A stretch of 64,000 nucleotides of DNA from Eubacteriales bacterium (GTDB taxonomy: Bacteria > Bacillota > Clostridia > Oscillospirales > CAG-272). The stretch is taken from contig JAZNXE010000008.1 of the NCBI GenBank assembly GCA_045593725.1, forward strand, positions 855 to 64,854, written 5' to 3'. Shown here piece by piece: positions 1 through 64,000 of this stretch; positions within the stretch are counted from its first letter, which is position 1; each line of letters begins with the position of its first letter. The position numbers and the translations under genes were made by a program. The notes below the pieces were generated by a model that did not search any database, was not told where the DNA came from, and worked only from the letters and a program-made list of their open reading frames with translations.

Positions 1-581
1 GAAGCTCCAACTGTAAACAGCTCTCTAACAGGGAGCTTCCACAGCTTATCCCGTATTTCGTGTTCGAAAAGCGTATGCACCTTATCGGGCTTTTCAAAAT
101 CGCTTGCCATCTTTGCCAAAAGCTTATTTGAGCCTATGCCTATATTAACGGTAAAGCCCAGCTTTTCTTTTATATCTTCACGTATTTTATTAGCGACTGC
201 TAAGGGTTCTGGATATATTCTCTCGGTTCCGCTCATATCAAGAAAGCATTCATCAATAGAATACTTCTCTACAACAGGAGCATATTCACGGCATATATCC
301 ATAAATGCCGCAGAACAGCTCTCATATAACCTGAAATCAGGTCGCACCAGATAAAGCTCCGGACATTTTCTGAGCGCTAATGCTACCGGCTCACCTGTTT
401 TAATTCCGTATTTTTTGGCGGGTATAGATTTAGCTAATATAACTCCCGTTCTCTTATCTCTGTCGCCGCCTACAGCAGATGGGATAAGTCTTATATCCTC
501 CTTTCCCTGACGGACTCGCTTAGCCGCTTCCCACGACAAAAAAGCGCTATTAACGTCAACGTGAAAAATTAAGCGTTTCAA
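1..581 (-). CDS. dinB: Y-family DNA polymerase IV (DinB/ImpB type), N-terminal part; the gene continues beyond the window start
   Basis: Absent from the ORF track because it runs off the edge. My minus-strand translation from TTG at 581 reads LKRLIFHVDVNSAFLSWEAAKRV..GGDRDKRTGVILAKSIPAKKYGIKTGEP..YSIDECFLDMSG..NIGIGSNKLLAKMASDFEKPDKV, which are typical Y-family catalytic-core motifs. RBS AAGAGGTGA lies about 5 nt upstream. Confidence 0.8.
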   Translation of the reverse strand, partial: MKRLIFHVDVNSAFLSWEAAKRVRQGKEDIRLIPSAVGGDRDKRTGVILAKSIPAKKYGIKTGEPVALALRKCPELYLVRPDFRLYESCSAAFMDICREYAPVVEKYSIDECFLDMSGTERIYPEPLAVANKIREDIKEKLGFTVNIGIGSNKLLAKMASDFEKPDKVHTLFEHEIRDKLWKLPVRELFTVGA

Positions 582-642
582 ATCATCACCTCTTGATTAT
601 TTAGTAGGCTTCTCTATGTTCTCCATTGTTTAAATCAATGTG

Positions 643-675
643 ACAAAAAACGAGGTTGCATACGCAACCTCGTTA
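643..675 (-). terminator. Rho-independent terminator downstream of the ABC ATPase gene
   Basis: 11-bp stem AACGAGGTTGC/GCAACCTCGTT (649-659 / 664-674) with loop ATAC, followed on the minus strand by TTTTTTG. Confidence 0.8.
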
Positions 676-684
676 TATTTTACA

Positions 685-1812
685 TTAGTGGAGCACACAA
701 CGCTCTGTATCCTTGTCAAAGATATGGAATCTGGACATATCAACAGCAACCTTGATCTTATCTCCTGCTCTGGACTGAGAACGTGAAGAAACACGAGCGA
801 TAAGAGATGTAGGCTCGTTCTCGGGGTCACCGACCTTAAGATAAAGATATATCTCGGCACCCATAAGCTCTGTAACGTCAACGTTAACCTCAAATGAGTA
901 CTCGGGATTAGCTTTAACCGTAGCTTCAACATCAGAAAGAGCCTCGGGACGAAGACCAACAACAACCTCCTGTCCAATGTAATCAGCAAGCTCGGGAGCG
1001 TTTGCTTTGTCCGCGGGAAGCTTAAGCGATACCTGCTGGAATTCAAAGTAAACACCGTCACCCTTCTTAACAAGCTTTCCGTTGATGAAGTTCATCTGAG
1101 GAGTTCCGATAAAGCCCGCAACGAATATATTGCAAGGAGAATCGTAAAGAACCTGAGGTGTATCAACCTGCTGAATAAGACCGTCCTTCATAACAACGAT
1201 TCTGGTAGCCATGGTCATAGCCTCTACCTGGTCGTGGGTTACATATACGAAGGTAGTTCCAACACGCTTATGAAGCTTTGTAAGCTCGGTTCTCATGGCT
1301 GCACGGAGCTTTGCGTCAAGGTTAGAAAGAGGCTCGTCAAGCAAGAATACCTTGGGTTCACGAACGATAGCTCTACCCAGCGCAACACGCTGCTTCTGAC
1401 CACCTGACAAAGCCTTGGGCTTTCTGTCGAGAAGGTGGCTTATATCAAGTATTCTTGCTGCTTCCTCAACAAGACGCTTGATCTTTTCCTTAGGTACTTT
1501 ATTGAGTTTAAGTCCAAAGGACATATTTTCAAAAACAGACATATGAGGATAAAGAGCGTAGTTCTGGAAAACCATCGCGATCTCTCTGTCCTTAGGTGCT
1601 ACATCGTTAACGAGTCTGTCGCCGATGAAAAGCTCTCCCTCGGATATCTCCTCAAGTCCTGCTATCATACGAAGGGTGGTTGTCTTACCACATCCAGAAG
1701 GACCTACGAGCACAAGAAATTCCTTGTCCTTGACCTCGAGGTTAAAATCCGAAACGGCGGTTACTCCACCGGGATACTTCTTATAAATGTGTCTAAGAGA
1801 TAAGCTTGCCAT
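685..1812 (-). CDS. msmX: Sugar ABC transporter ATP-binding protein, MalK/MsmX/UgpC family; stand-alone, with no adjacent permease genes
   Basis: 375 aa. Walker A GPSGCGKTT, Q-loop, signature LSGGQKQRVALGRA, Walker B FLLDEPLSNLD, and a C-terminal MalK-type regulatory domain. The solitary location is typical of multitask MsmX/MsmK ATPases. Confidence 0.88.
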   Translation of the reverse strand: MASLSLRHIYKKYPGGVTAVSDFNLEVKDKEFLVLVGPSGCGKTTTLRMIAGLEEISEGELFIGDRLVNDVAPKDREIAMVFQNYALYPHMSVFENMSFGLKLNKVPKEKIKRLVEEAARILDISHLLDRKPKALSGGQKQRVALGRAIVREPKVFLLDEPLSNLDAKLRAAMRTELTKLHKRVGTTFVYVTHDQVEAMTMATRIVVMKDGLIQQVDTPQVLYDSPCNIFVAGFIGTPQMNFINGKLVKKGDGVYFEFQQVSLKLPADKANAPELADYIGQEVVVGLRPEALSDVEATVKANPEYSFEVNVDVTELMGAEIYLYLKVGDPENEPTSLIARVSSRSQSRAGDKIKVAVDMSRFHIFDKDTERCVLH

Positions 1813-1990
1813 ATTTTTGAGCCTCCTGAAATTATTACGAAGTTAGGTAATAATACTTGTCTATATACCGTATTATATTATACCAAATTTTTACGAAAAA
1901 TGGAAGCGGATAAATCCCCAAAATTTCATCTTTTTATTTGTGCAAAATAGACAAAATTCCTATAAAAAGCCGTATTTGAGGTCTTTTTTG

Positions 1991-4156
1991 TTAACATTGC
2001 TTTCCTTTTTTCATTGAAAGTGCTATTCTCTTTTTCTTTATATCCACAGAAAGAACACGCACCTCTACCCTATCTCCTACCGATACTATCTCGGACGGAT
2101 GCTTTACAAATCGGTCGGCAAGCTCAGAGATATGAACAAGTCCGTCCTGATGTACTCCAATATCAACGAATGCGCCGAAATCAATTACGTTTCTTACAGT
2201 TCCCTGAAGGACCATATCGGGCTTAAGGTCCTCAATGCCCATTACGTCCTGACGGAGCATAGGCGGCTCAAGGCTATCTCTTATATCTCTTCCCGGCTTA
2301 AGAAGCTCTGAAACTATATCATGCAGAGTAGGCGCGCCAACCCCGCATTCCTCGCATACCCTTGCGCTTCCGTATGCCTTTATTTTTTCGGGTAGCTCAG
2401 CAAGCTTTCCTTCTGCTACATCCTTTTCCGAGTACCCAAACATAGTCAGCAGCTTATGCGCCGCCTCGTAGGATTCGGGGTGTACGCCAGTATTATCCAG
2501 AATCTCCTTGGAGTGAGGGACGCGCAAAAATCCCGCGCACTGCTCAAAGGCCTTTGCTCCTATTCTCGGCACCTTAAGGATAGCGTTTCTTGATTTGAAC
2601 TCTCCGTTCTCTTCTCTGTATTTTACAATATTCTTTGCGCTGGTCATATTTATTCCCGAAATGTAAGACAGCAAGGAATAGGATGCAGTATTGAGGTCAA
2701 CTCCTACCGAGTTTACGCAATCCTCAACAACACCCTGCAAGGCTCCGTCAAGCCTTGCGGGCTTCATATCGTGCTGATACTGCCCCACGCCGATAGACTT
2801 AGGGTCTATTTTTACAAGCTCCGCAAGGGGGTCCTGCAATCGTCTTGCTATGGATACTGCTGAACGTTGCATTACGTCGAACTCGGGGAATTCTTCAGCG
2901 GCGAGCTTGGAAGCCGAATAAACAGATGCTCCCGCCTCGCTTATAATAATATATTTACAGTCGTAATTAACGTCCTTGAGGGTATCAGCTATAAATATCT
3001 CGCTCTCTCTGGATGCTGTTCCGTTTCCGATAGCTACAACGTCCACGTGATACTTTTCTACCATATTCTTTATGATTTTTGCCGCTTCCTCGGTCTTGAA
3101 CCTCGACTTTGTAGTGGGATATACCACAGCCGTATCAAGCACCTTTCCTGTCTTGTCCACCACGGCGGTCTTGCATCCGTTTATATATCCGGGGTCGAAG
3201 CCAAGCACCGTTTTCCCCTTAAGAGGAGATTGCATAAGCAAATGCTTAAGGTTATCGGCAAAGAGCTTTATCGCGCCCTCACTTGCGGTGTCAAAAAGGT
3301 CGTTGCGTACCTCTCTTTCTATTGAGGGGGCAATAAGTCTGTCATAGCTGTCTATAACGGCTGCCTCAACGTATTTCGAGGCAGGGCTTCTAAGATTTGT
3401 TATCATCTCTGTGCAAAGATAATTAAGGATAATTCCCTTTTCAACGCTTACGCTTACCTTAAGTATCTCTTCCTTCTCCCCGCGGTTTATGGCAAGAACT
3501 CTGTGGGCGGGAATTTTGGAAATAAGCTCCGAATGGTCGTAATACATTGAATATACAGTATCCTCTTCGGTATTGCTTTTTGTGGTTATAAAGCCCGTAT
3601 CAAAGGTTATCTTTCTTACCGTCTTACGGAAATCGGCATTATCCGATATGCTTTCCGCTATAATATCACAAGCTCCCGTGATAGCATCCTTCGCACTTTC
3701 TACCTGCTTCTCCTCGCTAACAAAGCTCTCGGCTTGCTCCTCAATAGAAGGTATATAAGAGTCCTCCTGAGCCAAAATAAGCTCCGCTAAAGGCTCAAGA
3801 CCCTTCTCTCGCGCCACCGACGCTCTGGTCTTTCTATGAGGGCGGAAGGGACGGTAAATGTCATCTACCTCGGTTATGGTCTGAGCCTTGTCAATAGCAT
3901 CTGCTATTTCGTCGGTCATCTTTCCCATCTCGGTTATAAGATTTCTTACCTCTTCCTTTCTCTTCTCTATGTTACGCAGATAAGTAAGTCTGTCATCAAG
4001 TTCGCGGAGTATGTTGTCGTCAAGGCTTCCCGTTTCCTCCTTGCGGTAGCGGGCAATAAACGGAATAGTATTTCCGTCGTCAATAAGAGCAACCGTTTTC
4101 TCTACTTGCTCCTGCTTTATATTAAATTCCTCTGCTAATCTTTTAATAATGTCCAT
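1991..4156 (-). CDS. tex: Tex-like transcription accessory protein (YqgF/RuvC-like fold, HhH and C-terminal S1 domain)
   Basis: 721 aa. N-terminus ...VEKTVALIDDGNTIPFIARYRKEETG and C-terminal S1 domain GTVRNVIDFGAFVDIGVHQDGLVHISEL. Confidence 0.93.
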   Translation of the reverse strand: MDIIKRLAEEFNIKQEQVEKTVALIDDGNTIPFIARYRKEETGSLDDNILRELDDRLTYLRNIEKRKEEVRNLITEMGKMTDEIADAIDKAQTITEVDDIYRPFRPHRKTRASVAREKGLEPLAELILAQEDSYIPSIEEQAESFVSEEKQVESAKDAITGACDIIAESISDNADFRKTVRKITFDTGFITTKSNTEEDTVYSMYYDHSELISKIPAHRVLAINRGEKEEILKVSVSVEKGIILNYLCTEMITNLRSPASKYVEAAVIDSYDRLIAPSIEREVRNDLFDTASEGAIKLFADNLKHLLMQSPLKGKTVLGFDPGYINGCKTAVVDKTGKVLDTAVVYPTTKSRFKTEEAAKIIKNMVEKYHVDVVAIGNGTASRESEIFIADTLKDVNYDCKYIIISEAGASVYSASKLAAEEFPEFDVMQRSAVSIARRLQDPLAELVKIDPKSIGVGQYQHDMKPARLDGALQGVVEDCVNSVGVDLNTASYSLLSYISGINMTSAKNIVKYREENGEFKSRNAILKVPRIGAKAFEQCAGFLRVPHSKEILDNTGVHPESYEAAHKLLTMFGYSEKDVAEGKLAELPEKIKAYGSARVCEECGVGAPTLHDIVSELLKPGRDIRDSLEPPMLRQDVMGIEDLKPDMVLQGTVRNVIDFGAFVDIGVHQDGLVHISELADRFVKHPSEIVSVGDRVEVRVLSVDIKKKRIALSMKKGKQC

Positions 4157-4170
4157 AGATAAATCTCCGT

Positions 4171-4899
4171 TTATAAGCTTTCTTTAATCGTTTGTCTGTG
4201 CGCCTTTAGGGCGTTTATCTCATCCTCGGTAAGATATCTCCACTGTCCTCTCTCAAGCGTACCGTCAAGAGTGAGAGGCCCGAAGGTAATCCTTTCAAGA
4301 TAGGTTATTTTATTATTCAAGGAAGCAAGCATCCGCTTTATCTGGTGATATTTTCCCTCTGTAAGAGTTATAATACCCTCGCTTCCATCGCCGTAAAGCT
4401 CTATATGAGCGGGTAGGGTTTCGTAGCCGTCATCAAGTACAAGCCCGTTCTCAAAGCGTTTTGCCTCCTCTGGAGTCAATGGATGCTCTGCTTTAAAGCT
4501 ATATTTTTTACTCACATGGCTTTTAGGCGAGAGCAGCTCGTGAGCCAGCTCTCCGTTATCGGTAAGCAAAACCAGCCCAAGAGTGTTCTTATCAAGCCTT
4601 CCGCAAGGAAACATTCTGTCGTTTCTGACATCGGGTGGAAGAAGGTCAAGCACGGTTACGTCACGTCCGTCCTCGGTGGCACTTACCACTCCCTCGGGCT
4701 TGTTGAGCATAATATAGTTATATTCTCTGTAAATGACCTCTTTGCCGAAATAAGCAATAATATCGGTATTGGGGTCCACCTGCATATCCCCGCTTTTTGC
4801 CACGCTTCCGTTTACCGTAACGCTTCTGCCGCGGATTGCCTTCTTAGCGTCCGACCTTGAGCAGCAACCGCACAGCCCCAAAAATTTATCAAGCCTCAT
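4171..4899 (-). CDS. rsuA: Pseudouridine synthase, RsuA/RluB family (S4 domain plus catalytic domain)
   Basis: 242 aa. MRLDKFL..S4 domain, YIMLNKPEGVV, and catalytic-Asp motif GRLDKNTLGLVLLTDNGEL. RBS AAGAGGT. Confidence 0.88.
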   Translation of the reverse strand: MRLDKFLGLCGCCSRSDAKKAIRGRSVTVNGSVAKSGDMQVDPNTDIIAYFGKEVIYREYNYIMLNKPEGVVSATEDGRDVTVLDLLPPDVRNDRMFPCGRLDKNTLGLVLLTDNGELAHELLSPKSHVSKKYSFKAEHPLTPEEAKRFENGLVLDDGYETLPAHIELYGDGSEGIITLTEGKYHQIKRMLASLNNKITYLERITFGPLTLDGTLERGQWRYLTEDEINALKAHRQTIKESL

Positions 4900-4908
4900 T
4901 TTTACCTC

Positions 4909-5016
4909 TTATAGAAATATCCAGAATGCTGTCAGCATAATAAGCGCAATCGCGCCAACAACGTAAAGTCCCACGAAAAAGCCCTTAAAAAAGTCTTTTC
5001 TTTTATTTTCTTTCAT
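4909..5016 (-). CDS. Candidate 35-aa small hydrophobic membrane protein (below the ORF-track size cutoff)
   Basis: My translation is MKENKRKDFFKGFFVGLYVVGAIALIMLTAFWIFL. RBS GAGGAGGTG lies 6 nt upstream of the ATG. Its TAA stop overlaps the RBS of rsuA. Confidence 0.4.
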   Translation of the reverse strand: MKENKRKDFFKGFFVGLYVVGAIALIMLTAFWIFL

Positions 5017-5041
5017 AGTAACACCTCCTCGGTGTTAGCAT

Positions 5042-5959
5042 TTACATCTGTTTTTCCAAGTATTCGGTGTCCCTGCCTTTTTTACTCTTAATTCTGACCT
5101 GAGTACAGAGGATTCCCAAAAACATAAACGCGCAGCCCAAATATCCTATGGCCGATATGGAATCTATGCCAAAGATAGCTCCGCCAATGGCGCTGAACGC
5201 CGATTCGGTAGATAGGATTATGACAGCGTAGGTAGGGTCTGCCTTCTTCTGTCCAACTACCTGTAGGGTATAAGCGCATCCGCTGGAAAGAACTCCGCAA
5301 TAAAGTAGCGCCCATTTTGCGTCAAGCAGAGCTTGTACACTCACGTCCTCAAAGGCAAAGGCGCATATCATTCCCAAAACCGCGCATACGGCAAACTGCC
5401 CCCACGAATAGTGCAGAGAGCGCAGCCTTTTGCCAAAATGCTCGATAAGCATTACGTGGGCGGTCCAGAAAAACGAACCAAAAAGCAACAGTAGCTCACC
5501 AAGTCCAAAGGCAATGCCCTCTCCGGGCTTATAGCAAAGCAAAAACAGTCCGACAAAGGCAAACAGCGCGCCTATCCATACCTGTATTCCTGTCTTCTTT
5601 TTAAAAAGCACCAGATATACGAAGGGCACGAATATCATATAAAGTCCTGTTATAAAGCCCGATATACCCGCGCTGGCTGTTATCTCGATACCGAACTGCT
5701 GAAGGGTTATGGCGCAAAACAGCACGATTCCCGTTATTACAGATGCTTTTACTGTCAGCCTTCTTTCTGCTCTGTCGGTCCTTCCCCGCTCAAACAGTAA
5801 GACCACAGGCAAAAGTGATATTATTCCTATGGTAAACCTGAAGCCTATCATAGTAAAAGAGCCTATATACTTAGTACCCTCCACCTGCGCAACAAAGGCA
5901 AAGCCCCATATTATTGCCGCCAAAAGGAGGGCGGTGTTTGACGTCCATTTGCTTTTCAT
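5042..5959 (-). CDS. DMT-superfamily transporter (EamA family, 10 TM)
   Basis: 305 aa, polytopic, with two EamA-like halves (ALLLAAIIWGFAFVA...). Confidence 0.8.
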   Translation of the reverse strand: MKSKWTSNTALLLAAIIWGFAFVAQVEGTKYIGSFTMIGFRFTIGIISLLPVVLLFERGRTDRAERRLTVKASVITGIVLFCAITLQQFGIEITASAGISGFITGLYMIFVPFVYLVLFKKKTGIQVWIGALFAFVGLFLLCYKPGEGIAFGLGELLLLFGSFFWTAHVMLIEHFGKRLRSLHYSWGQFAVCAVLGMICAFAFEDVSVQALLDAKWALLYCGVLSSGCAYTLQVVGQKKADPTYAVIILSTESAFSAIGGAIFGIDSISAIGYLGCAFMFLGILCTQVRIKSKKGRDTEYLEKQM

Positions 5960-6696
5960 TCTTCGGTCTTATCTCCGTCTGTATCAAGCACAGCAAAAGC
6001 CTTAAAGGCTTCTATCTCTTTGTCGTAATCCTCTTCCTTTTGCAAATAACGCTTAACGTGTAAGCACAGCACCGTGTCGGCGGGAAGCACCTGAAGCGCG
6101 GGATTTGTATTATATATCTCGGTATCTCCAAGTTTTATTCCAAATCTGCTTACTGCTCCCTCGGGAGTATAACCCAATATTTCGCTTAAGTCGCAAAGTC
6201 TTTTAGAGTCGGCGTTACCGCCAAGCATGCTAAAGAGATATGGGTCTAAAAGCAGTATGGAGCTTTTATCGGTAGCAAGTAATGAGTCAAAGGTCTCCTG
6301 CTGTTCAACGATAAAGGCGCGGTCTATGTAAACCTTTGAGCCATCGGGATTTACTCCCTTCTCAGCCTCTTTTATCTGTTCCTCGGACATAATAAGATAG
6401 CTCAGGGCATTTGCGACCGCGCCATCTCCGAAGCTATCCCTAGGAAGCTCTTTAGATAATACTGTCCTTATATTAGCTGTTTTCTCCCCATCCAAATATA
6501 CAGGTCCTGCATAGGTAACCGTAATATCGCTCTTTTCCTTTGTACAGCTTTGCGCGATGCAGATAACTGCCACTATCAAAAGAAATGCCGCTACTATGGT
6601 ATGCCATTTATAGTGATACCAAAAATTATCGAGCCAGGTTAAAAACCTGCCCTTTTCAATTACTATACCTTCGGTATATTGCTTTTCTTCTCTCAT
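5956..6696 (-). CDS. Hypothetical membrane-anchored protein (single N-terminal TM, extracytoplasmic domain)
   Basis: 246 aa with TM HTIVAAFLLIVAVICIAQSC. A 4-bp ATGA overlap with the EamA gene suggests translational coupling. I recognise no family. Confidence 0.6.
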   Translation of the reverse strand: MREEKQYTEGIVIEKGRFLTWLDNFWYHYKWHTIVAAFLLIVAVICIAQSCTKEKSDITVTYAGPVYLDGEKTANIRTVLSKELPRDSFGDGAVANALSYLIMSEEQIKEAEKGVNPDGSKVYIDRAFIVEQQETFDSLLATDKSSILLLDPYLFSMLGGNADSKRLCDLSEILGYTPEGAVSRFGIKLGDTEIYNTNPALQVLPADTVLCLHVKRYLQKEEDYDKEIEAFKAFAVLDTDGDKTEE

Positions 6697-6765
6697 TTTT
6701 CAATTCCTCAAAACGCAACGTAGGGCTGTCACTAAAAGCGCGACAGTCCTACAATGTCTTATTTC

Positions 6766-7233
6766 TTAAGCTTTAAAAACGTCCAAAATCTTTATTTCAA
6801 CTACCTTGCCCTTGTTGGTGGTAGCCTGTACAACGTCGCCCTTCTTCTTGCCTATAAGAGCCGCGCCCACCGCCGAGCGGTCTGAAATCTTGTTTTCAAA
6901 GGGGTCTGCCTCGTTAGAGCCTACTATCTTGTACTCGCACTCTACGCCGTCACGGGTTATCCTTACGCCCGATCCAAGACCTACTGTGCCATTGTCGCTT
7001 TCTTCAACAACGATTGCGTGCTGGATAAGCTCCTCAAGCTCTTTTATTCTTGTAAAGCACTTGGTCTGCTCATTCTTTGCCGCGTCGTACTCAGCGTTCT
7101 CCGAAAGGTCACCAAAGGAGCGCGCCTCTGCTATCGCTACCTTTATCTCTTCCATTCTCACCTTTGTAAGGTACTCGTACTCCTCCTGAAGCTTCTTAAA
7201 GCCTTCTTTTGTATATTTCTGTTCTGCTGCCAT
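6766..7233 (-). CDS. greA: Transcription elongation factor GreA
   Basis: 155 aa. The motif ARSFGDLSENAEYDAAKNEQ is diagnostic of the GreA coiled-coil tip. Confidence 0.93.
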   Translation of the reverse strand: MAAEQKYTKEGFKKLQEEYEYLTKVRMEEIKVAIAEARSFGDLSENAEYDAAKNEQTKCFTRIKELEELIQHAIVVEESDNGTVGLGSGVRITRDGVECEYKIVGSNEADPFENKISDRSAVGAALIGKKKGDVVQATTNKGKVVEIKILDVFKA

Positions 7234-7252
7234 TTTTTATGCTCCTTTGCTG

Positions 7253-8716
7253 TTATTTAAAATGTTTTATTGCTTCTTGCAATTGATTGTCTTTTTCGTC
7301 GGGGAGTTCATAAATATTATACTCTGCCGCTTCCTTGCTCAGCTCTATCGGATAGTCAGGCTCTATTCCTATTCCGTCATATCCCTCGCTTTTTGCCGAG
7401 TAATACATATGAGTGGTAAACTTGACTGCGCCCTTTAGTCCAAATGGAGCGAGAGTATAGGTGGTTTGCATCTTACCCTTTCCGAAGGTAGTAGTTCCAA
7501 TTATAGCGCCAAGCCCGTAATCCCTGAAGGTAGCCGTAAACAGCTCTCCCGCGCTTGCGGTATTCTCATTACAAAGCACCACCATATTAAGGTCTTTATA
7601 TTTTCCAATATCCTCCTTGGATACGTTGCAGGTGGCGTAATCGCCCTCAAGGTCGGATACCACTCCAACCTTTTTTTCGCTTATCGCTCCGCTATTATTT
7701 TTGGTACGTATATACACGTCACCCTCGTCAAGAAAATAACTGAGCACAGCCGCTACGGATATCTCGTATCCGCCGGGATTGTACCGTACGTCTATAACGA
7801 ATTTGTCGCATCCCTGCTTTTTCAGTTCTTCAACAGCATCACAAAACTGGACGGGAGTTTTAAGCTCAAAGCCCGTTATTTTTATTATGCCTATCTTACT
7901 GTTAAGCTCGGATACTCTGGAATATACAGACTCGGTAGTCACCTGACGGCGTGTTACCTTAAATTCCTTTTCCTCGTAGGTATCTCCGTTTTTTCTAAAG
8001 ACAGTAAATTCTGCTTTGGTATTTTCCTCGCCCTTTAGCTTGCGGAGAATCTCGTCATATCCGCCTAACTGCTCTATCGACTGCCGAGCTTCCCCAATAC
8101 CCGCATAGGCTATCATATCACCCGCGCGAAGTCCCTCCTCCTGTGCGGGAGAACCCTTCATCACGTTGATTATCTTCAGCACAGAGTATTCCTTGCCTTG
8201 AACTGTCACCTTGGAATTTATTACGTTCACGCCTATGCCGTACATTCTTCCCGCGCCCTCGTCGTTAGAAGCGTCAAGCTCCTCCTGAGTATAATACGCG
8301 GCGTAGATATCTCCTGTGGCGGCAAGATATGCCTTCAGGGACTCCTCGGTAAGCTTATCCTTATCTATATCTCCGTAGAAATAGTTTTCAAGCAAAAGGT
8401 CTATTATATCTACTTCGGATAATCCCGATTGGGAGCTTCCGTTGTGAGCGTTATCCTTATATATATCAGACAGTTGCTTTTGATAAAGACTGCTGCATAT
8501 AGTGTAGGTAAGCATAAAGGTTGCCAGAATAATGGCAATACCCGAAAGTATGCAGCTGCTTAGTGAAAGCTTTATTTTTTTCTTGGTTTTCTCCTGAACC
8601 TCTAATGTCGGTTCACTTATTATCTGCTCTACCGAATTATCGACAATATTCTCGCCAATACTCTCTTCTGCCTGACCGTTATCTGTGTTTTCTAAATTTT
8701 TATTCTCTTCTGACAT
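7253..8716 (-). CDS. S41-family C-terminal processing peptidase (PDZ domain), membrane-anchored
   Basis: 487 aa. PDZ GSPAQEEGLRAGDMI, S41 core VIDVRYNPGGY and NENTASAGELF. One N-terminal TM. Confidence 0.85.
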   Translation of the reverse strand: MSEENKNLENTDNGQAEESIGENIVDNSVEQIISEPTLEVQEKTKKKIKLSLSSCILSGIAIILATFMLTYTICSSLYQKQLSDIYKDNAHNGSSQSGLSEVDIIDLLLENYFYGDIDKDKLTEESLKAYLAATGDIYAAYYTQEELDASNDEGAGRMYGIGVNVINSKVTVQGKEYSVLKIINVMKGSPAQEEGLRAGDMIAYAGIGEARQSIEQLGGYDEILRKLKGEENTKAEFTVFRKNGDTYEEKEFKVTRRQVTTESVYSRVSELNSKIGIIKITGFELKTPVQFCDAVEELKKQGCDKFVIDVRYNPGGYEISVAAVLSYFLDEGDVYIRTKNNSGAISEKKVGVVSDLEGDYATCNVSKEDIGKYKDLNMVVLCNENTASAGELFTATFRDYGLGAIIGTTTFGKGKMQTTYTLAPFGLKGAVKFTTHMYYSAKSEGYDGIGIEPDYPIELSKEAAEYNIYELPDEKDNQLQEAIKHFK

Positions 8717-8860
8717 TCAGAGTCTTCCCCGTTTCTTCTGATTTTTCAAGGGTGAAATATAACTTTGAAGTCTTAAAAAGCAGCCATATTCAATTCAAAT
8801 GCGAAATACTCACAAGGGAGCATTTCGCAATGAAATTATATGCTTTTTCTGTGCAGACTA

Positions 8861-9946
8861 TTAAAACTTTACCGTCTTGGAATCGAGATATTTTCTTACC
8901 ATCAAAGCTACCTTAAAGGTGATGGCATGTTCAAACTCCCTCAGGTCAAGTCCTGTGAGCTTGCGTATCTTTTCAAGTCTATATACAAGTGTGTTTCTGT
9001 GTACGAACAGCTTTCTTGACGTTTCGGAAACGTTGAGGTTGTTCTCAAAGAAGCACTGAATAGTCATCAGCGTTTCACGGTCCAAGGATTCAAGGCTTCC
9101 CTTCTTGAATACCTCCTGCAAGAACATTTCACAAAGGGTGGTTGGAAGCTGATATATAAGTCTGCCGATACCAAGATTTTCATAGCTGATTATGTTCTTC
9201 TCGGTTTCAAATACCTTTCCTACCTCAAGAGCTACCTGAGCCTCCTGATATGCCTTGGCAAGGTCCTTGATATTCTCTACGATAGTAGATATACCGATAG
9301 CCACCTTAGTATAGAATTCAGTAGAGAGTGTGTCGGCAATGTTTACCGCCATCTTCTCTATCTCTCTCATTTCCGTGCCGGGCTTAAGCTCCTTAACGAG
9401 AACTATATCGTGCTCACCTACGCTGATAACGTAGTCACGGGACTTGTCCGGAAACATATTCTGGAGCATCTCAAAGGGGAGCATATCGGTCTTACCGAAA
9501 AATTTGATAAGGAATACTATTCTTGGCTCCTCGATATTAAAATGAAGCTCCTTGGATTTTATGTATATATCGCTTGGAAGTATGTTGTCGATGATTATAT
9601 TTTTAATAAACGAACCCTTGTCGTACTTTTCGTCATAAAGGCTCTTTATGTTGCCAAGAGAAACAGCAAGAAGCTTTGACATCTTCTCGGCAATCTTATC
9701 CTCACCCTCAATAAATACGATATATTCGCTCTTCTGTCCCGTACCCATATAGCGGTATGTATATCCATCAAGAGCCATTACCTCGTTTGCGAAGGGCATT
9801 CCTTCAACCACTCCCTCGCGAACCGAGCCCATCTTACCCAAATCGGAACACGCTATGACCACTCCGTTTTCGTCTATAACGCCTGTTGTGCGGTCAAAGG
9901 CATCCTTCATCTGATATATAACACCTTGGAATAATCTGTTCGACAT
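8861..9946 (-). CDS. PucR/CdaR-family transcriptional regulator
   Basis: 361 aa. C-terminal PucR-type HTH: LNVSETSRKLFVHRNTLVYRLEKIRKLTGLDLREFEH. Confidence 0.8.
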   Translation of the reverse strand: MSNRLFQGVIYQMKDAFDRTTGVIDENGVVIACSDLGKMGSVREGVVEGMPFANEVMALDGYTYRYMGTGQKSEYIVFIEGEDKIAEKMSKLLAVSLGNIKSLYDEKYDKGSFIKNIIIDNILPSDIYIKSKELHFNIEEPRIVFLIKFFGKTDMLPFEMLQNMFPDKSRDYVISVGEHDIVLVKELKPGTEMREIEKMAVNIADTLSTEFYTKVAIGISTIVENIKDLAKAYQEAQVALEVGKVFETEKNIISYENLGIGRLIYQLPTTLCEMFLQEVFKKGSLESLDRETLMTIQCFFENNLNVSETSRKLFVHRNTLVYRLEKIRKLTGLDLREFEHAITFKVALMVRKYLDSKTVKF

Positions 9947-10088
9947 ATCTTAAACCTCTTATAAACGTATTAAAAAATCAATTGTACATACTGACCTATA
10001 TTATACACCTTTTTTTGTGATTTTTCAATAGCGTTTTAAATATTTTTTATAAAAATTTTAAAAAAATTGTTAATAATGTGTAAAAACA

Positions 10089-10832
10089 TCAAAGCTCGGT
10101 AGCGCAAACTATACAAGCAAGAACAAAGCCTGAGGCGGTTTCGGTGCGAAGTATTCTCTTTCCTAGACCCGTCATTTTCATTCCAAGAGCTCTTGCCGCC
10201 TCCGCCTCCTTCACCGAAAAGCCTCCTTCGCTTCCTACGAAAAGAGATATGTTCTGCGGCATACGCGACTCAAATCCCCGAAGAATTGTCCCAAGAGGCT
10301 CTGTGCCGTCACCTTCATAGCAGAAAAGACAAATATCACTCTCCAAAGCCTGACCTATGGCATCTCTGAAGCTAACAGAGTGCTTTATCTCGGGGATAAC
10401 GCTTCTGCCGCACTGCTTTGCCGCTTCTGCGGCTATTCTTTGTCTGCGCTCGGTCTTGCGTTCCTCCGCGTCACTCTTTATCCTTACTACACAGCGCTCA
10501 CTCTCAAAGGGAATTATCTCCCCTACCCCGCATTCCACGGCCTTTTGTATTATTGTGTCAAGCTTATCACCCTTGGGTAGCGCCTGAAAGAGTCTTATGA
10601 ATATCTTCGGCTCATTTTCTGAATGCTTAGTGGAAATTATCTCGGATATAACCTCTCTGTCCTCATCAAAGGAGCTGATTTTGCAGGTATATTCATTTCC
10701 CTGCATATCGCAAACGGTTATCTCCTCGCCCACCGCCATTCTCAGTGAACGGGCTATGTGATGGGCATCGTCACCTATTATTGAAATAAGGTTATCCCTT
10801 ACTCTGTCCTGTCTTACAAAAAATCTTGGCAT
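10089..10832 (-). CDS. rsmE: 16S rRNA (uracil1498-N3)-methyltransferase RsmE
   Basis: MPRFFV.. N-terminus typical of RsmE, with C-terminal LGKRILRTETA. The track start (TTG at 10847) is replaced by ATG at 10832, which has GGAG 6 nt upstream. Confidence 0.88.
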   Translation of the reverse strand: MPRFFVRQDRVRDNLISIIGDDAHHIARSLRMAVGEEITVCDMQGNEYTCKISSFDEDREVISEIISTKHSENEPKIFIRLFQALPKGDKLDTIIQKAVECGVGEIIPFESERCVVRIKSDAEERKTERRQRIAAEAAKQCGRSVIPEIKHSVSFRDAIGQALESDICLFCYEGDGTEPLGTILRGFESRMPQNISLFVGSEGGFSVKEAEAARALGMKMTGLGKRILRTETASGFVLACIVCATEL

Positions 10833-10843
10833 TTCTACTCCAA

Positions 10844-11518
10844 TCAATAATTGCTTTTTGTCTTGTCGCCCTTAAGCAGCGTAACCAATCGGCTTGTTCC
10901 CAGTCTTTGGGCACCAAGGGATAAAAACAGCTCCGCGTCCTCAAAGCTTTTTATGCCCCCTGCCGCCTTTATTTTTACATTATTTCCTACGTTCTCGGCA
11001 AACAGCTTAATGTCGGCAGCGGTAGCTCCGCCCGTAGAAAATCCCGTGGAGGTCTTTATGTAGTCCGCCCCCGCCTCGGTAACTATTTTACACATAGCTA
11101 TCTTTTCATCCTCGGTCAGAAGGCAGGCTTCTATAATTACCTTAAGTATTTTTTCTCCGCATACCGCCTTTAAAGCCCTTATTTCTTCTGTGACAGTATC
11201 ATACTTTTTCGCTTTAAGGTCGCCTATATTGATAACCATATCTAACTCATCCGCGCCGTTATCAATAGCGTCCTTTGCTTCAGCGCATTTTATAGCTGTG
11301 GTGTTATATCCGTTGGGAAATCCTATAACAGTACATACGGCAACTCTTCCCTTCAAATATTGAGCTGCTTGGCTTACAAAGGACGGCGGGATACAAACAG
11401 ATGCCGTACCATATTTTTCGGCATCATCGCACACCGTCTTTATATCCTCCCACGTAGCACCCTGCAAAAGCAGGGTGTGATCTACGTGAGCCATTATTTC
11501 CTTTACCGTGTATTTCAT
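10844..11518 (-). CDS. deoC: Deoxyribose-phosphate aldolase
   Basis: MKYTVKEIMAHVDHTLL.., VCIPP, KVIIE, and Schiff-base region ADYIKTSTGF. ATG at 11518 forms an ATGA overlap with the upstream gene stop. Confidence 0.9.
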   Translation of the reverse strand: MKYTVKEIMAHVDHTLLLQGATWEDIKTVCDDAEKYGTASVCIPPSFVSQAAQYLKGRVAVCTVIGFPNGYNTTAIKCAEAKDAIDNGADELDMVINIGDLKAKKYDTVTEEIRALKAVCGEKILKVIIEACLLTEDEKIAMCKIVTEAGADYIKTSTGFSTGGATAADIKLFAENVGNNVKIKAAGGIKSFEDAELFLSLGAQRLGTSRLVTLLKGDKTKSNY

Positions 11519-13185
11519 TGCTCTGCCTCGGTACTCTTGAAGCTCCACTCGGATATTTGTCTTATCTTTTCAACGTCGGTTTCATAATAGGACACAGTCA
11601 GCACGTTGTCCTCCTCTATTAGGAGAACGCTCTCGTCTGCCGCGACGCTCTGCTTATAGAGATATCCGTCGGAGCCTGTAATATATACCGCCGATTCGCC
11701 GCCCATCGTTACTATACGCACGTTCTTAACGGTTATATCTGCGCTGGGCACAGTATCGTCTTCACTTGAGCTTCCGCCGGTAATTATACCATTCTGCTTT
11801 AAGAGCTTGATATATTCCTGCTTTGCCTCGGTCTGAGTAGTGCCTGTGGCTACAACGCTGTATTTTTCTACGTTTACCAGCGCGTAAAGCTTAACCAGTC
11901 CTCCGCTGTCCTTGAGCACCATAATATAGGTAGCCTGACCCGACACGTTGATAAGCGACGGGAAGGACGCTACGTATCCCTTTTCCTGCACCTCGCCCTC
12001 GGCTGCCCTCATAGCAGAGTACTCCTCAGCGCCGATTACGGGATAGAATTTATATTCACCCGTTCTGGCGTTACTGATAATAAATCCGATATTACTCTCG
12101 TCGCTAGTAACAGAGGTAACACCCGTAAAGAACCATACGTCGTCCCCGATAACTATATATCCGAAGTCGTCTGTGGTTACCTTACAATCCTTGTTGCCTA
12201 TTATGCTGTTCCAAAAGCCGTTTTTAAGCGTTCCGTACCAGTCGTATTTCTGCGCGGCAAGATTGCCCGTGAATACGTTATCTACCCACGAGGGCACGTC
12301 CTTCAGAGCGTAAATCTCGGAGCTTCCGTCAACGGGATTAAATATTATAACCTCATCAACGTCCATCGCGCCAAACAAAAATACGGTGGGCTTCATACAA
12401 GATACTATATAGTAAGGATTGCCGTTGTCGTCCACCTCAAAGGAATAAGAGCCGAATATCTTTGTGGGATAGGACATACGGAGCTTTCGGTGAAGGTCTT
12501 CGCCGAAAAACGCGCTGTCCGCATACTTTATTGGCTTTTGGAGCTTGATATAATTCGCCTCGGTGACGTTAACGGGGTCCACCATAACGTAACCCGGAAT
12601 ACCGCTCTTGCGGTTGCTCAGCCATTTGAAGAAATCGGCATATTCAAGGTTAGACACCTTTTGCGGGGTTCTCTTGTAATTTATCTGTCGGTAAGTGGGA
12701 TTTATTTCATACTGGGAAACAACGTCCGAAAGCGCGCCGAGGGTTCTGTCGCCCATTTTCTGCGCGGTTTGACTGTCCATAAGAGCTATGTTGCTTACTA
12801 TCGCGGTTTCGGGCATATCCTCCTCAAACACCGCCTCGGGAACCTCTATTATATTTGAGTATCTCTCGGCGTTAAAGAACGTGGATGACGCGATATTTCC
12901 TATTATTAGCACCAATACGGGTACTGCTATAAGCGAGAGTGATACCTTTAATACAGTCTTACCCTCGAAATTAAAGAATTTCTTGCTGACTCCCTTGGGC
13001 GCGAAGCCTTGCCTTGCCGAAAGCAAGGAATATATAACCGTAAAACAAGCTATAGCAAGAGCAAGGGATACCCAAAAGCCTTGGTTAAAAATATTGATTG
13101 CGGGGAGAGTTATATAAAAATATATTCCTCCCAGAGCAAGTGTGACAAGCAACGCCACTAAAACACGAACCCATGTTTTTTTCAT
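11515..13185 (-). CDS. Hypothetical large membrane protein (about 3 N-terminal TM segments plus a roughly 450-aa extracytoplasmic domain)
   Basis: 556 aa. I recognise no family. Tightly packed between topB and deoC. Confidence 0.6.
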   Translation of the reverse strand: MKKTWVRVLVALLVTLALGGIYFYITLPAINIFNQGFWVSLALAIACFTVIYSLLSARQGFAPKGVSKKFFNFEGKTVLKVSLSLIAVPVLVLIIGNIASSTFFNAERYSNIIEVPEAVFEEDMPETAIVSNIALMDSQTAQKMGDRTLGALSDVVSQYEINPTYRQINYKRTPQKVSNLEYADFFKWLSNRKSGIPGYVMVDPVNVTEANYIKLQKPIKYADSAFFGEDLHRKLRMSYPTKIFGSYSFEVDDNGNPYYIVSCMKPTVFLFGAMDVDEVIIFNPVDGSSEIYALKDVPSWVDNVFTGNLAAQKYDWYGTLKNGFWNSIIGNKDCKVTTDDFGYIVIGDDVWFFTGVTSVTSDESNIGFIISNARTGEYKFYPVIGAEEYSAMRAAEGEVQEKGYVASFPSLINVSGQATYIMVLKDSGGLVKLYALVNVEKYSVVATGTTQTEAKQEYIKLLKQNGIITGGSSSEDDTVPSADITVKNVRIVTMGGESAVYITGSDGYLYKQSVAADESVLLIEEDNVLTVSYYETDVEKIRQISEWSFKSTEAEQ

Positions 13186-13206
13186 AATTTTTTCTCCTTT
13201 CTATAT

Positions 13207-15309
13207 TTAAAAATCAAAAACACATCTGCCGTTATCAAGCTTTAACGCCGCGTCAAAGCTCTTCCCGTTCTTTGAAACAAAGCCCTTTATTACCGAGGTG
13301 CGCCCACTTTCAAGCAAGAGCGTAACGTTCCTTGCGGATATGGCTCTACCGCATATATAAGCACCTACGGTGAATTTACATCCGTTTTTGTAATTACTGC
13401 ATCCGTACCCGAATTTGTTTCTCTTTACCTCGTTTGTGCAGAGGGGGCATTTGCCCACCACGTCACCGAAGAAGCCTGTTTCGGTATCCTCCTCCAGCGG
13501 CTGCTCGGGCTTTGGGGCAAAATACGCGGATATCTCATCCACAGCCAGCTTTACGCTGTCCTCCACCTCTATCTCTCCTCTGAATACTCTTTTTAGCGCT
13601 TTACCCATCTCGGAGGTCTTGAATTTGTCCATATTTATATTCATTCTCTCAAGGCTTTCAATAAGGAATATTCCGTCGGGCAATATTGTATATACGTCCT
13701 TTTTCAGCTGGATATATCCGCTCTTTTTTGCGTTATCTATTATTCCAGTGCGGGTTGCTTCCGTTCCAAGCTCCACTCCCTCAAGCATAGCCCTGTATTC
13801 CTCCGCGTCGTCAGCGCCCACCGTATCCTCTGCCGCCGCTTTTTCCTCTCGGAATGGGTTTTTCAAATAATTATTAAGTGTTTCTATGGTATAGTGCTTG
13901 GGGGGTGAGGTTTCCTTTTCGTTTGGCTTGAAATTTATATTTACCCTATCTCCCTTATTGAGATTTGGCAATATCTTGTCCTTTTGGGCGGCGTCGTCAT
14001 ATTTCATCCAGCCCTTTTCCTTTATGGAAAGCCCCTTTAGCTGAAAGTCTTCGAGTTCTCCCACGCTTACGGTTATTTCTACCTTTTCCGCAATACATTC
14101 CTCCGCGCAGAATACCGCTATAAATCTGCGGAATACTGTGGAATAAACCTGCATCTCGGCTTCGCTGAGCTTCGTTTTATCGGGTATTTTATAGGTTGGG
14201 GTTATTGCCGAATGCGACTCTATCTTGCTATCGTCAAAGATATTCTTTTTATCCTTAAACACTACTGGATAACCAAGTGAGGCGCAATTTTCAAGTATCT
14301 TCTTAACCTTTCCCTTTTCCGCTGTGGCGAGATACTCCGAGTTGGTTCTCGGATAGGTAAGATATCCGCTCTCATAGAGCTTTTGCACTATCTCAAGGCT
14401 CTCTGCCATAGACATCTTATATTTCTTTCCCAGCACGTTCTGGAGCTTCGAGAGCGAGTACAGCTTACCCGGAAGTATGCTGTCCTTTTTACGCTTGACC
14501 GAGGTAACAGTGGCAATCTGCTTGTTATATTCCTCGCAGGTCAGCTGCGCCTTATTAAGTTCCCTCCCGTCAAAGCGAAGCTTACTTTGAAGCTCCACCG
14601 TTTCACCGTTGGTCTGCTCCTTGCTGGATATGGAATAGTATTTCTGCGGAATGAAGTTTTTTATAGCCATATCTCTGTCGTATATAGCTCTAACGATAGG
14701 AACTATTACTCTGCCCACACGCATAAGAGTGCCTGTTTTAAGAGTAGCCAATCGCGTAAGGTTGACTCCGTAAAGCCAATCTATGTAGGTCCTTGCGTAG
14801 CCCTCGTTGGCAAGATTGTCATATTCATTTTCCAGCTTCATATCGGCAAATGCCGCCCGTACGGTTTCGGGAGTCTGGTCGGGAAGCCAAAGTCTTTTTT
14901 GTGTTTTAGGGGTCTTTAGCGCCTTGCTTACACAGGTACGGACTATTATCTCTCCCTCTCGGTCGGCGTCCCCCGCGTTTACTATGGTATCTACATCCTC
15001 TCGATTGCAAAGAGTTTCTATAATCTTAAACTGTTTTATAACTCCGCTGTCAACCTTTTTGTTGCTGTCAAGCCTTAGCTCATACCGGAATTCTCGGGGA
15101 AAGCAGGGGAGATTTTTCATTGTCCAATATCGCTCACCCTCGGGTCTTGGATTATATGCTTCAATATCCGCAAGTGAAAACAGGTGTCCGAATGCCCAAG
15201 TAATTATGCAATCCTTGTTTTCAAGATATCCGTCACGCTTTGAGAAGCTCCCCAAGCCCGCGGCTATGTTCCTGCCAAGGCTGGGCTTTTCCGCTACTAT
15301 CAATACCAT
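13207..15309 (-). CDS. topB: DNA topoisomerase III (type IA) with C-terminal zinc-ribbon repeats
   Basis: 700 aa. Toprim IVAEKPS.., DADREGE, active-site region YLTYPRTNSEYL, and C-terminal CPLC..C..C Zn fingers. Confidence 0.9.
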   Translation of the reverse strand: MVLIVAEKPSLGRNIAAGLGSFSKRDGYLENKDCIITWAFGHLFSLADIEAYNPRPEGERYWTMKNLPCFPREFRYELRLDSNKKVDSGVIKQFKIIETLCNREDVDTIVNAGDADREGEIIVRTCVSKALKTPKTQKRLWLPDQTPETVRAAFADMKLENEYDNLANEGYARTYIDWLYGVNLTRLATLKTGTLMRVGRVIVPIVRAIYDRDMAIKNFIPQKYYSISSKEQTNGETVELQSKLRFDGRELNKAQLTCEEYNKQIATVTSVKRKKDSILPGKLYSLSKLQNVLGKKYKMSMAESLEIVQKLYESGYLTYPRTNSEYLATAEKGKVKKILENCASLGYPVVFKDKKNIFDDSKIESHSAITPTYKIPDKTKLSEAEMQVYSTVFRRFIAVFCAEECIAEKVEITVSVGELEDFQLKGLSIKEKGWMKYDDAAQKDKILPNLNKGDRVNINFKPNEKETSPPKHYTIETLNNYLKNPFREEKAAAEDTVGADDAEEYRAMLEGVELGTEATRTGIIDNAKKSGYIQLKKDVYTILPDGIFLIESLERMNINMDKFKTSEMGKALKRVFRGEIEVEDSVKLAVDEISAYFAPKPEQPLEEDTETGFFGDVVGKCPLCTNEVKRNKFGYGCSNYKNGCKFTVGAYICGRAISARNVTLLLESGRTSVIKGFVSKNGKSFDAALKLDNGRCVFDF

Positions 15310-15330
15310 ATTATTCCCACTCCCCGCAAA

Positions 15331-16356
15331 TCATAATCCTTCGTTTTGTTTTTCTAAAAGCTCGTTAAATATATTATTTATATCCTCGGGACTTTCGGCT
15401 GTCATTATCTGACCTCTTGCGGCGGCGCTTCCCTTCATTCCCGATATATACCAAGCCATATGCTTCTTTGCCTCGGCAAGTCCTGTTCGCCCGCCGTGCT
15501 CCTCTATCATAAGCGAAAGCTGACGTGAAGCTACCGACAGACGCTCCTCGTATGTCGGCAGCGTGTATTTCTCGCCCTCAAGAGCGTGTTTAATCTGAGA
15601 AAACAGCCAAGGTGCGCCCATTGCTCCACGTCCTATCATTATTCCGTCGCATCCCGTGCTCTCAAGCATTACTTGCGCATCCTCGGCAGAATATATGTCC
15701 CCATTTCCGATTACGGGAATACTTACCGCCTTTTTTACGCTCTCAATAATTTCCAAATCTATGCCAGGGGTGTACAGCTGTTCCCTTGTACGGGCATGAA
15801 CGCATATAGCGCTTACACCCGCTGCCTCAAGTATTTTCGCTACCTCAACGGCGTTTATACTTTGAGAATCCCAACCCGCGCGTATCTTTACGGTTACGGG
15901 CAGACTCACAGACTTGCAAACCGCCTCCGCCACCTTTCCCGCAAGAGCGGGGGTTCTCATAAGTGCGCTTCCCTCTCCGTTAGCGGTTATCTTTCTTACG
16001 GGACAACCCATATTTATATCTATGGCTGTTGGTTTAGCGTCAGAGATGCATCCTCGGTAACTGCCTTCTTCGAGCATCCGTGCCGCCTCAGCCATAAATT
16101 CAGGCTCCTTGCCGAAAAGCTGAACTGCCATTGGACAATCCTCTTTAAGCACCGCCGCAAGAGTTGCGGTAGCAGATGAAAAATATTCCTTTCTTTTTGC
16201 TCTTTGCTCGTAACAAAGAGCCTTGGCGGATACCATCTCGCTGACGGTATATTCCGCTCCGTATTCTCTGCATATACTCCTGAAGGTACGGTCTGTAACT
16301 CCCGCCATTGGCGCAAGCATAAGCCCGTGCTTCAGCACAACATTTCCTATCTTCAA
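15331..16356 (-). CDS. dusB: tRNA-dihydrouridine synthase
   Basis: 341 aa. LAPMAGVTDRTFRSICREYGA, DINMGCP, GNGDI. Confidence 0.9.
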   Translation of the reverse strand: MKIGNVVLKHGLMLAPMAGVTDRTFRSICREYGAEYTVSEMVSAKALCYEQRAKRKEYFSSATATLAAVLKEDCPMAVQLFGKEPEFMAEAARMLEEGSYRGCISDAKPTAIDINMGCPVRKITANGEGSALMRTPALAGKVAEAVCKSVSLPVTVKIRAGWDSQSINAVEVAKILEAAGVSAICVHARTREQLYTPGIDLEIIESVKKAVSIPVIGNGDIYSAEDAQVMLESTGCDGIMIGRGAMGAPWLFSQIKHALEGEKYTLPTYEERLSVASRQLSLMIEEHGGRTGLAEAKKHMAWYISGMKGSAAARGQIMTAESPEDINNIFNELLEKQNEGL

Positions 16357-16485
16357 TTTTTATTCCTTAAAAAGTATGTTTTATTTATTCGCATTTTACA
16401 GCAGAAAAGAGTTGTTTTCTGCCAAAGAGTGTCGTTATTTATATGTATTCACTGTTATGCCCCGATTTCTGTCGAAGGATAATAA

Positions 16486-16514
16486 TTGACAATTTCTTCC
16501 AATTGTGATACTAT
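16486..16514 (+). promoter_or_regulatory. Sigma-A-type promoter for the small LRR gene
   Basis: TTGACA (16486-16491), 17-nt spacer, TACTAT (16509-16514), preceded by an extended -10 TGa. Confidence 0.55.
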
Positions 16515-16544
16515 TTATATGTAAACAGTCAAAGGAGCAGGAAA

Positions 16545-17264
16545 ATGAAAAAAGTAAAAGAATATTTAAAAAACATCCCAAAAGAAAAGCTTATAATTAT
16601 TATTTGCTCGTTTATTGCTATATGCGCCATAGCGCTATCCGTAATAATTTTTACATCCGCAAAGCCCAATGAAAAAGCCGAAAAAGATGACCCAAACGGT
16701 ATAGCTACCGAGAATTACGGCGGCAGTCAGATATCCTCCCAAAAGCCCGACACCCTTGAGTATCAAAGTCTTGGGAACGGAACCTGCGTAGTGGTGGGAA
16801 TCGGCACATTTACAAAGGAAGAGCTTGAAATACCCGAGAAGAGTTATCTGGGCGATACGGTTATAGGAATTGCCTCGGCTGCCTTTGAAGGCTGTGAGGA
16901 TTTGGTATCAATACATATTCCCGCAAGCGTAACAAATATCGGTGAGGGTGTTTTTGTAGGCTGCTCTTCCCTTGCTCAGATAAGCGTAGAGCGGTCGAAC
17001 ACAAAATTTTCCTCCATGGGCGGAATACTTTATTCTAAAAACAAATCCGTGCTTATTTGCTATCCTGCGGCGCGCATAGGCAGCAGTTATCTGCTGAATC
17101 CCAATGTAAAGACCATAGCAAACGATGCTTTTTACGGCGTACAGCATCTGTCAAAGATAAATTACGAGGGCACTGCCTCGGAATTTGGAGAAATAACGGT
17201 AGGCGAAGGAAACCGCGCCTTTACGGCTCTTCCTGTTACCTGCAATTATATGTCTTCAAAATGA
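16545..17264 (+). CDS. BspA-type leucine-rich-repeat (LRR_5-like) protein, N-terminally membrane-anchored
   Basis: 239 aa with an N-terminal TM. Repeats of the type IPxSVTxIGxxAFxxCxxL. RBS AAAGGAGCAGG. Confidence 0.8.
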   Translation: MKKVKEYLKNIPKEKLIIIICSFIAICAIALSVIIFTSAKPNEKAEKDDPNGIATENYGGSQISSQKPDTLEYQSLGNGTCVVVGIGTFTKEELEIPEKSYLGDTVIGIASAAFEGCEDLVSIHIPASVTNIGEGVFVGCSSLAQISVERSNTKFSSMGGILYSKNKSVLICYPAARIGSSYLLNPNVKTIANDAFYGVQHLSKINYEGTASEFGEITVGEGNRAFTALPVTCNYMSSK

Positions 17265-17268
17265 GGTA

Positions 17269-17299
17269 AAGGACGGTCGCAGCTTCTGCGACCGTCCTT
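17269..17299. terminator. Hairpin between the convergent LRR and mrp genes (candidate bidirectional terminator)
   Basis: AAGGACGGTCGCAG/CTGCGACCGTCCTT stem. The flanking U-tracts are weak in both directions. Confidence 0.5.
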
Positions 17300-17328
17300 G
17301 TTTAGTCAGCCTTAAGCTTCGACATCTA

Positions 17329-18165
17329 TCAGAGCTTTTTCTGAGTTCTGTTTACAAGCACCTCTGCGGCGGTTTCGAGATAATCGTTATCCATCATCTC
17401 TATCCAGCCCTTGTCAACGAGAGCCGTAAGCTTGGGGTCCATCGGTATCCTTGCCAGAAGGTCATAGCCGAATTTCTCAGCTACCTCGTCAATATGGCTC
17501 TCGCCAAATACCTTTATCTCCTTGCCGCAGTCGGGGCATTTTACATAGCTCATATTCTCTACAATTCCATATACTGGAATATCCATCATATCAGCCATAT
17601 TAGCCGCCTTTGCCACTATCATAGACACAAGCTCCTGCGGGCTGCTGACTATAACTATTCCGTCTATCGGGATAGACTGAAAAACGGTGAGCGGAACGTC
17701 ACCCGTTCCGGGAGGACAGTCGATAAACATATAGTCGATATCATGCCAAATGGTATCGGTCCAGAACTGCTTTACAGCACCCGCGATAACGGGGCCTCTC
17801 CATACAACAGGCTTGGTTTCGTCATCGAGCATAAGGTTTACAGACATAATATCTATTCCGGAGGTAGTAGTGGGAGGTATCATTCCGTTGTCATCTCCGT
17901 CAACACCTGCCTTAAGACCGAAAGCCTTGGGAATAGAGGGTCCTGTAACGTCGGCGTCGAGTATAGCGGTCTTATAACCAAGACGCTGCATATTTACAGC
18001 CAACATAGAGGTAACGAGGGATTTTCCAACTCCGCCCTTTCCGCTGACTACCGCGATTATATGCTTAACGCTGCTGAGAGCGTGAGGCTGTTCCTTAAGG
18101 CTCTTCTGCTCCTTAGATGAGCATCCCGAGGCGCAAGTAGAACAGTTATGAGTACATTCCGACAT
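17329..18165 (-). CDS. Mrp/NBP35/ApbC-family Fe-S cluster carrier ATPase
   Basis: 278 aa. Deviant Walker A VSGKGGVGKS, CPxC-like C..C pair, and a Cys-rich N-terminus. Confidence 0.88.
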   Translation of the reverse strand: MSECTHNCSTCASGCSSKEQKSLKEQPHALSSVKHIIAVVSGKGGVGKSLVTSMLAVNMQRLGYKTAILDADVTGPSIPKAFGLKAGVDGDDNGMIPPTTTSGIDIMSVNLMLDDETKPVVWRGPVIAGAVKQFWTDTIWHDIDYMFIDCPPGTGDVPLTVFQSIPIDGIVIVSSPQELVSMIVAKAANMADMMDIPVYGIVENMSYVKCPDCGKEIKVFGESHIDEVAEKFGYDLLARIPMDPKLTALVDKGWIEMMDNDYLETAAEVLVNRTQKKL

Positions 18166-18273
18166 TTTTTATTCTCCTTTGTTTTGGGCAAAAATAATTA
18201 TACATATATTATACACCAAAAATCGGTAATTTTCAATAGCTTTAAAAGAAATATAATGTATTTTCATATAAAT

Positions 18274-18300
18274 ACACCACCCCCGAATTGGGGGTGGTGT
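18274..18300. terminator. GC-rich hairpin downstream of the large LRR gene
   Basis: ACACCACCCCC-GAATT-GGGGGTGGTGT. T-rich on the plus side (CTGTTTTCTTTG) and A/T-rich on the minus side. Confidence 0.55.
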
Positions 18301-18313
18301 CTGTTTTCTTTGT

Positions 18314-20251
18314 TTAATTATCATCAACCTTAGCAATATCGCCGTCTGTGCAGTGTACAGTGTAGTCACCGGTGTCAGCGCTCCAGCCTTCGACCTTTTC
18401 AATAGACTTCCATTCTGCTTTTGTGCCTTCGAAGGTTATACTCGTAAGTCCTGTGCACTTGTGGAACGTCCCGATACTCTTAAGACTGTTGGGTATGCTT
18501 ATGTCGGTAAGTCCTGTACAATTGTAGAAAGCCCCATCTCCAATGCTCGTGACACCGTCAGGTACGGTTATACCCGTAAGCCCCGTGCACCAGTCAAACG
18601 CATCATCTGCAATGGTTTTAGTGCCCTCCTTTACCGTATATGCACCCGATATAGAAGTCTTTGCGTCTATTAGATGATTTCCTATATACAACACGCCATT
18701 ATCCCAATTGGATTGATTGTTATAGTATGCCGTATTGTATACCGCAGAACCGCCAATGCTCGTAACGCTGTCGGGTATGGTTATGCTCGTAAGTCCTGTG
18801 CAATAGTAGAACGCACTATCTCCAATGCTCGTGACGCTGTCGGGTATAGTTATACTCGTAAGCTTTGTGCAACCGTTAAAGGCATAATCTCCAATGTCCG
18901 TAACACTGTTGGGTATGCTTATATCCACAAGTGCTGTGCAATCACCAAACGCCGAATCTGCAATGTCCGTGATGCTGTCGGGTATGCTTATACCCGTAAG
19001 TCCTGTGCATTTTTTAAATGCACTATCTCCAATGCTCGTGACGCTGTCGGGTATGCTTATACCCGTAAGTCCTGTGCAATTGTAGAAGGCTAATAGAGCA
19101 ATAGTTTTAGTTCCATCCTTTACCGTATATGCACCCGATATAGAAGTCTTTGCCTCTATCAAATGCTTTCCTACATACAGCACTCTATTGTTCCAATTTG
19201 ACTCATTGTTATAGTATGCTGTATCGGAGAATGCCGCTTTTCCAATGCTCGTAACGCTGTCGGGTATAGTTATACCCGTAAGCTTTGTGCAACTCTTGAA
19301 CGTCTCTTCTCCAATACTCGTGAGCTTACTGTTTTCAGTAAATTCTATACCCGTTAGTCCAGTACACTCACGGAAGGCATAATCTCCTATGCCCGTAACA
19401 TTTTCGGGTATCGTTATACTCGTAAGACCCTTGCAGCAGGAGAAAGCATAATTTCCAATGCTCGTGAGCTTACTGTTCTTAGCAATCCTTACACTCGTTA
19501 ATCCTTTGCACCAGTAAAACGCACTATCTCCAATGCTTGTGACGCTTTTTGGTATGATTATACCTGTGATTTCCGTGAGGTTGCGGAAGGCTCCCCCAGC
19601 AATAGCTTTAGTTCCCTCTTTTACCGTATATGAACCCGATATAGAAGTTTTGGCATCTACCAAATGATTTCCTACATACAGCACACCCTTATCCCAGCTT
19701 GATTCACTGTTATAGTATGATGTATTGTAGAACGCACTATATCCAATACTCGTAATACTGTCGGGTATGGTTATACTCGCAAGTGCCGTGCAATTATAGA
19801 ACGCACAATCGCCAATGCTCGTGACACTGTCGGATATCGTTATACCCGTAAGGCTTGTGTTTTCGTAGAACGCACTATATCCAATCGCCGTAACAGGCAA
19901 ACTGTTATATTTGCCTATAACAATATCGGTTGCACTACAAGCTCCGATTCCCGTTACCGTATATCCTTTGCCGTCATCGTTCAATTCAAGCGCTAACCCC
20001 TCTGAGCATTCGGGAAGGCTTTCTATTGTCCACGAAGGAGCTTCAGGTTCTTCGTTTTCTTCTTCGTTCACCTCTCCATCGTTTTCCTCGTTTTCCTCAT
20101 CTTTGGGTTTGCTTTCCGAACTGCTGCTCTGGCTGTTGCTTGGGCTGGGGTCGGTAGTAGCACTCGTTTGCTCTATCTCAAAATAGTTACACGAAGTAAG
20201 CACGATTAAAAGCATAACTGCCACCAGAATGTTCGCTAAAATTCTTTTCAT
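18314..20251 (-). CDS. Large BspA-type LRR surface lipoprotein
   Basis: Lipobox LTSC after MKRILANILVAVMLLIVL. More than 15 copies of a 23-aa LRR (ITIPDSVTSIGDSAFYNCTGLTS). The start is moved to ATG 20251 (GGAGG 6 nt upstream). The track start at 20272 lies upstream of that RBS. Confidence 0.85.
   Translation of the reverse strand: MKRILANILVAVMLLIVLTSCNYFEIEQTSATTDPSPSNSQSSSSESKPKDEENEENDGEVNEEENEEPEAPSWTIESLPECSEGLALELNDDGKGYTVTGIGACSATDIVIGKYNSLPVTAIGYSAFYENTSLTGITISDSVTSIGDCAFYNCTALASITIPDSITSIGYSAFYNTSYYNSESSWDKGVLYVGNHLVDAKTSISGSYTVKEGTKAIAGGAFRNLTEITGIIIPKSVTSIGDSAFYWCKGLTSVRIAKNSKLTSIGNYAFSCCKGLTSITIPENVTGIGDYAFRECTGLTGIEFTENSKLTSIGEETFKSCTKLTGITIPDSVTSIGKAAFSDTAYYNNESNWNNRVLYVGKHLIEAKTSISGAYTVKDGTKTIALLAFYNCTGLTGISIPDSVTSIGDSAFKKCTGLTGISIPDSITDIADSAFGDCTALVDISIPNSVTDIGDYAFNGCTKLTSITIPDSVTSIGDSAFYYCTGLTSITIPDSVTSIGGSAVYNTAYYNNQSNWDNGVLYIGNHLIDAKTSISGAYTVKEGTKTIADDAFDWCTGLTGITVPDGVTSIGDGAFYNCTGLTDISIPNSLKSIGTFHKCTGLTSITFEGTKAEWKSIEKVEGWSADTGDYTVHCTDGDIAKVDDN
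18628..19153 (-). repeat. Long in-frame DNA repeats inside the LRR gene
   Basis: 37-nt perfect repeat at 18628-18664 and 19117-19153 (489 bp apart). 35-nt perfect repeat at 18813-18847 and 19020-19054. 34-nt perfect repeat at 18976-19009 and 19045-19078 (69 bp, one LRR unit). Confidence 0.9.
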
Positions 20252-20429
20252 TATATTCCTCCGAATATTCATTGACCTGCTGCTTTCATTTTATCACACA
20301 TCCTATTTATTGTCAAGTTTTTTGAAATTCTTAATAAAAATTCCTCAAAGCTATTGAAAAAAAGCTCATTTAGAGTTATACTATATAAGATTGAAAAATA
20401 TTTTACTTTTTAATTTTTGGAGGTCAATT

Positions 20430-22091
20430 ATGGCAGAAATTCTCAGAAAGCTCTCACGCTTTGACGGTGTGAACGGTCCCGTTCTCACTATCGTTATGGA
20501 CGGTGTAGGACTTGCTCCCGATACCAGCTCAAACGCGGTTGCAGGAGCTTATACTCCCACTCTTGACATGCTTATGTCCAAATACCCTCTTGTATCCCTC
20601 AAGGCTCACGGAACGGCGGTTGGTCTTCCCTCCGATGACGATATGGGCAACTCCGAGGTAGGTCACAACGCTCTGGGCGCAGGTCAGGTTTTCGCTCAGG
20701 GAGCAAAGCTTGTTTCCAACTCTATTGAAAGCGGAAAAATGTTCACATCCGACACATGGCAAGCTATCGTTACTAACGTAAAGGCTTCGGGCGGTGTTCT
20801 TCATTTCCTCGGTCTTTTCTCCGACGGAAACGTTCACTCGCACATCGACCACCTCAAGGCTATGATTGTAAGAGCTAAGGAAGAAGGCATCTCAAAGGTA
20901 AGAATACACATTCTCATTGACGGACGTGACGTTGGAGAGACCAGCGCACTTGACTATATTCTTCCCTTCGAGGAATTTATCGCAGCCCTCCGCTCCCCTG
21001 ACTTTGATATAAAGATAGCTTCGGGCGGCGGACGTATGAAGGTTACTATGGACCGTTACGAGGCTGACTGGTCTATGGTTGAGCGCGGCTGGGAAACTCA
21101 CGTTCTGGGCGAGGGCAGACAGTTCGCTTCCGCAGAGGAGGCTGTTACCACCTACCGCACCGAGCTTGGGGTTATCGACCAGGACCTTCCTCCCTTTGTT
21201 ATTGCTGAGAACGGTGCTCCCGTTGGAACTATAAACGACGGCGACAGCGTTATATTCTACAACTTCCGCGGCGACCGCTCTATTGAGATTTCCAAGGCGT
21301 TTGACGCTCCCGCGGGCGAATTCGACAAGTTCGACCGCAAGAGAGTTCCCACCGTTGTTTATGCAGGTATGCTTGAGTACGACGGCGACCTTCACATTCC
21401 CCACAGATACCTTGTTTCTCCCCCCGAGATTACCAACACCATGAGCGAGTATCTTGCTCTTACGGGCGTTAAGCAGTTGGCTATCTCCGAGACCCAGAAA
21501 TACGGTCACGTTACCTATTTCTGGAACGGAAACCGCTCGGGCAAATTCTCAGAGGAGCTTGAGACCTATATTGAGATTCCCTCTGACGTAGTTCCCTTTG
21601 AGCAGCGCCCTTGGATGAAGTGCGCCGAGATTACCGACAAGCTTATCGAGTGTCTTGAAAGCGGCGAGTACAGATACCTCCGCGTAAACTTCCCCAACGG
21701 AGATATGGTTGGTCACACAGGCTCTCTCCTTGCTACCAGATGCTCTATGGAGGCTCTTGACCTTCAGCTTGCAAGAATACTGAAGGCTCTTGATAAGCTG
21801 GGCGGTGTTGCCCTTATTACAGCCGACCACGGAAACGCTGACGAAATGTACGAGATGGACAAGAAGTCGGGACTTCCCAAGGCTGACAAGAGCGGCAACT
21901 ACAAGTCAAAGACCAGCCACACTCTCAACCCTGTTCCCTGCATCCTTTATAACAACGTATGCGCTGATGCTTACACCGTTAAGGAGGACAAGGGACAGTT
22001 CGGACTCTCAAACGTAGCGGCTACTATGGTAAATCTTATGGGCTACGAGGCTCCCGAAATGTGGGATGAAAGCATTATTGAGATAAAATAA
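20430..22091 (+). CDS. gpmI: 2,3-bisphosphoglycerate-independent phosphoglycerate mutase
   Basis: MAEILRKL.. start with GGAGG 6 nt upstream (the track start TTG 20391 is rejected). Motifs MDGVGL, GNSEVGHNALGAG, TADHGNA. Confidence 0.9.
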   Translation: MAEILRKLSRFDGVNGPVLTIVMDGVGLAPDTSSNAVAGAYTPTLDMLMSKYPLVSLKAHGTAVGLPSDDDMGNSEVGHNALGAGQVFAQGAKLVSNSIESGKMFTSDTWQAIVTNVKASGGVLHFLGLFSDGNVHSHIDHLKAMIVRAKEEGISKVRIHILIDGRDVGETSALDYILPFEEFIAALRSPDFDIKIASGGGRMKVTMDRYEADWSMVERGWETHVLGEGRQFASAEEAVTTYRTELGVIDQDLPPFVIAENGAPVGTINDGDSVIFYNFRGDRSIEISKAFDAPAGEFDKFDRKRVPTVVYAGMLEYDGDLHIPHRYLVSPPEITNTMSEYLALTGVKQLAISETQKYGHVTYFWNGNRSGKFSEELETYIEIPSDVVPFEQRPWMKCAEITDKLIECLESGEYRYLRVNFPNGDMVGHTGSLLATRCSMEALDLQLARILKALDKLGGVALITADHGNADEMYEMDKKSGLPKADKSGNYKSKTSHTLNPVPCILYNNVCADAYTVKEDKGQFGLSNVAATMVNLMGYEAPEMWDESIIEIK

Positions 22092-22104
22092 ACCAGAACC
22101 TATT

Positions 22105-22136
22105 AAAGGACCGAGAATTTCTCGGTCCTTTTTTTC
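22105..22136 (+). terminator. Rho-independent terminator of gpmI
   Basis: AAAGGACCGAG-AATTT-CTCGGTCCTTT followed by TTTTT. Confidence 0.85.
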
Positions 22137-22172
22137 ATATAATTTCATACCTTTATTTTTTGAGAGGTGGGT

Positions 22173-23738
22173 ATGGACAGACTAAAAAAATTCTACGTCA
22201 ACGGGATATTGATGACGGTAGTTACGCTTATAATAAGATACGTTTCGGTCAATTTCAACATCTATATATCCAACAAGATAGGCGCTGTATCCATGGGAAT
22301 ATTTACCCTTGTATCAAGCGTATATGGCTTCGCCCTTACTATCGCCACCTCGGGTATAAGCCTTGCCACCACCAAGCTCGTATCCGAGGCTATGGGAATA
22401 GGCTCACAAAGAAAGGATTACAACACAAAAAAAACCGTGCTTTCGGTGATGAAAAGAAGTCTTCTTTTTTCCCTATCCATAAGCTTTGCCACAGCCTTTT
22501 CTTTGTTCCTATCTGCTCCCTTTATAGGTAAGACCATACTTGGCGATGAACGCACGGTATCCTCATTACGCATACTTGCTTTTTCTCTCCCCGCTATTGC
22601 TTTATCCTCATCCTTAGGCGGATATTTCACAGCTCTTCGCAGGGTATATAAAAACGCCTGTGTTCAGATATTTTCTCAAGCCTTGCGGATATATTTGTGT
22701 GTAGTACTGCTAAGCTCTACGGTCGCTAAGGATATGGAAAGCGCCTGTGTTGCCATTGTGGTAGGAATAACAGTATCGGAGATAGGGGGATTTATTATCC
22801 ACCTTGTTATGTATCTTTTTGAAAAAAGGAGTAAGGAAAAGCCACAGAAATCCCTACCCGCGGACAAAAAGCTGGCGGGGCGGCTGATACCTATCACAGT
22901 TCCTGTGGCGCTCAGTGCTTATATGCGTTCCGCTCTCATAACGGTAGAGCATCTTCTTATCCCCTGGGGACTTGAGCGCAGCGGTACGTCACGGGATATT
23001 TCCCTTGCCGCATACGGCACTGTTCACAGCCTTGTATTTCCACTTATTCTATTTCCTTCGGCTATTTCCTCATCCTTCGCGGGGCTGTTAGTGCCCGAAA
23101 TATCCGAGTCGGACGCCGCCGAAGACAAGGAGCGTATTGAACGCATAATATCACGTGTTTTAAAAACCGTACTTATATATTCCGTGGGCGTAGCGGGAAT
23201 AATGATGTGTCTTTCGGGTGAGCTTGGCTCTGTTCTTTTAGAAAGCCAAGACTCGGCACTCTATATAGGTCTTATCGCCCCCTTAATACCTATAATGTAT
23301 CTTGATACCTCCGTGGATTCTATCCTCAAAGGCTTAGGATATCAATTTTATTCAATGATTATAAATATAGCGGATGCTTTTATGTCGGTTGTATTGGTGT
23401 GGATCTTACTGCCCCGCTTCGGTATAATGGGATATATTATGACCGTCTATTTCACTGAAATAGTAAACGCCACCCTGAGCATTACAAAGCTACTTATTGT
23501 GACTAAGACTAAGGTCAGGATATTCGATTGGATAGTTAAGCCTATCCTATGCATTATAGCCGCCACGGGAATTTTGAATTTCTTTATCGAGCACCTGTCT
23601 GTTTTCGCCACCACACGGGCAGCTTTGTTTATCCACATTTTTTTAATAGGTATAATATATTTAGCGCTTTTGGTTGTGGCGCGGGCTATCTCCCCCCAAA
23701 AAATAAAGACCTCCATAGTAAATTTCTTAAGGATATAA
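22173..23738 (+). CDS. MOP-superfamily oligosaccharide/polysaccharide flippase (SpoVB/MurJ-like)
   Basis: About 521 aa and about 14 TM. The N-terminus FYVNGILMTVVTLIIRYVSVNFNIYISNKIGAVSMGIF resembles SpoVB-type flippases. ATG 22173 has GAGAGG upstream. Confidence 0.75.
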   Translation: MDRLKKFYVNGILMTVVTLIIRYVSVNFNIYISNKIGAVSMGIFTLVSSVYGFALTIATSGISLATTKLVSEAMGIGSQRKDYNTKKTVLSVMKRSLLFSLSISFATAFSLFLSAPFIGKTILGDERTVSSLRILAFSLPAIALSSSLGGYFTALRRVYKNACVQIFSQALRIYLCVVLLSSTVAKDMESACVAIVVGITVSEIGGFIIHLVMYLFEKRSKEKPQKSLPADKKLAGRLIPITVPVALSAYMRSALITVEHLLIPWGLERSGTSRDISLAAYGTVHSLVFPLILFPSAISSSFAGLLVPEISESDAAEDKERIERIISRVLKTVLIYSVGVAGIMMCLSGELGSVLLESQDSALYIGLIAPLIPIMYLDTSVDSILKGLGYQFYSMIINIADAFMSVVLVWILLPRFGIMGYIMTVYFTEIVNATLSITKLLIVTKTKVRIFDWIVKPILCIIAATGILNFFIEHLSVFATTRAALFIHIFLIGIIYLALLVVARAISPQKIKTSIVNFLRI

Positions 23739-23916
23739 AAAGGTCCGTCATTAGAGCTATCCTCGAAAGGACAGTTTTCAAAAATATGGCATATCTCAAA
23801 AGAGGTATGCCGTATTTTTATTTGTGAGCACAAATGCAGTGCTTCGTATGTATTAACTAAAGACTATAACAAAATTACGGTTATTTTGCTATGCGAAAAG
23901 TCTGCACAAACCAAAG

Positions 23917-24037
23917 GCTCCCTTGTGTAAAGGGAGCTGTCGCAAAGCGACTGAGGGATTGTTTTGAGCGAAAATCTAACCTTTTACAATCCCTCCGTCA
24001 CGCTATCGCGTGCCACCTCCCTTTACACAAGGGAGGC
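23917..24037. repeat. Roughly 120-bp palindromic intergenic element (two inverted ~48-nt arms, each with its own hairpin); MITE/REP-like
   Basis: Arm 1 at 23917-23962: GGCTCCCTTGTGTAAAGGGAGCTGTCGCAAAGCGACTGAGGGATTGT. Arm 2 at 23986-24037 is its imperfect reverse complement. The spacer is 23 nt. Confidence 0.8.
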
Positions 24038-24253
24038 TTTTTTCTACCTCCCGGAAGGTAAGCAAAGAGCTTTTGAAATGTAAATGTCAAAAGTACCTTT
24101 GCGTTGCTTTTGGCAAAATCTTGTTGTCTTTAATTAAGTCAGTGCTTGTCAGGAAAATTGACAAGTCATAGATAAACATAAAAAGGCTCCTTATGTAAAG
24201 GGAAGCTCTTTTTACTTTCCGGAAGGTAATTGGATAAAATATCACTAAATATG

Positions 24254-24282
24254 TTTACAAACCGTGATAATTGTGATATAAT
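24254..24282 (+). promoter_or_regulatory. Near-consensus sigma-A promoter upstream of the lipoprotein gene
   Basis: TTTACA (24254-24259), 17-nt spacer, TGaTATAAT (24274-24282). Confidence 0.6.
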
Positions 24283-24466
24283 AAGCATGCCAAACAATCT
24301 TAATATCCATAGTTATAGGTTTTTTCTCGTTATGGGATAACTATAGCTTTTTTCGCTATACAATTAGGCAAACTCGTTTTGGTAAAAACGCTGCTCCTGC
24401 TTGATTGTATAGAAAACCTATGCTATGAAGAGATTGTTTGGCGACAATTGGAGTTAGCGTTTTTCG

Positions 24467-24500
24467 GTGCGGTAACTTCGGTTGCCGCACTTTTTATTTT
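24467..24500 (+). terminator. Strong intrinsic terminator inside the 5' leader, about 14 nt upstream of the lipoprotein RBS (candidate attenuator)
   Basis: GTGCGGTAAC-TTCG-GTTGCCGCAC followed by TTTTTATTTTATT. Confidence 0.75.
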
Positions 24501-24525
24501 ATTCTTATTTTTCGGAGGAAAAACC

Positions 24526-25848
24526 ATGAAAAAACTTTTAGCACTCATTTTAGCGGCACTTATGCTTTTTTCAATTACTGCCTGTACCACCACAAAAAAC
24601 AATTTAGGTAGTAACGGCGACAATACCCAAAATACTGTAAATAATCACGAAGGAGGAGATTCCAACATTCCCTCGAACAGCAACCCGTCCAATAGCGATG
24701 ATGCGGTTAAAATTGGAAAAATTGTTACCGGCTATCACGAAGGATTGATGTTTATAGAAAATACCACCAATATGGGAATGCATACCATTTCCTGTATAGA
24801 CAAGACGGGAAAAACTGTATTTTCCATCGAAGCTTCTTACATTATCAGCGGTTTTCATAATGGATTGGCATTCGTGATGCGAGATAAAGCTGTTTTGTGT
24901 GATAAAACGGGAAAAATTATTACCGCACAAGACCTTGGGGGTACGTCCTTTGACGCAGATAATCCTAAAATATTTGAAGATGGATATATTCTTGTAAATA
25001 AAACAACCACATCTTTCCAAGGTTCTGTTAACGAAATGGCTGTATTTAATAGTGACCTCGAGAAAATCGTTGATTTTTCGAGTGATCTATATAATTGGTA
25101 CAACAATGATTACCAATACAACGGAACTACATATTACAACGGATATTTGTTTGATAGAGATATTACAGGCGGTGTTTTGGATTTGAGAACAGGAGAAAGA
25201 TCACAAAACCTTGCGGTATGGGTTGAAAATATGGAGTTGAAAAATGAGACTGATTTTTGGTTAGCGGGAGAAAGATGGAATGGCACTTTTTCTACGCCAA
25301 ACGGCGAGATATATTTTATCTACGATAGAAGGGACTACCTTTCTTCAAGTGAATATCACCCTGTGATAACACCCGTCATCGACCTGAGCGAAGCAGGAGG
25401 ACGTATTCGTTCAAATAATCAAATAGGAACTGGCTTTGTTGATGGCTATGCCGCTTTGGTTTTTGAGGTAATGGATTCCGAGGTTGGTGAACGCCATTAT
25501 TTCACCATTTTAGATAAAGACGGAAATTATTGTTTTGAGCCTGTTGAGGTAGCCGGTACCATTGACGAAGTAAAAACCGAAAACGGTATTTTTGTGCTCT
25601 CAGTCGTTCCCCATAGCCGTAACGAATCCTCATATTATATTGAGGTTTACGACGTTTCAGGCAAAATCGGAGTCAAGGAATATCAAAAACCGGATACAAG
25701 CTTTTGGAGTATTGATTTTGATATCAGCGACAGCATAATTTTCATTCAATATGATGACTATAACACCTTGGGTAAAAAATGGATTGGCATTTATAAAACA
25801 GATATGCAACCGCTTTTCGACGTGGAAATTGTTACCGATTCACAATAA
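24526..25848 (+). CDS. Lipoprotein with WG/KWG-like beta-propeller-type repeats
   Basis: MKKLLALILAALMLFSITAC lipobox with GGAGGA 6 nt upstream (the track start TTG 24379 runs through the terminator and is rejected). Repeats have the form (Y/F)H(E/N)GL.F. ... DKTGK. Confidence 0.7.
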   Translation: MKKLLALILAALMLFSITACTTTKNNLGSNGDNTQNTVNNHEGGDSNIPSNSNPSNSDDAVKIGKIVTGYHEGLMFIENTTNMGMHTISCIDKTGKTVFSIEASYIISGFHNGLAFVMRDKAVLCDKTGKIITAQDLGGTSFDADNPKIFEDGYILVNKTTTSFQGSVNEMAVFNSDLEKIVDFSSDLYNWYNNDYQYNGTTYYNGYLFDRDITGGVLDLRTGERSQNLAVWVENMELKNETDFWLAGERWNGTFSTPNGEIYFIYDRRDYLSSSEYHPVITPVIDLSEAGGRIRSNNQIGTGFVDGYAALVFEVMDSEVGERHYFTILDKDGNYCFEPVEVAGTIDEVKTENGIFVLSVVPHSRNESSYYIEVYDVSGKIGVKEYQKPDTSFWSIDFDISDSIIFIQYDDYNTLGKKWIGIYKTDMQPLFDVEIVTDSQ

Positions 25849-25943
25849 CCCTCTAATTTCATAATTTGTCTTTCCACTGCCTTTTGCCCGCCTTTTTCCG
25901 AAAAGCTATTAACTGGGCTATGTGGTATGATAAATGAGTAAGA

Positions 25944-25984
25944 AAAGCGCAAGTAGACCGTTTTGGTCCAACTTGCGCTTTTAG
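25944..25984. terminator. Bidirectional terminator between the convergent lipoprotein and dxs genes
   Basis: AAAGCGCAAGT...ACTTGCGCTTT 11-bp stem with inner GACC/GGTC pairing, A-rich before and T-rich after. Confidence 0.75.
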
Positions 25985-26078
25985 TATTATTTATTTGAAA
26001 CTGTAATTAAGAGTACAACCCCTTTGACGGACTTTTTTATCTTTAGTTAAATCGAGTAAGAATACCTAAGTATTCTGA

Positions 26079-27986
26079 TCATACGCTATCGTGTATTATA
26101 TCCTTCAGCTTTTTGCAAATGTCATTTCTTCCCACGCCTGCCATATCATATATAGAGCGTCCCTTCTCTGTGTGAGAAACAAAGCTATCGTCAGTGGCAA
26201 GAATATCATACATAATACCCATTTGTAGAAAATACCCTCTTAGCTTATCGCAGAGATTCATTCCCATGCCGCCCGAGCGTATTTCCTCCTCAAGGAACAA
26301 AACGCCTTTGACATTCTCGGGAAGACTGTTCTTAACCAGCTCGGCGCTCTCACCGTAAGGCTTTAGCATTTCAAGAAGGATAATCCCCACGGACAATCCC
26401 TCTCCCATAAGCTCATCAGCTGCCACCATTGCCTCTGCAACTATCCTTCCGTGAGTTACAATAACCGCGTCCTTCTTCTCATCCACAGAGAAATCGCGCT
26501 TGAGTCCTAGGTCCGAATAGTCGGCGTTTTTATAGAATCGGTTTATAACCTCGGCGCTTTCGCTTCCGCTGGGGTATCTCACCGCCGCGGGAGCAGAAGA
26601 AGCAAACGCCGCCGAAAGTGAAGCACGCAGTCCTTCATAGGTTATGGGTGTATAAATCACCATTTTGGGTATGTGGGAAAGAAATGCCACGTCAAAAATT
26701 CCGTGGTGGGTAGCTCCGTCCTTAGGATTAAGCCCCGCTCTGTCAATGGCTATAACCACTCCAAGCTCCTGAAGGGCTACGTCGTGAATAATATTATCGT
26801 AAGCTCTTTGCAAAAACGTAGAATATATAGCCGCGCAGGGCTTCATTCCGTTAGCCGCAAGACCCGCCGCGAAGGTAAGAGCGTGTTCCTCGGCAATTCC
26901 CACGTCAAAGAATCTGTCGGGATGCGTTGCCTTCCACTCTTCAAGTCCTGTCCCGTCGCTCATAGCTGCGGTTATGGCGCATATTTTTTCGTTTTCTCCG
27001 CCAAGTCGGGTAAGCTCACTGCCGAAAACACCTGAAAAAGTATCCTTAATGGAAACCTTCGAGCCTGCGGGCTGCATTCCGTGAAAATCAGAAGGCTCGA
27101 CCTCTGCGGGGGTATATCCTTTGCCCTTTTTGGTCTTTACGTGAACGAGAACGCTTTCGTTGAGCTTTTTTGCCTCACGGAGAAGCTTTTCCACAGCCGA
27201 CAAATCATTTCCGTCAACAGGTCCGAGATAAGTAAGCCCCATATTTTCAAAATAATTAGAGCCATAAATAGCGTTTTTAAAGAAAATCTTTACGGATTTC
27301 ATTCCGTTAAAGATATATTTACCCACCAAGGGTATCTTTTTTAAAAAAGAACCTGTGACACGCTTTGTTTTGAGATATCCTGAGCTTGCTCTGAGTATGG
27401 AAAGATTTTTTGCAAAGCGACCCGTATTGCGGGATATTGACATCTCGTTTTCGTTAAGCAGGATGATGAGCTTCAGGTCCTTTCGGCAATTATTAAGCGC
27501 CTCGTGTATCATTCCTCCCGTAAAGGCACCGTCACCTACTACTGCTACCGTATAAGCGTCAGAGCCGCTTATCTTATCGGATATAGCAAATCCCAAAGCG
27601 GCAGAAAGCGAGGTTGAGCTATGTCCCGCCCCAAAGCAGTCGTGCTCACTCTCCTCCCTTTTCATAAAGCCGCTGATGCCCCCGGCGGTGCGTATGCCGT
27701 CAAATCGGTCATATCTTCCCGTAAGCATCTTATGGACGTAGCTTTGGTGTCCAACGTCAAAAATCACGTGGTCTTTGGGGGTTTCAAACACCCTGTGTAT
27801 AGCCATAGTAAGCTCTACCACGCCAAGATTTGACGCAAGATGTCCTCCGTTGTTGGAAATAACGCGGACAAGCTCTCCGCGTATCTCTGCGGCTACCCCC
27901 TCAAGCTCTTTTTGGGGAATTGCCTTAAAATCCTCGGGAGAGCGGATATTTTTTAGATATTCTGTTTTTATACCGTTGGATGGCAC
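26079..27986 (-). CDS. dxs: 1-deoxy-D-xylulose-5-phosphate synthase
   Basis: 635 aa. GGHLASNLGVVELTMAIHRVF, DVGHQSYVHKMLTGR, and TPP motif GDGAFTGGM. Confidence 0.93.
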   Translation of the reverse strand: MPSNGIKTEYLKNIRSPEDFKAIPQKELEGVAAEIRGELVRVISNNGGHLASNLGVVELTMAIHRVFETPKDHVIFDVGHQSYVHKMLTGRYDRFDGIRTAGGISGFMKREESEHDCFGAGHSSTSLSAALGFAISDKISGSDAYTVAVVGDGAFTGGMIHEALNNCRKDLKLIILLNENEMSISRNTGRFAKNLSILRASSGYLKTKRVTGSFLKKIPLVGKYIFNGMKSVKIFFKNAIYGSNYFENMGLTYLGPVDGNDLSAVEKLLREAKKLNESVLVHVKTKKGKGYTPAEVEPSDFHGMQPAGSKVSIKDTFSGVFGSELTRLGGENEKICAITAAMSDGTGLEEWKATHPDRFFDVGIAEEHALTFAAGLAANGMKPCAAIYSTFLQRAYDNIIHDVALQELGVVIAIDRAGLNPKDGATHHGIFDVAFLSHIPKMVIYTPITYEGLRASLSAAFASSAPAAVRYPSGSESAEVINRFYKNADYSDLGLKRDFSVDEKKDAVIVTHGRIVAEAMVAADELMGEGLSVGIILLEMLKPYGESAELVKNSLPENVKGVLFLEEEIRSGGMGMNLCDKLRGYFLQMGIMYDILATDDSFVSHTEKGRSIYDMAGVGRNDICKKLKDIIHDSV

Positions 27987-28062
27987 AGTATCCGTCCTCC
28001 TTTATTTTCTCTATCACGGCGAAAGCCGAAGCTTTTAACTTCGACTTTCACATTTTTAGCTA

Positions 28063-29736
28063 TTATCCTCTTTCAAATGCGGCGCGCATTGCCGAAAGCT
28101 TTATCTCTGCGGTAGCCTTGTCCTTTGCTCTCACAGAAAAGTAGAATTTACACTTAGGCTCGGTTCCGCTGGGACGTACCGCAACCCAGCTTCCGTCAGC
28201 GAGAACAAAACGAAGAACGTTTGACGGTGGGAAGCCCTCAGCCGCCATTTCGTCGGAAAGATAATCCTCTATCTTCTCAACGGCTATATCTCCCGCTTTT
28301 TTAGGAGCGTCGTATCGAAGTCCGTCAACCAGCGCCTTTATCTTATCCGCACCGTCTATTCCCTTAAAAGCAAAATTATCAAGGGCATCAAGATAAAATC
28401 CGTGCTTAGCGTAAAGCTCCTCAAGAACGTCAAAAAGGGTCTTTCCCTGTTGGTTATAGTACGCCGTCGCCTCACAAAGCATAAGAGATGCCTGTACCGC
28501 GTCCTTGTCGCGGACAAACTCCGAAACAAGGCATCCGTAGCTCTCCTCGTATCCAAATACAAACTGACGGTCACCCTTGGTTTCGTGCTGATATATCTTA
28601 TCGCCTATAAACTTAAATCCCGTAAGTGTCTTTTCGGTAGCTACGCCGTATTCGGCACAAACTCTGTCGCCGAGGTCCGAGGTAACCACTGTATTGAACA
28701 TAACACCGTTTTTGGGAAGAGTTCCCTGTGCCGCTCTCTGTGAAAGTATATACTCAAGAAGAACCGCCGCCGACTGGTTACCCGTCATACGCACGTATTC
28801 ACCGTCCTTCTTTACAGCAACACCCAAGCGGTCGCAGTCGGGGTCGGTGGTGATAACTATATCCGCATCCGCCCTCTTGGCATATTCAAACGCCAGCTTG
28901 TAAGCGCCGTCGGTCTCGGGATTGGGATTTTCTGTCTTGCTGAACTCGGTATCGGGAGCGCACTGCTCCTCTACGGGTATCACGTTGTATCCAAGTCTGC
29001 TCAGCACCTCTCTTACTGGCACGTTACCTGTACCGTGCTGGGGAGAGTAAACTATCTTTATATCCTTCTTTACGTTGGGATTGACCGATATGCTCATTAC
29101 CTTTTCATAGTATTTTTCATCTATGGAAGCATCGAGAAGCTCAATAAGCTCTCCAGCCTCTTCTCTGCTTAGGGATTTCACAGAAAGGGGGTCGGAAATC
29201 TTATTTATCTCAGCTACAACAAGGTCGTTCACATCGGGAATGAGCTGACATCCGCGCTCGTCATAAAGCTTATATCCATTATATTCGGGGGGGTTGTGAG
29301 ATGCTGTAATAACCACTCCGCCAAATGCTCCAAGCTCACGCACCGCGAAGGAAAGCTCGGGAGTGGGTCGAAGAGAGTCAAATATATACGCCTTTACTCC
29401 GTTAGCCGCAAGAACGCCCGCGGTTTCAAGACAGAACTCCACGCTGAATCGGCGGTTATCATGAGCTATAACAACTCCGCGTCTGCAAGCATCCTCTCCC
29501 GCTTTTTTTATATATTCAGCAAAGCCCTTAGTGGTCTTTCTCACAATATATTTATTTATTCTGTTAGTTCCAACACCGAGGATTCCACGAAGTCCGCCCG
29601 TGCCAAACTCTATATCGTAGAGAAATCTTTCCTTTATTTCTTTATCATTATCCGCCATAGCGAGAAGCTCTGCTCTGTCAGCCTCGTCGATATTTTTGCT
29701 CTCGCACCAGCTTTTGTATTTTTCAATATAACTCAT
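28063..29736 (-). CDS. Phosphoglucomutase/phosphomannomutase-family phospho-sugar mutase (PgcA-like)
   Basis: 557 aa. Active-site ITASHNPPEYNGYK, Mg loop TTDPDCDR, and GYEESYG. Confidence 0.88.
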   Translation of the reverse strand: MSYIEKYKSWCESKNIDEADRAELLAMADNDKEIKERFLYDIEFGTGGLRGILGVGTNRINKYIVRKTTKGFAEYIKKAGEDACRRGVVIAHDNRRFSVEFCLETAGVLAANGVKAYIFDSLRPTPELSFAVRELGAFGGVVITASHNPPEYNGYKLYDERGCQLIPDVNDLVVAEINKISDPLSVKSLSREEAGELIELLDASIDEKYYEKVMSISVNPNVKKDIKIVYSPQHGTGNVPVREVLSRLGYNVIPVEEQCAPDTEFSKTENPNPETDGAYKLAFEYAKRADADIVITTDPDCDRLGVAVKKDGEYVRMTGNQSAAVLLEYILSQRAAQGTLPKNGVMFNTVVTSDLGDRVCAEYGVATEKTLTGFKFIGDKIYQHETKGDRQFVFGYEESYGCLVSEFVRDKDAVQASLMLCEATAYYNQQGKTLFDVLEELYAKHGFYLDALDNFAFKGIDGADKIKALVDGLRYDAPKKAGDIAVEKIEDYLSDEMAAEGFPPSNVLRFVLADGSWVAVRPSGTEPKCKFYFSVRAKDKATAEIKLSAMRAAFERG

Positions 29737-29979
29737 ATGACCTCTCCTATTAAAAAACTACCCCAATATTATATACCATTTTTTTTAATTTTTCAATACT
29801 AAAATACAAATTATTCAAAAAAGGAAATATTTTTTCTGTTTTTTGACCACATAGACGTCAAAAGGAGCTGAGTCATTTAGATGCAGAGATTTGGTTCTCG
29901 TCGGCGTACAAAGGTACGCCAGAGAGTCAAAATGCGGCTAAAAAACACACATAAAAATCGAAATTCGCAAGAATTTCTA

Positions 29980-30022
29980 CAAAAAACACCGCTTTACTAC
30001 CAAATCCTGATAGCAAAGCGGT
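29980..30022 (-). terminator. Rho-independent terminator of the Cys-rich gene
   Basis: Stem ACCGCTTT..CTA/TAG..AAAGCGGT, followed on the minus strand by GTTTTTTGT. Confidence 0.7.
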
Positions 30023-30083
30023 ATTTTCTATTATTTACTTTCGTGTGTTTTTGTTCTGCGCTAAATGAAGCAGCACCTTACTT

Positions 30084-30920
30084 TTAGCAGCCGCACTTAC
30101 CGCCGTGGTCACCCTTTAGAAGGGGTACATATCCCGGAGGGCAAAATTCTGCCGTGGGGAAAGCCATATTTTTGAAAATAGCGCAAGGGTCATCCTCCTC
30201 GGGAGAGATGCACACCTTGTCGGGAACACAATATTCGGTTGCGTTTATAAGATACTGTCCCGGTCTTACTATCCTTACTACCGAGAAGATACCCAATGAA
30301 ACGGTGACATACCGACCATCGGAATCGCTGAGGTCACCGTGAATGTGGCGTCCTACGCCGTCGGGAATATCATTGCAGCAGCAACAGCAGCAACAGCAGC
30401 AATCATCCGCTTCCCTTACCTTGCTGTTGAGAATAACGGGATCTACGACCTCTACAATTGCTGTGGGCACGTTCTTGGTCGCGCAGCAGGGCTCGGGTAT
30501 TGCGCAATAGTCAGAGGCTTCCGCACTGCTCTTAAATATGCTCACGTTGCTCTCTCCGCCATAGAGTATGACTCTCTTTTCAAGCACGGCTATACCTTCA
30601 AATTCCTGACTCTTGCCACCGCACAAGCAGGCTTCAAAGGTTATCTTAATGTAAAACTTAATTGTTACCGAGTAAAATCCGCGGTTGAATTTTATGGGGT
30701 CTATACCGATATAGGTCCATGTGATACAAGCGTTCTTGGCACGTACGTTGGTGGTATGCTGAATTATATCGTTTCCGAAATCGGTCAGAAGCACCTTTAC
30801 GTCCTCGAAACAGTCCTTATCGCGACAGGAATCCAATATACGATTCACTTCTACACAGACCGTTTCATTTTTCGAGGTATTCTTGTCAGAAATACCGCAA
30901 GGAAATCTGCTATCTTGCAT
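30084..30920 (-). CDS. Cysteine-rich protein of unknown function with an uninterrupted Cys9 run
   Basis: 278 aa, about 25 Cys, no signal peptide or TM. ...READDCCCCCCCCCNDIP..., C-terminal GGKCGC, N-terminal CVEVNRILDSCRDKDC. RBS AAGGAGG. Monocistronic. Confidence 0.8.
   Translation of the reverse strand: MQDSRFPCGISDKNTSKNETVCVEVNRILDSCRDKDCFEDVKVLLTDFGNDIIQHTTNVRAKNACITWTYIGIDPIKFNRGFYSVTIKFYIKITFEACLCGGKSQEFEGIAVLEKRVILYGGESNVSIFKSSAEASDYCAIPEPCCATKNVPTAIVEVVDPVILNSKVREADDCCCCCCCCCNDIPDGVGRHIHGDLSDSDGRYVTVSLGIFSVVRIVRPGQYLINATEYCVPDKVCISPEEDDPCAIFKNMAFPTAEFCPPGYVPLLKGDHGGKCGC
30375..30401 (-). repeat. (TGY)9 trinucleotide tract encoding Cys9
   Basis: The plus strand reads GCAGCAGCAACAGCAGCAACAGCAGCA, in frame with the CDS. 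Confidence 0.95.
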
Positions 30921-31027
30921 AATCGTTCCTCCTTAAGAATTTGAGCGTGGCTCTTCCTTAACATAATATGCACAAGGTGCTAATTTGACAATCCGAGAAA
31001 AAACTTTTATAAAAACGAAAAAAGTAC

Positions 31028-31055
31028 TTGACAATTTCAAAAAATATAGTATAAT
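31028..31055 (+). promoter_or_regulatory. Near-consensus sigma-A promoter driving the tRNA-Leu transcription unit
   Basis: TTGACA (31028-31033), 16-nt spacer, TATAAT (31050-31055). Confidence 0.65.
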
Positions 31056-31081
31056 AGTGATGTTGCGAAAGCAACAGACTC

Positions 31082-31249
31082 TATACGCGAGAGTGGCGGA
31101 ACTGGCAGCTTCGAAAACGAGCGCGCCCTGTGGGCGATAAAGCGAGTTTGAGAAGGCGCACAAACAAGGAGTATGGGACACGGCAGTGTCATAGACGACT
31201 ATGTTTGAAGCCGTATCGCGGGCGCGGCTGCCTTAAAAGCCAAAAATAA
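31082..31249 (+). ncRNA. Roughly 170-nt structured leader that begins with a 27-nt copy of the tRNA-Leu 5' end (tRNA-derived element or pseudo-tRNA fragment); function unknown
   Basis: 31082-31108 is identical to 31250-31276 (TATACGCGAGAGTGGCGGAACTGGCAG). After that the sequence diverges. Potential long-range helix GGCAGC..GCGCGCCC (31104-31128) with GGGCGCGGCTGCC (31220-31232). No T-arm and no 3' acceptor strand. Confidence 0.45.
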
Positions 31250-31254
31250 TATAC

Positions 31255-31338
31255 GCGAGAGTGGCGGAACTGGCAGACGCGCACGTTTGAGGGGCGTGTG
31301 GTTACACCGTACGGGTTCAAGTCCCGTTTCTCGCACCA
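31255..31338 (+). tRNA. tRNA-Leu (anticodon GAG), class II with long variable arm, CCA encoded
   Basis: GCGAGAG acceptor stem, anticodon stem CACGT/GCGTG with loop TTGAGGG, variable arm TGGTTACACCGTAC, T-arm ACGGG-TTCAAGT-CCCGT, and 3' TTCTCGC-A-CCA. Confidence 0.9.
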
Positions 31339-31343
31339 AAAAA

Positions 31344-31376
31344 CAGGAGATACCGTTTGGTATCTCCTGTTTTTTG
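31344..31376 (+). terminator. Rho-independent terminator after tRNA-Leu
   Basis: CAGGAGATACC-GTTT-GGTATCTCCTG followed by TTTTTTG. Confidence 0.9.
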
Positions 31377-31506
31377 TCTGATACCGCCGACAAATAAGCT
31401 ATGTGGCTTTTGTCCCTAATATAAAAATATAAATTTACAAAATAATAAACATTTTTTCTATATTTTATGTTATAATTATTTAACTGTTTACATTAGGGGG
31501 CACAAA

Positions 31507-32340
31507 ATGAACCAATTCACAGAATATCCGCTCAAAAAAGAAAAAGCGCCAAAGCTGTTTCTTATCATAATGCTTTTCTTTTGCTTTCTTCCTGTAATAC
31601 TTAACTGTGTTTTGATATCTCCGTTATATATGAAGCTTAACGCCGACGTTCTGTTTTCGGATTCGGCTATAATACATATACTTGACTACTCTATGGACTT
31701 TTTGGATATAGTAGCCTTCTCCGTATCCTACGCCCTCATAATCTTCTCCGTGCTTCTTCTTTCAAAAAAGACGGCTCGCTTCATAGTTTTGCTATATACC
31801 TTGGCTTTTGCCATGCAGATACCTATAAAGATATTTATGAACATCCCCCTTAACGGTTCTCTTGGCTCTGTTGAGGAAATAATTATAGATATAATTTATC
31901 TTTCAATATATTTTGTCCTGTTTATGCTCCAGCTTTTGGCTGTATATCTTTTCGCCGCTACCGATACCAATAAATATCTGCGTTATATGGAATTTAGCAA
32001 AAAGAAGGCGAACAAAAAGAATGTATCCTCCCCCGAGGAATGTTCTGTTATGCCTTTTAATCGTTTTTTCCGTAAAAGCAACCCCTTGCAACGCTCGGCT
32101 CTTAAAATGAGTCTTTTGATATTCTTTATAAGGCTTATGTCACGTTTAATCAATGATATATCCTACGGCGCTCCCCAGTCAATCGGTGAGGTACTTATAA
32201 TGGCGGTTTATTATTTGTCGGATGCGCTCTATGGGATTGTGGCGTACATTGTAGCGTTGCTTGTCTTCTCCTTCGTGTACGAAAGACTTGCCAACAAAAA
32301 AGCGGACGAAGCCGCCGCTCCGCCCGCTGAACATATCTAA
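31507..32340 (+). CDS. Hypothetical polytopic membrane protein
   Basis: 277 aa, about 6 TM, with a Lys-rich loop (SKKKANKKN). RBS GGGGG. I recognise no family. Confidence 0.6.
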   Translation: MNQFTEYPLKKEKAPKLFLIIMLFFCFLPVILNCVLISPLYMKLNADVLFSDSAIIHILDYSMDFLDIVAFSVSYALIIFSVLLLSKKTARFIVLLYTLAFAMQIPIKIFMNIPLNGSLGSVEEIIIDIIYLSIYFVLFMLQLLAVYLFAATDTNKYLRYMEFSKKKANKKNVSSPEECSVMPFNRFFRKSNPLQRSALKMSLLIFFIRLMSRLINDISYGAPQSIGEVLIMAVYYLSDALYGIVAYIVALLVFSFVYERLANKKADEAAAPPAEHI

Positions 32341-33221
32341 GAAAGTAATTTTTGTAGAAGCGCTATCTTATTTCCCGAATATTCGTATGCTCCCTTAAAA
32401 TCTCCCGTTTCCTTGCAGCATATCTCAAGGTCGCAGAAAACAAAGTAAAGCATTGGCTCGGGCAGGTCGAAGCTATCCTCAAAAAGCAATCTGTGGAGTA
32501 CGCTCTTAGCCTCCTCATACTCGCCGCCCTCCATCTTCATCCGTGCTTTTATGTGAAGCGCGTAAGAGCTATCCTCGGGAAGCAATTCTACCCGTTGCTC
32601 AAGACAAGGGACATCCGCCAACGACTCTCCTTCACAGGCGCAAAAAATACAAGAATATACAAAAAAGCTATGATTCGCAAGAAAAGGTCTGATTTCTCCC
32701 TCATCCGCCTCTGAATACAGCGTGGGGGATATTACGCTCATATAATCAAAATAGGCTCTTGCCTCAGATTCTATGACCTGAGTATTATACACCGTGTTGC
32801 CACAAAGGGTGAATCCTTCGTCAAGCAGCTCTGCCGCATGACGCAAATTTCCCGCGCGGAACTCCTCAATTCCAACCCTTACACAGCACTCGGCTTCGAT
32901 AAGCGTAAGCTCATCGTCGTGCCATTCGGAATTACGGCACATCTCTCTGCAAAGACGGAAATCCTTATGACGGTACATCTTTTTTATATTGTCTATCTCT
33001 TGCGCCTTAAAGTAAAGTGCTTCGTCTTCCTCTTCTGCCAAAAGAAAGCCGGGGGAAACGTTGAGCCTTGCTGCAATATATCTGACCGTTCCCATAGAGG
33101 GCTGCGCCGCTCCGTTTTCTATTCGGCTGAGCATATTTCGGGTTATTTCACTTCCCGCAAGCTCTGCCTGAGTCATAAGCTTTGCGGTACGCAATCTTTT
33201 TACCTTCTCTCCAAACTCCAT
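32337..33221 (-). CDS. XRE-family HTH regulator with a C-terminal helical-repeat (TPR-like) domain
   Basis: MEFGEKVKRLRTAKLMTQAELAG..ISRIENG HTH_XRE, followed by a roughly 220-aa helical domain. Start set at ATG 33221 (GGTGA upstream). A 4-bp tail-to-tail overlap with the membrane protein gene. Confidence 0.75.
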   Translation of the reverse strand: MEFGEKVKRLRTAKLMTQAELAGSEITRNMLSRIENGAAQPSMGTVRYIAARLNVSPGFLLAEEEDEALYFKAQEIDNIKKMYRHKDFRLCREMCRNSEWHDDELTLIEAECCVRVGIEEFRAGNLRHAAELLDEGFTLCGNTVYNTQVIESEARAYFDYMSVISPTLYSEADEGEIRPFLANHSFFVYSCIFCACEGESLADVPCLEQRVELLPEDSSYALHIKARMKMEGGEYEEAKSVLHRLLFEDSFDLPEPMLYFVFCDLEICCKETGDFKGAYEYSGNKIALLQKLLS

Positions 33222-33330
33222 ACTATCACCACACATCTAACGTTTTTTACATCATTAATTTTATCACAAAGACCTTCAAAAATCAAGAGGTCTTATCTCT
33301 TTTATTTCATTATTATTTTAAGGAGCTTTT

Positions 33331-34026
33331 ATGACTATCAAGGGACTTCAAAAAACCACTCTTCTCGACTTCCCCGGCAAGGTAGCCTGTACCGTCTTTA
33401 CCGCGGGCTGTAACTTCCGCTGTCCTTTTTGCCACAACGCGTCTTTAGTTACAAGACCTGAGGACGTTGAGGAAATCTCTGAGGAAAGCTTTTTCAGTTA
33501 TATCTCAAAAAGGAAAGGAATACTGGACGGTGTATGTATAACGGGCGGCGAGCCGCTTCTTTCCTTCGGAATTGAGGATTTTATACGAAAAATCAAGGAT
33601 ATGGGGTTTTTGGTAAAGCTGGACACTAACGGCGCGTATCCCCATAAGCTTGAAGCGTTGCTTGACGAGGGGCTTGTAGATTACGTAGCGATGGATATAA
33701 AAAACTCAAAAGAAAAATACGCCGAAACTATCGGGCTTCGTGAATTTCCCGAAAATGTGGAAAAAAGTATAGACATAATTATGAATAAGGCTCCCGACTA
33801 CGAATTCAGGACAACGGTGGTGCGTGAGCTGCACACACCCCAAGATATTGTGTCTATGGCTCAATGGATAAAAAACGCAAAACGCTACTTCTTGCAAACC
33901 TACGTAGATTCGGGTGATATATTGTGTGAGGGATTTTCGGCGTACAGTGCCTCGGAAATGCTCCAAATGCTTGAAATATCAAGAAAAATACTGCCCTGCA
34001 CGGTTTTACGGGGAGTTGACTCTTAA
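33331..34026 (+). CDS. nrdG: Anaerobic ribonucleotide reductase activating protein (radical SAM)
   Basis: 231 aa. TLLDFPGKVACTVFTAGCNFRCPFCHN (CxxxCxxC cluster motif). RBS AAGGAG. Confidence 0.9.
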   Translation: MTIKGLQKTTLLDFPGKVACTVFTAGCNFRCPFCHNASLVTRPEDVEEISEESFFSYISKRKGILDGVCITGGEPLLSFGIEDFIRKIKDMGFLVKLDTNGAYPHKLEALLDEGLVDYVAMDIKNSKEKYAETIGLREFPENVEKSIDIIMNKAPDYEFRTTVVRELHTPQDIVSMAQWIKNAKRYFLQTYVDSGDILCEGFSAYSASEMLQMLEISRKILPCTVLRGVDS

Positions 34027-34035
34027 TGCCCTTCA

Positions 34036-34051
34036 CCACAATATATAGTGT
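34036..34051. promoter_or_regulatory. NrdR box 1
   Basis: CCACAATATATAGTGT matches the 16-bp palindromic NrdR operator consensus (acaCwAtATaTwGtgt). Confidence 0.7.
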
Positions 34052-34068
34052 TTATCACTAAAAAATAT

Positions 34069-34084
34069 ATCAATATATTGTGAT
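34069..34084. promoter_or_regulatory. NrdR box 2
   Basis: ATCAATATATTGTGAT. Centre-to-centre distance from box 1 is about 33 bp (about three helical turns), the usual tandem arrangement. Confidence 0.65.
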
Positions 34085-34093
34085 TTCTCACAA

Positions 34094-34122
34094 TTGACAT
34101 TTTTCGATTTCTGTTGTATACT
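34094..34122 (+). promoter_or_regulatory. Sigma-A promoter of nrdD
   Basis: TTGACA (34094-34099), 17-nt spacer, TATACT (34117-34122). Confidence 0.6.
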
Positions 34123-34174
34123 TGTATATGCAGGAATTTTTAATAAAAATATAAATATAAACAGGAGGACAAAA

Positions 34175-36562
34175 ATGTATCAGGTCTTAAAAAGAGACGG
34201 CAAGGTCGTTGATTTCGACCTCGCTAAGATTGGCGACGCCATAAAGATGGCGTTTGAAGCACAGGAAAAACAGTATCATCCCTCTATAATCGACTTTCTC
34301 GCGCTGAGAGTTACCGCGGATTTCGAGCCTAAAATAAAGGAAGGTCTTATCGCCGTTGAGGACGTTCAGGACAGCGTTGAGTCTGTTCTCGTTCAGGCAG
34401 GCTACGCAGACGTAGCAAAGGCTTACATCCTTTACCGTAAGCAGAGAGAAAAGCTCCGTAATATGAAATCTACTATCCTTGACTATAAGGATATCGTTGA
34501 CAGCTACGTAAAAAACACCGACTGGCGTGTTAAGGAGAACTCTACCGTTACCTACTCGGTAGGCGGTCTTATACTCAGCAACTCGGGCGCCATTACGGCT
34601 AACTACTGGCTCTCCGAGGTTTACGACGACGAGATAGCTAACGCTCACCGCAACGCCGACATTCACATTCACGACCTCTCTATGCTCACAGGCTACTGTG
34701 CGGGTTGGTCATTAAAGCAGCTTATTCAGGAGGGTCTTGGCGGCGTTACAGGTAAAATAACATCCGCTCCCGCAAGCCACCTGGCAACTCTCTGCAACCA
34801 GATGGTCAACTTCCTTGGAATTATGCAGAATGAGTGGGCAGGCGCGCAGGCGTTCTCCTCCTTTGATACATATCTCGCGCCCTTTGTAAAGGTTGACAAT
34901 CTTTCCTATGATCAGGTAAAGAAGTGCATCGAATCCTTTATTTTTGGTGTAAACACTCCCTCTCGTTGGGGTACTCAGGCTCCCTTCTCCAACATCACTC
35001 TTGACTGGACCGTTCCCGCTGACCTTGCGGAGCTTAACGCTATCGTTGGCGGCAAGGAAATGGACTTCAAGTACAAGGATTGTAAGAAGGAAATGGATAT
35101 GGTCAACAAGGCGTTCATCGAAACTATGATTGAGGGTGACGCCAACGGAAGAGGCTTCCAGTATCCTATTCCCACCTACTCTATCACCAGCGACTTTGAC
35201 TGGTCCGACACCGAAAACAACCGTCTTCTCTTCGAGATGACTTCTAAATACGGTACTCCTTACTTCTCTAACTATATCAACAGCGATATGGAGCCCAGCG
35301 ACGTAAGAAGTATGTGCTGCCGTCTGCGTCTTGACCTCCGTGAGCTTCGTAAGAAGTCGGGCGGATTCTTCGGAAGCGGTGAGAGCACCGGTTCTATCGG
35401 TGTTGTAACCATCAATATGCCCAGAATTGCTTACCTCGCTGAAAACGAGGAGGACTTCTACGCGCGTCTTGACCACAAGCTTGACGTTGCGGCTCGCTCG
35501 CTCAAGATAAAGCGTACGGTTATTACAAAGCTTCTTGACGAGGGACTTTACCCCTACACCAAGAGATATCTCGGAACTTTCGAGAACCACTTCTCTACTA
35601 TCGGTCTTGTTGGTATGAATGAGGCTTGTCTTAATGCTAAGTGGGTCGGAAAGAACCTTGGTAGCGACGAGGCTCAGAAGTTCACTAAGGAGGTTCTCAA
35701 TCACATGAGAGAGCGTCTCTCCGACTATCAGGAGAAGTACGGCGACCTCTATAACCTTGAGGCTACTCCCGCTGAGTCCACCTCTTACCGTCTTGCAAAG
35801 CATGATGTCAAGCGTTTCCCCGATATCATTACCGCTACCGAAAAGGGCAAGACTCCCTACTACACCAACTCCTCTCACCTTCCCGTTGGATACACCGACG
35901 ATATATTTGAGGCACTTGACCTTCAGGACGAGCTCCACACTCTTTACACGTCTGGAACTGTATTCCACGCTTATATGGGTGAGAAGCTTCCCGACTGGAA
36001 GGCTGCGGCAAATCTCGTAAGAAAGATTGCAGAGAACTATAAGCTCCCCTACTACTCCATGTCACCTACATACTCTGTATGTAAGGCGCACGGATATATC
36101 GTAGGTGAAAAGTTCACCTGCCCCTTCTGTGGTGAAAAAACCGAGGTTTACAGCCGTATTACAGGTTATTACCGTCCCGTTCAGAACTGGAACGACGGTA
36201 AGGCTGAGGAATATAAGAACCGTAAGCTCTACAATATTTCCAATTCTGTCGCAAAGCGTAATTTTGACGTTGCAAAGGAATCCGAGGCTGCTGACGCTTG
36301 TACAAGCTGTGTAGATACCTACGCCGTAAGCAATATCACTCTCTTTGCTACCACCACCTGTCCCAACTGCAAGATGGCTGAGAAGTTCCTTAATGATGCG
36401 GGCGTTCCCTTCGTAAAGGTATATGCGGATCAGGACCCCGATGCGGCTAAGAAGTACGCTATAACGGCAGCTCCTACCCTTGTTATTGAGGGCGAGAACG
36501 GATTTGAAAAGGTTATGAACGTTTCCAATATCCGTAAGTTTGCTGAAAACTTCAAGAAATAA
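34175..36562 (+). CDS. nrdD: Anaerobic (class III) ribonucleoside-triphosphate reductase with a C-terminal fused thioredoxin/glutaredoxin-like domain
   Basis: MYQVLKRDGKVVDFD (ATP-cone) with AGGAGG upstream. Zn-ribbon C..C..CPFC, glycyl-radical motif SRITGYYRPV, then a roughly 85-aa Trx fold with CPNC and a cis-Pro-like APT. The track start at 34094 is rejected. Confidence 0.9.
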   Translation: MYQVLKRDGKVVDFDLAKIGDAIKMAFEAQEKQYHPSIIDFLALRVTADFEPKIKEGLIAVEDVQDSVESVLVQAGYADVAKAYILYRKQREKLRNMKSTILDYKDIVDSYVKNTDWRVKENSTVTYSVGGLILSNSGAITANYWLSEVYDDEIANAHRNADIHIHDLSMLTGYCAGWSLKQLIQEGLGGVTGKITSAPASHLATLCNQMVNFLGIMQNEWAGAQAFSSFDTYLAPFVKVDNLSYDQVKKCIESFIFGVNTPSRWGTQAPFSNITLDWTVPADLAELNAIVGGKEMDFKYKDCKKEMDMVNKAFIETMIEGDANGRGFQYPIPTYSITSDFDWSDTENNRLLFEMTSKYGTPYFSNYINSDMEPSDVRSMCCRLRLDLRELRKKSGGFFGSGESTGSIGVVTINMPRIAYLAENEEDFYARLDHKLDVAARSLKIKRTVITKLLDEGLYPYTKRYLGTFENHFSTIGLVGMNEACLNAKWVGKNLGSDEAQKFTKEVLNHMRERLSDYQEKYGDLYNLEATPAESTSYRLAKHDVKRFPDIITATEKGKTPYYTNSSHLPVGYTDDIFEALDLQDELHTLYTSGTVFHAYMGEKLPDWKAAANLVRKIAENYKLPYYSMSPTYSVCKAHGYIVGEKFTCPFCGEKTEVYSRITGYYRPVQNWNDGKAEEYKNRKLYNISNSVAKRNFDVAKESEAADACTSCVDTYAVSNITLFATTTCPNCKMAEKFLNDAGVPFVKVYADQDPDAAKKYAITAAPTLVIEGENGFEKVMNVSNIRKFAENFKK

Positions 36563-36589
36563 GCTATTGCTCTCTAAGATTTGATCTGC

Positions 36590-36645
36590 GGTGAGCATTT
36601 GGAACGGCGACATTCTCCAAGTACAAATGCTCACCCACATTTTTG
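36590..36645 (+). terminator. Long-loop hairpin plus T-tract between nrdD and trxB (candidate partial terminator)
   Basis: 12-bp stem GGTGAGCATTTG/CAAATGCTCACC with a 22-nt loop, then CACATTTTTG. Confidence 0.5.
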
Positions 36646-36666
36646 TTAAATAAGAAAGGCTATACT

Positions 36667-37587
36667 ATGCACGACATTATTGTAATCGGAGCAGGTCCCG
36701 CGGGAATGACCGCGGCGCTCTATGCGCTTCGCGCTGATAAAAGCGTTCTTCTTTTGGAGAAAGAAAACTTCGGAGGTCAGATCACCTATTCCCCCCGTCT
36801 TGAAAACTATCCTTCAATAATCGAAATAAGCGGAAGCCAATTTGCCGAAAAGCTGCTTGAGCAGGTAATGACCCACGGCGCGGACATTGAATTGGCTCAG
36901 GCAACAGAAATAAAGGATATGGGCACTCACAAGGTAGTATCCACCGAATACGGCGATTTTGAAGGCAAGGCTGTAATTATCGCTACCGGCTCTAAGCACC
37001 GCCACCTCGGTCTTGAGGGAGAGGAGGAGCTTATCGGTTCGGGTATATCCTTTTGCGCAGTATGTGACGGTTCATTTTTCGCGGATAAGAGCGTTGCTGT
37101 TATAGGCGGCGGAAATACCGCTTTACAGGAAGCTGTAATGCTGTCCGACATCTGCAAAAAAGTAACTATGATACAGAATTTATCCTTTATGACCGGTGAA
37201 AAGAAACTTTTAGCTATACTTGAGGGCAAGGAAAACGTTGAAATGATTTTTGATACCGTTGTTACCGACCTTAAGAGCAAGGACGGCGAGCTTTGCGGAA
37301 TTACCGTCAAGAATACAAAAACCGAGGAAGTCTCCTCTCTGGATTTTGACGGAATGTTCGTAGCTATCGGACAGGCTCCCGAAAATGAGGATTTCAGAAG
37401 CGTTACCGCTCTTGACGACTACGGTTACATTGTATCAGATGAAAATTGTCTTACCGATACAGAGGGCGTTTTCGTTGCGGGTGACTGCAGAACAAAGAGA
37501 ATCCGGCAGGTAACCACCGCTGCCGCTGACGGCGCTGTTGCCGCTCTTGCCGCTTGTAGGTACATCGACGGTCTTTGTGCAAAATAA
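36667..37587 (+). CDS. trxB: Thioredoxin-disulfide reductase
   Basis: MHDIIVIGAGPAGMTAA (FAD GxGxxG), redox-active CAVCDG, and NADPH motif GGGNTA. Confidence 0.9.
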   Translation: MHDIIVIGAGPAGMTAALYALRADKSVLLLEKENFGGQITYSPRLENYPSIIEISGSQFAEKLLEQVMTHGADIELAQATEIKDMGTHKVVSTEYGDFEGKAVIIATGSKHRHLGLEGEEELIGSGISFCAVCDGSFFADKSVAVIGGGNTALQEAVMLSDICKKVTMIQNLSFMTGEKKLLAILEGKENVEMIFDTVVTDLKSKDGELCGITVKNTKTEEVSSLDFDGMFVAIGQAPENEDFRSVTALDDYGYIVSDENCLTDTEGVFVAGDCRTKRIRQVTTAAADGAVAALAACRYIDGLCAK

Positions 37588-37610
37588 TTTTTAATTTTTT
37601 GCATTTTCTA

Positions 37611-37639
37611 TTGAAAAATTGTGAAAAATGTATTAAAAT
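37611..37639 (+). promoter_or_regulatory. Sigma-A promoter of the DUF1846 gene
   Basis: TTGAAA (37611-37616), 17-nt spacer, TAAAAT (37634-37639). Confidence 0.5.
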
Positions 37640-37670
37640 ATAAGGGTAGTTTTTTATGCGAGGTCAGGTT

Positions 37671-39155
37671 ATGAGCGTTATTGGTTTTGACAACGAAAAA
37701 TACATAAAGCTTCAGTCCGAGAAGATACAGGAGAGAATCTCCAGCTTTGGCGGCAAGCTCTATCTGGAGTTTGGCGGCAAGCTTTTTGACGACTATCACG
37801 CCTCTCGCGTGCTCCCAGGCTTTTGCCCTGACAGCAAGATAAAAATGCTTCTCAATATGAAGGATGATGCAGAGGTTATAATAGTTGTATCCGCAAGCTC
37901 AATAGAGCAGAACAAGATACGCGGCGACCTTGGAATATCCTACGATATGGATACCCTGCGTCTTATTGACGCATTTAACGCTATCGACCTCTACGTTGGC
38001 GGTGTTGTAATTACTCAATATACTCGCCAGCCATCTGTTGATTTGTTTATTAAGCGCCTTGAAAATCTGGGCATCCGAGTTTATAAGCATTATCCCATTG
38101 AGGGATATCCCTCAAATCTCCGCAAGATAGTGAGCGACGAGGGATACGGTCAAAACGAATATATCGAAACTACCCATTCCCTTGTGGTCATAACCGCTCC
38201 GGGTCCCGGAAGCGGAAAAATGGCAACCTGTCTGTCACAGCTTTATCACGACCATAAGCGCGGAATAAAGGCGGGATATGCCAAGTTTGAAACCTTCCCC
38301 GTTTGGAATCTGCCTCTCCGTCACCCTGTAAATATGGCGTATGAGGCTGCTACCGTTGACCTCAACGACGTAAATATGATAGACCCTTATCATCTTGAGG
38401 CTACGGGAACTACCACTGTAAATTACAACCGCGATATTGAAATATTCCCCGTTCTCCGAGCTATATTCGAAAAGATATACGGTGAGTGTCCCTATAAATC
38501 GCCCACGGATATGGGTGTAAATATGGCGGGATACTGCATAACCGACGATGAGGCGGTATGCTACGCTTCAAAAATGGAGATAGTACGCCGCTACTATGAC
38601 ACTCTTGTCAGAAAGAGAAACGGAACTGCCGATGCGGATGAGGTTTATAAAGCCGAGTTGATTATGAACCAGGTGGGTATTGACCCCTCATTCAGAAAGG
38701 TCGTTACCCCTGCCCTCGAAAAGGCAGAAAAAACAGGAGAGCCTGCTGCAGCTATCGAGCTTGCGGACGGAACTATCGTTACGGGTAAGACATCAAAGCT
38801 GATGGGCGCTTCCGCTTCTGCGTTACTCAACGCATTAAAGAAGCTTGGTGATATCGATGATGAATATCTGTTGCTTCCAGTTTCTGTAATCGAGCCTATC
38901 CAGAAGCTGAAGATAGAAAATCTTGGCAACCACAACCCCAGACTTCACGCGGATGAAATTCTTATTGCTCTTGCAATATCGGCTACCACCTGCCCTGTTG
39001 CGGCAAAGGCTATGGAACAGCTTCCTAAGCTCAAAGGATGTCAGGCTCATATAAGCGTTATCGTTTCAAGTGTTGACAGCAACGTATATAAAAAGCTTGG
39101 ACTTAACGTTACTTTTGAGCCTGTTTACGCTACTAAAAAGCTTTATCACAAATAA
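37671..39155 (+). CDS. UPF0371/DUF1846-family protein (conserved, function unknown)
   Basis: MSVIGFDNEKYIKLQSEKIQERISSFGGKLYLEFGGKLFDDYHASRVLPGF is the characteristic N-terminus of this family. GAGGT lies 6 nt upstream of ATG 37671. Confidence 0.8.
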   Translation: MSVIGFDNEKYIKLQSEKIQERISSFGGKLYLEFGGKLFDDYHASRVLPGFCPDSKIKMLLNMKDDAEVIIVVSASSIEQNKIRGDLGISYDMDTLRLIDAFNAIDLYVGGVVITQYTRQPSVDLFIKRLENLGIRVYKHYPIEGYPSNLRKIVSDEGYGQNEYIETTHSLVVITAPGPGSGKMATCLSQLYHDHKRGIKAGYAKFETFPVWNLPLRHPVNMAYEAATVDLNDVNMIDPYHLEATGTTTVNYNRDIEIFPVLRAIFEKIYGECPYKSPTDMGVNMAGYCITDDEAVCYASKMEIVRRYYDTLVRKRNGTADADEVYKAELIMNQVGIDPSFRKVVTPALEKAEKTGEPAAAIELADGTIVTGKTSKLMGASASALLNALKKLGDIDDEYLLLPVSVIEPIQKLKIENLGNHNPRLHADEILIALAISATTCPVAAKAMEQLPKLKGCQAHISVIVSSVDSNVYKKLGLNVTFEPVYATKKLYHK

Positions 39156-39192
39156 CAAAAAATCCTATGACCGAGGTCATAGGATTTTTTGT
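39155..39192. terminator. Bidirectional rho-independent terminator (DUF1846 gene / kdgK)
   Basis: AAAAAATCCTATGACC-GAG-GTCATAGGATTTTTT. Confidence 0.9.
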
Positions 39193-39200
39193 TATCTTAT

Positions 39201-40223
39201 TTATCTTTGAACTCTACCCGAGCCGTCGCCGCCCGCAAGCTTCTCGACCTCGGAAACGCTTACTCTGTTATAGTCGCCTTCAACACTGTGCTTAAGTGCC
39301 GAAGCAGCTACCGCAAATTCAATGGCCGCCTGAGTATCCTTGCCGCTGAGAAGCGAATAGATAAGTCCGCCGCCAAAGCTGTCGCCACCGCCTACACGGT
39401 CAACTATGTGCAGATGATAAGACTTGGAGAAGCAATAGTTCTCACCGTCGTAAAGCATACCTGCCCAGTCGTTATCACTTGCGGAAATAGAAGAACGAAG
39501 AGTGATAGCAACCTTTTCAAATCCGAACTTGTCCGCAAGCTGCTTTGCTACCGACTTATATCCCTCGTGATTAAGCTTACCGCCGTAAATATCGGTGTTC
39601 TCTGCTTCGATACCGAACACGTCCTTTGCATCCTCCTCGTTGGAAATGCAAACGTCAACGTACTCGCAGAGCTTCGTCATAGCCTCCCTTGCCTCTGCTC
39701 TTGTCCAGAGCTTACCGCGGTAATTAAGGTCACAGGATATCTTTACTCCCTTTGCCTTTGCCGCTTTACAAGCTGCAAGGCAAATTTCCACCATATTTCC
39801 GCCAAGCGCGGGGGTAATTCCCGTAAAGTGGAACCAGTCCGCACCATCAAAAATGCTATCCCAGTCAAAATCCTCAGGCTTTGCCTCTGCTATCGCCGAA
39901 TGAGCGCGGTCGTAGATACAAACACTGCCTCTTTGGGAAGCACCCTTTTCAAGATAGTAAATACCTACTCTATCGCCGCCTCTGACTATCTTCGTTGTAT
40001 CAACGCCAAAATAGCGGAGAGAATCTACCGCCGCCTGACCGATAGCATGCTTGGGAAGCTTGGTAACATAGACGCTTTCCATGCCGTAATTAGCAAGGGA
40101 AACAGCCACGTTAGCCTCTCCTCCTCCAAATGTAGCCTGCATCTGGTCATTCTGGAAAAACCTATAATATCCGTTGGGCGCGAGTCTGAGCATCAGCTCT
40201 CCAAATGTAACTATCTTTGCCAT
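39201..40223 (-). CDS. kdgK: 2-dehydro-3-deoxygluconokinase (PfkB family)
   Basis: 340 aa. MAKIVTFGELMLRL.., GGGEANVAVSLA, C-terminal DRVGGGDSF. Sits in the hexuronate operon. Confidence 0.88.
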   Translation of the reverse strand: MAKIVTFGELMLRLAPNGYYRFFQNDQMQATFGGGEANVAVSLANYGMESVYVTKLPKHAIGQAAVDSLRYFGVDTTKIVRGGDRVGIYYLEKGASQRGSVCIYDRAHSAIAEAKPEDFDWDSIFDGADWFHFTGITPALGGNMVEICLAACKAAKAKGVKISCDLNYRGKLWTRAEAREAMTKLCEYVDVCISNEEDAKDVFGIEAENTDIYGGKLNHEGYKSVAKQLADKFGFEKVAITLRSSISASDNDWAGMLYDGENYCFSKSYHLHIVDRVGGGDSFGGGLIYSLLSGKDTQAAIEFAVAASALKHSVEGDYNRVSVSEVEKLAGGDGSGRVQR

Positions 40224-40224
40224 A

Positions 40225-40779
40225 TTATTTACCCTCCATTTTTTCTAATGACTCTTTGACAAAGAAGCTTCCGCCGATGGCGGCTATCTTGTCAAACGCC
40301 AAAAATTCGTCTATATTGCTTCTGTCAACTCCCCCCGTAGGAATGAACTTAAGTTGCGGAAAGGGAGCGGAAAGAGCCTTAAGTGCCTTAAGTCCGCCGT
40401 AAATGTTAGCGGGAAAGAATTTAACTGTGGTTATACCAAGCTCGAGCGCTGCCATTATTTCGGTAGGCGTTACGCAACCCGGATAATATGGAACACCTCT
40501 CTCGTTGCATATTTTTGCAACAGCGGGAGAAAGTCCGGGAGAAACTATAAAGGTCGCTCCTGCCTTAAGCGCCGCTTCACACTGCTCCGCGTTAATAACA
40601 GTACCGGCTCCTATCTCCATATCGGGATAGTTCTTTGCCGCGTACTCAATAGCCTCAGCTGCGCAAGCCGTGCGGAATGTTATTTCGGCACAGTTTATAC
40701 CGTTATTTTTTAGCGCGGTGAGTATCTTGTCGGTCTCTCCAAGCTCCTTAATTACAACTACTGGTATGAATTTTTCCAT
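40225..40779 (-). CDS. eda: KDPG/KHG aldolase
   Basis: 184 aa. IPVVVI, EITFRT, GAGTV, and Schiff-base Lys region VKFFPA. Confidence 0.85.
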   Translation of the reverse strand: MEKFIPVVVIKELGETDKILTALKNNGINCAEITFRTACAAEAIEYAAKNYPDMEIGAGTVINAEQCEAALKAGATFIVSPGLSPAVAKICNERGVPYYPGCVTPTEIMAALELGITTVKFFPANIYGGLKALKALSAPFPQLKFIPTGGVDRSNIDEFLAFDKIAAIGGSFFVKESLEKMEGK

Positions 40780-40798
40780 TTTTTATTTCCTCCTTAAA

Positions 40799-41644
40799 TT
40801 ATACACCTGAATATGCGGCAAAGCCACAGTCTATTGGCAGCACCACGCCTGTGATAGCGGACGCTGAACGGTCATCACACAAAAAGAGCGTTGCGCCGAG
40901 AAGCTCGGATGAGTCAACGAATCTGTCCATAGGAGTTCCCTTGAGTATCTTTGCGCTTCTCGCCGTGGGTGTTCCGTCCTCGTTAAACAGAAGCTTATAG
41001 TTCTGTGCCGAAACCAAGAAGCCGGGAGCGATTGCGTTACATCTGATACCCGTTCCCGCAAAGTGAGTTGCCAACCATTGGGTAAAGTTGGATATTCCCG
41101 CCTTTGCCGCTGAGTATGCGGGAATTTTTGTCAGAGGTGTGTACGCATTCATTGAAGATATATTAAGAATATTTCCTGCTTTTTTACCTACCATATCCTT
41201 TGCAAACACCTGCGTGGGAATAAGCGTTCCCTGAAAATTGAGCTTGAACACGAAATCAACGCCCGAAGCATCAAGGTCAAAGAATGATTTTCCGCCCTCC
41301 TTCAGCTCATGCTGATATTCATTATCTGTTGTGGCTTTAGGGTTATTCCCCCCCGCTCCGTTTACGAGGATGTCACATTCACCAAGCTCTGCCTTAACTG
41401 CCTTATGCACCTCTTCAAGCGTCTGGGCATCAAGCACGTTTGCCTTGTATCCGTTGCACACAAAGCCCTCTGCTCTAAGCTCCTCGGCAAGCTTTTTCAC
41501 TGCTTCTTCATTAAGGTCAAGTGCCGCTACCTTTGCGCCCGATTGAGCAAACGCGCGAGCCATTGCGCCGCAAATGACTCCTCCCGCGCCCGTAACGACT
41601 ACCACCTTTCCCTTGTAATCCACGTTAAGAGGAAGTTGTATCAT
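40799..41644 (-). CDS. uxuB: SDR-family oxidoreductase, probably D-mannonate oxidoreductase (YjmF/UxuB type)
   Basis: TGAGGVICG cofactor motif and catalytic YSAAK. Lies between uxuA and eda. ATG 41644 is preceded by GGAGGT (the track start TTG 41656 overlaps that RBS). Confidence 0.7.
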   Translation of the reverse strand: MIQLPLNVDYKGKVVVVTGAGGVICGAMARAFAQSGAKVAALDLNEEAVKKLAEELRAEGFVCNGYKANVLDAQTLEEVHKAVKAELGECDILVNGAGGNNPKATTDNEYQHELKEGGKSFFDLDASGVDFVFKLNFQGTLIPTQVFAKDMVGKKAGNILNISSMNAYTPLTKIPAYSAAKAGISNFTQWLATHFAGTGIRCNAIAPGFLVSAQNYKLLFNEDGTPTARSAKILKGTPMDRFVDSSELLGATLFLCDDRSASAITGVVLPIDCGFAAYSGV

Positions 41645-41658
41645 TAGTACCTCCAAAA

Positions 41659-42741
41659 TTATTTATTATCAAGCTTTTCTAACATATCCCATACACCAAG
41701 CATATACATTATGCCAAGTGCTCTGTCGTAAAGTCCGTAACCGGGACGCACGTTGCCGGGGCCCTCATCCCACAAGTGTCTGCCGTGGTCGGGACGGATA
41801 TATCCCTTATATCCCGCGTCGTGATAAGCCTTGATTATATCAAGGATGCCCGTATCTCCGTCACAATCTCTATGACTTGCTTCGGAAAAATCTCCGTTTT
41901 CAAAGTGCTTTACGTTCCTTATATGAGCAAATGCTATTCTGTCGCAATGCTTACGAACTATATCAGCTACGTTATTCTCAGGGTCGGCGTTAAGGCTTCC
42001 CGAGCAAAGAGTCAGGCAGTTATACTCGTCGTCAACCATCTTCAGGAATCGGTCTATACTCTCCTCGTTTACAAGCAGACGGGGCAGTCCAAATATATCC
42101 CATGGAGGGTCGTCCATGTGTATAGCCATCTTGATATCGCACTCACGGCAGGTGGGCATTATAGCCTCAAGAAAATATTTGAGATTTTCCCAAAGCTTCT
42201 CGTGGTCAACACCCTCGTACGCCTTGAAGAGGTCATCAAGCTTTGCCATGCGCTCAGGCTCCCATCCCGGAAAGGACATATTGTATTTCTCGGTGAAATC
42301 GAGAATATACTTTGCCATAGCGTTGTAATCATCCTGAATCATATTCTTCTCGTAAAAGAGCGCGGTAGAGCCGTCCCCTACGGGATGAAACAGATTACTT
42401 CTTGTCCAGTCAAATACAGGCATAAAATTATAGCAAATTACCTTTACGCCGAATTTTGAAAGGTTGCGGATGCACTGCTTGTAATTTTCAATATACTTAT
42501 CTCTGGTGGGAAGTCCTATTTTGATATCGTCGTGTACGTTTACAGACTCAACCACATCCATATTGAAGCCGTATTCGTCAAGCTGACGCTTTACCTCGGC
42601 TATTTCATCTATCTCCCAAACCTCACCGGGCATTTTGTGATGCAACGCCCACACTATGCCATCTACTCCGGGTATCTGCTTGATGTCGGAGAGCTTTATT
42701 TTATCGTTTCCCTCTCCGTACCATCTAAAGCACATTTTCAT
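41659..42741 (-). CDS. uxuA: Mannonate dehydratase
   Basis: MKMCFRWYGEGNDKIKLSDIKQIPGV is typical of UxuA. AGGAGG lies 8 nt upstream of ATG 42741. Confidence 0.88.
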   Translation of the reverse strand: MKMCFRWYGEGNDKIKLSDIKQIPGVDGIVWALHHKMPGEVWEIDEIAEVKRQLDEYGFNMDVVESVNVHDDIKIGLPTRDKYIENYKQCIRNLSKFGVKVICYNFMPVFDWTRSNLFHPVGDGSTALFYEKNMIQDDYNAMAKYILDFTEKYNMSFPGWEPERMAKLDDLFKAYEGVDHEKLWENLKYFLEAIMPTCRECDIKMAIHMDDPPWDIFGLPRLLVNEESIDRFLKMVDDEYNCLTLCSGSLNADPENNVADIVRKHCDRIAFAHIRNVKHFENGDFSEASHRDCDGDTGILDIIKAYHDAGYKGYIRPDHGRHLWDEGPGNVRPGYGLYDRALGIMYMLGVWDMLEKLDNK

Positions 42742-42760
42742 AGGCTTATCCTCCTGAACA

Positions 42761-44161
42761 TCAGATATTGAAATATCTCTCGGCATTGTTATAGCATATA
42801 TCGCTTACTATCTTGCCGAGCGTTTCCTCGTCGTCAGGATATTCTCCATTGTCAACCCACTCACCTATAAGCTGGCAGAGTATTCTGCGGAAATACTCAT
42901 GTCGTGTATAGCTCAAGAAGCTACGTGAGTCTGTGAGCATTCCTACAAAATTACCAAGCAAGGAAAGGTTTGCAAGGCTTATAAGCTGGTCTCTCATTCC
43001 CTGCTTATTGTCGTTGAACCACCAAGCGCTTCCGTGCTGTATCTTTCCTGCGACCTCTGTTCCCTGAAAAGCGCCAAGAAGAGTATCTATAAACTGGTTG
43101 TCCGTGGGGTCAAGGCTGTATATTATGGTTTTGGGAAGAACTCCGTCTCTGTTGAGCCTGTCCATAAGCAGCGTAAACTTAAAGCAATCGTTGCTGGGGC
43201 CTATAACGTCGAATCCCGTGTCAGGTCCAAGCTTCTGGAACATTACAGAGTTAGGGTTTCTTATGCAGTTATAATGTAGCTGCATTACCCATCCGTGCTT
43301 TTTGTATTCCTCTGCGCAGAATATAAGCAATTCGGTCTTAAAGGCTTCGGTTTCGGCGTCACTCGCCACGCCTCCGTCAAGCACCTTACACATTACCGCA
43401 TCAAGGTCTATATCCTCGTCTGCATTATAAACTATTCTATCAAGTCCGTGGTCACTGGCTTTACATCCGTGGGCATCAAAGAAGTCAACTCTTGCCGCGA
43501 GCGCCTTCTTAAGACTGTCAACACTGTTGATATCAAATCCCGCAACCTCAGAGAGTGCTTTTATGTATTCCTTCCAGCCCTTCTTATCTATGTTGATAGA
43601 CTTATCGGGTCGGAATGAGGGAGCGACAATTGTATCTATACTGCTGTCCTCTGCGATAAGCTTATGATACTCAAGAGTATCCACAGGGTCGTCAGTTGTG
43701 CCTATAAATTTCACGTTGCTCTGCTTGATTATATCCCGTACTCCAAGGTCACCCTTCTTAAGTCTTTCCTCGCAAAGCTTCCATACCTCATCGGCGGTCT
43801 TCTCGTTAAGAACTCCCTCGTATCCGAAGTAATTCTTAAGCTCAAGGTGACACCAATGGTACATAGGATTTCCAATAGCCTTGGGGAGTGTCTGCGCGAA
43901 TTTTACAAACTTTTCATAATCGGACGCGCCGCCAGTAATATAATACTCATCTACACCGTTGGAACGCATAAGTCTCCATTTGTAGTGATCTCCAGCCAAC
44001 CACACCTCGGTTATGTTTGAAAAATGAGTATTCTCATATATCTGCTTTGGCGGAACGTGGCAGTGGTAATCGATTATGGGCATATCCTTAGCGTACCCGA
44101 AGTAAAGCTTCCTTGCAACCTCTGTGCTTAAAAGAAAATTGTCGTTTAAAAATCCTGACAT
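42761..44161 (-). CDS. uxaC: Glucuronate isomerase
   Basis: MSGFLNDNFLLSTEVARKLYFGYAKDMPIIDYHCH is the UxaC signature. GGAGGA lies 7 nt upstream of ATG 44161. Confidence 0.9.
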   Translation of the reverse strand: MSGFLNDNFLLSTEVARKLYFGYAKDMPIIDYHCHVPPKQIYENTHFSNITEVWLAGDHYKWRLMRSNGVDEYYITGGASDYEKFVKFAQTLPKAIGNPMYHWCHLELKNYFGYEGVLNEKTADEVWKLCEERLKKGDLGVRDIIKQSNVKFIGTTDDPVDTLEYHKLIAEDSSIDTIVAPSFRPDKSINIDKKGWKEYIKALSEVAGFDINSVDSLKKALAARVDFFDAHGCKASDHGLDRIVYNADEDIDLDAVMCKVLDGGVASDAETEAFKTELLIFCAEEYKKHGWVMQLHYNCIRNPNSVMFQKLGPDTGFDVIGPSNDCFKFTLLMDRLNRDGVLPKTIIYSLDPTDNQFIDTLLGAFQGTEVAGKIQHGSAWWFNDNKQGMRDQLISLANLSLLGNFVGMLTDSRSFLSYTRHEYFRRILCQLIGEWVDNGEYPDDEETLGKIVSDICYNNAERYFNI

Positions 44162-44195
44162 TATCTTATCCTCCATTTAGGTTCTTTCTTTATTT

Positions 44196-44224
44196 ATTAT
44201 ATCACATCTTATATCTGTTTTCAA
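44196..44224 (-). promoter_or_regulatory. Sigma-A promoter of the uxaC-uxuA-uxuB-eda-kdgK operon
   Basis: The minus strand reads TTGAAA (44224-44219), 17-nt spacer, TGaTATAAT (-10 at 44201-44196). Confidence 0.6.
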
Positions 44225-44292
44225 GTCCCTTCGCAACAATTGAACAAATTAACAAATTCACGATAAAAATGTAAAGTTCTCTTGTTTTTTCA

Positions 44293-44338
44293 TAAAAAAA
44301 CAGACAAAAGCAGAGGATTTTTTCCTCTGCTTCTGTCT
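44293..44338 (-). terminator. Rho-independent terminator of prmA
   Basis: AGACAGAAGCAGAGGA-loop-TCCTCTGCTTTTGTCT, followed on the minus strand by TTTTTTTA. Confidence 0.85.
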
Positions 44339-45291
44339 TATTTTTTAGCAATCGCAAGGGCGCACCAGCCGTTTTCATCAATACGCTCAAGAATTTTAAA
44401 GCCGTGCTCCTCAAAGGCGGTTATTACTTCCTCGCTGCGCTCTACTATAATACCCGATGCAAGTATTACGGATTTTTCGTCCATAAGCGCTCCCACGTCG
44501 GGCATCATTCTTATTATAATATCGGCAACGATATTGGCGCAGATAACGTCATAAGCCCCGCCGCTTCTGTCAACCTGCTTAAGAAGGTCGGATACCGAGC
44601 AGGTCACGTTTGTCAGTCCGCTGTCCTTGATATTCTCGTTAGCTACCTTTACGGCAACAGGGTCTATGTCATAAGCCTTGCACTCCTTAGCGCCAAGCCT
44701 TGAAGCACATATCGCAAGAATTCCGCTTCCGCATCCAACGTCGGCGACCCTCATACCGCTTTTTATGTACTTTTCAAGAAGCCTGATAACCAATCTTGTG
44801 GTTTCGTGAGTTCCCGTACCAAAAGCCATTCCCGGGTCCATTCGCACTATAAGCTCACCCTCTCGCGCTTCATACCTTTCCCAAGCGGGAACGATAACTA
44901 TCCGCTCACCTATTTTTATAGGCTTATAATATGCCTTCCACGAATTTGCCCAATCCTCCTCATTTACTCCGCTGACACTTATTCTTGCGTCAATCGAGAG
45001 CCGATTGAAGCGCTCACGAAGAAAGGAAAGTGTATCCGCTACCCCTCCGTCCTTTGGAAGATATACGGATACCGACGCGATAGTCTTATCCGCGTTAAGT
45101 ATAGCCTCGTCTATAAGGTCACCGTAGCAGGTTTTAAGGTCGATATCGCTGTAATCCTCTATCTGAAGATAATTTGATACCATATTCATAACGGCGACGG
45201 TATCGTCAAGGCTCTCAAGAGGGACTGTAACCTTTATCTGTGTCCATTCACTCTCTGTGCCCCAATCTTCACAGGTGTAATCCTTATCCAT
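44338..45291 (-). CDS. prmA: Ribosomal protein L11 methyltransferase
   Basis: PGMAFGTGTHETT and the SAM motif VADVGCGSGILAI. ATG 45291 is preferred over the track TTG at 45306. Confidence 0.88.
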   Translation of the reverse strand: MDKDYTCEDWGTESEWTQIKVTVPLESLDDTVAVMNMVSNYLQIEDYSDIDLKTCYGDLIDEAILNADKTIASVSVYLPKDGGVADTLSFLRERFNRLSIDARISVSGVNEEDWANSWKAYYKPIKIGERIVIVPAWERYEAREGELIVRMDPGMAFGTGTHETTRLVIRLLEKYIKSGMRVADVGCGSGILAICASRLGAKECKAYDIDPVAVKVANENIKDSGLTNVTCSVSDLLKQVDRSGGAYDVICANIVADIIIRMMPDVGALMDEKSVILASGIIVERSEEVITAFEEHGFKILERIDENGWCALAIAKK

Positions 45292-45306
45292 TTTCTTAAA
45301 CCTCAA

Positions 45307-46455
45307 TTATTTCTTGTCAAAAATTCTTTTAAAGAATCCGTGCTTCTTGGCATAATTGCTTTCCTTACAGCTTTCGGCAAAGGCGCGCATGTGCTCCTTC
45401 TGCTTTTCGTTGAGTCCCTTGGGAATTTCTACGACAGCAGTAAATATAAGGTCACCCCGTCTGTTAGAGTTATTTACATAGGGGATACCCTTTTGACGCA
45501 AGGAAAAAGAGGTTCCCGACTGAGTTCCCTCGGGTATGGTATATTTTTGCGTTCCCTCAAGAGTAGGTATTTCTATCTCCGCGCCAAGTGTGGCTTCGGC
45601 AACCGTAATCGGAATATCGCAATATATATTGTATCCGCCCTGCTCACGCACAAAAATATTGTGCCGCTTAACATTGACCGTGATTACAAGGTCACCCGCA
45701 GGTCCGCCGTTTCGTCCGTCACATCCCTGTCCTCGAAGCGCTATGCGCTCTCCGTCGTTTATTCCCGCGGGAATATTTACAGAAAGCTTCTTATTAATCT
45801 TGACGTATCCCGTTCCGCGGCAATTTGTACAAGGTTCTTTAACTATCTTTCCGCGGCCTCGACAAGCGTCACAGGTGGTTGTGGACTGAAAAGCCATACC
45901 TGCTATTCTCTGAGTAACCGTCCTCTGTCCCGTTCCGTGACACGCCATACAAGTATCAACAGAGCTTCCCTTTGCCGCTCCAGAGCCTTCACAGTCTGAG
46001 CATTTTTGCACTCGGCTGAAGGAAATATCCTTTTTTACTCCAAACGCTGCCTCTTCAAAGGTGATAGTGACTCTTGCGCCAACATCCTCACCTCTCATGG
46101 GAGCGTTTCTGTTTTGTCTTGACGAGCCTCCGAAGCCACCTCCGAAGAAGCTTCCAAAGATATCTCCAATATCTCCGAAATCGCCAAATCCTCCAAAGCC
46201 GCCGCCGTAACCGCCTCCCGCGGTCTGGTCAAACGCCGCATGACCGAACTGGTCATACTTCGCCTTCTTGTCAGCGTCGGAAAGAACCGCGTACGCTTCG
46301 TTGACCTCCTTGAATTTAGCCTCAGCCTCGCTGTTTCCGGGATTCATATCGGGGTGATATTTCTTTGCCATAGAGCGATAAGCCTTTTTTATTTCCGCTT
46401 CGCTTGCGCCCTTTGAGAGTCCCAAGACTTCATAATAATCTCGTTTGTCTGCCAT
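45307..46455 (-). CDS. dnaJ: Molecular chaperone DnaJ
   Basis: [30 protein letters not shown] motif, G/F region, and four CxxCxGxG zinc motifs. AGAGGAAAAT lies upstream of ATG 46455. Confidence 0.95.
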
Positions 46456-46540
46456 ATTTTCCTCTATCTTGAGTTGTGTTAGTAAAACGACTTTTGCGGG
46501 AAACGGCATTTTGCCGTTTCCCGCCTATCTTCAGTTAAGA

Positions 46541-48415
<1,875 letters not shown>

Positions 48416-49024
48416 TTAGTTTGCTACTTTTACCATAGAATAGCGAAGGACTTTATCTCCTTTCGCGTATCCCTTCATAAAGACCTCAACTACTTGATTT
48501 TCACCTACGGTGTCATCCTCGACGTGCATTACAGCGTTGTGTACGTTGGGGTCAAATTCTTTTCCGAGAGCTTCTATTTCGTAAACTCCCATCTTGTTCA
48601 TTGTTTCTATAAAGCTTTTCAATGTAAGCTCAAGTCCCTTTGCCATGGGGGATTCTGCATCCTCGGGGCTGAACTGCGCTGCTCTCTCCAAATTGTCAAG
48701 TATAGGCAATATCTGTGTCAGCGCGTCGCAATACGCCTCGGAAAACACTCCCTCACGCTCCTTGACGCTTCTCTTTCGGAAGTTATCATATTCGGCGTAA
48801 AGCCTCATATATTTATCCTTCTCCTCGGCAAGCTCGGCGTTAAGCTTTTCTATCTCAGCCTCTGCTTTTTTTGATTTTTTCTTGTCCTTACAAGAGCTTT
48901 TTTCCTCCGCTTCCTTTGCCGTATCGTTTTCTTCGGCTTCGGTGCTCTCTATTTCCGCTTCATTATCTGTCTGCGCATCAGAGCATTCGCACTCCTCGGC
49001 ACAGGGATTCTTGTTCTCTTCCAT
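48416..49024 (-). CDS. grpE: Nucleotide exchange factor GrpE
   Basis: 202 aa. YMRLYAEYDNFRKR, with a C-terminal beta domain. Confidence 0.92.
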   Translation of the reverse strand: MEENKNPCAEECECSDAQTDNEAEIESTEAEENDTAKEAEEKSSCKDKKKSKKAEAEIEKLNAELAEEKDKYMRLYAEYDNFRKRSVKEREGVFSEAYCDALTQILPILDNLERAAQFSPEDAESPMAKGLELTLKSFIETMNKMGVYEIEALGKEFDPNVHNAVMHVEDDTVGENQVVEVFMKGYAKGDKVLRYSMVKVAN

Positions 49025-49029
49025 ATCCG

Positions 49030-50103
49030 TCAGTTATCCTCCTCCTTTTTATTTCCGTCGCCCAATTGGCGCTCCTCATTTATCATCCAAGCTATGCTTC
49101 CGCCTATGTCACCAAGGGCTTCAAGCACCTGCTTGTAATTCATTCGCCTCGGTCCAAGCACTCCTACATATCCGACGGTCCGTCCGTCCTTCTTGATGGG
49201 CTTGAACACAAGCGAAGAATTATTCATTACCTTTACCGAGCTTTCCGAGCCTATAAGCACGTTTATATCGTCGGCAGATGCCGAGGACACCAAGTCGAGT
49301 ATCTCCTCTTGGCTTTCAAGAGTCCCGAGAAGCTCTCCAAGCTGGTCAGTGTCGGCATATTCGGGATATTTCAGCAGATGATTGATGCCCGAAAGCTTCA
49401 TCTCTCCGCCGTCTATCTCGTTCATAACCTCATATACGCATTTCACCGCGGGATTTACGAGGAAAGCCCCTTCCCGCATCTCGCTCTCTATCCTCATTAT
49501 AATAGGTAGAGTTATCATATCCGCGCCCAGTCCGCAAAGCTCACTGTTGAATATGTCCGCAAGGTTTTTAAGCGCTCCCTCCGGAATAGGCTGAAGGGTC
49601 TTTACCTTTTTAGTTTTCACCGCTCCGCCCGAGGTTATCATTACCATAGCGAAATTACTTTCGTCCATTGGTATTATCTCAAATTTAGACATTGTGACCG
49701 AATTTGAGCGAGGCTTTATAGCAATACCCGTATAGTTGGTCATTGTTGAAGCAAGACGGGATGCCGTGTCAAGAAGCTGGTCAAGCTCATCCATCTTGGC
49801 TCTGAGCAATTGATTTATCTGCACTACCTCGCGAGTGGTCTTTGCGTAATGCTCCACAAGGGCGTCAACGTAAAATCTGTAACCCGCCTCGCTTGGCACT
49901 CTTCCCGCGGAAGTGTGAGGCTGAACAAGATATCCCATCTGCTCAAGCTCCGCCATCTCGTTTCTTATGGTAGCAGAGGAGCAGGTGAGTAGATTATTCT
50001 GCATTATATACTTAGAACCCACAGGCTCTCCGCCCTCTATATGCGCTTCCACAATAGCTTTAAGTATAAGCTTTTTTCTATCGCTAAGCTCATGGCTGCT
50101 CAC
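49030..50103 (-). CDS. hrcA: Heat-inducible transcription repressor HrcA
   Basis: LSDRKKLILKAIVEAHIEGGEPVGSK winged helix. I place the start at GTG 50103 (GGGAGGGG 6 nt upstream). The track ATG at 50145 lies inside the CIRCE operator. Confidence 0.88.
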   Translation of the reverse strand: MSSHELSDRKKLILKAIVEAHIEGGEPVGSKYIMQNNLLTCSSATIRNEMAELEQMGYLVQPHTSAGRVPSEAGYRFYVDALVEHYAKTTREVVQINQLLRAKMDELDQLLDTASRLASTMTNYTGIAIKPRSNSVTMSKFEIIPMDESNFAMVMITSGGAVKTKKVKTLQPIPEGALKNLADIFNSELCGLGADMITLPIIMRIESEMREGAFLVNPAVKCVYEVMNEIDGGEMKLSGINHLLKYPEYADTDQLGELLGTLESQEEILDLVSSASADDINVLIGSESSVKVMNNSSLVFKPIKKDGRTVGYVGVLGPRRMNYKQVLEALGDIGGSIAWMINEERQLGDGNKKEEDN

Positions 50104-50134
50104 GACTATCCCCTCCCTTTTGTTTTTTTGGTTT

Positions 50135-50161
50135 TTAGCACTCATTTAATGTAAGTGCTAA
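50135..50161 (-). promoter_or_regulatory. CIRCE operator (HrcA binding site)
   Basis: TTAGCACTC-ATTTAATGT-AAGTGCTAA. This is the 9-N9-9 inverted repeat with one mismatch to the consensus TTAGCACTC-N9-GAGTGCTAA. Confidence 0.9.
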
Positions 50162-50172
50162 TCACTGTATAA

Positions 50173-50201
50173 AATTTACCACTTTTAAGCCTTTTTGTCA
50201 A
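50173..50201 (-). promoter_or_regulatory. Sigma-A promoter of the hrcA-grpE-dnaK-dnaJ(-prmA) operon
   Basis: The minus strand reads TTGACA (50201-50196), 17-nt spacer, TAAATT (50178-50173), immediately upstream of CIRCE. Confidence 0.7.
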
Positions 50202-50283
50202 TAGCTTTCCCAAAGTTTTTTGTTAATTATTTGTGAACAGTGCTAATTTTATGCTAAAAAATCAACATTTTATCCCTACATCA

Positions 50284-50335
50284 CAAAAAAGAGTGCCGAA
50301 GTTTGTCTAAAGACAAAATTTCGGCACTCTTTTTA
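50284..50335. terminator. Bidirectional rho-independent terminator at the end of the Dlt-like operon
   Basis: AAAAAAGAGTGCCGAA...TTCGGCACTCTTTTT with inner TTTGTC/GACAAA pairing. Confidence 0.85.
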
Positions 50336-50349
50336 TCTGTTTGCTACTA

Positions 50350-50862
50350 TTATCTTACTCTTCTGTAATTCACCGCGCTTACGCTTCCGCTCTTTACGGT
50401 AAACTCAAGCTCCAGGTCACTCTTTTTATAAAGCAGCTTTCCGTTCTCCTCGGACACGGGCTTTCCGTAGGCGTCACGCACCTCCTGCTCCTGTGAGCCT
50501 ATGGATATTCCCTTAGGCGTTGAAACCAAATCGCTCCCGAAGGATATCTTGTGGATGACCTCTCCGCCCTCCTCCTTAAGGGTATTGACGGTAATATCCC
50601 CATAGGTATATTTCATCTGAACGCCTATTCCTCCGCAATCTCCGAGGTTATCCTCGTATTTGGGTGTCCCAAGCTTATCGAGAACCCCGTCAGCCTTTTT
50701 ATCCAGCTCTATCTTCACGCCCTTATATACCACGTAAAAGGGGCTTTCGTTTGTATTTTGCTCATTTCCTTGCTCATCATTACAGGAAGAAAGCGTCATC
50801 AATACAGCCATACAGCAAGCAACGGCAAGAATAACGGCGGTAATACTTTTAATCTTTTTCAT
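50350..50862 (-). CDS. Hypothetical lipoprotein (last gene of the Dlt-like operon)
   Basis: MKKIKSITAVILAVACCMAVLMTLSSC lipobox. ATG 50862 overlaps the upstream gene by 14 nt. About 170 aa. Confidence 0.65.
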   Translation of the reverse strand: MKKIKSITAVILAVACCMAVLMTLSSCNDEQGNEQNTNESPFYVVYKGVKIELDKKADGVLDKLGTPKYEDNLGDCGGIGVQMKYTYGDITVNTLKEEGGEVIHKISFGSDLVSTPKGISIGSQEQEVRDAYGKPVSEENGKLLYKKSDLELEFTVKSGSVSAVNYRRVR

Positions 50863-51892
50863 TTGCTGTTCCTTCCATTTCCTTCTTTTTATTTTGATAC
50901 TCATTCAGATAACCGTCCCAGAGCCTTGCTACGTCCTCCTCATCCTTGTGAGAGTCAAGCCCGTGCTCATTTGCAAGTATCTGTCCAAAATATTTGCTGA
51001 ACTTTTCCGCTCCGTACACGTTGAGGTGAAGTCCTGCGTCGTAGGTATCGGTCTGCCAATCAATGCCCATTTCCGCAGCCTTTGGAATAAAATTGTAATA
51101 CGCCAAGCTGTTTTTCTCTGCATACTCGGATATCTGACTATCCCATTCATCGTACCACCAATATCCTCGCGGGTTGGTAGGCGCTTTTACAAGTATCAGC
51201 TCACTTCCGTTGCTTTCGCAAAGAAGTCTTATTTTTTCAAGATAATCCATAGCGCGCTGGGGCAAAAGCTCCTCGGGAGCGTCGGTTACAGGGTCACTCT
51301 GCTTCATTGGTACCGTTCCCGTCTTAATGAGATACCCGTTATCGGTCATTGCCTCAGGAGTCTTGAACCAATATTTCACGTCCTCTTCCTTCAGCTCGGT
51401 AATCCTTGAATGGTATCTTAGCAAAGGAAAGAGGTAATCCAAAAAGCTCTCATCCTCTGTCATTGAAGCCATAATTCCCTCTGCCTTAACGCTCGACCAC
51501 TTCATAGTGTCAAAGGTCATTCTATTGTACGCCTCGCTTTGCGGCTCGCCGTACTTAAGGGCATATACGTTAAAAACGACAGCCTTGGGCTTCTCGTATT
51601 TAAAGGTTTCCTTAAGCAGGTAGTAGGAATGCCAAGCGAGCTGTTGCGCACTTCCTCTTATATATGAGGTAATACCGTACTCTTGCCACAATACCGAGGG
51701 AACAAAGCTTTCGTACACCTCGCAGTCACCTATGAATATAACGTCATGTCCGCCCTTGCGGCTGTAATACTCACCTGTCAGAAGTCCTTCCGCGTTGGTT
51801 ACGTACTTGGGACGCACCAACGCTTGTAAAGCGCCGAGGATAAATACGATCGCAAGAAGTGCGGCTACGCCTATCAATATTTTTTTCTTCAT
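50849..51892 (-). CDS. Membrane-anchored SGNH/DltD-like protein (putative O-acyl/aminoacyl transferase-esterase partner of the MBOAT)
   Basis: 347 aa with an N-terminal TM. Block-I-like VIFIGDCEVYESF, and C-terminal DAGLHLNVYGAEKF resembling the SGNH block V. Sits where dltD would be. Confidence 0.6.
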   Translation of the reverse strand: MKKKILIGVAALLAIVFILGALQALVRPKYVTNAEGLLTGEYYSRKGGHDVIFIGDCEVYESFVPSVLWQEYGITSYIRGSAQQLAWHSYYLLKETFKYEKPKAVVFNVYALKYGEPQSEAYNRMTFDTMKWSSVKAEGIMASMTEDESFLDYLFPLLRYHSRITELKEEDVKYWFKTPEAMTDNGYLIKTGTVPMKQSDPVTDAPEELLPQRAMDYLEKIRLLCESNGSELILVKAPTNPRGYWWYDEWDSQISEYAEKNSLAYYNFIPKAAEMGIDWQTDTYDAGLHLNVYGAEKFSKYFGQILANEHGLDSHKDEEDVARLWDGYLNEYQNKKKEMEGTANEKD

Positions 51893-51909
51893 TTATTACC
51901 TTTATGTTT

Positions 51910-53499
51910 TTAGAATTGTGTATAGATAAACTGGGAAGCGTCATATCCGATTCCGTATGCGCCGAAAAGCAATATCAGCACCAGTAATGCGCCCGACAGT
52001 ACCCACGAGAGTGCGGTCTTTCCGCATAGCCATTCCCTTATATCCCTATTTTGAGAAAGCTTGGAAACCACTGCCACCATAAGCACCGCGAAGGCAATAA
52101 TAACGTAATCCTTCACGCCAAGTCCAAGCTCCAATATCTCCCCTCCAAGCATTCTTCCCCAGTTGAAGGTGGTAAACATAGTTCCCCACATCCTGAAGGT
52201 AAGACTCACGTTGGCATAGCAGTCAAGGGAGCGGATAAGTCCCATTAAAAGGAAGGTTCTCGTAGCGGCAAAGCAATGATAGCCATAAGACGCGGTAAGC
52301 CTTGGAAACTTTTCTCTGAATCGGCGGTAAAGCGGTTCAAGCTCCTGGGATACAAGTATCACAAGGCAGTTCAGCATTCCCCAGACGATAAAATTCCACG
52401 CCGCTCCGTGCCAAAGACCCGTAAGAAACCAGGTTACTGCGGTAGCCAGATACACAGGCACTCGCTTTCCTATGACGTTGCCAAGACGCTTGCGGCAGCT
52501 CTTGGAAAGCTTCATCATGGGCTTTGTAACCGAAAGCGGGTAGAAGATATAGTCGGTAAACCACGAGCCCATAGTAATATGCCATCTGTTCCAGTATTCC
52601 TTGGTAGAGCTTGAGGAGAACGGATGCTTGAAGTTCTCTGTCACCCTTATACCCATTGCCTCGGCAATTCCTATGGTAATATCTATTCCGCCTGTAAAAT
52701 CGGCGTATATCTCTATGGAATAAAGGATAATAAGTAAGGCGGTATATGCTCCCGTATAGGTTGCTGTATCACCAAGCATTGCTTTCATTGCCACGAGTAT
52801 CCTGTCGGCAATGACAAGCTTTTTGAAATATCCCCAGAGTATTCTCTGAATACCGAATTTGAGATTTTTTCCATTGAACTTATGCCCCTCACAGAGCTGA
52901 GGAGCTAAGTCCGCGTGTCTGGATATAGGTCCTTGTGCCAGCTGAGGAAAGAAGGCTACGAACAAAGCCAGCTTTGCCACGTTCTTCTCAGCGTATGTTT
53001 TACCTCTGTAAACATCTATAAGGTATCCTGTGCTTTGAAAGATAAAAAAGGATATTCCCATTGGCAGAAGCAGCGAGGGTATGCTCATTCCCCTTACGCC
53101 GAACAACCCCAGGAGAGAATTTATATTACCCAGCGCAAACGCCGTATATTTAAGAACCGCAAGGATACCGAAATTAAATACCAAGCCCAAAATCAGCAAA
53201 GCGAAGCGTTTTTTCTTCTCTCTCGCTCGATAAGCCTTGCGGCTATCCTTGTCCATGCTCTCCTTATTGAGAGCCACGTATTCGTCCTCTTTTGCCCTCA
53301 TTTTCTCCATAGCTCTTGCCACAAAGAAGCAGGAGAGGGTCGTAGCTATAATAAATGCGAAGTTTTCAAATCCCGAAAAGGAATAGAAAAAGTAACTCGC
53401 CGCAAGAAGGAGCGTCCACTGATATCTCTTAGGAAACAGGTAGTACGCCACAAGGAGTACAGCTACGAATATTATAAATCCGTAAGAAGTAAAAAGCAT
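51910..53499 (-). CDS. MBOAT-family membrane O-acyltransferase (DltB/AlgI-like)
   Basis: 529 aa and polytopic. MBOAT histidine motif YWNRWHITMGSWFTDYIFYPL. Confidence 0.85.
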   Translation of the reverse strand: MLFTSYGFIIFVAVLLVAYYLFPKRYQWTLLLAASYFFYSFSGFENFAFIIATTLSCFFVARAMEKMRAKEDEYVALNKESMDKDSRKAYRAREKKKRFALLILGLVFNFGILAVLKYTAFALGNINSLLGLFGVRGMSIPSLLLPMGISFFIFQSTGYLIDVYRGKTYAEKNVAKLALFVAFFPQLAQGPISRHADLAPQLCEGHKFNGKNLKFGIQRILWGYFKKLVIADRILVAMKAMLGDTATYTGAYTALLIILYSIEIYADFTGGIDITIGIAEAMGIRVTENFKHPFSSSSTKEYWNRWHITMGSWFTDYIFYPLSVTKPMMKLSKSCRKRLGNVIGKRVPVYLATAVTWFLTGLWHGAAWNFIVWGMLNCLVILVSQELEPLYRRFREKFPRLTASYGYHCFAATRTFLLMGLIRSLDCYANVSLTFRMWGTMFTTFNWGRMLGGEILELGLGVKDYVIIAFAVLMVAVVSKLSQNRDIREWLCGKTALSWVLSGALLVLILLFGAYGIGYDASQFIYTQF

Positions 53500-53501
53500 T
53501 T

Positions 53502-53729
53502 TTATTCTTCGTCAAGCTTTGTTATAAGCGCCATAAGCGCCTTGGCTGAGTTAAAATTCTCGGGAATTATCTCCTCGGCGGGAATAGTAACGTCAAATTC
53601 CGCGTTTATCTCGGTTACAAGAGTAACTATATCAAGCGAATCGAGTATTCCCTCGTCTATAAGCTCCTCATTGGCGGTAAAATCGACCTCTGGGTGAAGC
53701 TCTGACAATATTTTGAGCAATTTTTCCAT
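53502..53729 (-). CDS. Small acyl/D-alanyl carrier protein (DltC-like)
   Basis: 75 aa from MEKLLKIL. Phosphopantetheine site GILDSLDIVTLV. The track start at 53771 would overlap the adenylase gene. Confidence 0.8.
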   Translation of the reverse strand: MEKLLKILSELHPEVDFTANEELIDEGILDSLDIVTLVTEINAEFDVTIPAEEIIPENFNSAKALMALITKLDEE

Positions 53730-53748
53730 ATTAGTTTCCTCTCTGTTA

Positions 53749-55248
53749 TTACATCCTTTCGGCTCTTTCACGAAGCCCTTTTCTGTCTATCTTTCCGTTT
53801 GCCGTAAAGGGAAGCTCGGAGAGCTTCTCTATGACAGCGGGGAGCATATACCTGGGCAAATAGTCCGCCAAATCCTTGGCGACAACCATTTCTTCAACAT
53901 CTCCCACAATAAAGAGTGCTATTCGCTTTGCCATATTATCATAGACACAGCAAGCCCTTCTGACCCCATCGGTCTTAAGCGCCGCGGCCTCTATCTCTCC
54001 AAGCTCTATGCGGTGGCCCATATGCTTTATCTGTGAGTCCTTGCGACAGATAAACACAAGCTCGCCTCTTTCGTTTATTCTGCCCACATCTCCCGTTCTG
54101 TATATAAGCTCGGGATAAGCGGTATTAAGAGGATTTTGCACAAATACGGCGTTAGTTTTTTCATCGTCGTTATAGTAACCCATAGTAAGGCAGGTACCTC
54201 TTATGCATATCTCGCCCTGCTCTGCCCGCCTGTTTTCCTCGTCCAGCAGGATTATGTCGGTATTGTCAAAGGGTCTGCCTATTGGTATCGGCTCGTCCGC
54301 TTCAAGCTGACGGTCTGCCGCCCAGTAGCAGGACATTCCCGTTGCCTCGGTTGGTCCGTAGAGGTTAAAAAACCTCGCCCTCGGCAGAGCTGCTCTCCAC
54401 AGGTCGTATTGCTTTCTTGGGAACATCTCGCTGCCAAACGCCACAGTTGTAAGGTGCTTTGGCGTATGCTGCTCAAGCGCCCCGAGGGATGATATCTGCA
54501 CCAAGGCAGACACTACCCAGCAAATGGTGTTAATCTTATGCTCATCCAGAAATTCCACCAGCTTAACGGGAAAGGAAAATAGCATTTTGGGTATAAAGTA
54601 GGTGGTAGCGCCAAGCTTTAAGGTAGGCATTATTTCCTTTAAGGGAGCGTCGAAATAAAGGGGCGTTTGATTTCCAAACACGGTATTGGATGAAAATTCA
54701 AGTGCCTCGCAAAGGGTTTCGGTATAATCTATCACCGAGCGGTGGCAGGCTACCACTCCCTTGGGGGTCCCCGTAGAGCCTGAGGTAAACACTACGTAAA
54801 TAGGGTCTGTGCTGCTCTGCTTTTGTCTTATTTCGGTCAGTGCACGGGAGCTAACCTCGGTATTTAACAGCTCGTCATAGAGATATACCTTTGGTACGTC
54901 CAGAACCTGCGCTGTCCTTATATTCCTTTTGTCGCATATAATTGCCCTTGGTGAAAGCTTGTCAAGAATAGCTCTCATTCTTGCCTCGGGCATTTTTTCG
55001 TCAATACATACGTAGAAGCAGCCCGCGTATATGATTCCAAAGAACGCGGTAACCGTGCGGGGATGCTTGTCCATTATCACCGCTATTGGCTCTCCGTAAT
55101 ATCCCTCTCCCGCGAGAAAGCTTCCTATGGCTCTTGCCTCGGAATATACCTCACCAAAGGTCATTGCTTCCTTGCCGCTGGAAAAGGCGGTCTTATCGGG
55201 ATACGCTTTTACGGTCTGCTCAAGATATTCAAGAATATTTTTTTGCAT
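53749..55248 (-). CDS. Carrier-protein ligase / adenylation enzyme of the ANL superfamily (DltA-like; substrate unknown)
   Basis: 499 aa, a DltA-like size. AMP-binding core YVVFTSGSTGTPKGV, YGPTE, YRTGD, and C-terminal NGKIDRK. Confidence 0.85.
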   Translation of the reverse strand: MQKNILEYLEQTVKAYPDKTAFSSGKEAMTFGEVYSEARAIGSFLAGEGYYGEPIAVIMDKHPRTVTAFFGIIYAGCFYVCIDEKMPEARMRAILDKLSPRAIICDKRNIRTAQVLDVPKVYLYDELLNTEVSSRALTEIRQKQSSTDPIYVVFTSGSTGTPKGVVACHRSVIDYTETLCEALEFSSNTVFGNQTPLYFDAPLKEIMPTLKLGATTYFIPKMLFSFPVKLVEFLDEHKINTICWVVSALVQISSLGALEQHTPKHLTTVAFGSEMFPRKQYDLWRAALPRARFFNLYGPTEATGMSCYWAADRQLEADEPIPIGRPFDNTDIILLDEENRRAEQGEICIRGTCLTMGYYNDDEKTNAVFVQNPLNTAYPELIYRTGDVGRINERGELVFICRKDSQIKHMGHRIELGEIEAAALKTDGVRRACCVYDNMAKRIALFIVGDVEEMVVAKDLADYLPRYMLPAVIEKLSELPFTANGKIDRKGLRERAERM

Positions 55249-55250
55249 AT

Positions 55251-56204
55251 TTATTGAAGCTCCTTAGTGGCAACCGTAGGAAATCCCGCGGGCTTTACCA
55301 TATTGTAAAAATAATCCTCCCCGCCAGAACCCACGTAGCTCTTAAGCTTTGCTTCGGTAATCAGACAGGCGTTTTTTGTTCCATCGGAAAAGCTACCCGC
55401 AAGTCTTGTAGCATCGTAGTAATACCAGCCTGCTTCGACCTTGACAACGCTCCAGAAGTGAGTTCCGTCATCCTCCGCGCCCTGATAATTCTCCGAGCGT
55501 CTTATGCCTACGTTGTCTATCTCAAAATATTCAAAGAACGCCTTTGACAGTGAATAATATGAATAGCAATCGCCCTCTCCCGATTCAAGGGTAAGGATAG
55601 CTTCCTCAATCCAGTCTGTTTCCCAATAATCGCGATTGATATTGGGAACGTTGGATTCATCTGTAAAGTATATAGTTTCTTTTTTGTTAACGTAGGAATA
55701 TATACTTCTTACCTTTTCAGTATCGGTCATATCCTTAGTTATTCCCAAGCTTTCCGCTTTTTTTGCAATCATTTCCATAAGAGTGTCGATATGATACTCC
55801 TTCGATTTTACAACATAAACAATGGTAAAAATCTCGCTCACATTTCCCGACTCATCGGTAGCTCGGTACTTCACCTTATACTCGCCCTCCTTGTTAATAT
55901 CAACAGCCTCAGCGTTGACCTCAAGGTGGGGGGCGGGGTCTGCGTTGTCCGACACAGATACCATCTTTTTAAAGGTAGGAGTTTCCCCAACGTATCCGAT
56001 TACGCGATGCGAGCCCGAAATAACGGGCGGTTCCTTATCCTTGGATGAGTCTTTGCCGAAGATAAGGCTGACTGTAAGAGTAACGCAAAAAATAAGAAGA
56101 AAAGCCGCAAAAGCAATAAAGGTAATCTTTATCACCCACCAAACACGGCTTCTGTACTCCTGTGATTCTTTGTTCATCTTCTCTTTATCCTTAAGGTATG
56201 ACAT
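55251..56204 (-). CDS. Membrane-anchored protein with an Ig-like domain and a transglutaminase-like cysteine-protease core
   Basis: 317 aa. TM, then PPVISG...DNADPAPHLEV...YKVKYRATDESGNVSE (bacterial Ig-like). Then GEGDCYSYYSL ... GTHFWSVV ... YYDA (Cys-His-Asp transglutaminase-core pattern). Confidence 0.65.
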   Translation of the reverse strand: MSYLKDKEKMNKESQEYRSRVWWVIKITFIAFAAFLLIFCVTLTVSLIFGKDSSKDKEPPVISGSHRVIGYVGETPTFKKMVSVSDNADPAPHLEVNAEAVDINKEGEYKVKYRATDESGNVSEIFTIVYVVKSKEYHIDTLMEMIAKKAESLGITKDMTDTEKVRSIYSYVNKKETIYFTDESNVPNINRDYWETDWIEEAILTLESGEGDCYSYYSLSKAFFEYFEIDNVGIRRSENYQGAEDDGTHFWSVVKVEAGWYYYDATRLAGSFSDGTKNACLITEAKLKSYVGSGGEDYFYNMVKPAGFPTVATKELQ

Positions 56205-56257
56205 ATATTCTCTCCGTAGTAATATTAAATATAATAATATAGTAATAATACATAGTC

Positions 56258-56286
56258 ATTATACACCAAAACGCCTCTCTTGTCAA
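56258..56286 (-). promoter_or_regulatory. Consensus sigma-A promoter of the six-gene Dlt-like operon
   Basis: The minus strand reads TTGACA (56286-56281), 17-nt spacer, TATAAT (56263-56258). Confidence 0.7.
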
Positions 56287-56314
56287 CGATAAAAAGTGCT
56301 TTTTGACAAGAAAA

Positions 56315-56345
56315 TGTTACACTTCGGGATAAGTGTAAAAGGAGG
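56315..56345 (-). terminator. Terminator of ispE
   Basis: TTACACTT-loop-AAGTGTAA 8-bp stem, followed on the minus strand by CATTTTCTTG. Confidence 0.5.
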
Positions 56346-56390
56346 GCGATTTATATACGCGAAAGGCGCAGAGCTTCCTCTGCACCATAC

Positions 56391-57260
56391 CTATTTAGCC
56401 GGATAACAAACCTGTGCGAAATATCCGTTATTTTGGATTATTTCCATTACTTTTTCGGCATGAGCAACACTCTCGAAAACACCGTACACTGAGGGTCCGC
56501 TTCCGCTCATCATCGCGGCTTTCGCTTCCATATCGAGCATTATCATTTTTATCTTTGCCGCCACGGGATGCTGAGCGAGAATCGGCTCTTCGAAAATATT
56601 AAAAAGGTGCTTTGAAAAATCCTCAGGGTGCTCACAAAGCAGGGCCGTCCTCAGCTTTTCTGTGCCCTTTGGGGCGTAATCGGCAAAATTATTATAAATC
56701 TTATCCATAACCCCATAGCCCCAAGGGGTAGATATTCCCTCTCCTCCGCAGGCCACCAAGAATATGGTATCTTTTGGTATTTGTGGAAACGGGTGAAGTA
56801 TATCCCCCTTGCCATCAGAATAGGCGCATCCTCCCTCAATACAGAAAGGCACGTCCGCTCCAAGCGTACTTCCAAGGGCGCAAAGCTCCTCAGTCGTTAG
56901 CTTGCTACCGCAGAGTCGGTTCAAGGCAAGGAGAGTTGCTGCCGCATCGGCGCTACCTCCCGCAAGTCCTGCTGCCATAGGTATTCTCTTTTCGATTTTG
57001 ATATGCGCACCGCACTCAATATGTGCGGTACTCAAATACAGCCTTGCCGCTCTCACCGCTATATTCTTTTCGTCGGTAGGTACGCCCTGTATGTCACACT
57101 CGCAGGATATATCCTTGGTGCTTTTAAGCGTGACGCTTACGTTATCGCACAGCGAAACAGTCTGCATTACGGTTTCCACGCTGTGAAAGCCGTCATCACG
57201 TATTCCCGTTATATCAAGATGAAGATTTATTTTAGCGTACGCCTTTACAGTTTCGGTCAT
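56391..57260 (-). CDS. ispE: 4-(cytidine 5'-diphospho)-2-C-methyl-D-erythritol kinase
   Basis: 289 aa. AYAKINLHLDITG.. and GHMP motif PMAAGLAGGSADAAA. Confidence 0.92.
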   Translation of the reverse strand: MTETVKAYAKINLHLDITGIRDDGFHSVETVMQTVSLCDNVSVTLKSTKDISCECDIQGVPTDEKNIAVRAARLYLSTAHIECGAHIKIEKRIPMAAGLAGGSADAAATLLALNRLCGSKLTTEELCALGSTLGADVPFCIEGGCAYSDGKGDILHPFPQIPKDTIFLVACGGEGISTPWGYGVMDKIYNNFADYAPKGTEKLRTALLCEHPEDFSKHLFNIFEEPILAQHPVAAKIKMIMLDMEAKAAMMSGSGPSVYGVFESVAHAEKVMEIIQNNGYFAQVCYPAK

Positions 57261-57356
57261 AAGCTCTCTCCTTATGCTTTTATGTAATAATTATATCAAA
57301 ACTCCTATCTTTTTTCAAGTATTTATTGTGTGAATGTAAATTTTTCTTGCTCTATC

Positions 57357-57385
57357 TTGACGAAAGGAAGAATTAGAGATAAAAT
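57357..57385 (+). promoter_or_regulatory. Sigma-A promoter of htpG
   Basis: TTGACG (57357-57362), 17-nt spacer, TAAAAT (57380-57385). No CIRCE nearby. Confidence 0.55.
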
Positions 57386-57424
57386 ATATAGGAAATACAA
57401 TATTTGTATAGGAGAAAACATATT

Positions 57425-59266
57425 ATGTCAGAAGAAATGAAGGTGAAAAAGGGCGGCATCTCGGTTGACACCGAGCATATATTCCCTATTATAAAAAAAT
57501 GGCTCTACTCCGAAAAGGATATATTCCTTCGCGAGATAGTTTCAAATGCCTCGGACGCTATAACAAAGCTGCGCCGTCTTGCTTCTCTCGGCATCCGCGA
57601 GGACAGCGGAGAGGAATATCGCATTACCGTAACTCTTGACAAGGATGCGGGCACTCTTACCGTAAGCGACAATGGAATCGGTATGAGCGAGGAGGAGCTT
57701 AATAAGTATATTTGCAGCATTGCTCTGTCGGGCGCTGTCGATTTTATTCAGAAATACGAGAAGGAAGAGGGCGAGGGCGCAGGCAAAAACGGCATTATCG
57801 GTCACTTCGGTCTTGGCTTCTACTCTGCGTTTATGGTAAGTAACAGCGTTGAGGTAATAACGAAATCCTATACCGACGCTCCCGCCGTACATTGGATATG
57901 CTCGGAGAGCGGCGAATATGAGCTGTCAGCTGCCCAAAAGGAAGGTCACGGCACATCTGTAATAATGCACATTTCGGATAGCGAGTCGGAATTTTTACAG
58001 CGTTCAAAGATAAGAGCTATACTTGAGAAATACTGCTCCTTTATGCCGGTTGACATATATTTTGTTGACGTAGATGAAGAAAAGAAGGAGAATGACACCG
58101 AAGAGCCTATTAACGACACCTGCCCTCTCTGGCAAAAGCAGCCCTCCGAGTGCCATGATGAAGATTACGTCGATTTTTACCGTAAGGTATTTAATGATTT
58201 CAAAGAACCTCTGTTCCATATTCACATAAATGCGGATTATCCCCTCAATTTCAAGGGAATCCTTTACTTCCCCAAGTTTGCCAACGAATACGAAACTATT
58301 GAGGGTCAGGTAAAGCTCTATTACAATCAGGTTTACGTAGCCGACAATATCAAAGAGGTAATACCCGAATATCTGCTTATGCTCAAGGGTGTTCTTGACT
58401 GCCCCGAGCTTCCTCTTAACGTGTCAAGAAGCTATCTTCAGACCAATACCTACGTATCAAAGATTTCGGCTCATATAGTGAAGAAGGTTGCCGACAAGCT
58501 CAATTCCCTCTGCCTCAATGACCGCGAAAGGTACGCAAGGATATGGAGCGACATCTCGCCCTTTATCGAATATGCCTGTATCAAGGACAGAAAGTTCTAT
58601 GACAGAGTTAAGAGTTCTCTGCTTCTTACCCTGTGCGACGGCACGGTCAAGACATATGAGGAATATCTTAATGATGCCAAGGAGAGTCACGAAAACAAAA
58701 TATATTATGCCACCGACAAGGCGTTACAGGCTCAGTATATCTCTATGTTTGAGGCTCAAAACATCAAGGTCGTCCTTCTTGACAAGCCCATTGACACTCA
58801 GTTCTCCTCTATCGTTGAGCAATATATGCCCGACGTTAAGTTCCTCCGAGTTGACGCGGACGTGGCGGACAGTCTTAAGGCTGACGGCGAGATAAGCGAG
58901 AGCGAGGCACTCAAGGATATTTTCAGCGAGATTCTGGGCGACAAGGTTTCCCTGAAATTTGACGCGCTCAAGGATGAGAGCGTTCCCGCAATACTCAACG
59001 TAAGCGAGCAATCCAGAAGGATGGAGGAGCTTATGCGTATGTACGGAATGGACGGAGGCGCTTACCCCACAGAAAGCACCTTCGTGCTTAACACCGCTTC
59101 CCCTCTTATCAAAAAATTAGAGATTACCGCCCAGGGTGAGCCACAGAAGGCTAAGGAAATGGCGGCATATATTTACAAGCTTTCGCTTCTCTCTCAAAAG
59201 AAGTTCTCCTCAGAGGAAATGCAGGACTTTATGAAGAGCAGCTTTGAGCTTATGATGAAGCTTTAA
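57425..59266 (+). CDS. htpG: Molecular chaperone HtpG (Hsp90)
   Basis: LYSEKDIFLREIVSNASDA, GIGMS, and GHFGLGFYSAFMV. ATG 57425 follows AGGAG. Confidence 0.93.
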   Translation: MSEEMKVKKGGISVDTEHIFPIIKKWLYSEKDIFLREIVSNASDAITKLRRLASLGIREDSGEEYRITVTLDKDAGTLTVSDNGIGMSEEELNKYICSIALSGAVDFIQKYEKEEGEGAGKNGIIGHFGLGFYSAFMVSNSVEVITKSYTDAPAVHWICSESGEYELSAAQKEGHGTSVIMHISDSESEFLQRSKIRAILEKYCSFMPVDIYFVDVDEEKKENDTEEPINDTCPLWQKQPSECHDEDYVDFYRKVFNDFKEPLFHIHINADYPLNFKGILYFPKFANEYETIEGQVKLYYNQVYVADNIKEVIPEYLLMLKGVLDCPELPLNVSRSYLQTNTYVSKISAHIVKKVADKLNSLCLNDRERYARIWSDISPFIEYACIKDRKFYDRVKSSLLLTLCDGTVKTYEEYLNDAKESHENKIYYATDKALQAQYISMFEAQNIKVVLLDKPIDTQFSSIVEQYMPDVKFLRVDADVADSLKADGEISESEALKDIFSEILGDKVSLKFDALKDESVPAILNVSEQSRRMEELMRMYGMDGGAYPTESTFVLNTASPLIKKLEITAQGEPQKAKEMAAYIYKLSLLSQKKFSSEEMQDFMKSSFELMMKL

Positions 59267-59277
59267 TGGGAGGATAT

Positions 59278-59535
59278 ATGGAAAATATTTCTTATATAAC
59301 AAAGGGCGTTTGCTCAAGAAAAATCGATATTCAGATAGAGGACGGAATAATAACCTCTGTAAAATTTGTAGGCGGCTGTGCCGGCAACACACAGGGCATA
59401 TCGGCACTTGTTAAGGGAATGTCGGTTGATGAGGCAATAGAGCGTCTTTCGGGAATCCGCTGCGGATTTAAAAGCACCTCCTGCCCCGACCAGCTTGCAA
59501 CCGCTCTTAAAGAGCTTAAAGAGAAAAACGCATAA
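59278..59535 (+). CDS. TSCPD-domain small protein (TIGR03905-like four-Cys protein)
   Basis: 85 aa. ..SVKFVGGCAGNTQGISALVKGMSVDEAIERLSGIRCGFKSTSCPDQLA. GGAGGA lies upstream. Confidence 0.75.
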   Translation: MENISYITKGVCSRKIDIQIEDGIITSVKFVGGCAGNTQGISALVKGMSVDEAIERLSGIRCGFKSTSCPDQLATALKELKEKNA

Positions 59536-59539
59536 TTTA

Positions 59540-59571
59540 GCAACCGCCCATACGGGCGGTTGCTTTACTTT
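59540..59571 (+). terminator. Rho-independent terminator of the htpG-TSCPD unit
   Basis: GCAACCGCCC-ATAC-GGGCGGTTGC followed by TTTACTTTG. Confidence 0.8.
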
Positions 59572-59594
59572 GTATATAAATTTACAATTTTCTA

Positions 59595-59622
59595 TTGACA
59601 AAATCTTTTTTTATGGTATAAT
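59595..59622 (+). promoter_or_regulatory. Sigma-A promoter upstream of the CNNM/CorC leader
   Basis: TTGACA (59595-59600), 16-nt spacer, TGgTATAAT (-10 at 59617-59622). Confidence 0.65.
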
Positions 59623-59671
59623 GTACTCAAAGGATATATCATATCCAAATTATTTTTAGGAGAAAACAGCC

Positions 59672-59728
59672 GTGGATAACTGCGATAGTGACGGTAACTG
59701 TCGAAGTACATACTCAATAGCGTGTTGA
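59672..59728 (+). CDS. Candidate 18-codon leader ORF in the CNNM 5' leader
   Basis: AGGAG (59658-59662) lies 9 nt before GTG. The peptide is (M)DNCDSDGNCRSTYSIAC. Speculative. Confidence 0.25.
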   Translation: MDNCDSDGNCRSTYSIAC

Positions 59729-59834
59729 TGCATAACCTGCGTTTTTTACAAAAAAGCTCGGGCTATGCTTTTTTGCGTTTTTGAGTTTTCCCTTCTGCTT
59801 TCAATCACAAATTATTTATTTTAAGGAGTAAATC

Positions 59835-61145
59835 ATGCCTGACGGGAGTACTACCCTAGAAATTGTTTTAATGTTAATTCTTGTGGCCTTGTCCGCTTTC
59901 TTTTCGGCAAGCGAGACTGCCTTCACCTCTTTTAACCGCACCAAGATGAAAAATCTTGCGTCCGAGGGCAACAAGCGAGCAGTCTCTGCCTTGAAGCTTT
60001 CCGATAACTATGATAAGCTTCTTTCCACCATTCTTGTTGGAAATAACATAGTAAATATTTCCCTTTCATCTATAGCTACGCTATGGTTTGTAAAAATGCT
60101 GACGCATCCCAGCGTTGCGGGATACGCGGCAGGAATTGCTACCGCTGTTACTACGGTAGTCGTCCTCATCTTCGGCGAGATAACCCCTAAAAGCCTTGCT
60201 AAGGAGCACGCAGAAGGACTGGCTATGGCAATTACGCCCATCCTCCGTTTCCTGATGGCAATACTCACACCGGTGAACTGGATATTTATGCTTTGGAAAA
60301 AGCTTCTTACGAAAGTATTTAAGGCAAAAGCTGTGGATACTGTTACTGAGGGCGAGGTTCTTACCCTCATTGACGAAGCACACGAGGACGGAAGTATTGA
60401 CGAATACAACAAAGAGCTGATTGAAAATATATTTGACTTTGACGACCTTTGCGCGGGCGAGATTGCTACTCACCGCACAGAGCTTACTTTCCTCGATAGC
60501 TCGGATAATGACGAAGAATGGGAAAGAATAATAAGCAACAGCCGCTTCTCCCGTTATCCTATCTGCGGAGATAGCATTGATGATATTATTGGTATCCTTG
60601 ATGCCAGAGATTATCTAAGGCTTGAGGATAAAAGCCGAGAAAATGTTATGGCAAACGTGGTGTCCCCCGCATATTTTGTTCCTGAGGCTGTAAAAGCCGA
60701 CGTTCTGTTCAAAAATATGCGTGACCATAAGGAATCCCTTGCAGTCGTTCTTGATGAATACGGCGGGGTTCTGGGAATAGTTACTATGACCGACCTTGTT
60801 GAATGCTTGGTAGGTGAACTCACTCAGGACGAGGACGATGAGGAGGAAATCGAGGAAATTGCTGAAATCGGCGAAGGCTCTTGGCGTATTACGGGAAGCG
60901 CTTCGATTTCCGAGGTTGAGGAGGCTATCGGCGTTAAGTTCGAGGACAGCGACTCCGACACGGTCAGCGGCTTCGTGCTCGGTCTTTACGGCTCTATCCC
61001 CGAGGACGGCTCCAGCTTTGAGGTATCAACCGACACTCTTGATATCCAAATTGAGGAAATCAAGGACCACAAGGTGGGAAGCGCCATCATCACGCTCAAG
61101 CCCGAGGATGAAGAGGAAGGCAAGAACGCGACAGAGCAGGAATAA
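59835..61145 (+). CDS. CNNM/CorC/TlyC-family protein (DUF21 TM domain, CBS pair, CorC_HlyC domain)
   Basis: 436 aa. ALSAFFSASETAFTS (DUF21), CBS pair, C-terminal transporter-associated domain, and an acidic tail. Confidence 0.85.
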   Translation: MPDGSTTLEIVLMLILVALSAFFSASETAFTSFNRTKMKNLASEGNKRAVSALKLSDNYDKLLSTILVGNNIVNISLSSIATLWFVKMLTHPSVAGYAAGIATAVTTVVVLIFGEITPKSLAKEHAEGLAMAITPILRFLMAILTPVNWIFMLWKKLLTKVFKAKAVDTVTEGEVLTLIDEAHEDGSIDEYNKELIENIFDFDDLCAGEIATHRTELTFLDSSDNDEEWERIISNSRFSRYPICGDSIDDIIGILDARDYLRLEDKSRENVMANVVSPAYFVPEAVKADVLFKNMRDHKESLAVVLDEYGGVLGIVTMTDLVECLVGELTQDEDDEEEIEEIAEIGEGSWRITGSASISEVEEAIGVKFEDSDSDTVSGFVLGLYGSIPEDGSSFEVSTDTLDIQIEEIKDHKVGSAIITLKPEDEEEGKNATEQE

Positions 61146-61171
61146 AATCCACCTATAATATAGGAGAAAAA

Positions 61172-62461
61172 ATGAAAAAAAACAACAAAAAAATCAGCTC
61201 CGACAATCTGCATTATTTAAAAATTCTGGGAATTGTATTTGCTGCTATCCTTTTTTACGCCGTTATAAGCAATCTTGGTATATTCTTCTCGGGATTGAAA
61301 TTTCTTTGGAACGTATTTATACCTGTGACCTTAGGACTTTCTATCGCATTTGTATTGAATATGCCACTGAGGTTTTTCGAGAACAGAATTTTTGGAAAGC
61401 TCTCATCTAAAAACACAAAGCTATGGGCTAAGCTAAAGCGCCCTGTTTGTCTTGCTCTCAGTGTGCTTACCATACTGTCCTTGCTGGTGCTTCTGCTCTC
61501 ATTTGTTATTCCACAGTTTATATCAACCTGCGCAGATTTCTTCCTGAAGCTCCCCGAGTATATGGACCAGCTGAGCCAAACCGTCCGCCAGCTTATAATC
61601 CGTTTCAATCTTCCTATTGACCTTAACAACGTAACCGTGGATTGGAATTCGGTTAGCGCATGGGCTCTTGAGATGTTTGACGCAAACGGTCAGACTATAA
61701 CTCAAAGTGCTATTGACATAATATCGGGACTTGTAAACGGTATTGTGAACATTATCCTTGGAGTTGTTATTTCATTGTATATCCTTGCTTCCAAGGAAAA
61801 GTTTGGAAAATTGGCAAAGAGCCTTTTGTACTCCGTGACAAAACGCGACAAGGCAAAGAAAATCATCTCCGTGGTTGTCCTTTCCAACAAGGCATTTACG
61901 GGTTTTGTTGCGGGTCAGTGCGTAGAGATGGGCATCATCGGAGCGCTTTGCTTTATCGGTATGCTCATATTGAGATTTCCCCATGCTCTTATGGTGTCCT
62001 GCATCATTGCGGTTACCGCGTTTATTCCTATATTTGGTGGAATAATTGGGGCAATAATCGGCGCGTTCCTTATACTTCTCGTTGACCCTGTGAAGGCTGT
62101 TTGGTTCTTGATATTTATCATAGTTCTTCAGCAGCTGGAATCACACATAATATACCCCAGAATGATGGGAAAGCACGTATCTCTTCCCGGTATATGGGTT
62201 CTTCTGGCAGTAACCATCGGTGGGGGCTTGTTTGGTGTTGTTGGAATCATCATAAGCGTTCCTCTGTGCAGTATTTTTCATACACTCTTTGAGCAGTGGA
62301 TAATAAAGCGGCTTGAGGAAAGAAACATCTGCCTCCGCACAATGTCACACGATTCATCAGAGCCAAATTCCATTTTTGATGAAATAATAGAGGAAATCGA
62401 ATCAGAAGAAAGCGACGGCACCGATTCTGTCAACAACAGCGAATCAAAAGATAAGCAATAA
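61172..62461 (+). CDS. AI-2E-family transporter (PerM/UPF0118)
   Basis: 429 aa and about 8 TM. ..QQLESHIIYPRMMGKHVSLPGIWVLLAV.. is typical of the family. Confidence 0.82.
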   Translation: MKKNNKKISSDNLHYLKILGIVFAAILFYAVISNLGIFFSGLKFLWNVFIPVTLGLSIAFVLNMPLRFFENRIFGKLSSKNTKLWAKLKRPVCLALSVLTILSLLVLLLSFVIPQFISTCADFFLKLPEYMDQLSQTVRQLIIRFNLPIDLNNVTVDWNSVSAWALEMFDANGQTITQSAIDIISGLVNGIVNIILGVVISLYILASKEKFGKLAKSLLYSVTKRDKAKKIISVVVLSNKAFTGFVAGQCVEMGIIGALCFIGMLILRFPHALMVSCIIAVTAFIPIFGGIIGAIIGAFLILLVDPVKAVWFLIFIIVLQQLESHIIYPRMMGKHVSLPGIWVLLAVTIGGGLFGVVGIIISVPLCSIFHTLFEQWIIKRLEERNICLRTMSHDSSEPNSIFDEIIEEIESEESDGTDSVNNSESKDKQ

Positions 62462-62465
62462 AGCA

Positions 62466-62514
62466 AGGCACTTATGCTATACGGAAATTCCCGTGTATCA
62501 TAAGTGCCTGTTTT
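62466..62514. terminator. Long hairpin terminator between the convergent AI-2E and holin-like genes
   Basis: GGCACTTATG.TATACGG-loop-CCGTGTAT.CATAAGTGCC followed by TGTTTTA. Confidence 0.75.
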
Positions 62515-62517
62515 ATG

Positions 62518-62730
62518 TTATTCCTTTTTGTTTTTTCCCGCGTCTGCTATTCCCTCGCCCACTATATAGGCAACCAGAGCGGCGCAGCCCGACATTATAA
62601 GCTTAACGTTTTCCTCATCCATATCGGGACAGAACACAGCGGTCCCCACCGCTACGAAAAATCCCACTACTGCTGCCCACAGCTTTCTGCTGGTCAATTT
62701 TTCTTTAATTAAATCAGTATTTATTTTCAT
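62518..62730 (-). CDS. Small two-TM holin-like protein
   Basis: 70 aa. SRKLWAAVVGFFVAVGTAVF .. LIMSGCAALVAYIVGEGI with a charged C-terminus (GKNKKE). The start abuts the stop of the upstream small gene. Confidence 0.55.
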   Translation of the reverse strand: MKINTDLIKEKLTSRKLWAAVVGFFVAVGTAVFCPDMDEENVKLIMSGCAALVAYIVGEGIADAGKNKKE

Positions 62731-63027
62731 TTATTTTTCCTTCGTATTTTGTACTTCATCCAAGCGCGTATGCGCAAGCTTTATTGATTGCTCTGCGATT
62801 ATAAGTCTTTCGGTTATCTCCTTAATATCGCTCTTTACATGTGATAAATCCTTCTTTATCTCGGCTATACCCTCGCTTATTCCCTCAAGTTTGACTATGA
62901 CCATTGTCATCTGGGCGCCATCCTTGCGGCTATCAGCCTTGGTGTGCCGCCTTATTGAGTTCATTCCCGAATATATACCAAACGCCATTGTTATCCCCGA
63001 TATCAAGAGCGCAATTTCAATTTCCAT
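62731..63027 (-). CDS. BhlA/UviB-like small protein (N-terminal TM plus coiled coil)
   Basis: 98 aa. MEIEIALLISGITMAFGIYSG TM, then a heptad-like coiled coil (LEGISEGIAEIKKDLSHVKSDIKEITERLIIAEQSIKLAHTRLDEV). Confidence 0.5.
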   Translation of the reverse strand: MEIEIALLISGITMAFGIYSGMNSIRRHTKADSRKDGAQMTMVIVKLEGISEGIAEIKKDLSHVKSDIKEITERLIIAEQSIKLAHTRLDEVQNTKEK

Positions 63028-63098
63028 ACCTTTTCCTTTCTAAAATCCATACTTTCCCTTTGTTATCCGTTAATATTATACTTCATAAGGTGAGCCTG

Positions 63099-63122
63099 TT
63101 ACTGACAGATTTCCGTCAGTAA
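63099..63122. promoter_or_regulatory. Perfect 8-N8-8 inverted repeat overlapping the putative -35 of the BhlA-like gene (candidate operator)
   Basis: TTACTGAC-AGATTTCC-GTCAGTAA. The minus-strand -10 TATAAT is at 63080-63075. Confidence 0.4.
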
Positions 63123-63152
63123 TTTTTAAGCTTAAAAATTTACATATTATAC

Positions 63153-63181
63153 TTGAAAAAGACTCGTATTTATGGTATATT
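63153..63181 (+). promoter_or_regulatory. Sigma-A promoter of the 142-aa membrane protein gene
   Basis: TTGAAA (63153-63158), 17-nt spacer, TGgTATATT (-10 at 63176-63181). Confidence 0.55.
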
Positions 63182-63218
63182 AAAGGGGTACACTACCGAA
63201 AGGAACAAACTTTAAATC

Positions 63219-63647
63219 ATGGAAATTAGTAAACTGATAAAGAAAACGCTTTGCCAAGCCTGCGTATGCTTTACAGCTATATCCGCGGGATATATGCTCA
63301 TATTGCGTATAATAAATATAGGTGATTCCGCCGCCGTGGAAGCAGACCGAGTGCTTTTCTTCTTTCTTTTTTCGCTTCTGTTTTCTATTGCAAATGCTAT
63401 AAAAGGAATAAGCCAGATACACTCCGCGCTGCGGTATATTCTCCATTATGTTATATCCACCTTTGCTTTTTATGCGTGCTTCCTTCTTCCTTCACAAATG
63501 AGAGGCTCGTTTATGTTTACGGGGTTGGTATTATTTACACTCGGGTATTTTATGGTAGTGGGAACGATAGCTATCTTCACCTCGCGTTTGAAGAACAACC
63601 GAGAAAAGAGCGCAGCATACAGCAATCAGTTTAAGAAAACAAAATAA
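63219..63647 (+). CDS. Hypothetical four-TM membrane protein
   Basis: 142 aa and hydrophobic, with a basic C-terminal tail. Family not confidently recognised. Confidence 0.6.
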   Translation: MEISKLIKKTLCQACVCFTAISAGYMLILRIINIGDSAAVEADRVLFFFLFSLLFSIANAIKGISQIHSALRYILHYVISTFAFYACFLLPSQMRGSFMFTGLVLFTLGYFMVVGTIAIFTSRLKNNREKSAAYSNQFKKTK

Positions 63648-63660
63648 GTTGATTTGACAT

Positions 63661-63706
63661 CCTCCGTGATACAAGTTTGCCCTAAGCTTGTGTTACGGAG
63701 GTTTTT
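63661..63706 (+). terminator. Terminator hairpin whose 3' arm contains the RBS of the next gene
   Basis: CCTCCGT.ATACAAG...CTTGT.TTACGGAGG followed by TTTTT and then ATG at 63707. Confidence 0.65.
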
Positions 63707-64000
63707 ATGTTTAGAAAGCTATTTTCTTTGCTGTTTATACTTTCCTTAGTGTTAGTATCCTGTACAGAGCCAAACACTACCGAAAGCGGTGGTAGCGAAT
63801 CCCCAAAAAGCACTGCTGTGAATTCAGACGCCTTAAGCTATCCTCTCTCCCCAACCGATGATATGGGTCAAAAATATATTGATTCCTTTATTTTTTTAGG
63901 AGAATCCACTACCTATCATCTAAAAAGCAGAGGAGTCCTTTCGGGAGGAACAGATACCCTTCAGGTTTGGGGTCCTAAAAGCGGCACGCTTATGTTGGAT
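63707..64000 (+). CDS. SGNH/GDSL-like lipoprotein, N-terminal 98 codons (continues beyond the window end)
   Basis: Absent from the ORF track (edge). My translation is MFRKLFSLLFILSLVLVSC (lipobox) ...YIDSFIFLGESTTYHLKSRG.. (block-I-like GES). Confidence 0.65.
   Translation, partial: MFRKLFSLLFILSLVLVSCTEPNTTESGGSESPKSTAVNSDALSYPLSPTDDMGQKYIDSFIFLGESTTYHLKSRGVLSGGTDTLQVWGPKSGTLMLD

Follow-up and report, generated by a model that had tools for sequence, protein, structure and literature searches.

Spore formation drives transmission and persistence for a large share of gut anaerobes. To our knowledge, nearly all described spore-envelope proteins come from Bacillus, C. difficile and the C. botulinum/sporogenes group. 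Unrelated Cys-rich proteins with 14–25 cysteines form spore lattices by self-assembly, locked by disulfides (PMC7333573; bioRxiv 10.64898/2026.09.03.749163). Among them are CsxA and CsxC, from the exosporium basal layer and parasporal crystal of C. sporogenes as well as C. botulinum group I, with 24–25 and 14 cysteines per subunit, respectively (PMC7333573; bioRxiv 10.64898/2026.09.03.749163). Both have been placed in the SPOCS/DUF3794 fold by Foldseek, and cooperative disulfide cross-linking of the self-assembled lattice has been proposed for them. CdeC and CdeM of C. difficile, and CsA and CsB of Paeniclostridium sordellii, are described as Cys-rich morphogenetic proteins of the exosporium, required to build it (PMC6101409, PMC7677010), and CdeC as self-assembling when made in E. 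coli (PMC7677010). The Cys-rich CotY, CotZ and ExsY of Bacillus form disulfide-locked hexagonal arrays in the crust and exosporium lattice (PMC4950064, PMC7333573), and have a different fold (bioRxiv 10.64898/2026.09.03.749163).

We analysed a Cys-rich protein encoded in a 64,000-nucleotide stretch of DNA, hereafter the window. By analogy with the systems above, it is probably a structural protein of the spore coat or exosporium, expressed in the mother cell and cross-linked by disulfides. The host, in this explanation, is likely a Clostridium of Oscillospiraceae type from gut or rumen, as yet uncultured. The locus comprises the following features.

30084–30920, minus strand: coding sequence with an ATG start, 278 amino acids, 25 cysteines (open reading frame and translation)
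30375–30401, minus strand: tract of nine cysteines (Cys9), residues 174–182, in a Cys-rich, hypervariable loop with a conserved 'IP' at its end
30807–30857, minus strand: N-terminal hallmark of the family, C22-x9-C32-x4-C37 (VCVEVNRILDSCRDKDC), from the 84-member alignment
30928–30934, minus strand: ribosome-binding site (RBS) AAGGAGG, 7 nt 5' of the ATG, read in the sequence
30943–30953, minus strand: small 5'-UTR hairpin GAGC-CAC-GCUC, just 3' of the predicted transcription start, weak in the window
30963–30991, minus strand: conserved promoter, TTGTCA (30991–30986), a 15-nt gap after GTCA, then CATATTAT (30970–30963), from orthologue comparison
29981–30022, minus strand: intrinsic terminator, with a U-run after a longer A/U-extended hairpin whose core stem is 12 bp, from folding

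The initial annotation had described a monocistronic gene among housekeeping genes, with its own RBS and terminator, whose product has about 25 cysteines, nine of them consecutive, and neither a signal peptide nor a transmembrane segment. All of this agrees with our analysis. Cysteines make up 9.0% of the 278 residues (25), against a mean of 1.35% in nine ORFs with housekeeping functions elsewhere in the window. Given this composition, about 1e-7 runs of at least nine cysteines are expected. Besides the Cys9 tract there are further pairs (CC at 145–146, CxC at 98/100 and 276/278) and a C-terminal GGKCGC. Read by eye, the 278-residue sequence has a hydrophilic N-terminus and shows neither a signal-peptide-like stretch nor a long hydrophobic one. 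The terminator, which had been placed at 29980–30022, consists of a stem at 30022–29988 and a U-tract that reaches 29981. Its folding energy is -38.2 kcal/mol (z = -5.88), and none of 200 shuffled sequences was as stable. The gene is monocistronic with its own terminator. An (A/G)GGAGG motif at an equal distance from the start is visible in most orthologous loci.

The gene belongs to a very large, unnamed family. We retrieved 1622 homologous proteins with the window protein as query and 5726 with a distant member; the family comprises 979 clusters at 50% identity, and there are matches in the genomes of at least 561 species. The named members are all labelled "hypothetical", and the matches that carry an organism name all come from Oscillospiraceae-type or other gut/rumen Clostridia. 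Each locus has one copy, and there were no tandem paralogues in any locus examined. The dN/dS ratio was 0.056 where dS was unsaturated, with approximate upper bounds of 0.05–0.19 elsewhere (13 orthologues). The window gene is real and under strong purifying selection. A chance ORF or (TGY)n repeat artefact without a functional gene would have in its favour the low-complexity codon repeat and nothing else: the tract reads (TGC TGC TGT)×2 followed by TGC TGC TGC. Against this stand the very many full-length homologues, the low dN/dS (≤0.06–0.19), the conservation of RBS, promoter and terminator, and a confident structure prediction. The conservation data already refute this explanation, whose probability we put at practically nil.

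We then compared the protein with described families. The window protein had no match in Pfam or NCBIfam at E ≤10, and 84 diverse members of its family matched no coat-protein family of Pfam at E ≤1. Neither the single protein nor the family profile gave a significant match among PDB sequences; we take those to a retinol-binding protein (E ≥0.067) and a designed SNARE (E 0.098) as chance. PHROG gave no match either, in line with the initial annotation, which had recognised no family. An AF2 model based on 25 close homologues was unusable (pLDDT 50), and we used the alignment of 84 diverse sequences instead. This gave a confident all-beta model (pLDDT 82, pTM 0.77) with predicted long strands at residues 22–46, 59–75, 82–98, 104–120, 153–169 and 204–224. 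Foldseek of this model against PDB and BFVD retrieved nothing at E ≤0.001, and the top matches (TM ≤0.19) were rejected. These profile-HMM and structure searches, of the kind that had been suggested for this protein, matched no characterised family. That no sequence or fold link was found to any characterised coat protein counts against a role in the spore envelope.

The window protein is clostridial and predicted to be beta-rich, as are CsxA and CsxC, and it may resemble them in disulfide cross-linking. The SPOCS/DUF3794 proteins (SpoVID N-domain, CotE, SipL) are spore-envelope proteins with long beta strands in two three-stranded sheets, and their fold is a beta-barrel in a strand-swapped trimeric 'tripod'; the AF2 monomer of the window protein is also all-beta with long strands. 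PF12673 (SPOCS/DUF3794) and PF10628 (CotE) matched neither the window protein nor the 84 members. In hhalign, the family profile aligned with a CotE profile at 2.4% probability over 24 columns, and with a single CotE sequence at 0.6%. The B. subtilis CotE sequence seeding that profile was validated (267 bits to PF10628, 99% identity to the database CotE). We thus rejected a link to SPOCS through CotE, there being no detectable relationship. CdeC, CdeM, CsA and CsB share with the window protein their richness in cysteine, with no sequence relationship shown, and CdeC is larger (405 aa). CotY, CotZ and ExsY, which are sigma-K dependent in B. subtilis, are smaller (about 160 aa against 278) and show a superficial N-terminal C-x(n)-hydrophobic-x-C likeness. 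Their family models matched neither the window protein at E ≤10 nor the 84 members at E ≤1.

This N-terminal likeness, together with beta-rich segments, had loosely evoked CdeC- and CotY/Z-type proteins in the initial annotation. The alignment points elsewhere: C-x9-C-x4-C is the hallmark of the protein's own family, and not a CotY/Z motif. Across the 84 diverse members, the conservation of C22, C32 and C37 is 79%, 95% and 96%, respectively, and that of D30 and S31 at least 90%. Eight cysteines are conserved family-wide (C22, C32, C37, C231, C237, C246, C276 and C278). The poly-Cys run behaves differently. A survey of orthologues, as had been proposed, found it in all 120 closest homologues with lengths of 3–9, and with lengths of at most 5 in 102 distant representatives, while the surrounding loop holds from 0 to 14 cysteines across the 84 diverse members. 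Judged from these alignments, Cys9 is a lineage-specific state of a hypervariable Cys-rich loop and does not define the family. Some members have only 5–6 cysteines, so the fold cannot depend on heavy cross-linking, which is a point against the explanation we favour.

These cysteine patterns also bear on a sporulation-specific role outside a lattice. The protein might bind or store metals (Zn, Cu, Fe) through thiolates, act as a redox buffer, or be a mother-cell morphogenetic organiser, and it might be packaged into the spore. Eight cysteines at fixed positions plus a Cys-rich loop would suit such functions, poly-Cys and CxC clusters being classic thiolate ligand sets, and the promoter and context evidence presented below applies to them just as it does to a coat or exosporium protein. 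The Cys-poor members are in keeping with the organiser, as morphogenetic Cys-poor SPOCS proteins exist (bioRxiv 10.64898/2026.09.03.749163). Several points speak against metal binding. Models of metal-binding, Fe-S and metallothionein families matched neither the window protein (Pfam, NCBIfam) nor the 84 members (Pfam), and we know of no cluster motif with the spacing C-x9-C-x4-C. A defined metal site would not readily fit a loop whose cysteines vary from 0 to 14, and a beta-rich predicted fold of 278 residues is unlike the small metallothioneins. We regard these non-lattice roles, taken together, as unlikely.

The promoter is the part of the locus that best speaks to sporulation. We used the sigma-K/sigma-E consensus of C. 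difficile and B. subtilis, in which both factors share a CATA-type -10 and differ in the -35 (ATA for sigma-E, AC for sigma-K) (PMC3789822). The -10 box of C. difficile sigK P1 is CATATTAT, the same as in the window (PMC3789822). The sigma-K-like -10 noted in the initial annotation turns out to lie in a promoter block that most orthologous loci share. We found GTCA-N15/16-CATAnn(n)T in 53 of 78 close loci. Its density was 4.2 per kb, about 350-fold above the background of 0.012 per kb, and unlike this block the surrounding intergenic sequence is not conserved. Of 57 family promoters, 52 (91%) have 'CA' ahead of TAnnnT, against only 3.8% of 755 background sigma-A-like sites. This comparison indicates that 'CATA', and not merely 'TA', is selected. 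The family shows the promoter pattern of the sigma-K regulon, AC-N16/17-CATAnnnT(A) suitably far upstream of the gene, and the canonical form AC-N16/17-CATAnnnT is present in all five distant loci examined (L083–L087). The close relatives have GTCA-N15/16-CATAnnAT. The clade of the window has TC-N16-CATAnnAT, with T in place of A and the C kept at the diagnostic position, i.e. the conserved C of its -35 falls where sigma-K has 'AC'. These patterns suggest that the window -10 is of the mother-cell sporulation type (sigma-K/sigma-E).

The same block can be read in another way. As TTGTCA-17-TATTAT it fits a sigma-70-type promoter at 10 of 12 positions, and the TTG of the -35 is conserved in the window clade, where sigma-K does not require it. 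The protein could be a vegetative cytoplasmic Cys-rich protein transcribed by sigma-A, with a part in the redox or metal homeostasis of an anaerobe and no role in sporulation, the CATA being incidental or related to a regulator. The housekeeping neighbours in nearly all loci and the lack of a clear sporulation gene in the window would fit this. It does not account well for the excess of 'CA' 5' of the -10 hexamer, nor for the presence of AC-N16/17-CATA in all five distant loci while their fit to TTGACA varies (counting by hand gives about 5/6 for L083 and L087, and worse for L084–L086). It also sits badly with a homologue that adjoins spoIIIA in Oscillibacter. We consider a purely vegetative role very unlikely. 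The -35 of the window clade, TTGTCA instead of AC in a block that fits sigma-A at 10 of 12 positions, nonetheless counts against the spore-envelope explanation. We judged a second GTCA-N-CATA match in the window (24148–24173, plus strand) to be a chance occurrence: the lipoprotein ORF that follows about 200 nt downstream has a sigma-70-like TTTACA / TATAAT nearer to it.

Downstream of the window gene are phosphoglucomutase and dxs genes; on its upstream side come tRNA-Leu, genes for a membrane protein and an XRE regulator, and nrdG/nrdD. The context varies across loci, and this otherwise housekeeping and variable setting is a point against a spore-envelope role. There are two exceptions. In the cultured Oscillibacter sp. 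GMB15532 the homologue is immediately upstream of spoIIIAA-AH, and in the distant locus L087 the homologue and a YunB gene are about 6.5 kb apart. Scanning the whole window revealed no unambiguous sporulation gene, which also weighs against that role; it encodes a SpoVB-like flippase (247.7 bits, under the model cut-off of 372.3) and a CtpB-like S41 peptidase. The capacity of the organism to sporulate is thus deduced from the promoter and from its relatives. PHROG had no match for the window protein or for either of two distant members, tblastn gave no plasmid match, and a related genome (L089) has the same locus with the same synteny. On these results we rejected a phage or mobile-element protein. 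CsxA genes often adjoin genes for collagen-like (BclA) proteins and glycosyltransferases (PMC7333573). Unlike CsxA, the window gene has neither nearby, and nor do the loci examined. The carriers differ too: Oscillospiraceae-type or unclassified gut Clostridia here, cultured Clostridium species for CsxA and CsxC.

The conserved promoter and the adjacency to spoIIIA in Oscillibacter make a mother-cell Cys-rich protein of the spore envelope the best-supported reading. They favour the functional class of the coat or exosporium idea that had been put forward for this gene, whereas membership in the CotY/Z, ExsY or CdeC families is not supported. We infer when the gene is expressed and where its product goes, as well as its self-assembly and disulfide chemistry. 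The gene would be transcribed alone in the mother cell, late in sporulation, from the sigma-K-type promoter (or by sigma-E). The mRNA has a strong RBS, to which many relatives add a 5' hairpin, and ends at its own terminator; RBS and terminator would be expected to shape expression. Because it has no evident signal peptide, the product would stay in the mother-cell cytoplasm, fold into an elongated all-beta core, as predicted, and be deposited on the forespore surface. There, the eight conserved cysteines and the exposed Cys-rich loop may form cooperative intra- and intermolecular disulfides, or possibly metal-thiolate links, locking the assembly into a resistant layer. This would resemble the way CsxA, CsxC, CdeC, CotY and ExsY are thought to work.

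Found in the genomes of at least 561 species, strongly conserved, unannotated and with a sigma-K-type promoter, the family can be tested as a candidate for a major component of the coat or exosporium in Oscillospiraceae-type gut Clostridia. A bolder version, which we find possible but rather doubtful, is that it is the founding family of these bacteria's main self-assembling spore-surface protein, with a fold lacking a solved relative. The exposed hypervariable poly-Cys loop, varying in length in frame among relatives (possibly by TGY slippage), would then be a tunable 'zipper' of disulfides or metal-thiolate links and determine the tightness of lattice cross-linking. If a spore-envelope role is true, the gene could serve as a marker of sporulation capacity in metagenome-assembled genomes. 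The family would also be a further case of the convergent strategy of Cys-rich self-assembling lattices, and a natural system in which the number of cross-linking cysteines is varied by a simple change in repeat length.

Finally, the small 5' hairpin is weak in the window (-5.0 kcal/mol, z = -0.3) and stronger in many orthologues. It reaches z < -1.5 in 34 of 60 loci, with stem sequences that vary from locus to locus.

The Cys-rich open reading frame is a real gene, and the unnamed family to which it belongs is very large. With the window protein as query, a 5.8-billion-protein collection yielded 1622 matches; the top 120 are full length and 70–88% identical, and carry either no name or the label "hypothetical protein". 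An exhaustive profile search against 50%-identity representatives retrieved 979 clusters at E ≤1e-3, of which 163 also passed E ≤1e-30. The distant member P0187 matched 5726 proteins when used as query, and when each GTDB species was represented by a single genome, at least 561 matching stretches were confirmed. Among the matches listed, the named carriers are Oscillibacter, Intestinimonas, Papillibacter, Candidatus Limivicinus, Anaerotruncus and Eubacterium sp. CAG:841; besides these there are numerous MAGs from the guts of humans, ruminants and other animals, labelled 'Oscillospiraceae', 'Eubacteriales' or 'Clostridia bacterium'. Against 13 orthologues, dN/dS is 0.056 at unsaturated synonymous sites; elsewhere these sites are saturated and the values of 0.05–0.19 are approximate upper bounds. 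With such constraint, the chance that the frame is not a gene is negligible. Two antisense ORFs overlie it, at 30339-30944 (+; 201 aa) and 30343-30510 (+; 55 aa), of which the second has a Q9 run as the antisense reading of the TGC/TGT repeat; both were rejected as artefacts that mirror the true gene on the minus strand. The features of the locus are as follows.

30991..30963, minus strand: promoter block, with −10 box CATATTAT
30934..30928, minus strand: ribosome-binding site AAGGAGG, 7 nt 5' of the ATG
30084..30920, minus strand: CDS, ATG start, 278 aa
30401..30375, minus strand: Cys9 run, residues 174-182, codons TGC TGC TGT TGC TGC TGT TGC TGC TGC
30022..29988, minus strand: 12-bp core stem of the intrinsic terminator, with a U-tract after it

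The protein has 25 cysteines, i.e. 9.0% of its residues, against a mean of 1.35% in nine housekeeping ORFs elsewhere in the window, and a run as long as Cys9 has about 1e-7 expected occurrences given its own composition. Downstream lie the genes for phosphoglucomutase and dxs, upstream those for tRNA-Leu(GAG), a membrane protein, an XRE regulator and nrdG/nrdD. All that the initial annotation had reported on the ORF, its 25 Cys, the Cys9 run, the RBS and the housekeeping neighbours was confirmed. The terminator that it placed at 29980-30022 is genuine, a strong hairpin followed by a U-tract: the extended hairpin reaches −38.2 kcal/mol (z = −5.9), and none of 200 shuffles was equally stable.

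We extracted and compared the DNA upstream of the gene at about 80 orthologous loci. Amid otherwise unalignable intergenic DNA, they share one block about 50–65 nt 5' of the ATG, tTGTCAAA - N12 - GCATAnnATnTTA. Of 78 target regions, 53 contain the pattern GTCA-N15/16-CATAnn(n)T (4.2 per kb), compared with 0.012 per kb over both strands of the other 1.5 Mb of these loci. As a sigma-A promoter, TTGTCA-17-TATTAT, the block scores 10/12, and this alternative reading would suit a Cys-rich protein made in vegetative cells. We therefore examined selection on the 'CA' before the −10 hexamer, anchoring the sites without requiring it: 'CA' is present in 52 of 57 family promoters and in 3.8% of 755 background sigma-A-like sites, and we judge the vegetative, sigma-A-driven reading quite improbable. 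All five loci examined from the distant Oscillibacter-type subfamily carry AC-N16/17-CATA(C/G)A(C/A)T, and the −10 boxes of the two sigK promoters are given as CATATTAT and CATATAAT (PMC3789822). These observations indicate that the family promoter is of the mother-cell sporulation type. In the window's clade, a conserved C lies 16 nt before CATA, the position of the C in 'AC', and is preceded by T. Judged by its motifs, the promoter is more sigma-K-like than sigma-E-like; dependence on one of the two factors is probable, and on sigma-K in preference to sigma-E likely. The −10 that had been read as sigma-K-like in the window alone thus turns out to be part of this conserved block of the close loci.

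Many orthologues have a 5' hairpin that begins only a few nt from the predicted start of transcription (first ~40 nt after the −10 box, loci L003-L082), with z < −1.5 against shuffles in 34 of 60 loci. Its stems differ between loci, e.g. GGAAGAAAG/CUUUCUUCC and GAGGGCGGG/CCUGUCCUC, and the window's own, at 30943-30953 (-), is weak; the hairpin may be an mRNA-stabilising element of a highly expressed late gene. Directed away from the Cys-rich gene, at 31028-31055 (+), is a perfect (12/12) sigma-70 consensus promoter, TTGACA-16-TATAAT. It probably drives tRNA-Leu(GAG), some 200 nt 3' of it at 31255-31338 (+), divergently from the promoter of the Cys-rich gene.

In the loci examined, the gene is always monocistronic and present in one copy; most of the genes around it have housekeeping functions, and they differ between lineages. 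In Oscillibacter sp. GMB15532 (L084 10001-15617, JBEVTO010000002.1), the homologue lies directly upstream of a complete spoIIIAA-AB-AC-AD-AE-AF-(AG)-AH, separated from the operon by its own terminator, and in another distant locus, L087, a YunB gene is about 6.5 kb from the homologue. Hence, carriers of the family have sporulation genes. A family scan of the whole 64-kb window found no unambiguous sporulation gene, the nearest of this type being an S41 CtpB-like peptidase and a flippase. The latter, 22167-23738 (+), has stage V sporulation protein B (TIGR02900) as its best NCBIfam match, at 247.7 bits against a curated cut-off of 372.3, and because of this lower score we call it SpoVB-like only. 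The related genome L089 is syntenic with the window (nrdD, nrdG, XRE regulator, family-less ORF, Cys-rich gene, PGM, dxs, SpoVB-like gene), except for two additional genes between the family-less ORF and the Cys-rich gene. The gene is thus not a mobile insertion beside the tRNA. No match was found among plasmids (tblastn) or phage families (PHROG).

Eight cysteines are conserved family-wide across 84 diverse members: C22 (79%), C32 (95%), C37 (96%), C231 (68%), C237 (86%), C246 (93%), C276 (67%) and C278 (86%). The hallmark of the family is the N-terminal block (E/K)xVC(I/V)xxx(R/K)(I/V)xDSCxD(K/R)DC. The poly-Cys tract sits in an inter-strand loop that ends at a conserved 'IP' and is hypervariable in sequence and length, with 0 to 14 Cys among the 84 members (e.g. 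CNCCNCGCGCGCGNNCNCGCANNCNCGCGC in member P0152). Our survey of orthologues retrieved poly-Cys runs in the 120 closest homologues (longest run 3–9), but runs of at most five in 102 full-length distant representatives and four in the Oscillibacter-type subfamily; some members have as few as 5–6 Cys in total. Long unbroken runs are thus confined to the window's own clade. Since the loop is hypervariable and long runs are clade-specific, Cys9 represents an extreme of a variable loop rich in Cys rather than a family-defining trait, and the tract itself is a lineage quirk. Its codons repeat with a 9-nt period, (TGC TGC TGT)x2 + TGC TGC TGC, and its length differs in frame among close relatives, a pattern compatible with repeat slippage.

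The initial annotation recognised no family and called for profile and structure searches, which bear it out. The window protein matched nothing in Pfam or NCBIfam even at E ≤10, the 84 members no relevant Pfam family at E ≤1, and PDB sequence searches gave chance-level matches only. AF2 produced an unusable model from a shallow alignment (pLDDT 50) and a confident one from the 84 sequences (pLDDT 82, pTM 0.77). The predicted fold is all-beta, with very long strands (22-46, 59-75, 82-98, 104-120, 153-169, 204-224) and a single short helix (47-55). Although its sequence is conserved, the C-terminal tail (225-278) is modelled with lower confidence; speculatively, it could be a strand-exchange or interface element. 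Foldseek of this model against PDB and BFVD returned nothing at E ≤0.001 and no TM >0.19.

The proposed coat or exosporium function is partly supported by this comparative evidence, while the suggested family resemblance to CotY/Z-type proteins and CdeC is not: HMMs of CotY/CotZ/ExsY, DUF3794/SPOCS and CotE match neither the window protein nor the 84 members, and hhalign of the family profile against that of CotE gave 2.4% probability. The SPOCS fold recently claimed for CsxA, CsxC and CdeC was assigned from Foldseek and AF3, not from sequence, and by analogy our family may likewise adopt it without a sequence signal. CsxA has 24–25 Cys and CsxC 14; for these proteins, CdeC and CotY/ExsY, it was demonstrated or proposed that self-assembly into a crystal concentrates Cys locally and that cysteines then lock the arrays, whose dissociation takes boiling in strong reductant (PMC7333573; bioRxiv 10.64898/2026.09.03.749163). 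The candidate family would work like them. Transcription would occur late, in the mother cell; the protein, which has no evident signal peptide, would assemble on the forespore surface; and the layer would be locked by cooperative disulfides, or possibly by metal-thiolate links, of the conserved Cys and the Cys-rich loop. A sporulation-specific but non-structural protein (metal, redox or morphogenetic) would fit the same promoter, and we hold it unlikely. The family is unannotated and matches characterised coat proteins in neither sequence nor structure, and most likely it fills a known functional niche. In gut Clostridia of the Oscillospiraceae type it is a good candidate for a major protein of the spore envelope.

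Other genes of the window deserve mention. NrdD, the anaerobic ribonucleotide reductase (34094-36562, +), is extended at its C-terminus by a glutaredoxin-like (YruB-family) segment, residues 747-806, and a thioredoxin reductase (36643-37587) lies downstream. Six ORFs of 184–556 aa lack a Pfam family at E ≤1e-6: 11515-13185 (-), 50350-50904 (-), 50849-51892 (-), 55251-56204 (-), 5956-6696 (-) and 31507-32340 (+). The last two also lack an NCBIfam family, and 31507-32340 looks like a multi-pass membrane protein. The 489-aa ORF 24379-25848 (+) has no Pfam or NCBIfam family and an internal lipoprotein-type signal, MKKLLALILAALMLFSITAC. About 200 nt 5' of it, a GTCA-N-CATA motif at 24148-24173 (+) is probably a chance occurrence, a sigma-70-like TTTACA / TATAAT pair being read closer to the ORF. 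Two BspA-type leucine-rich-repeat proteins, likely at the cell surface, are encoded at 16545-17264 (+) and 18314-20272 (-), either side of a ParA/NUBPL-type ATPase gene.
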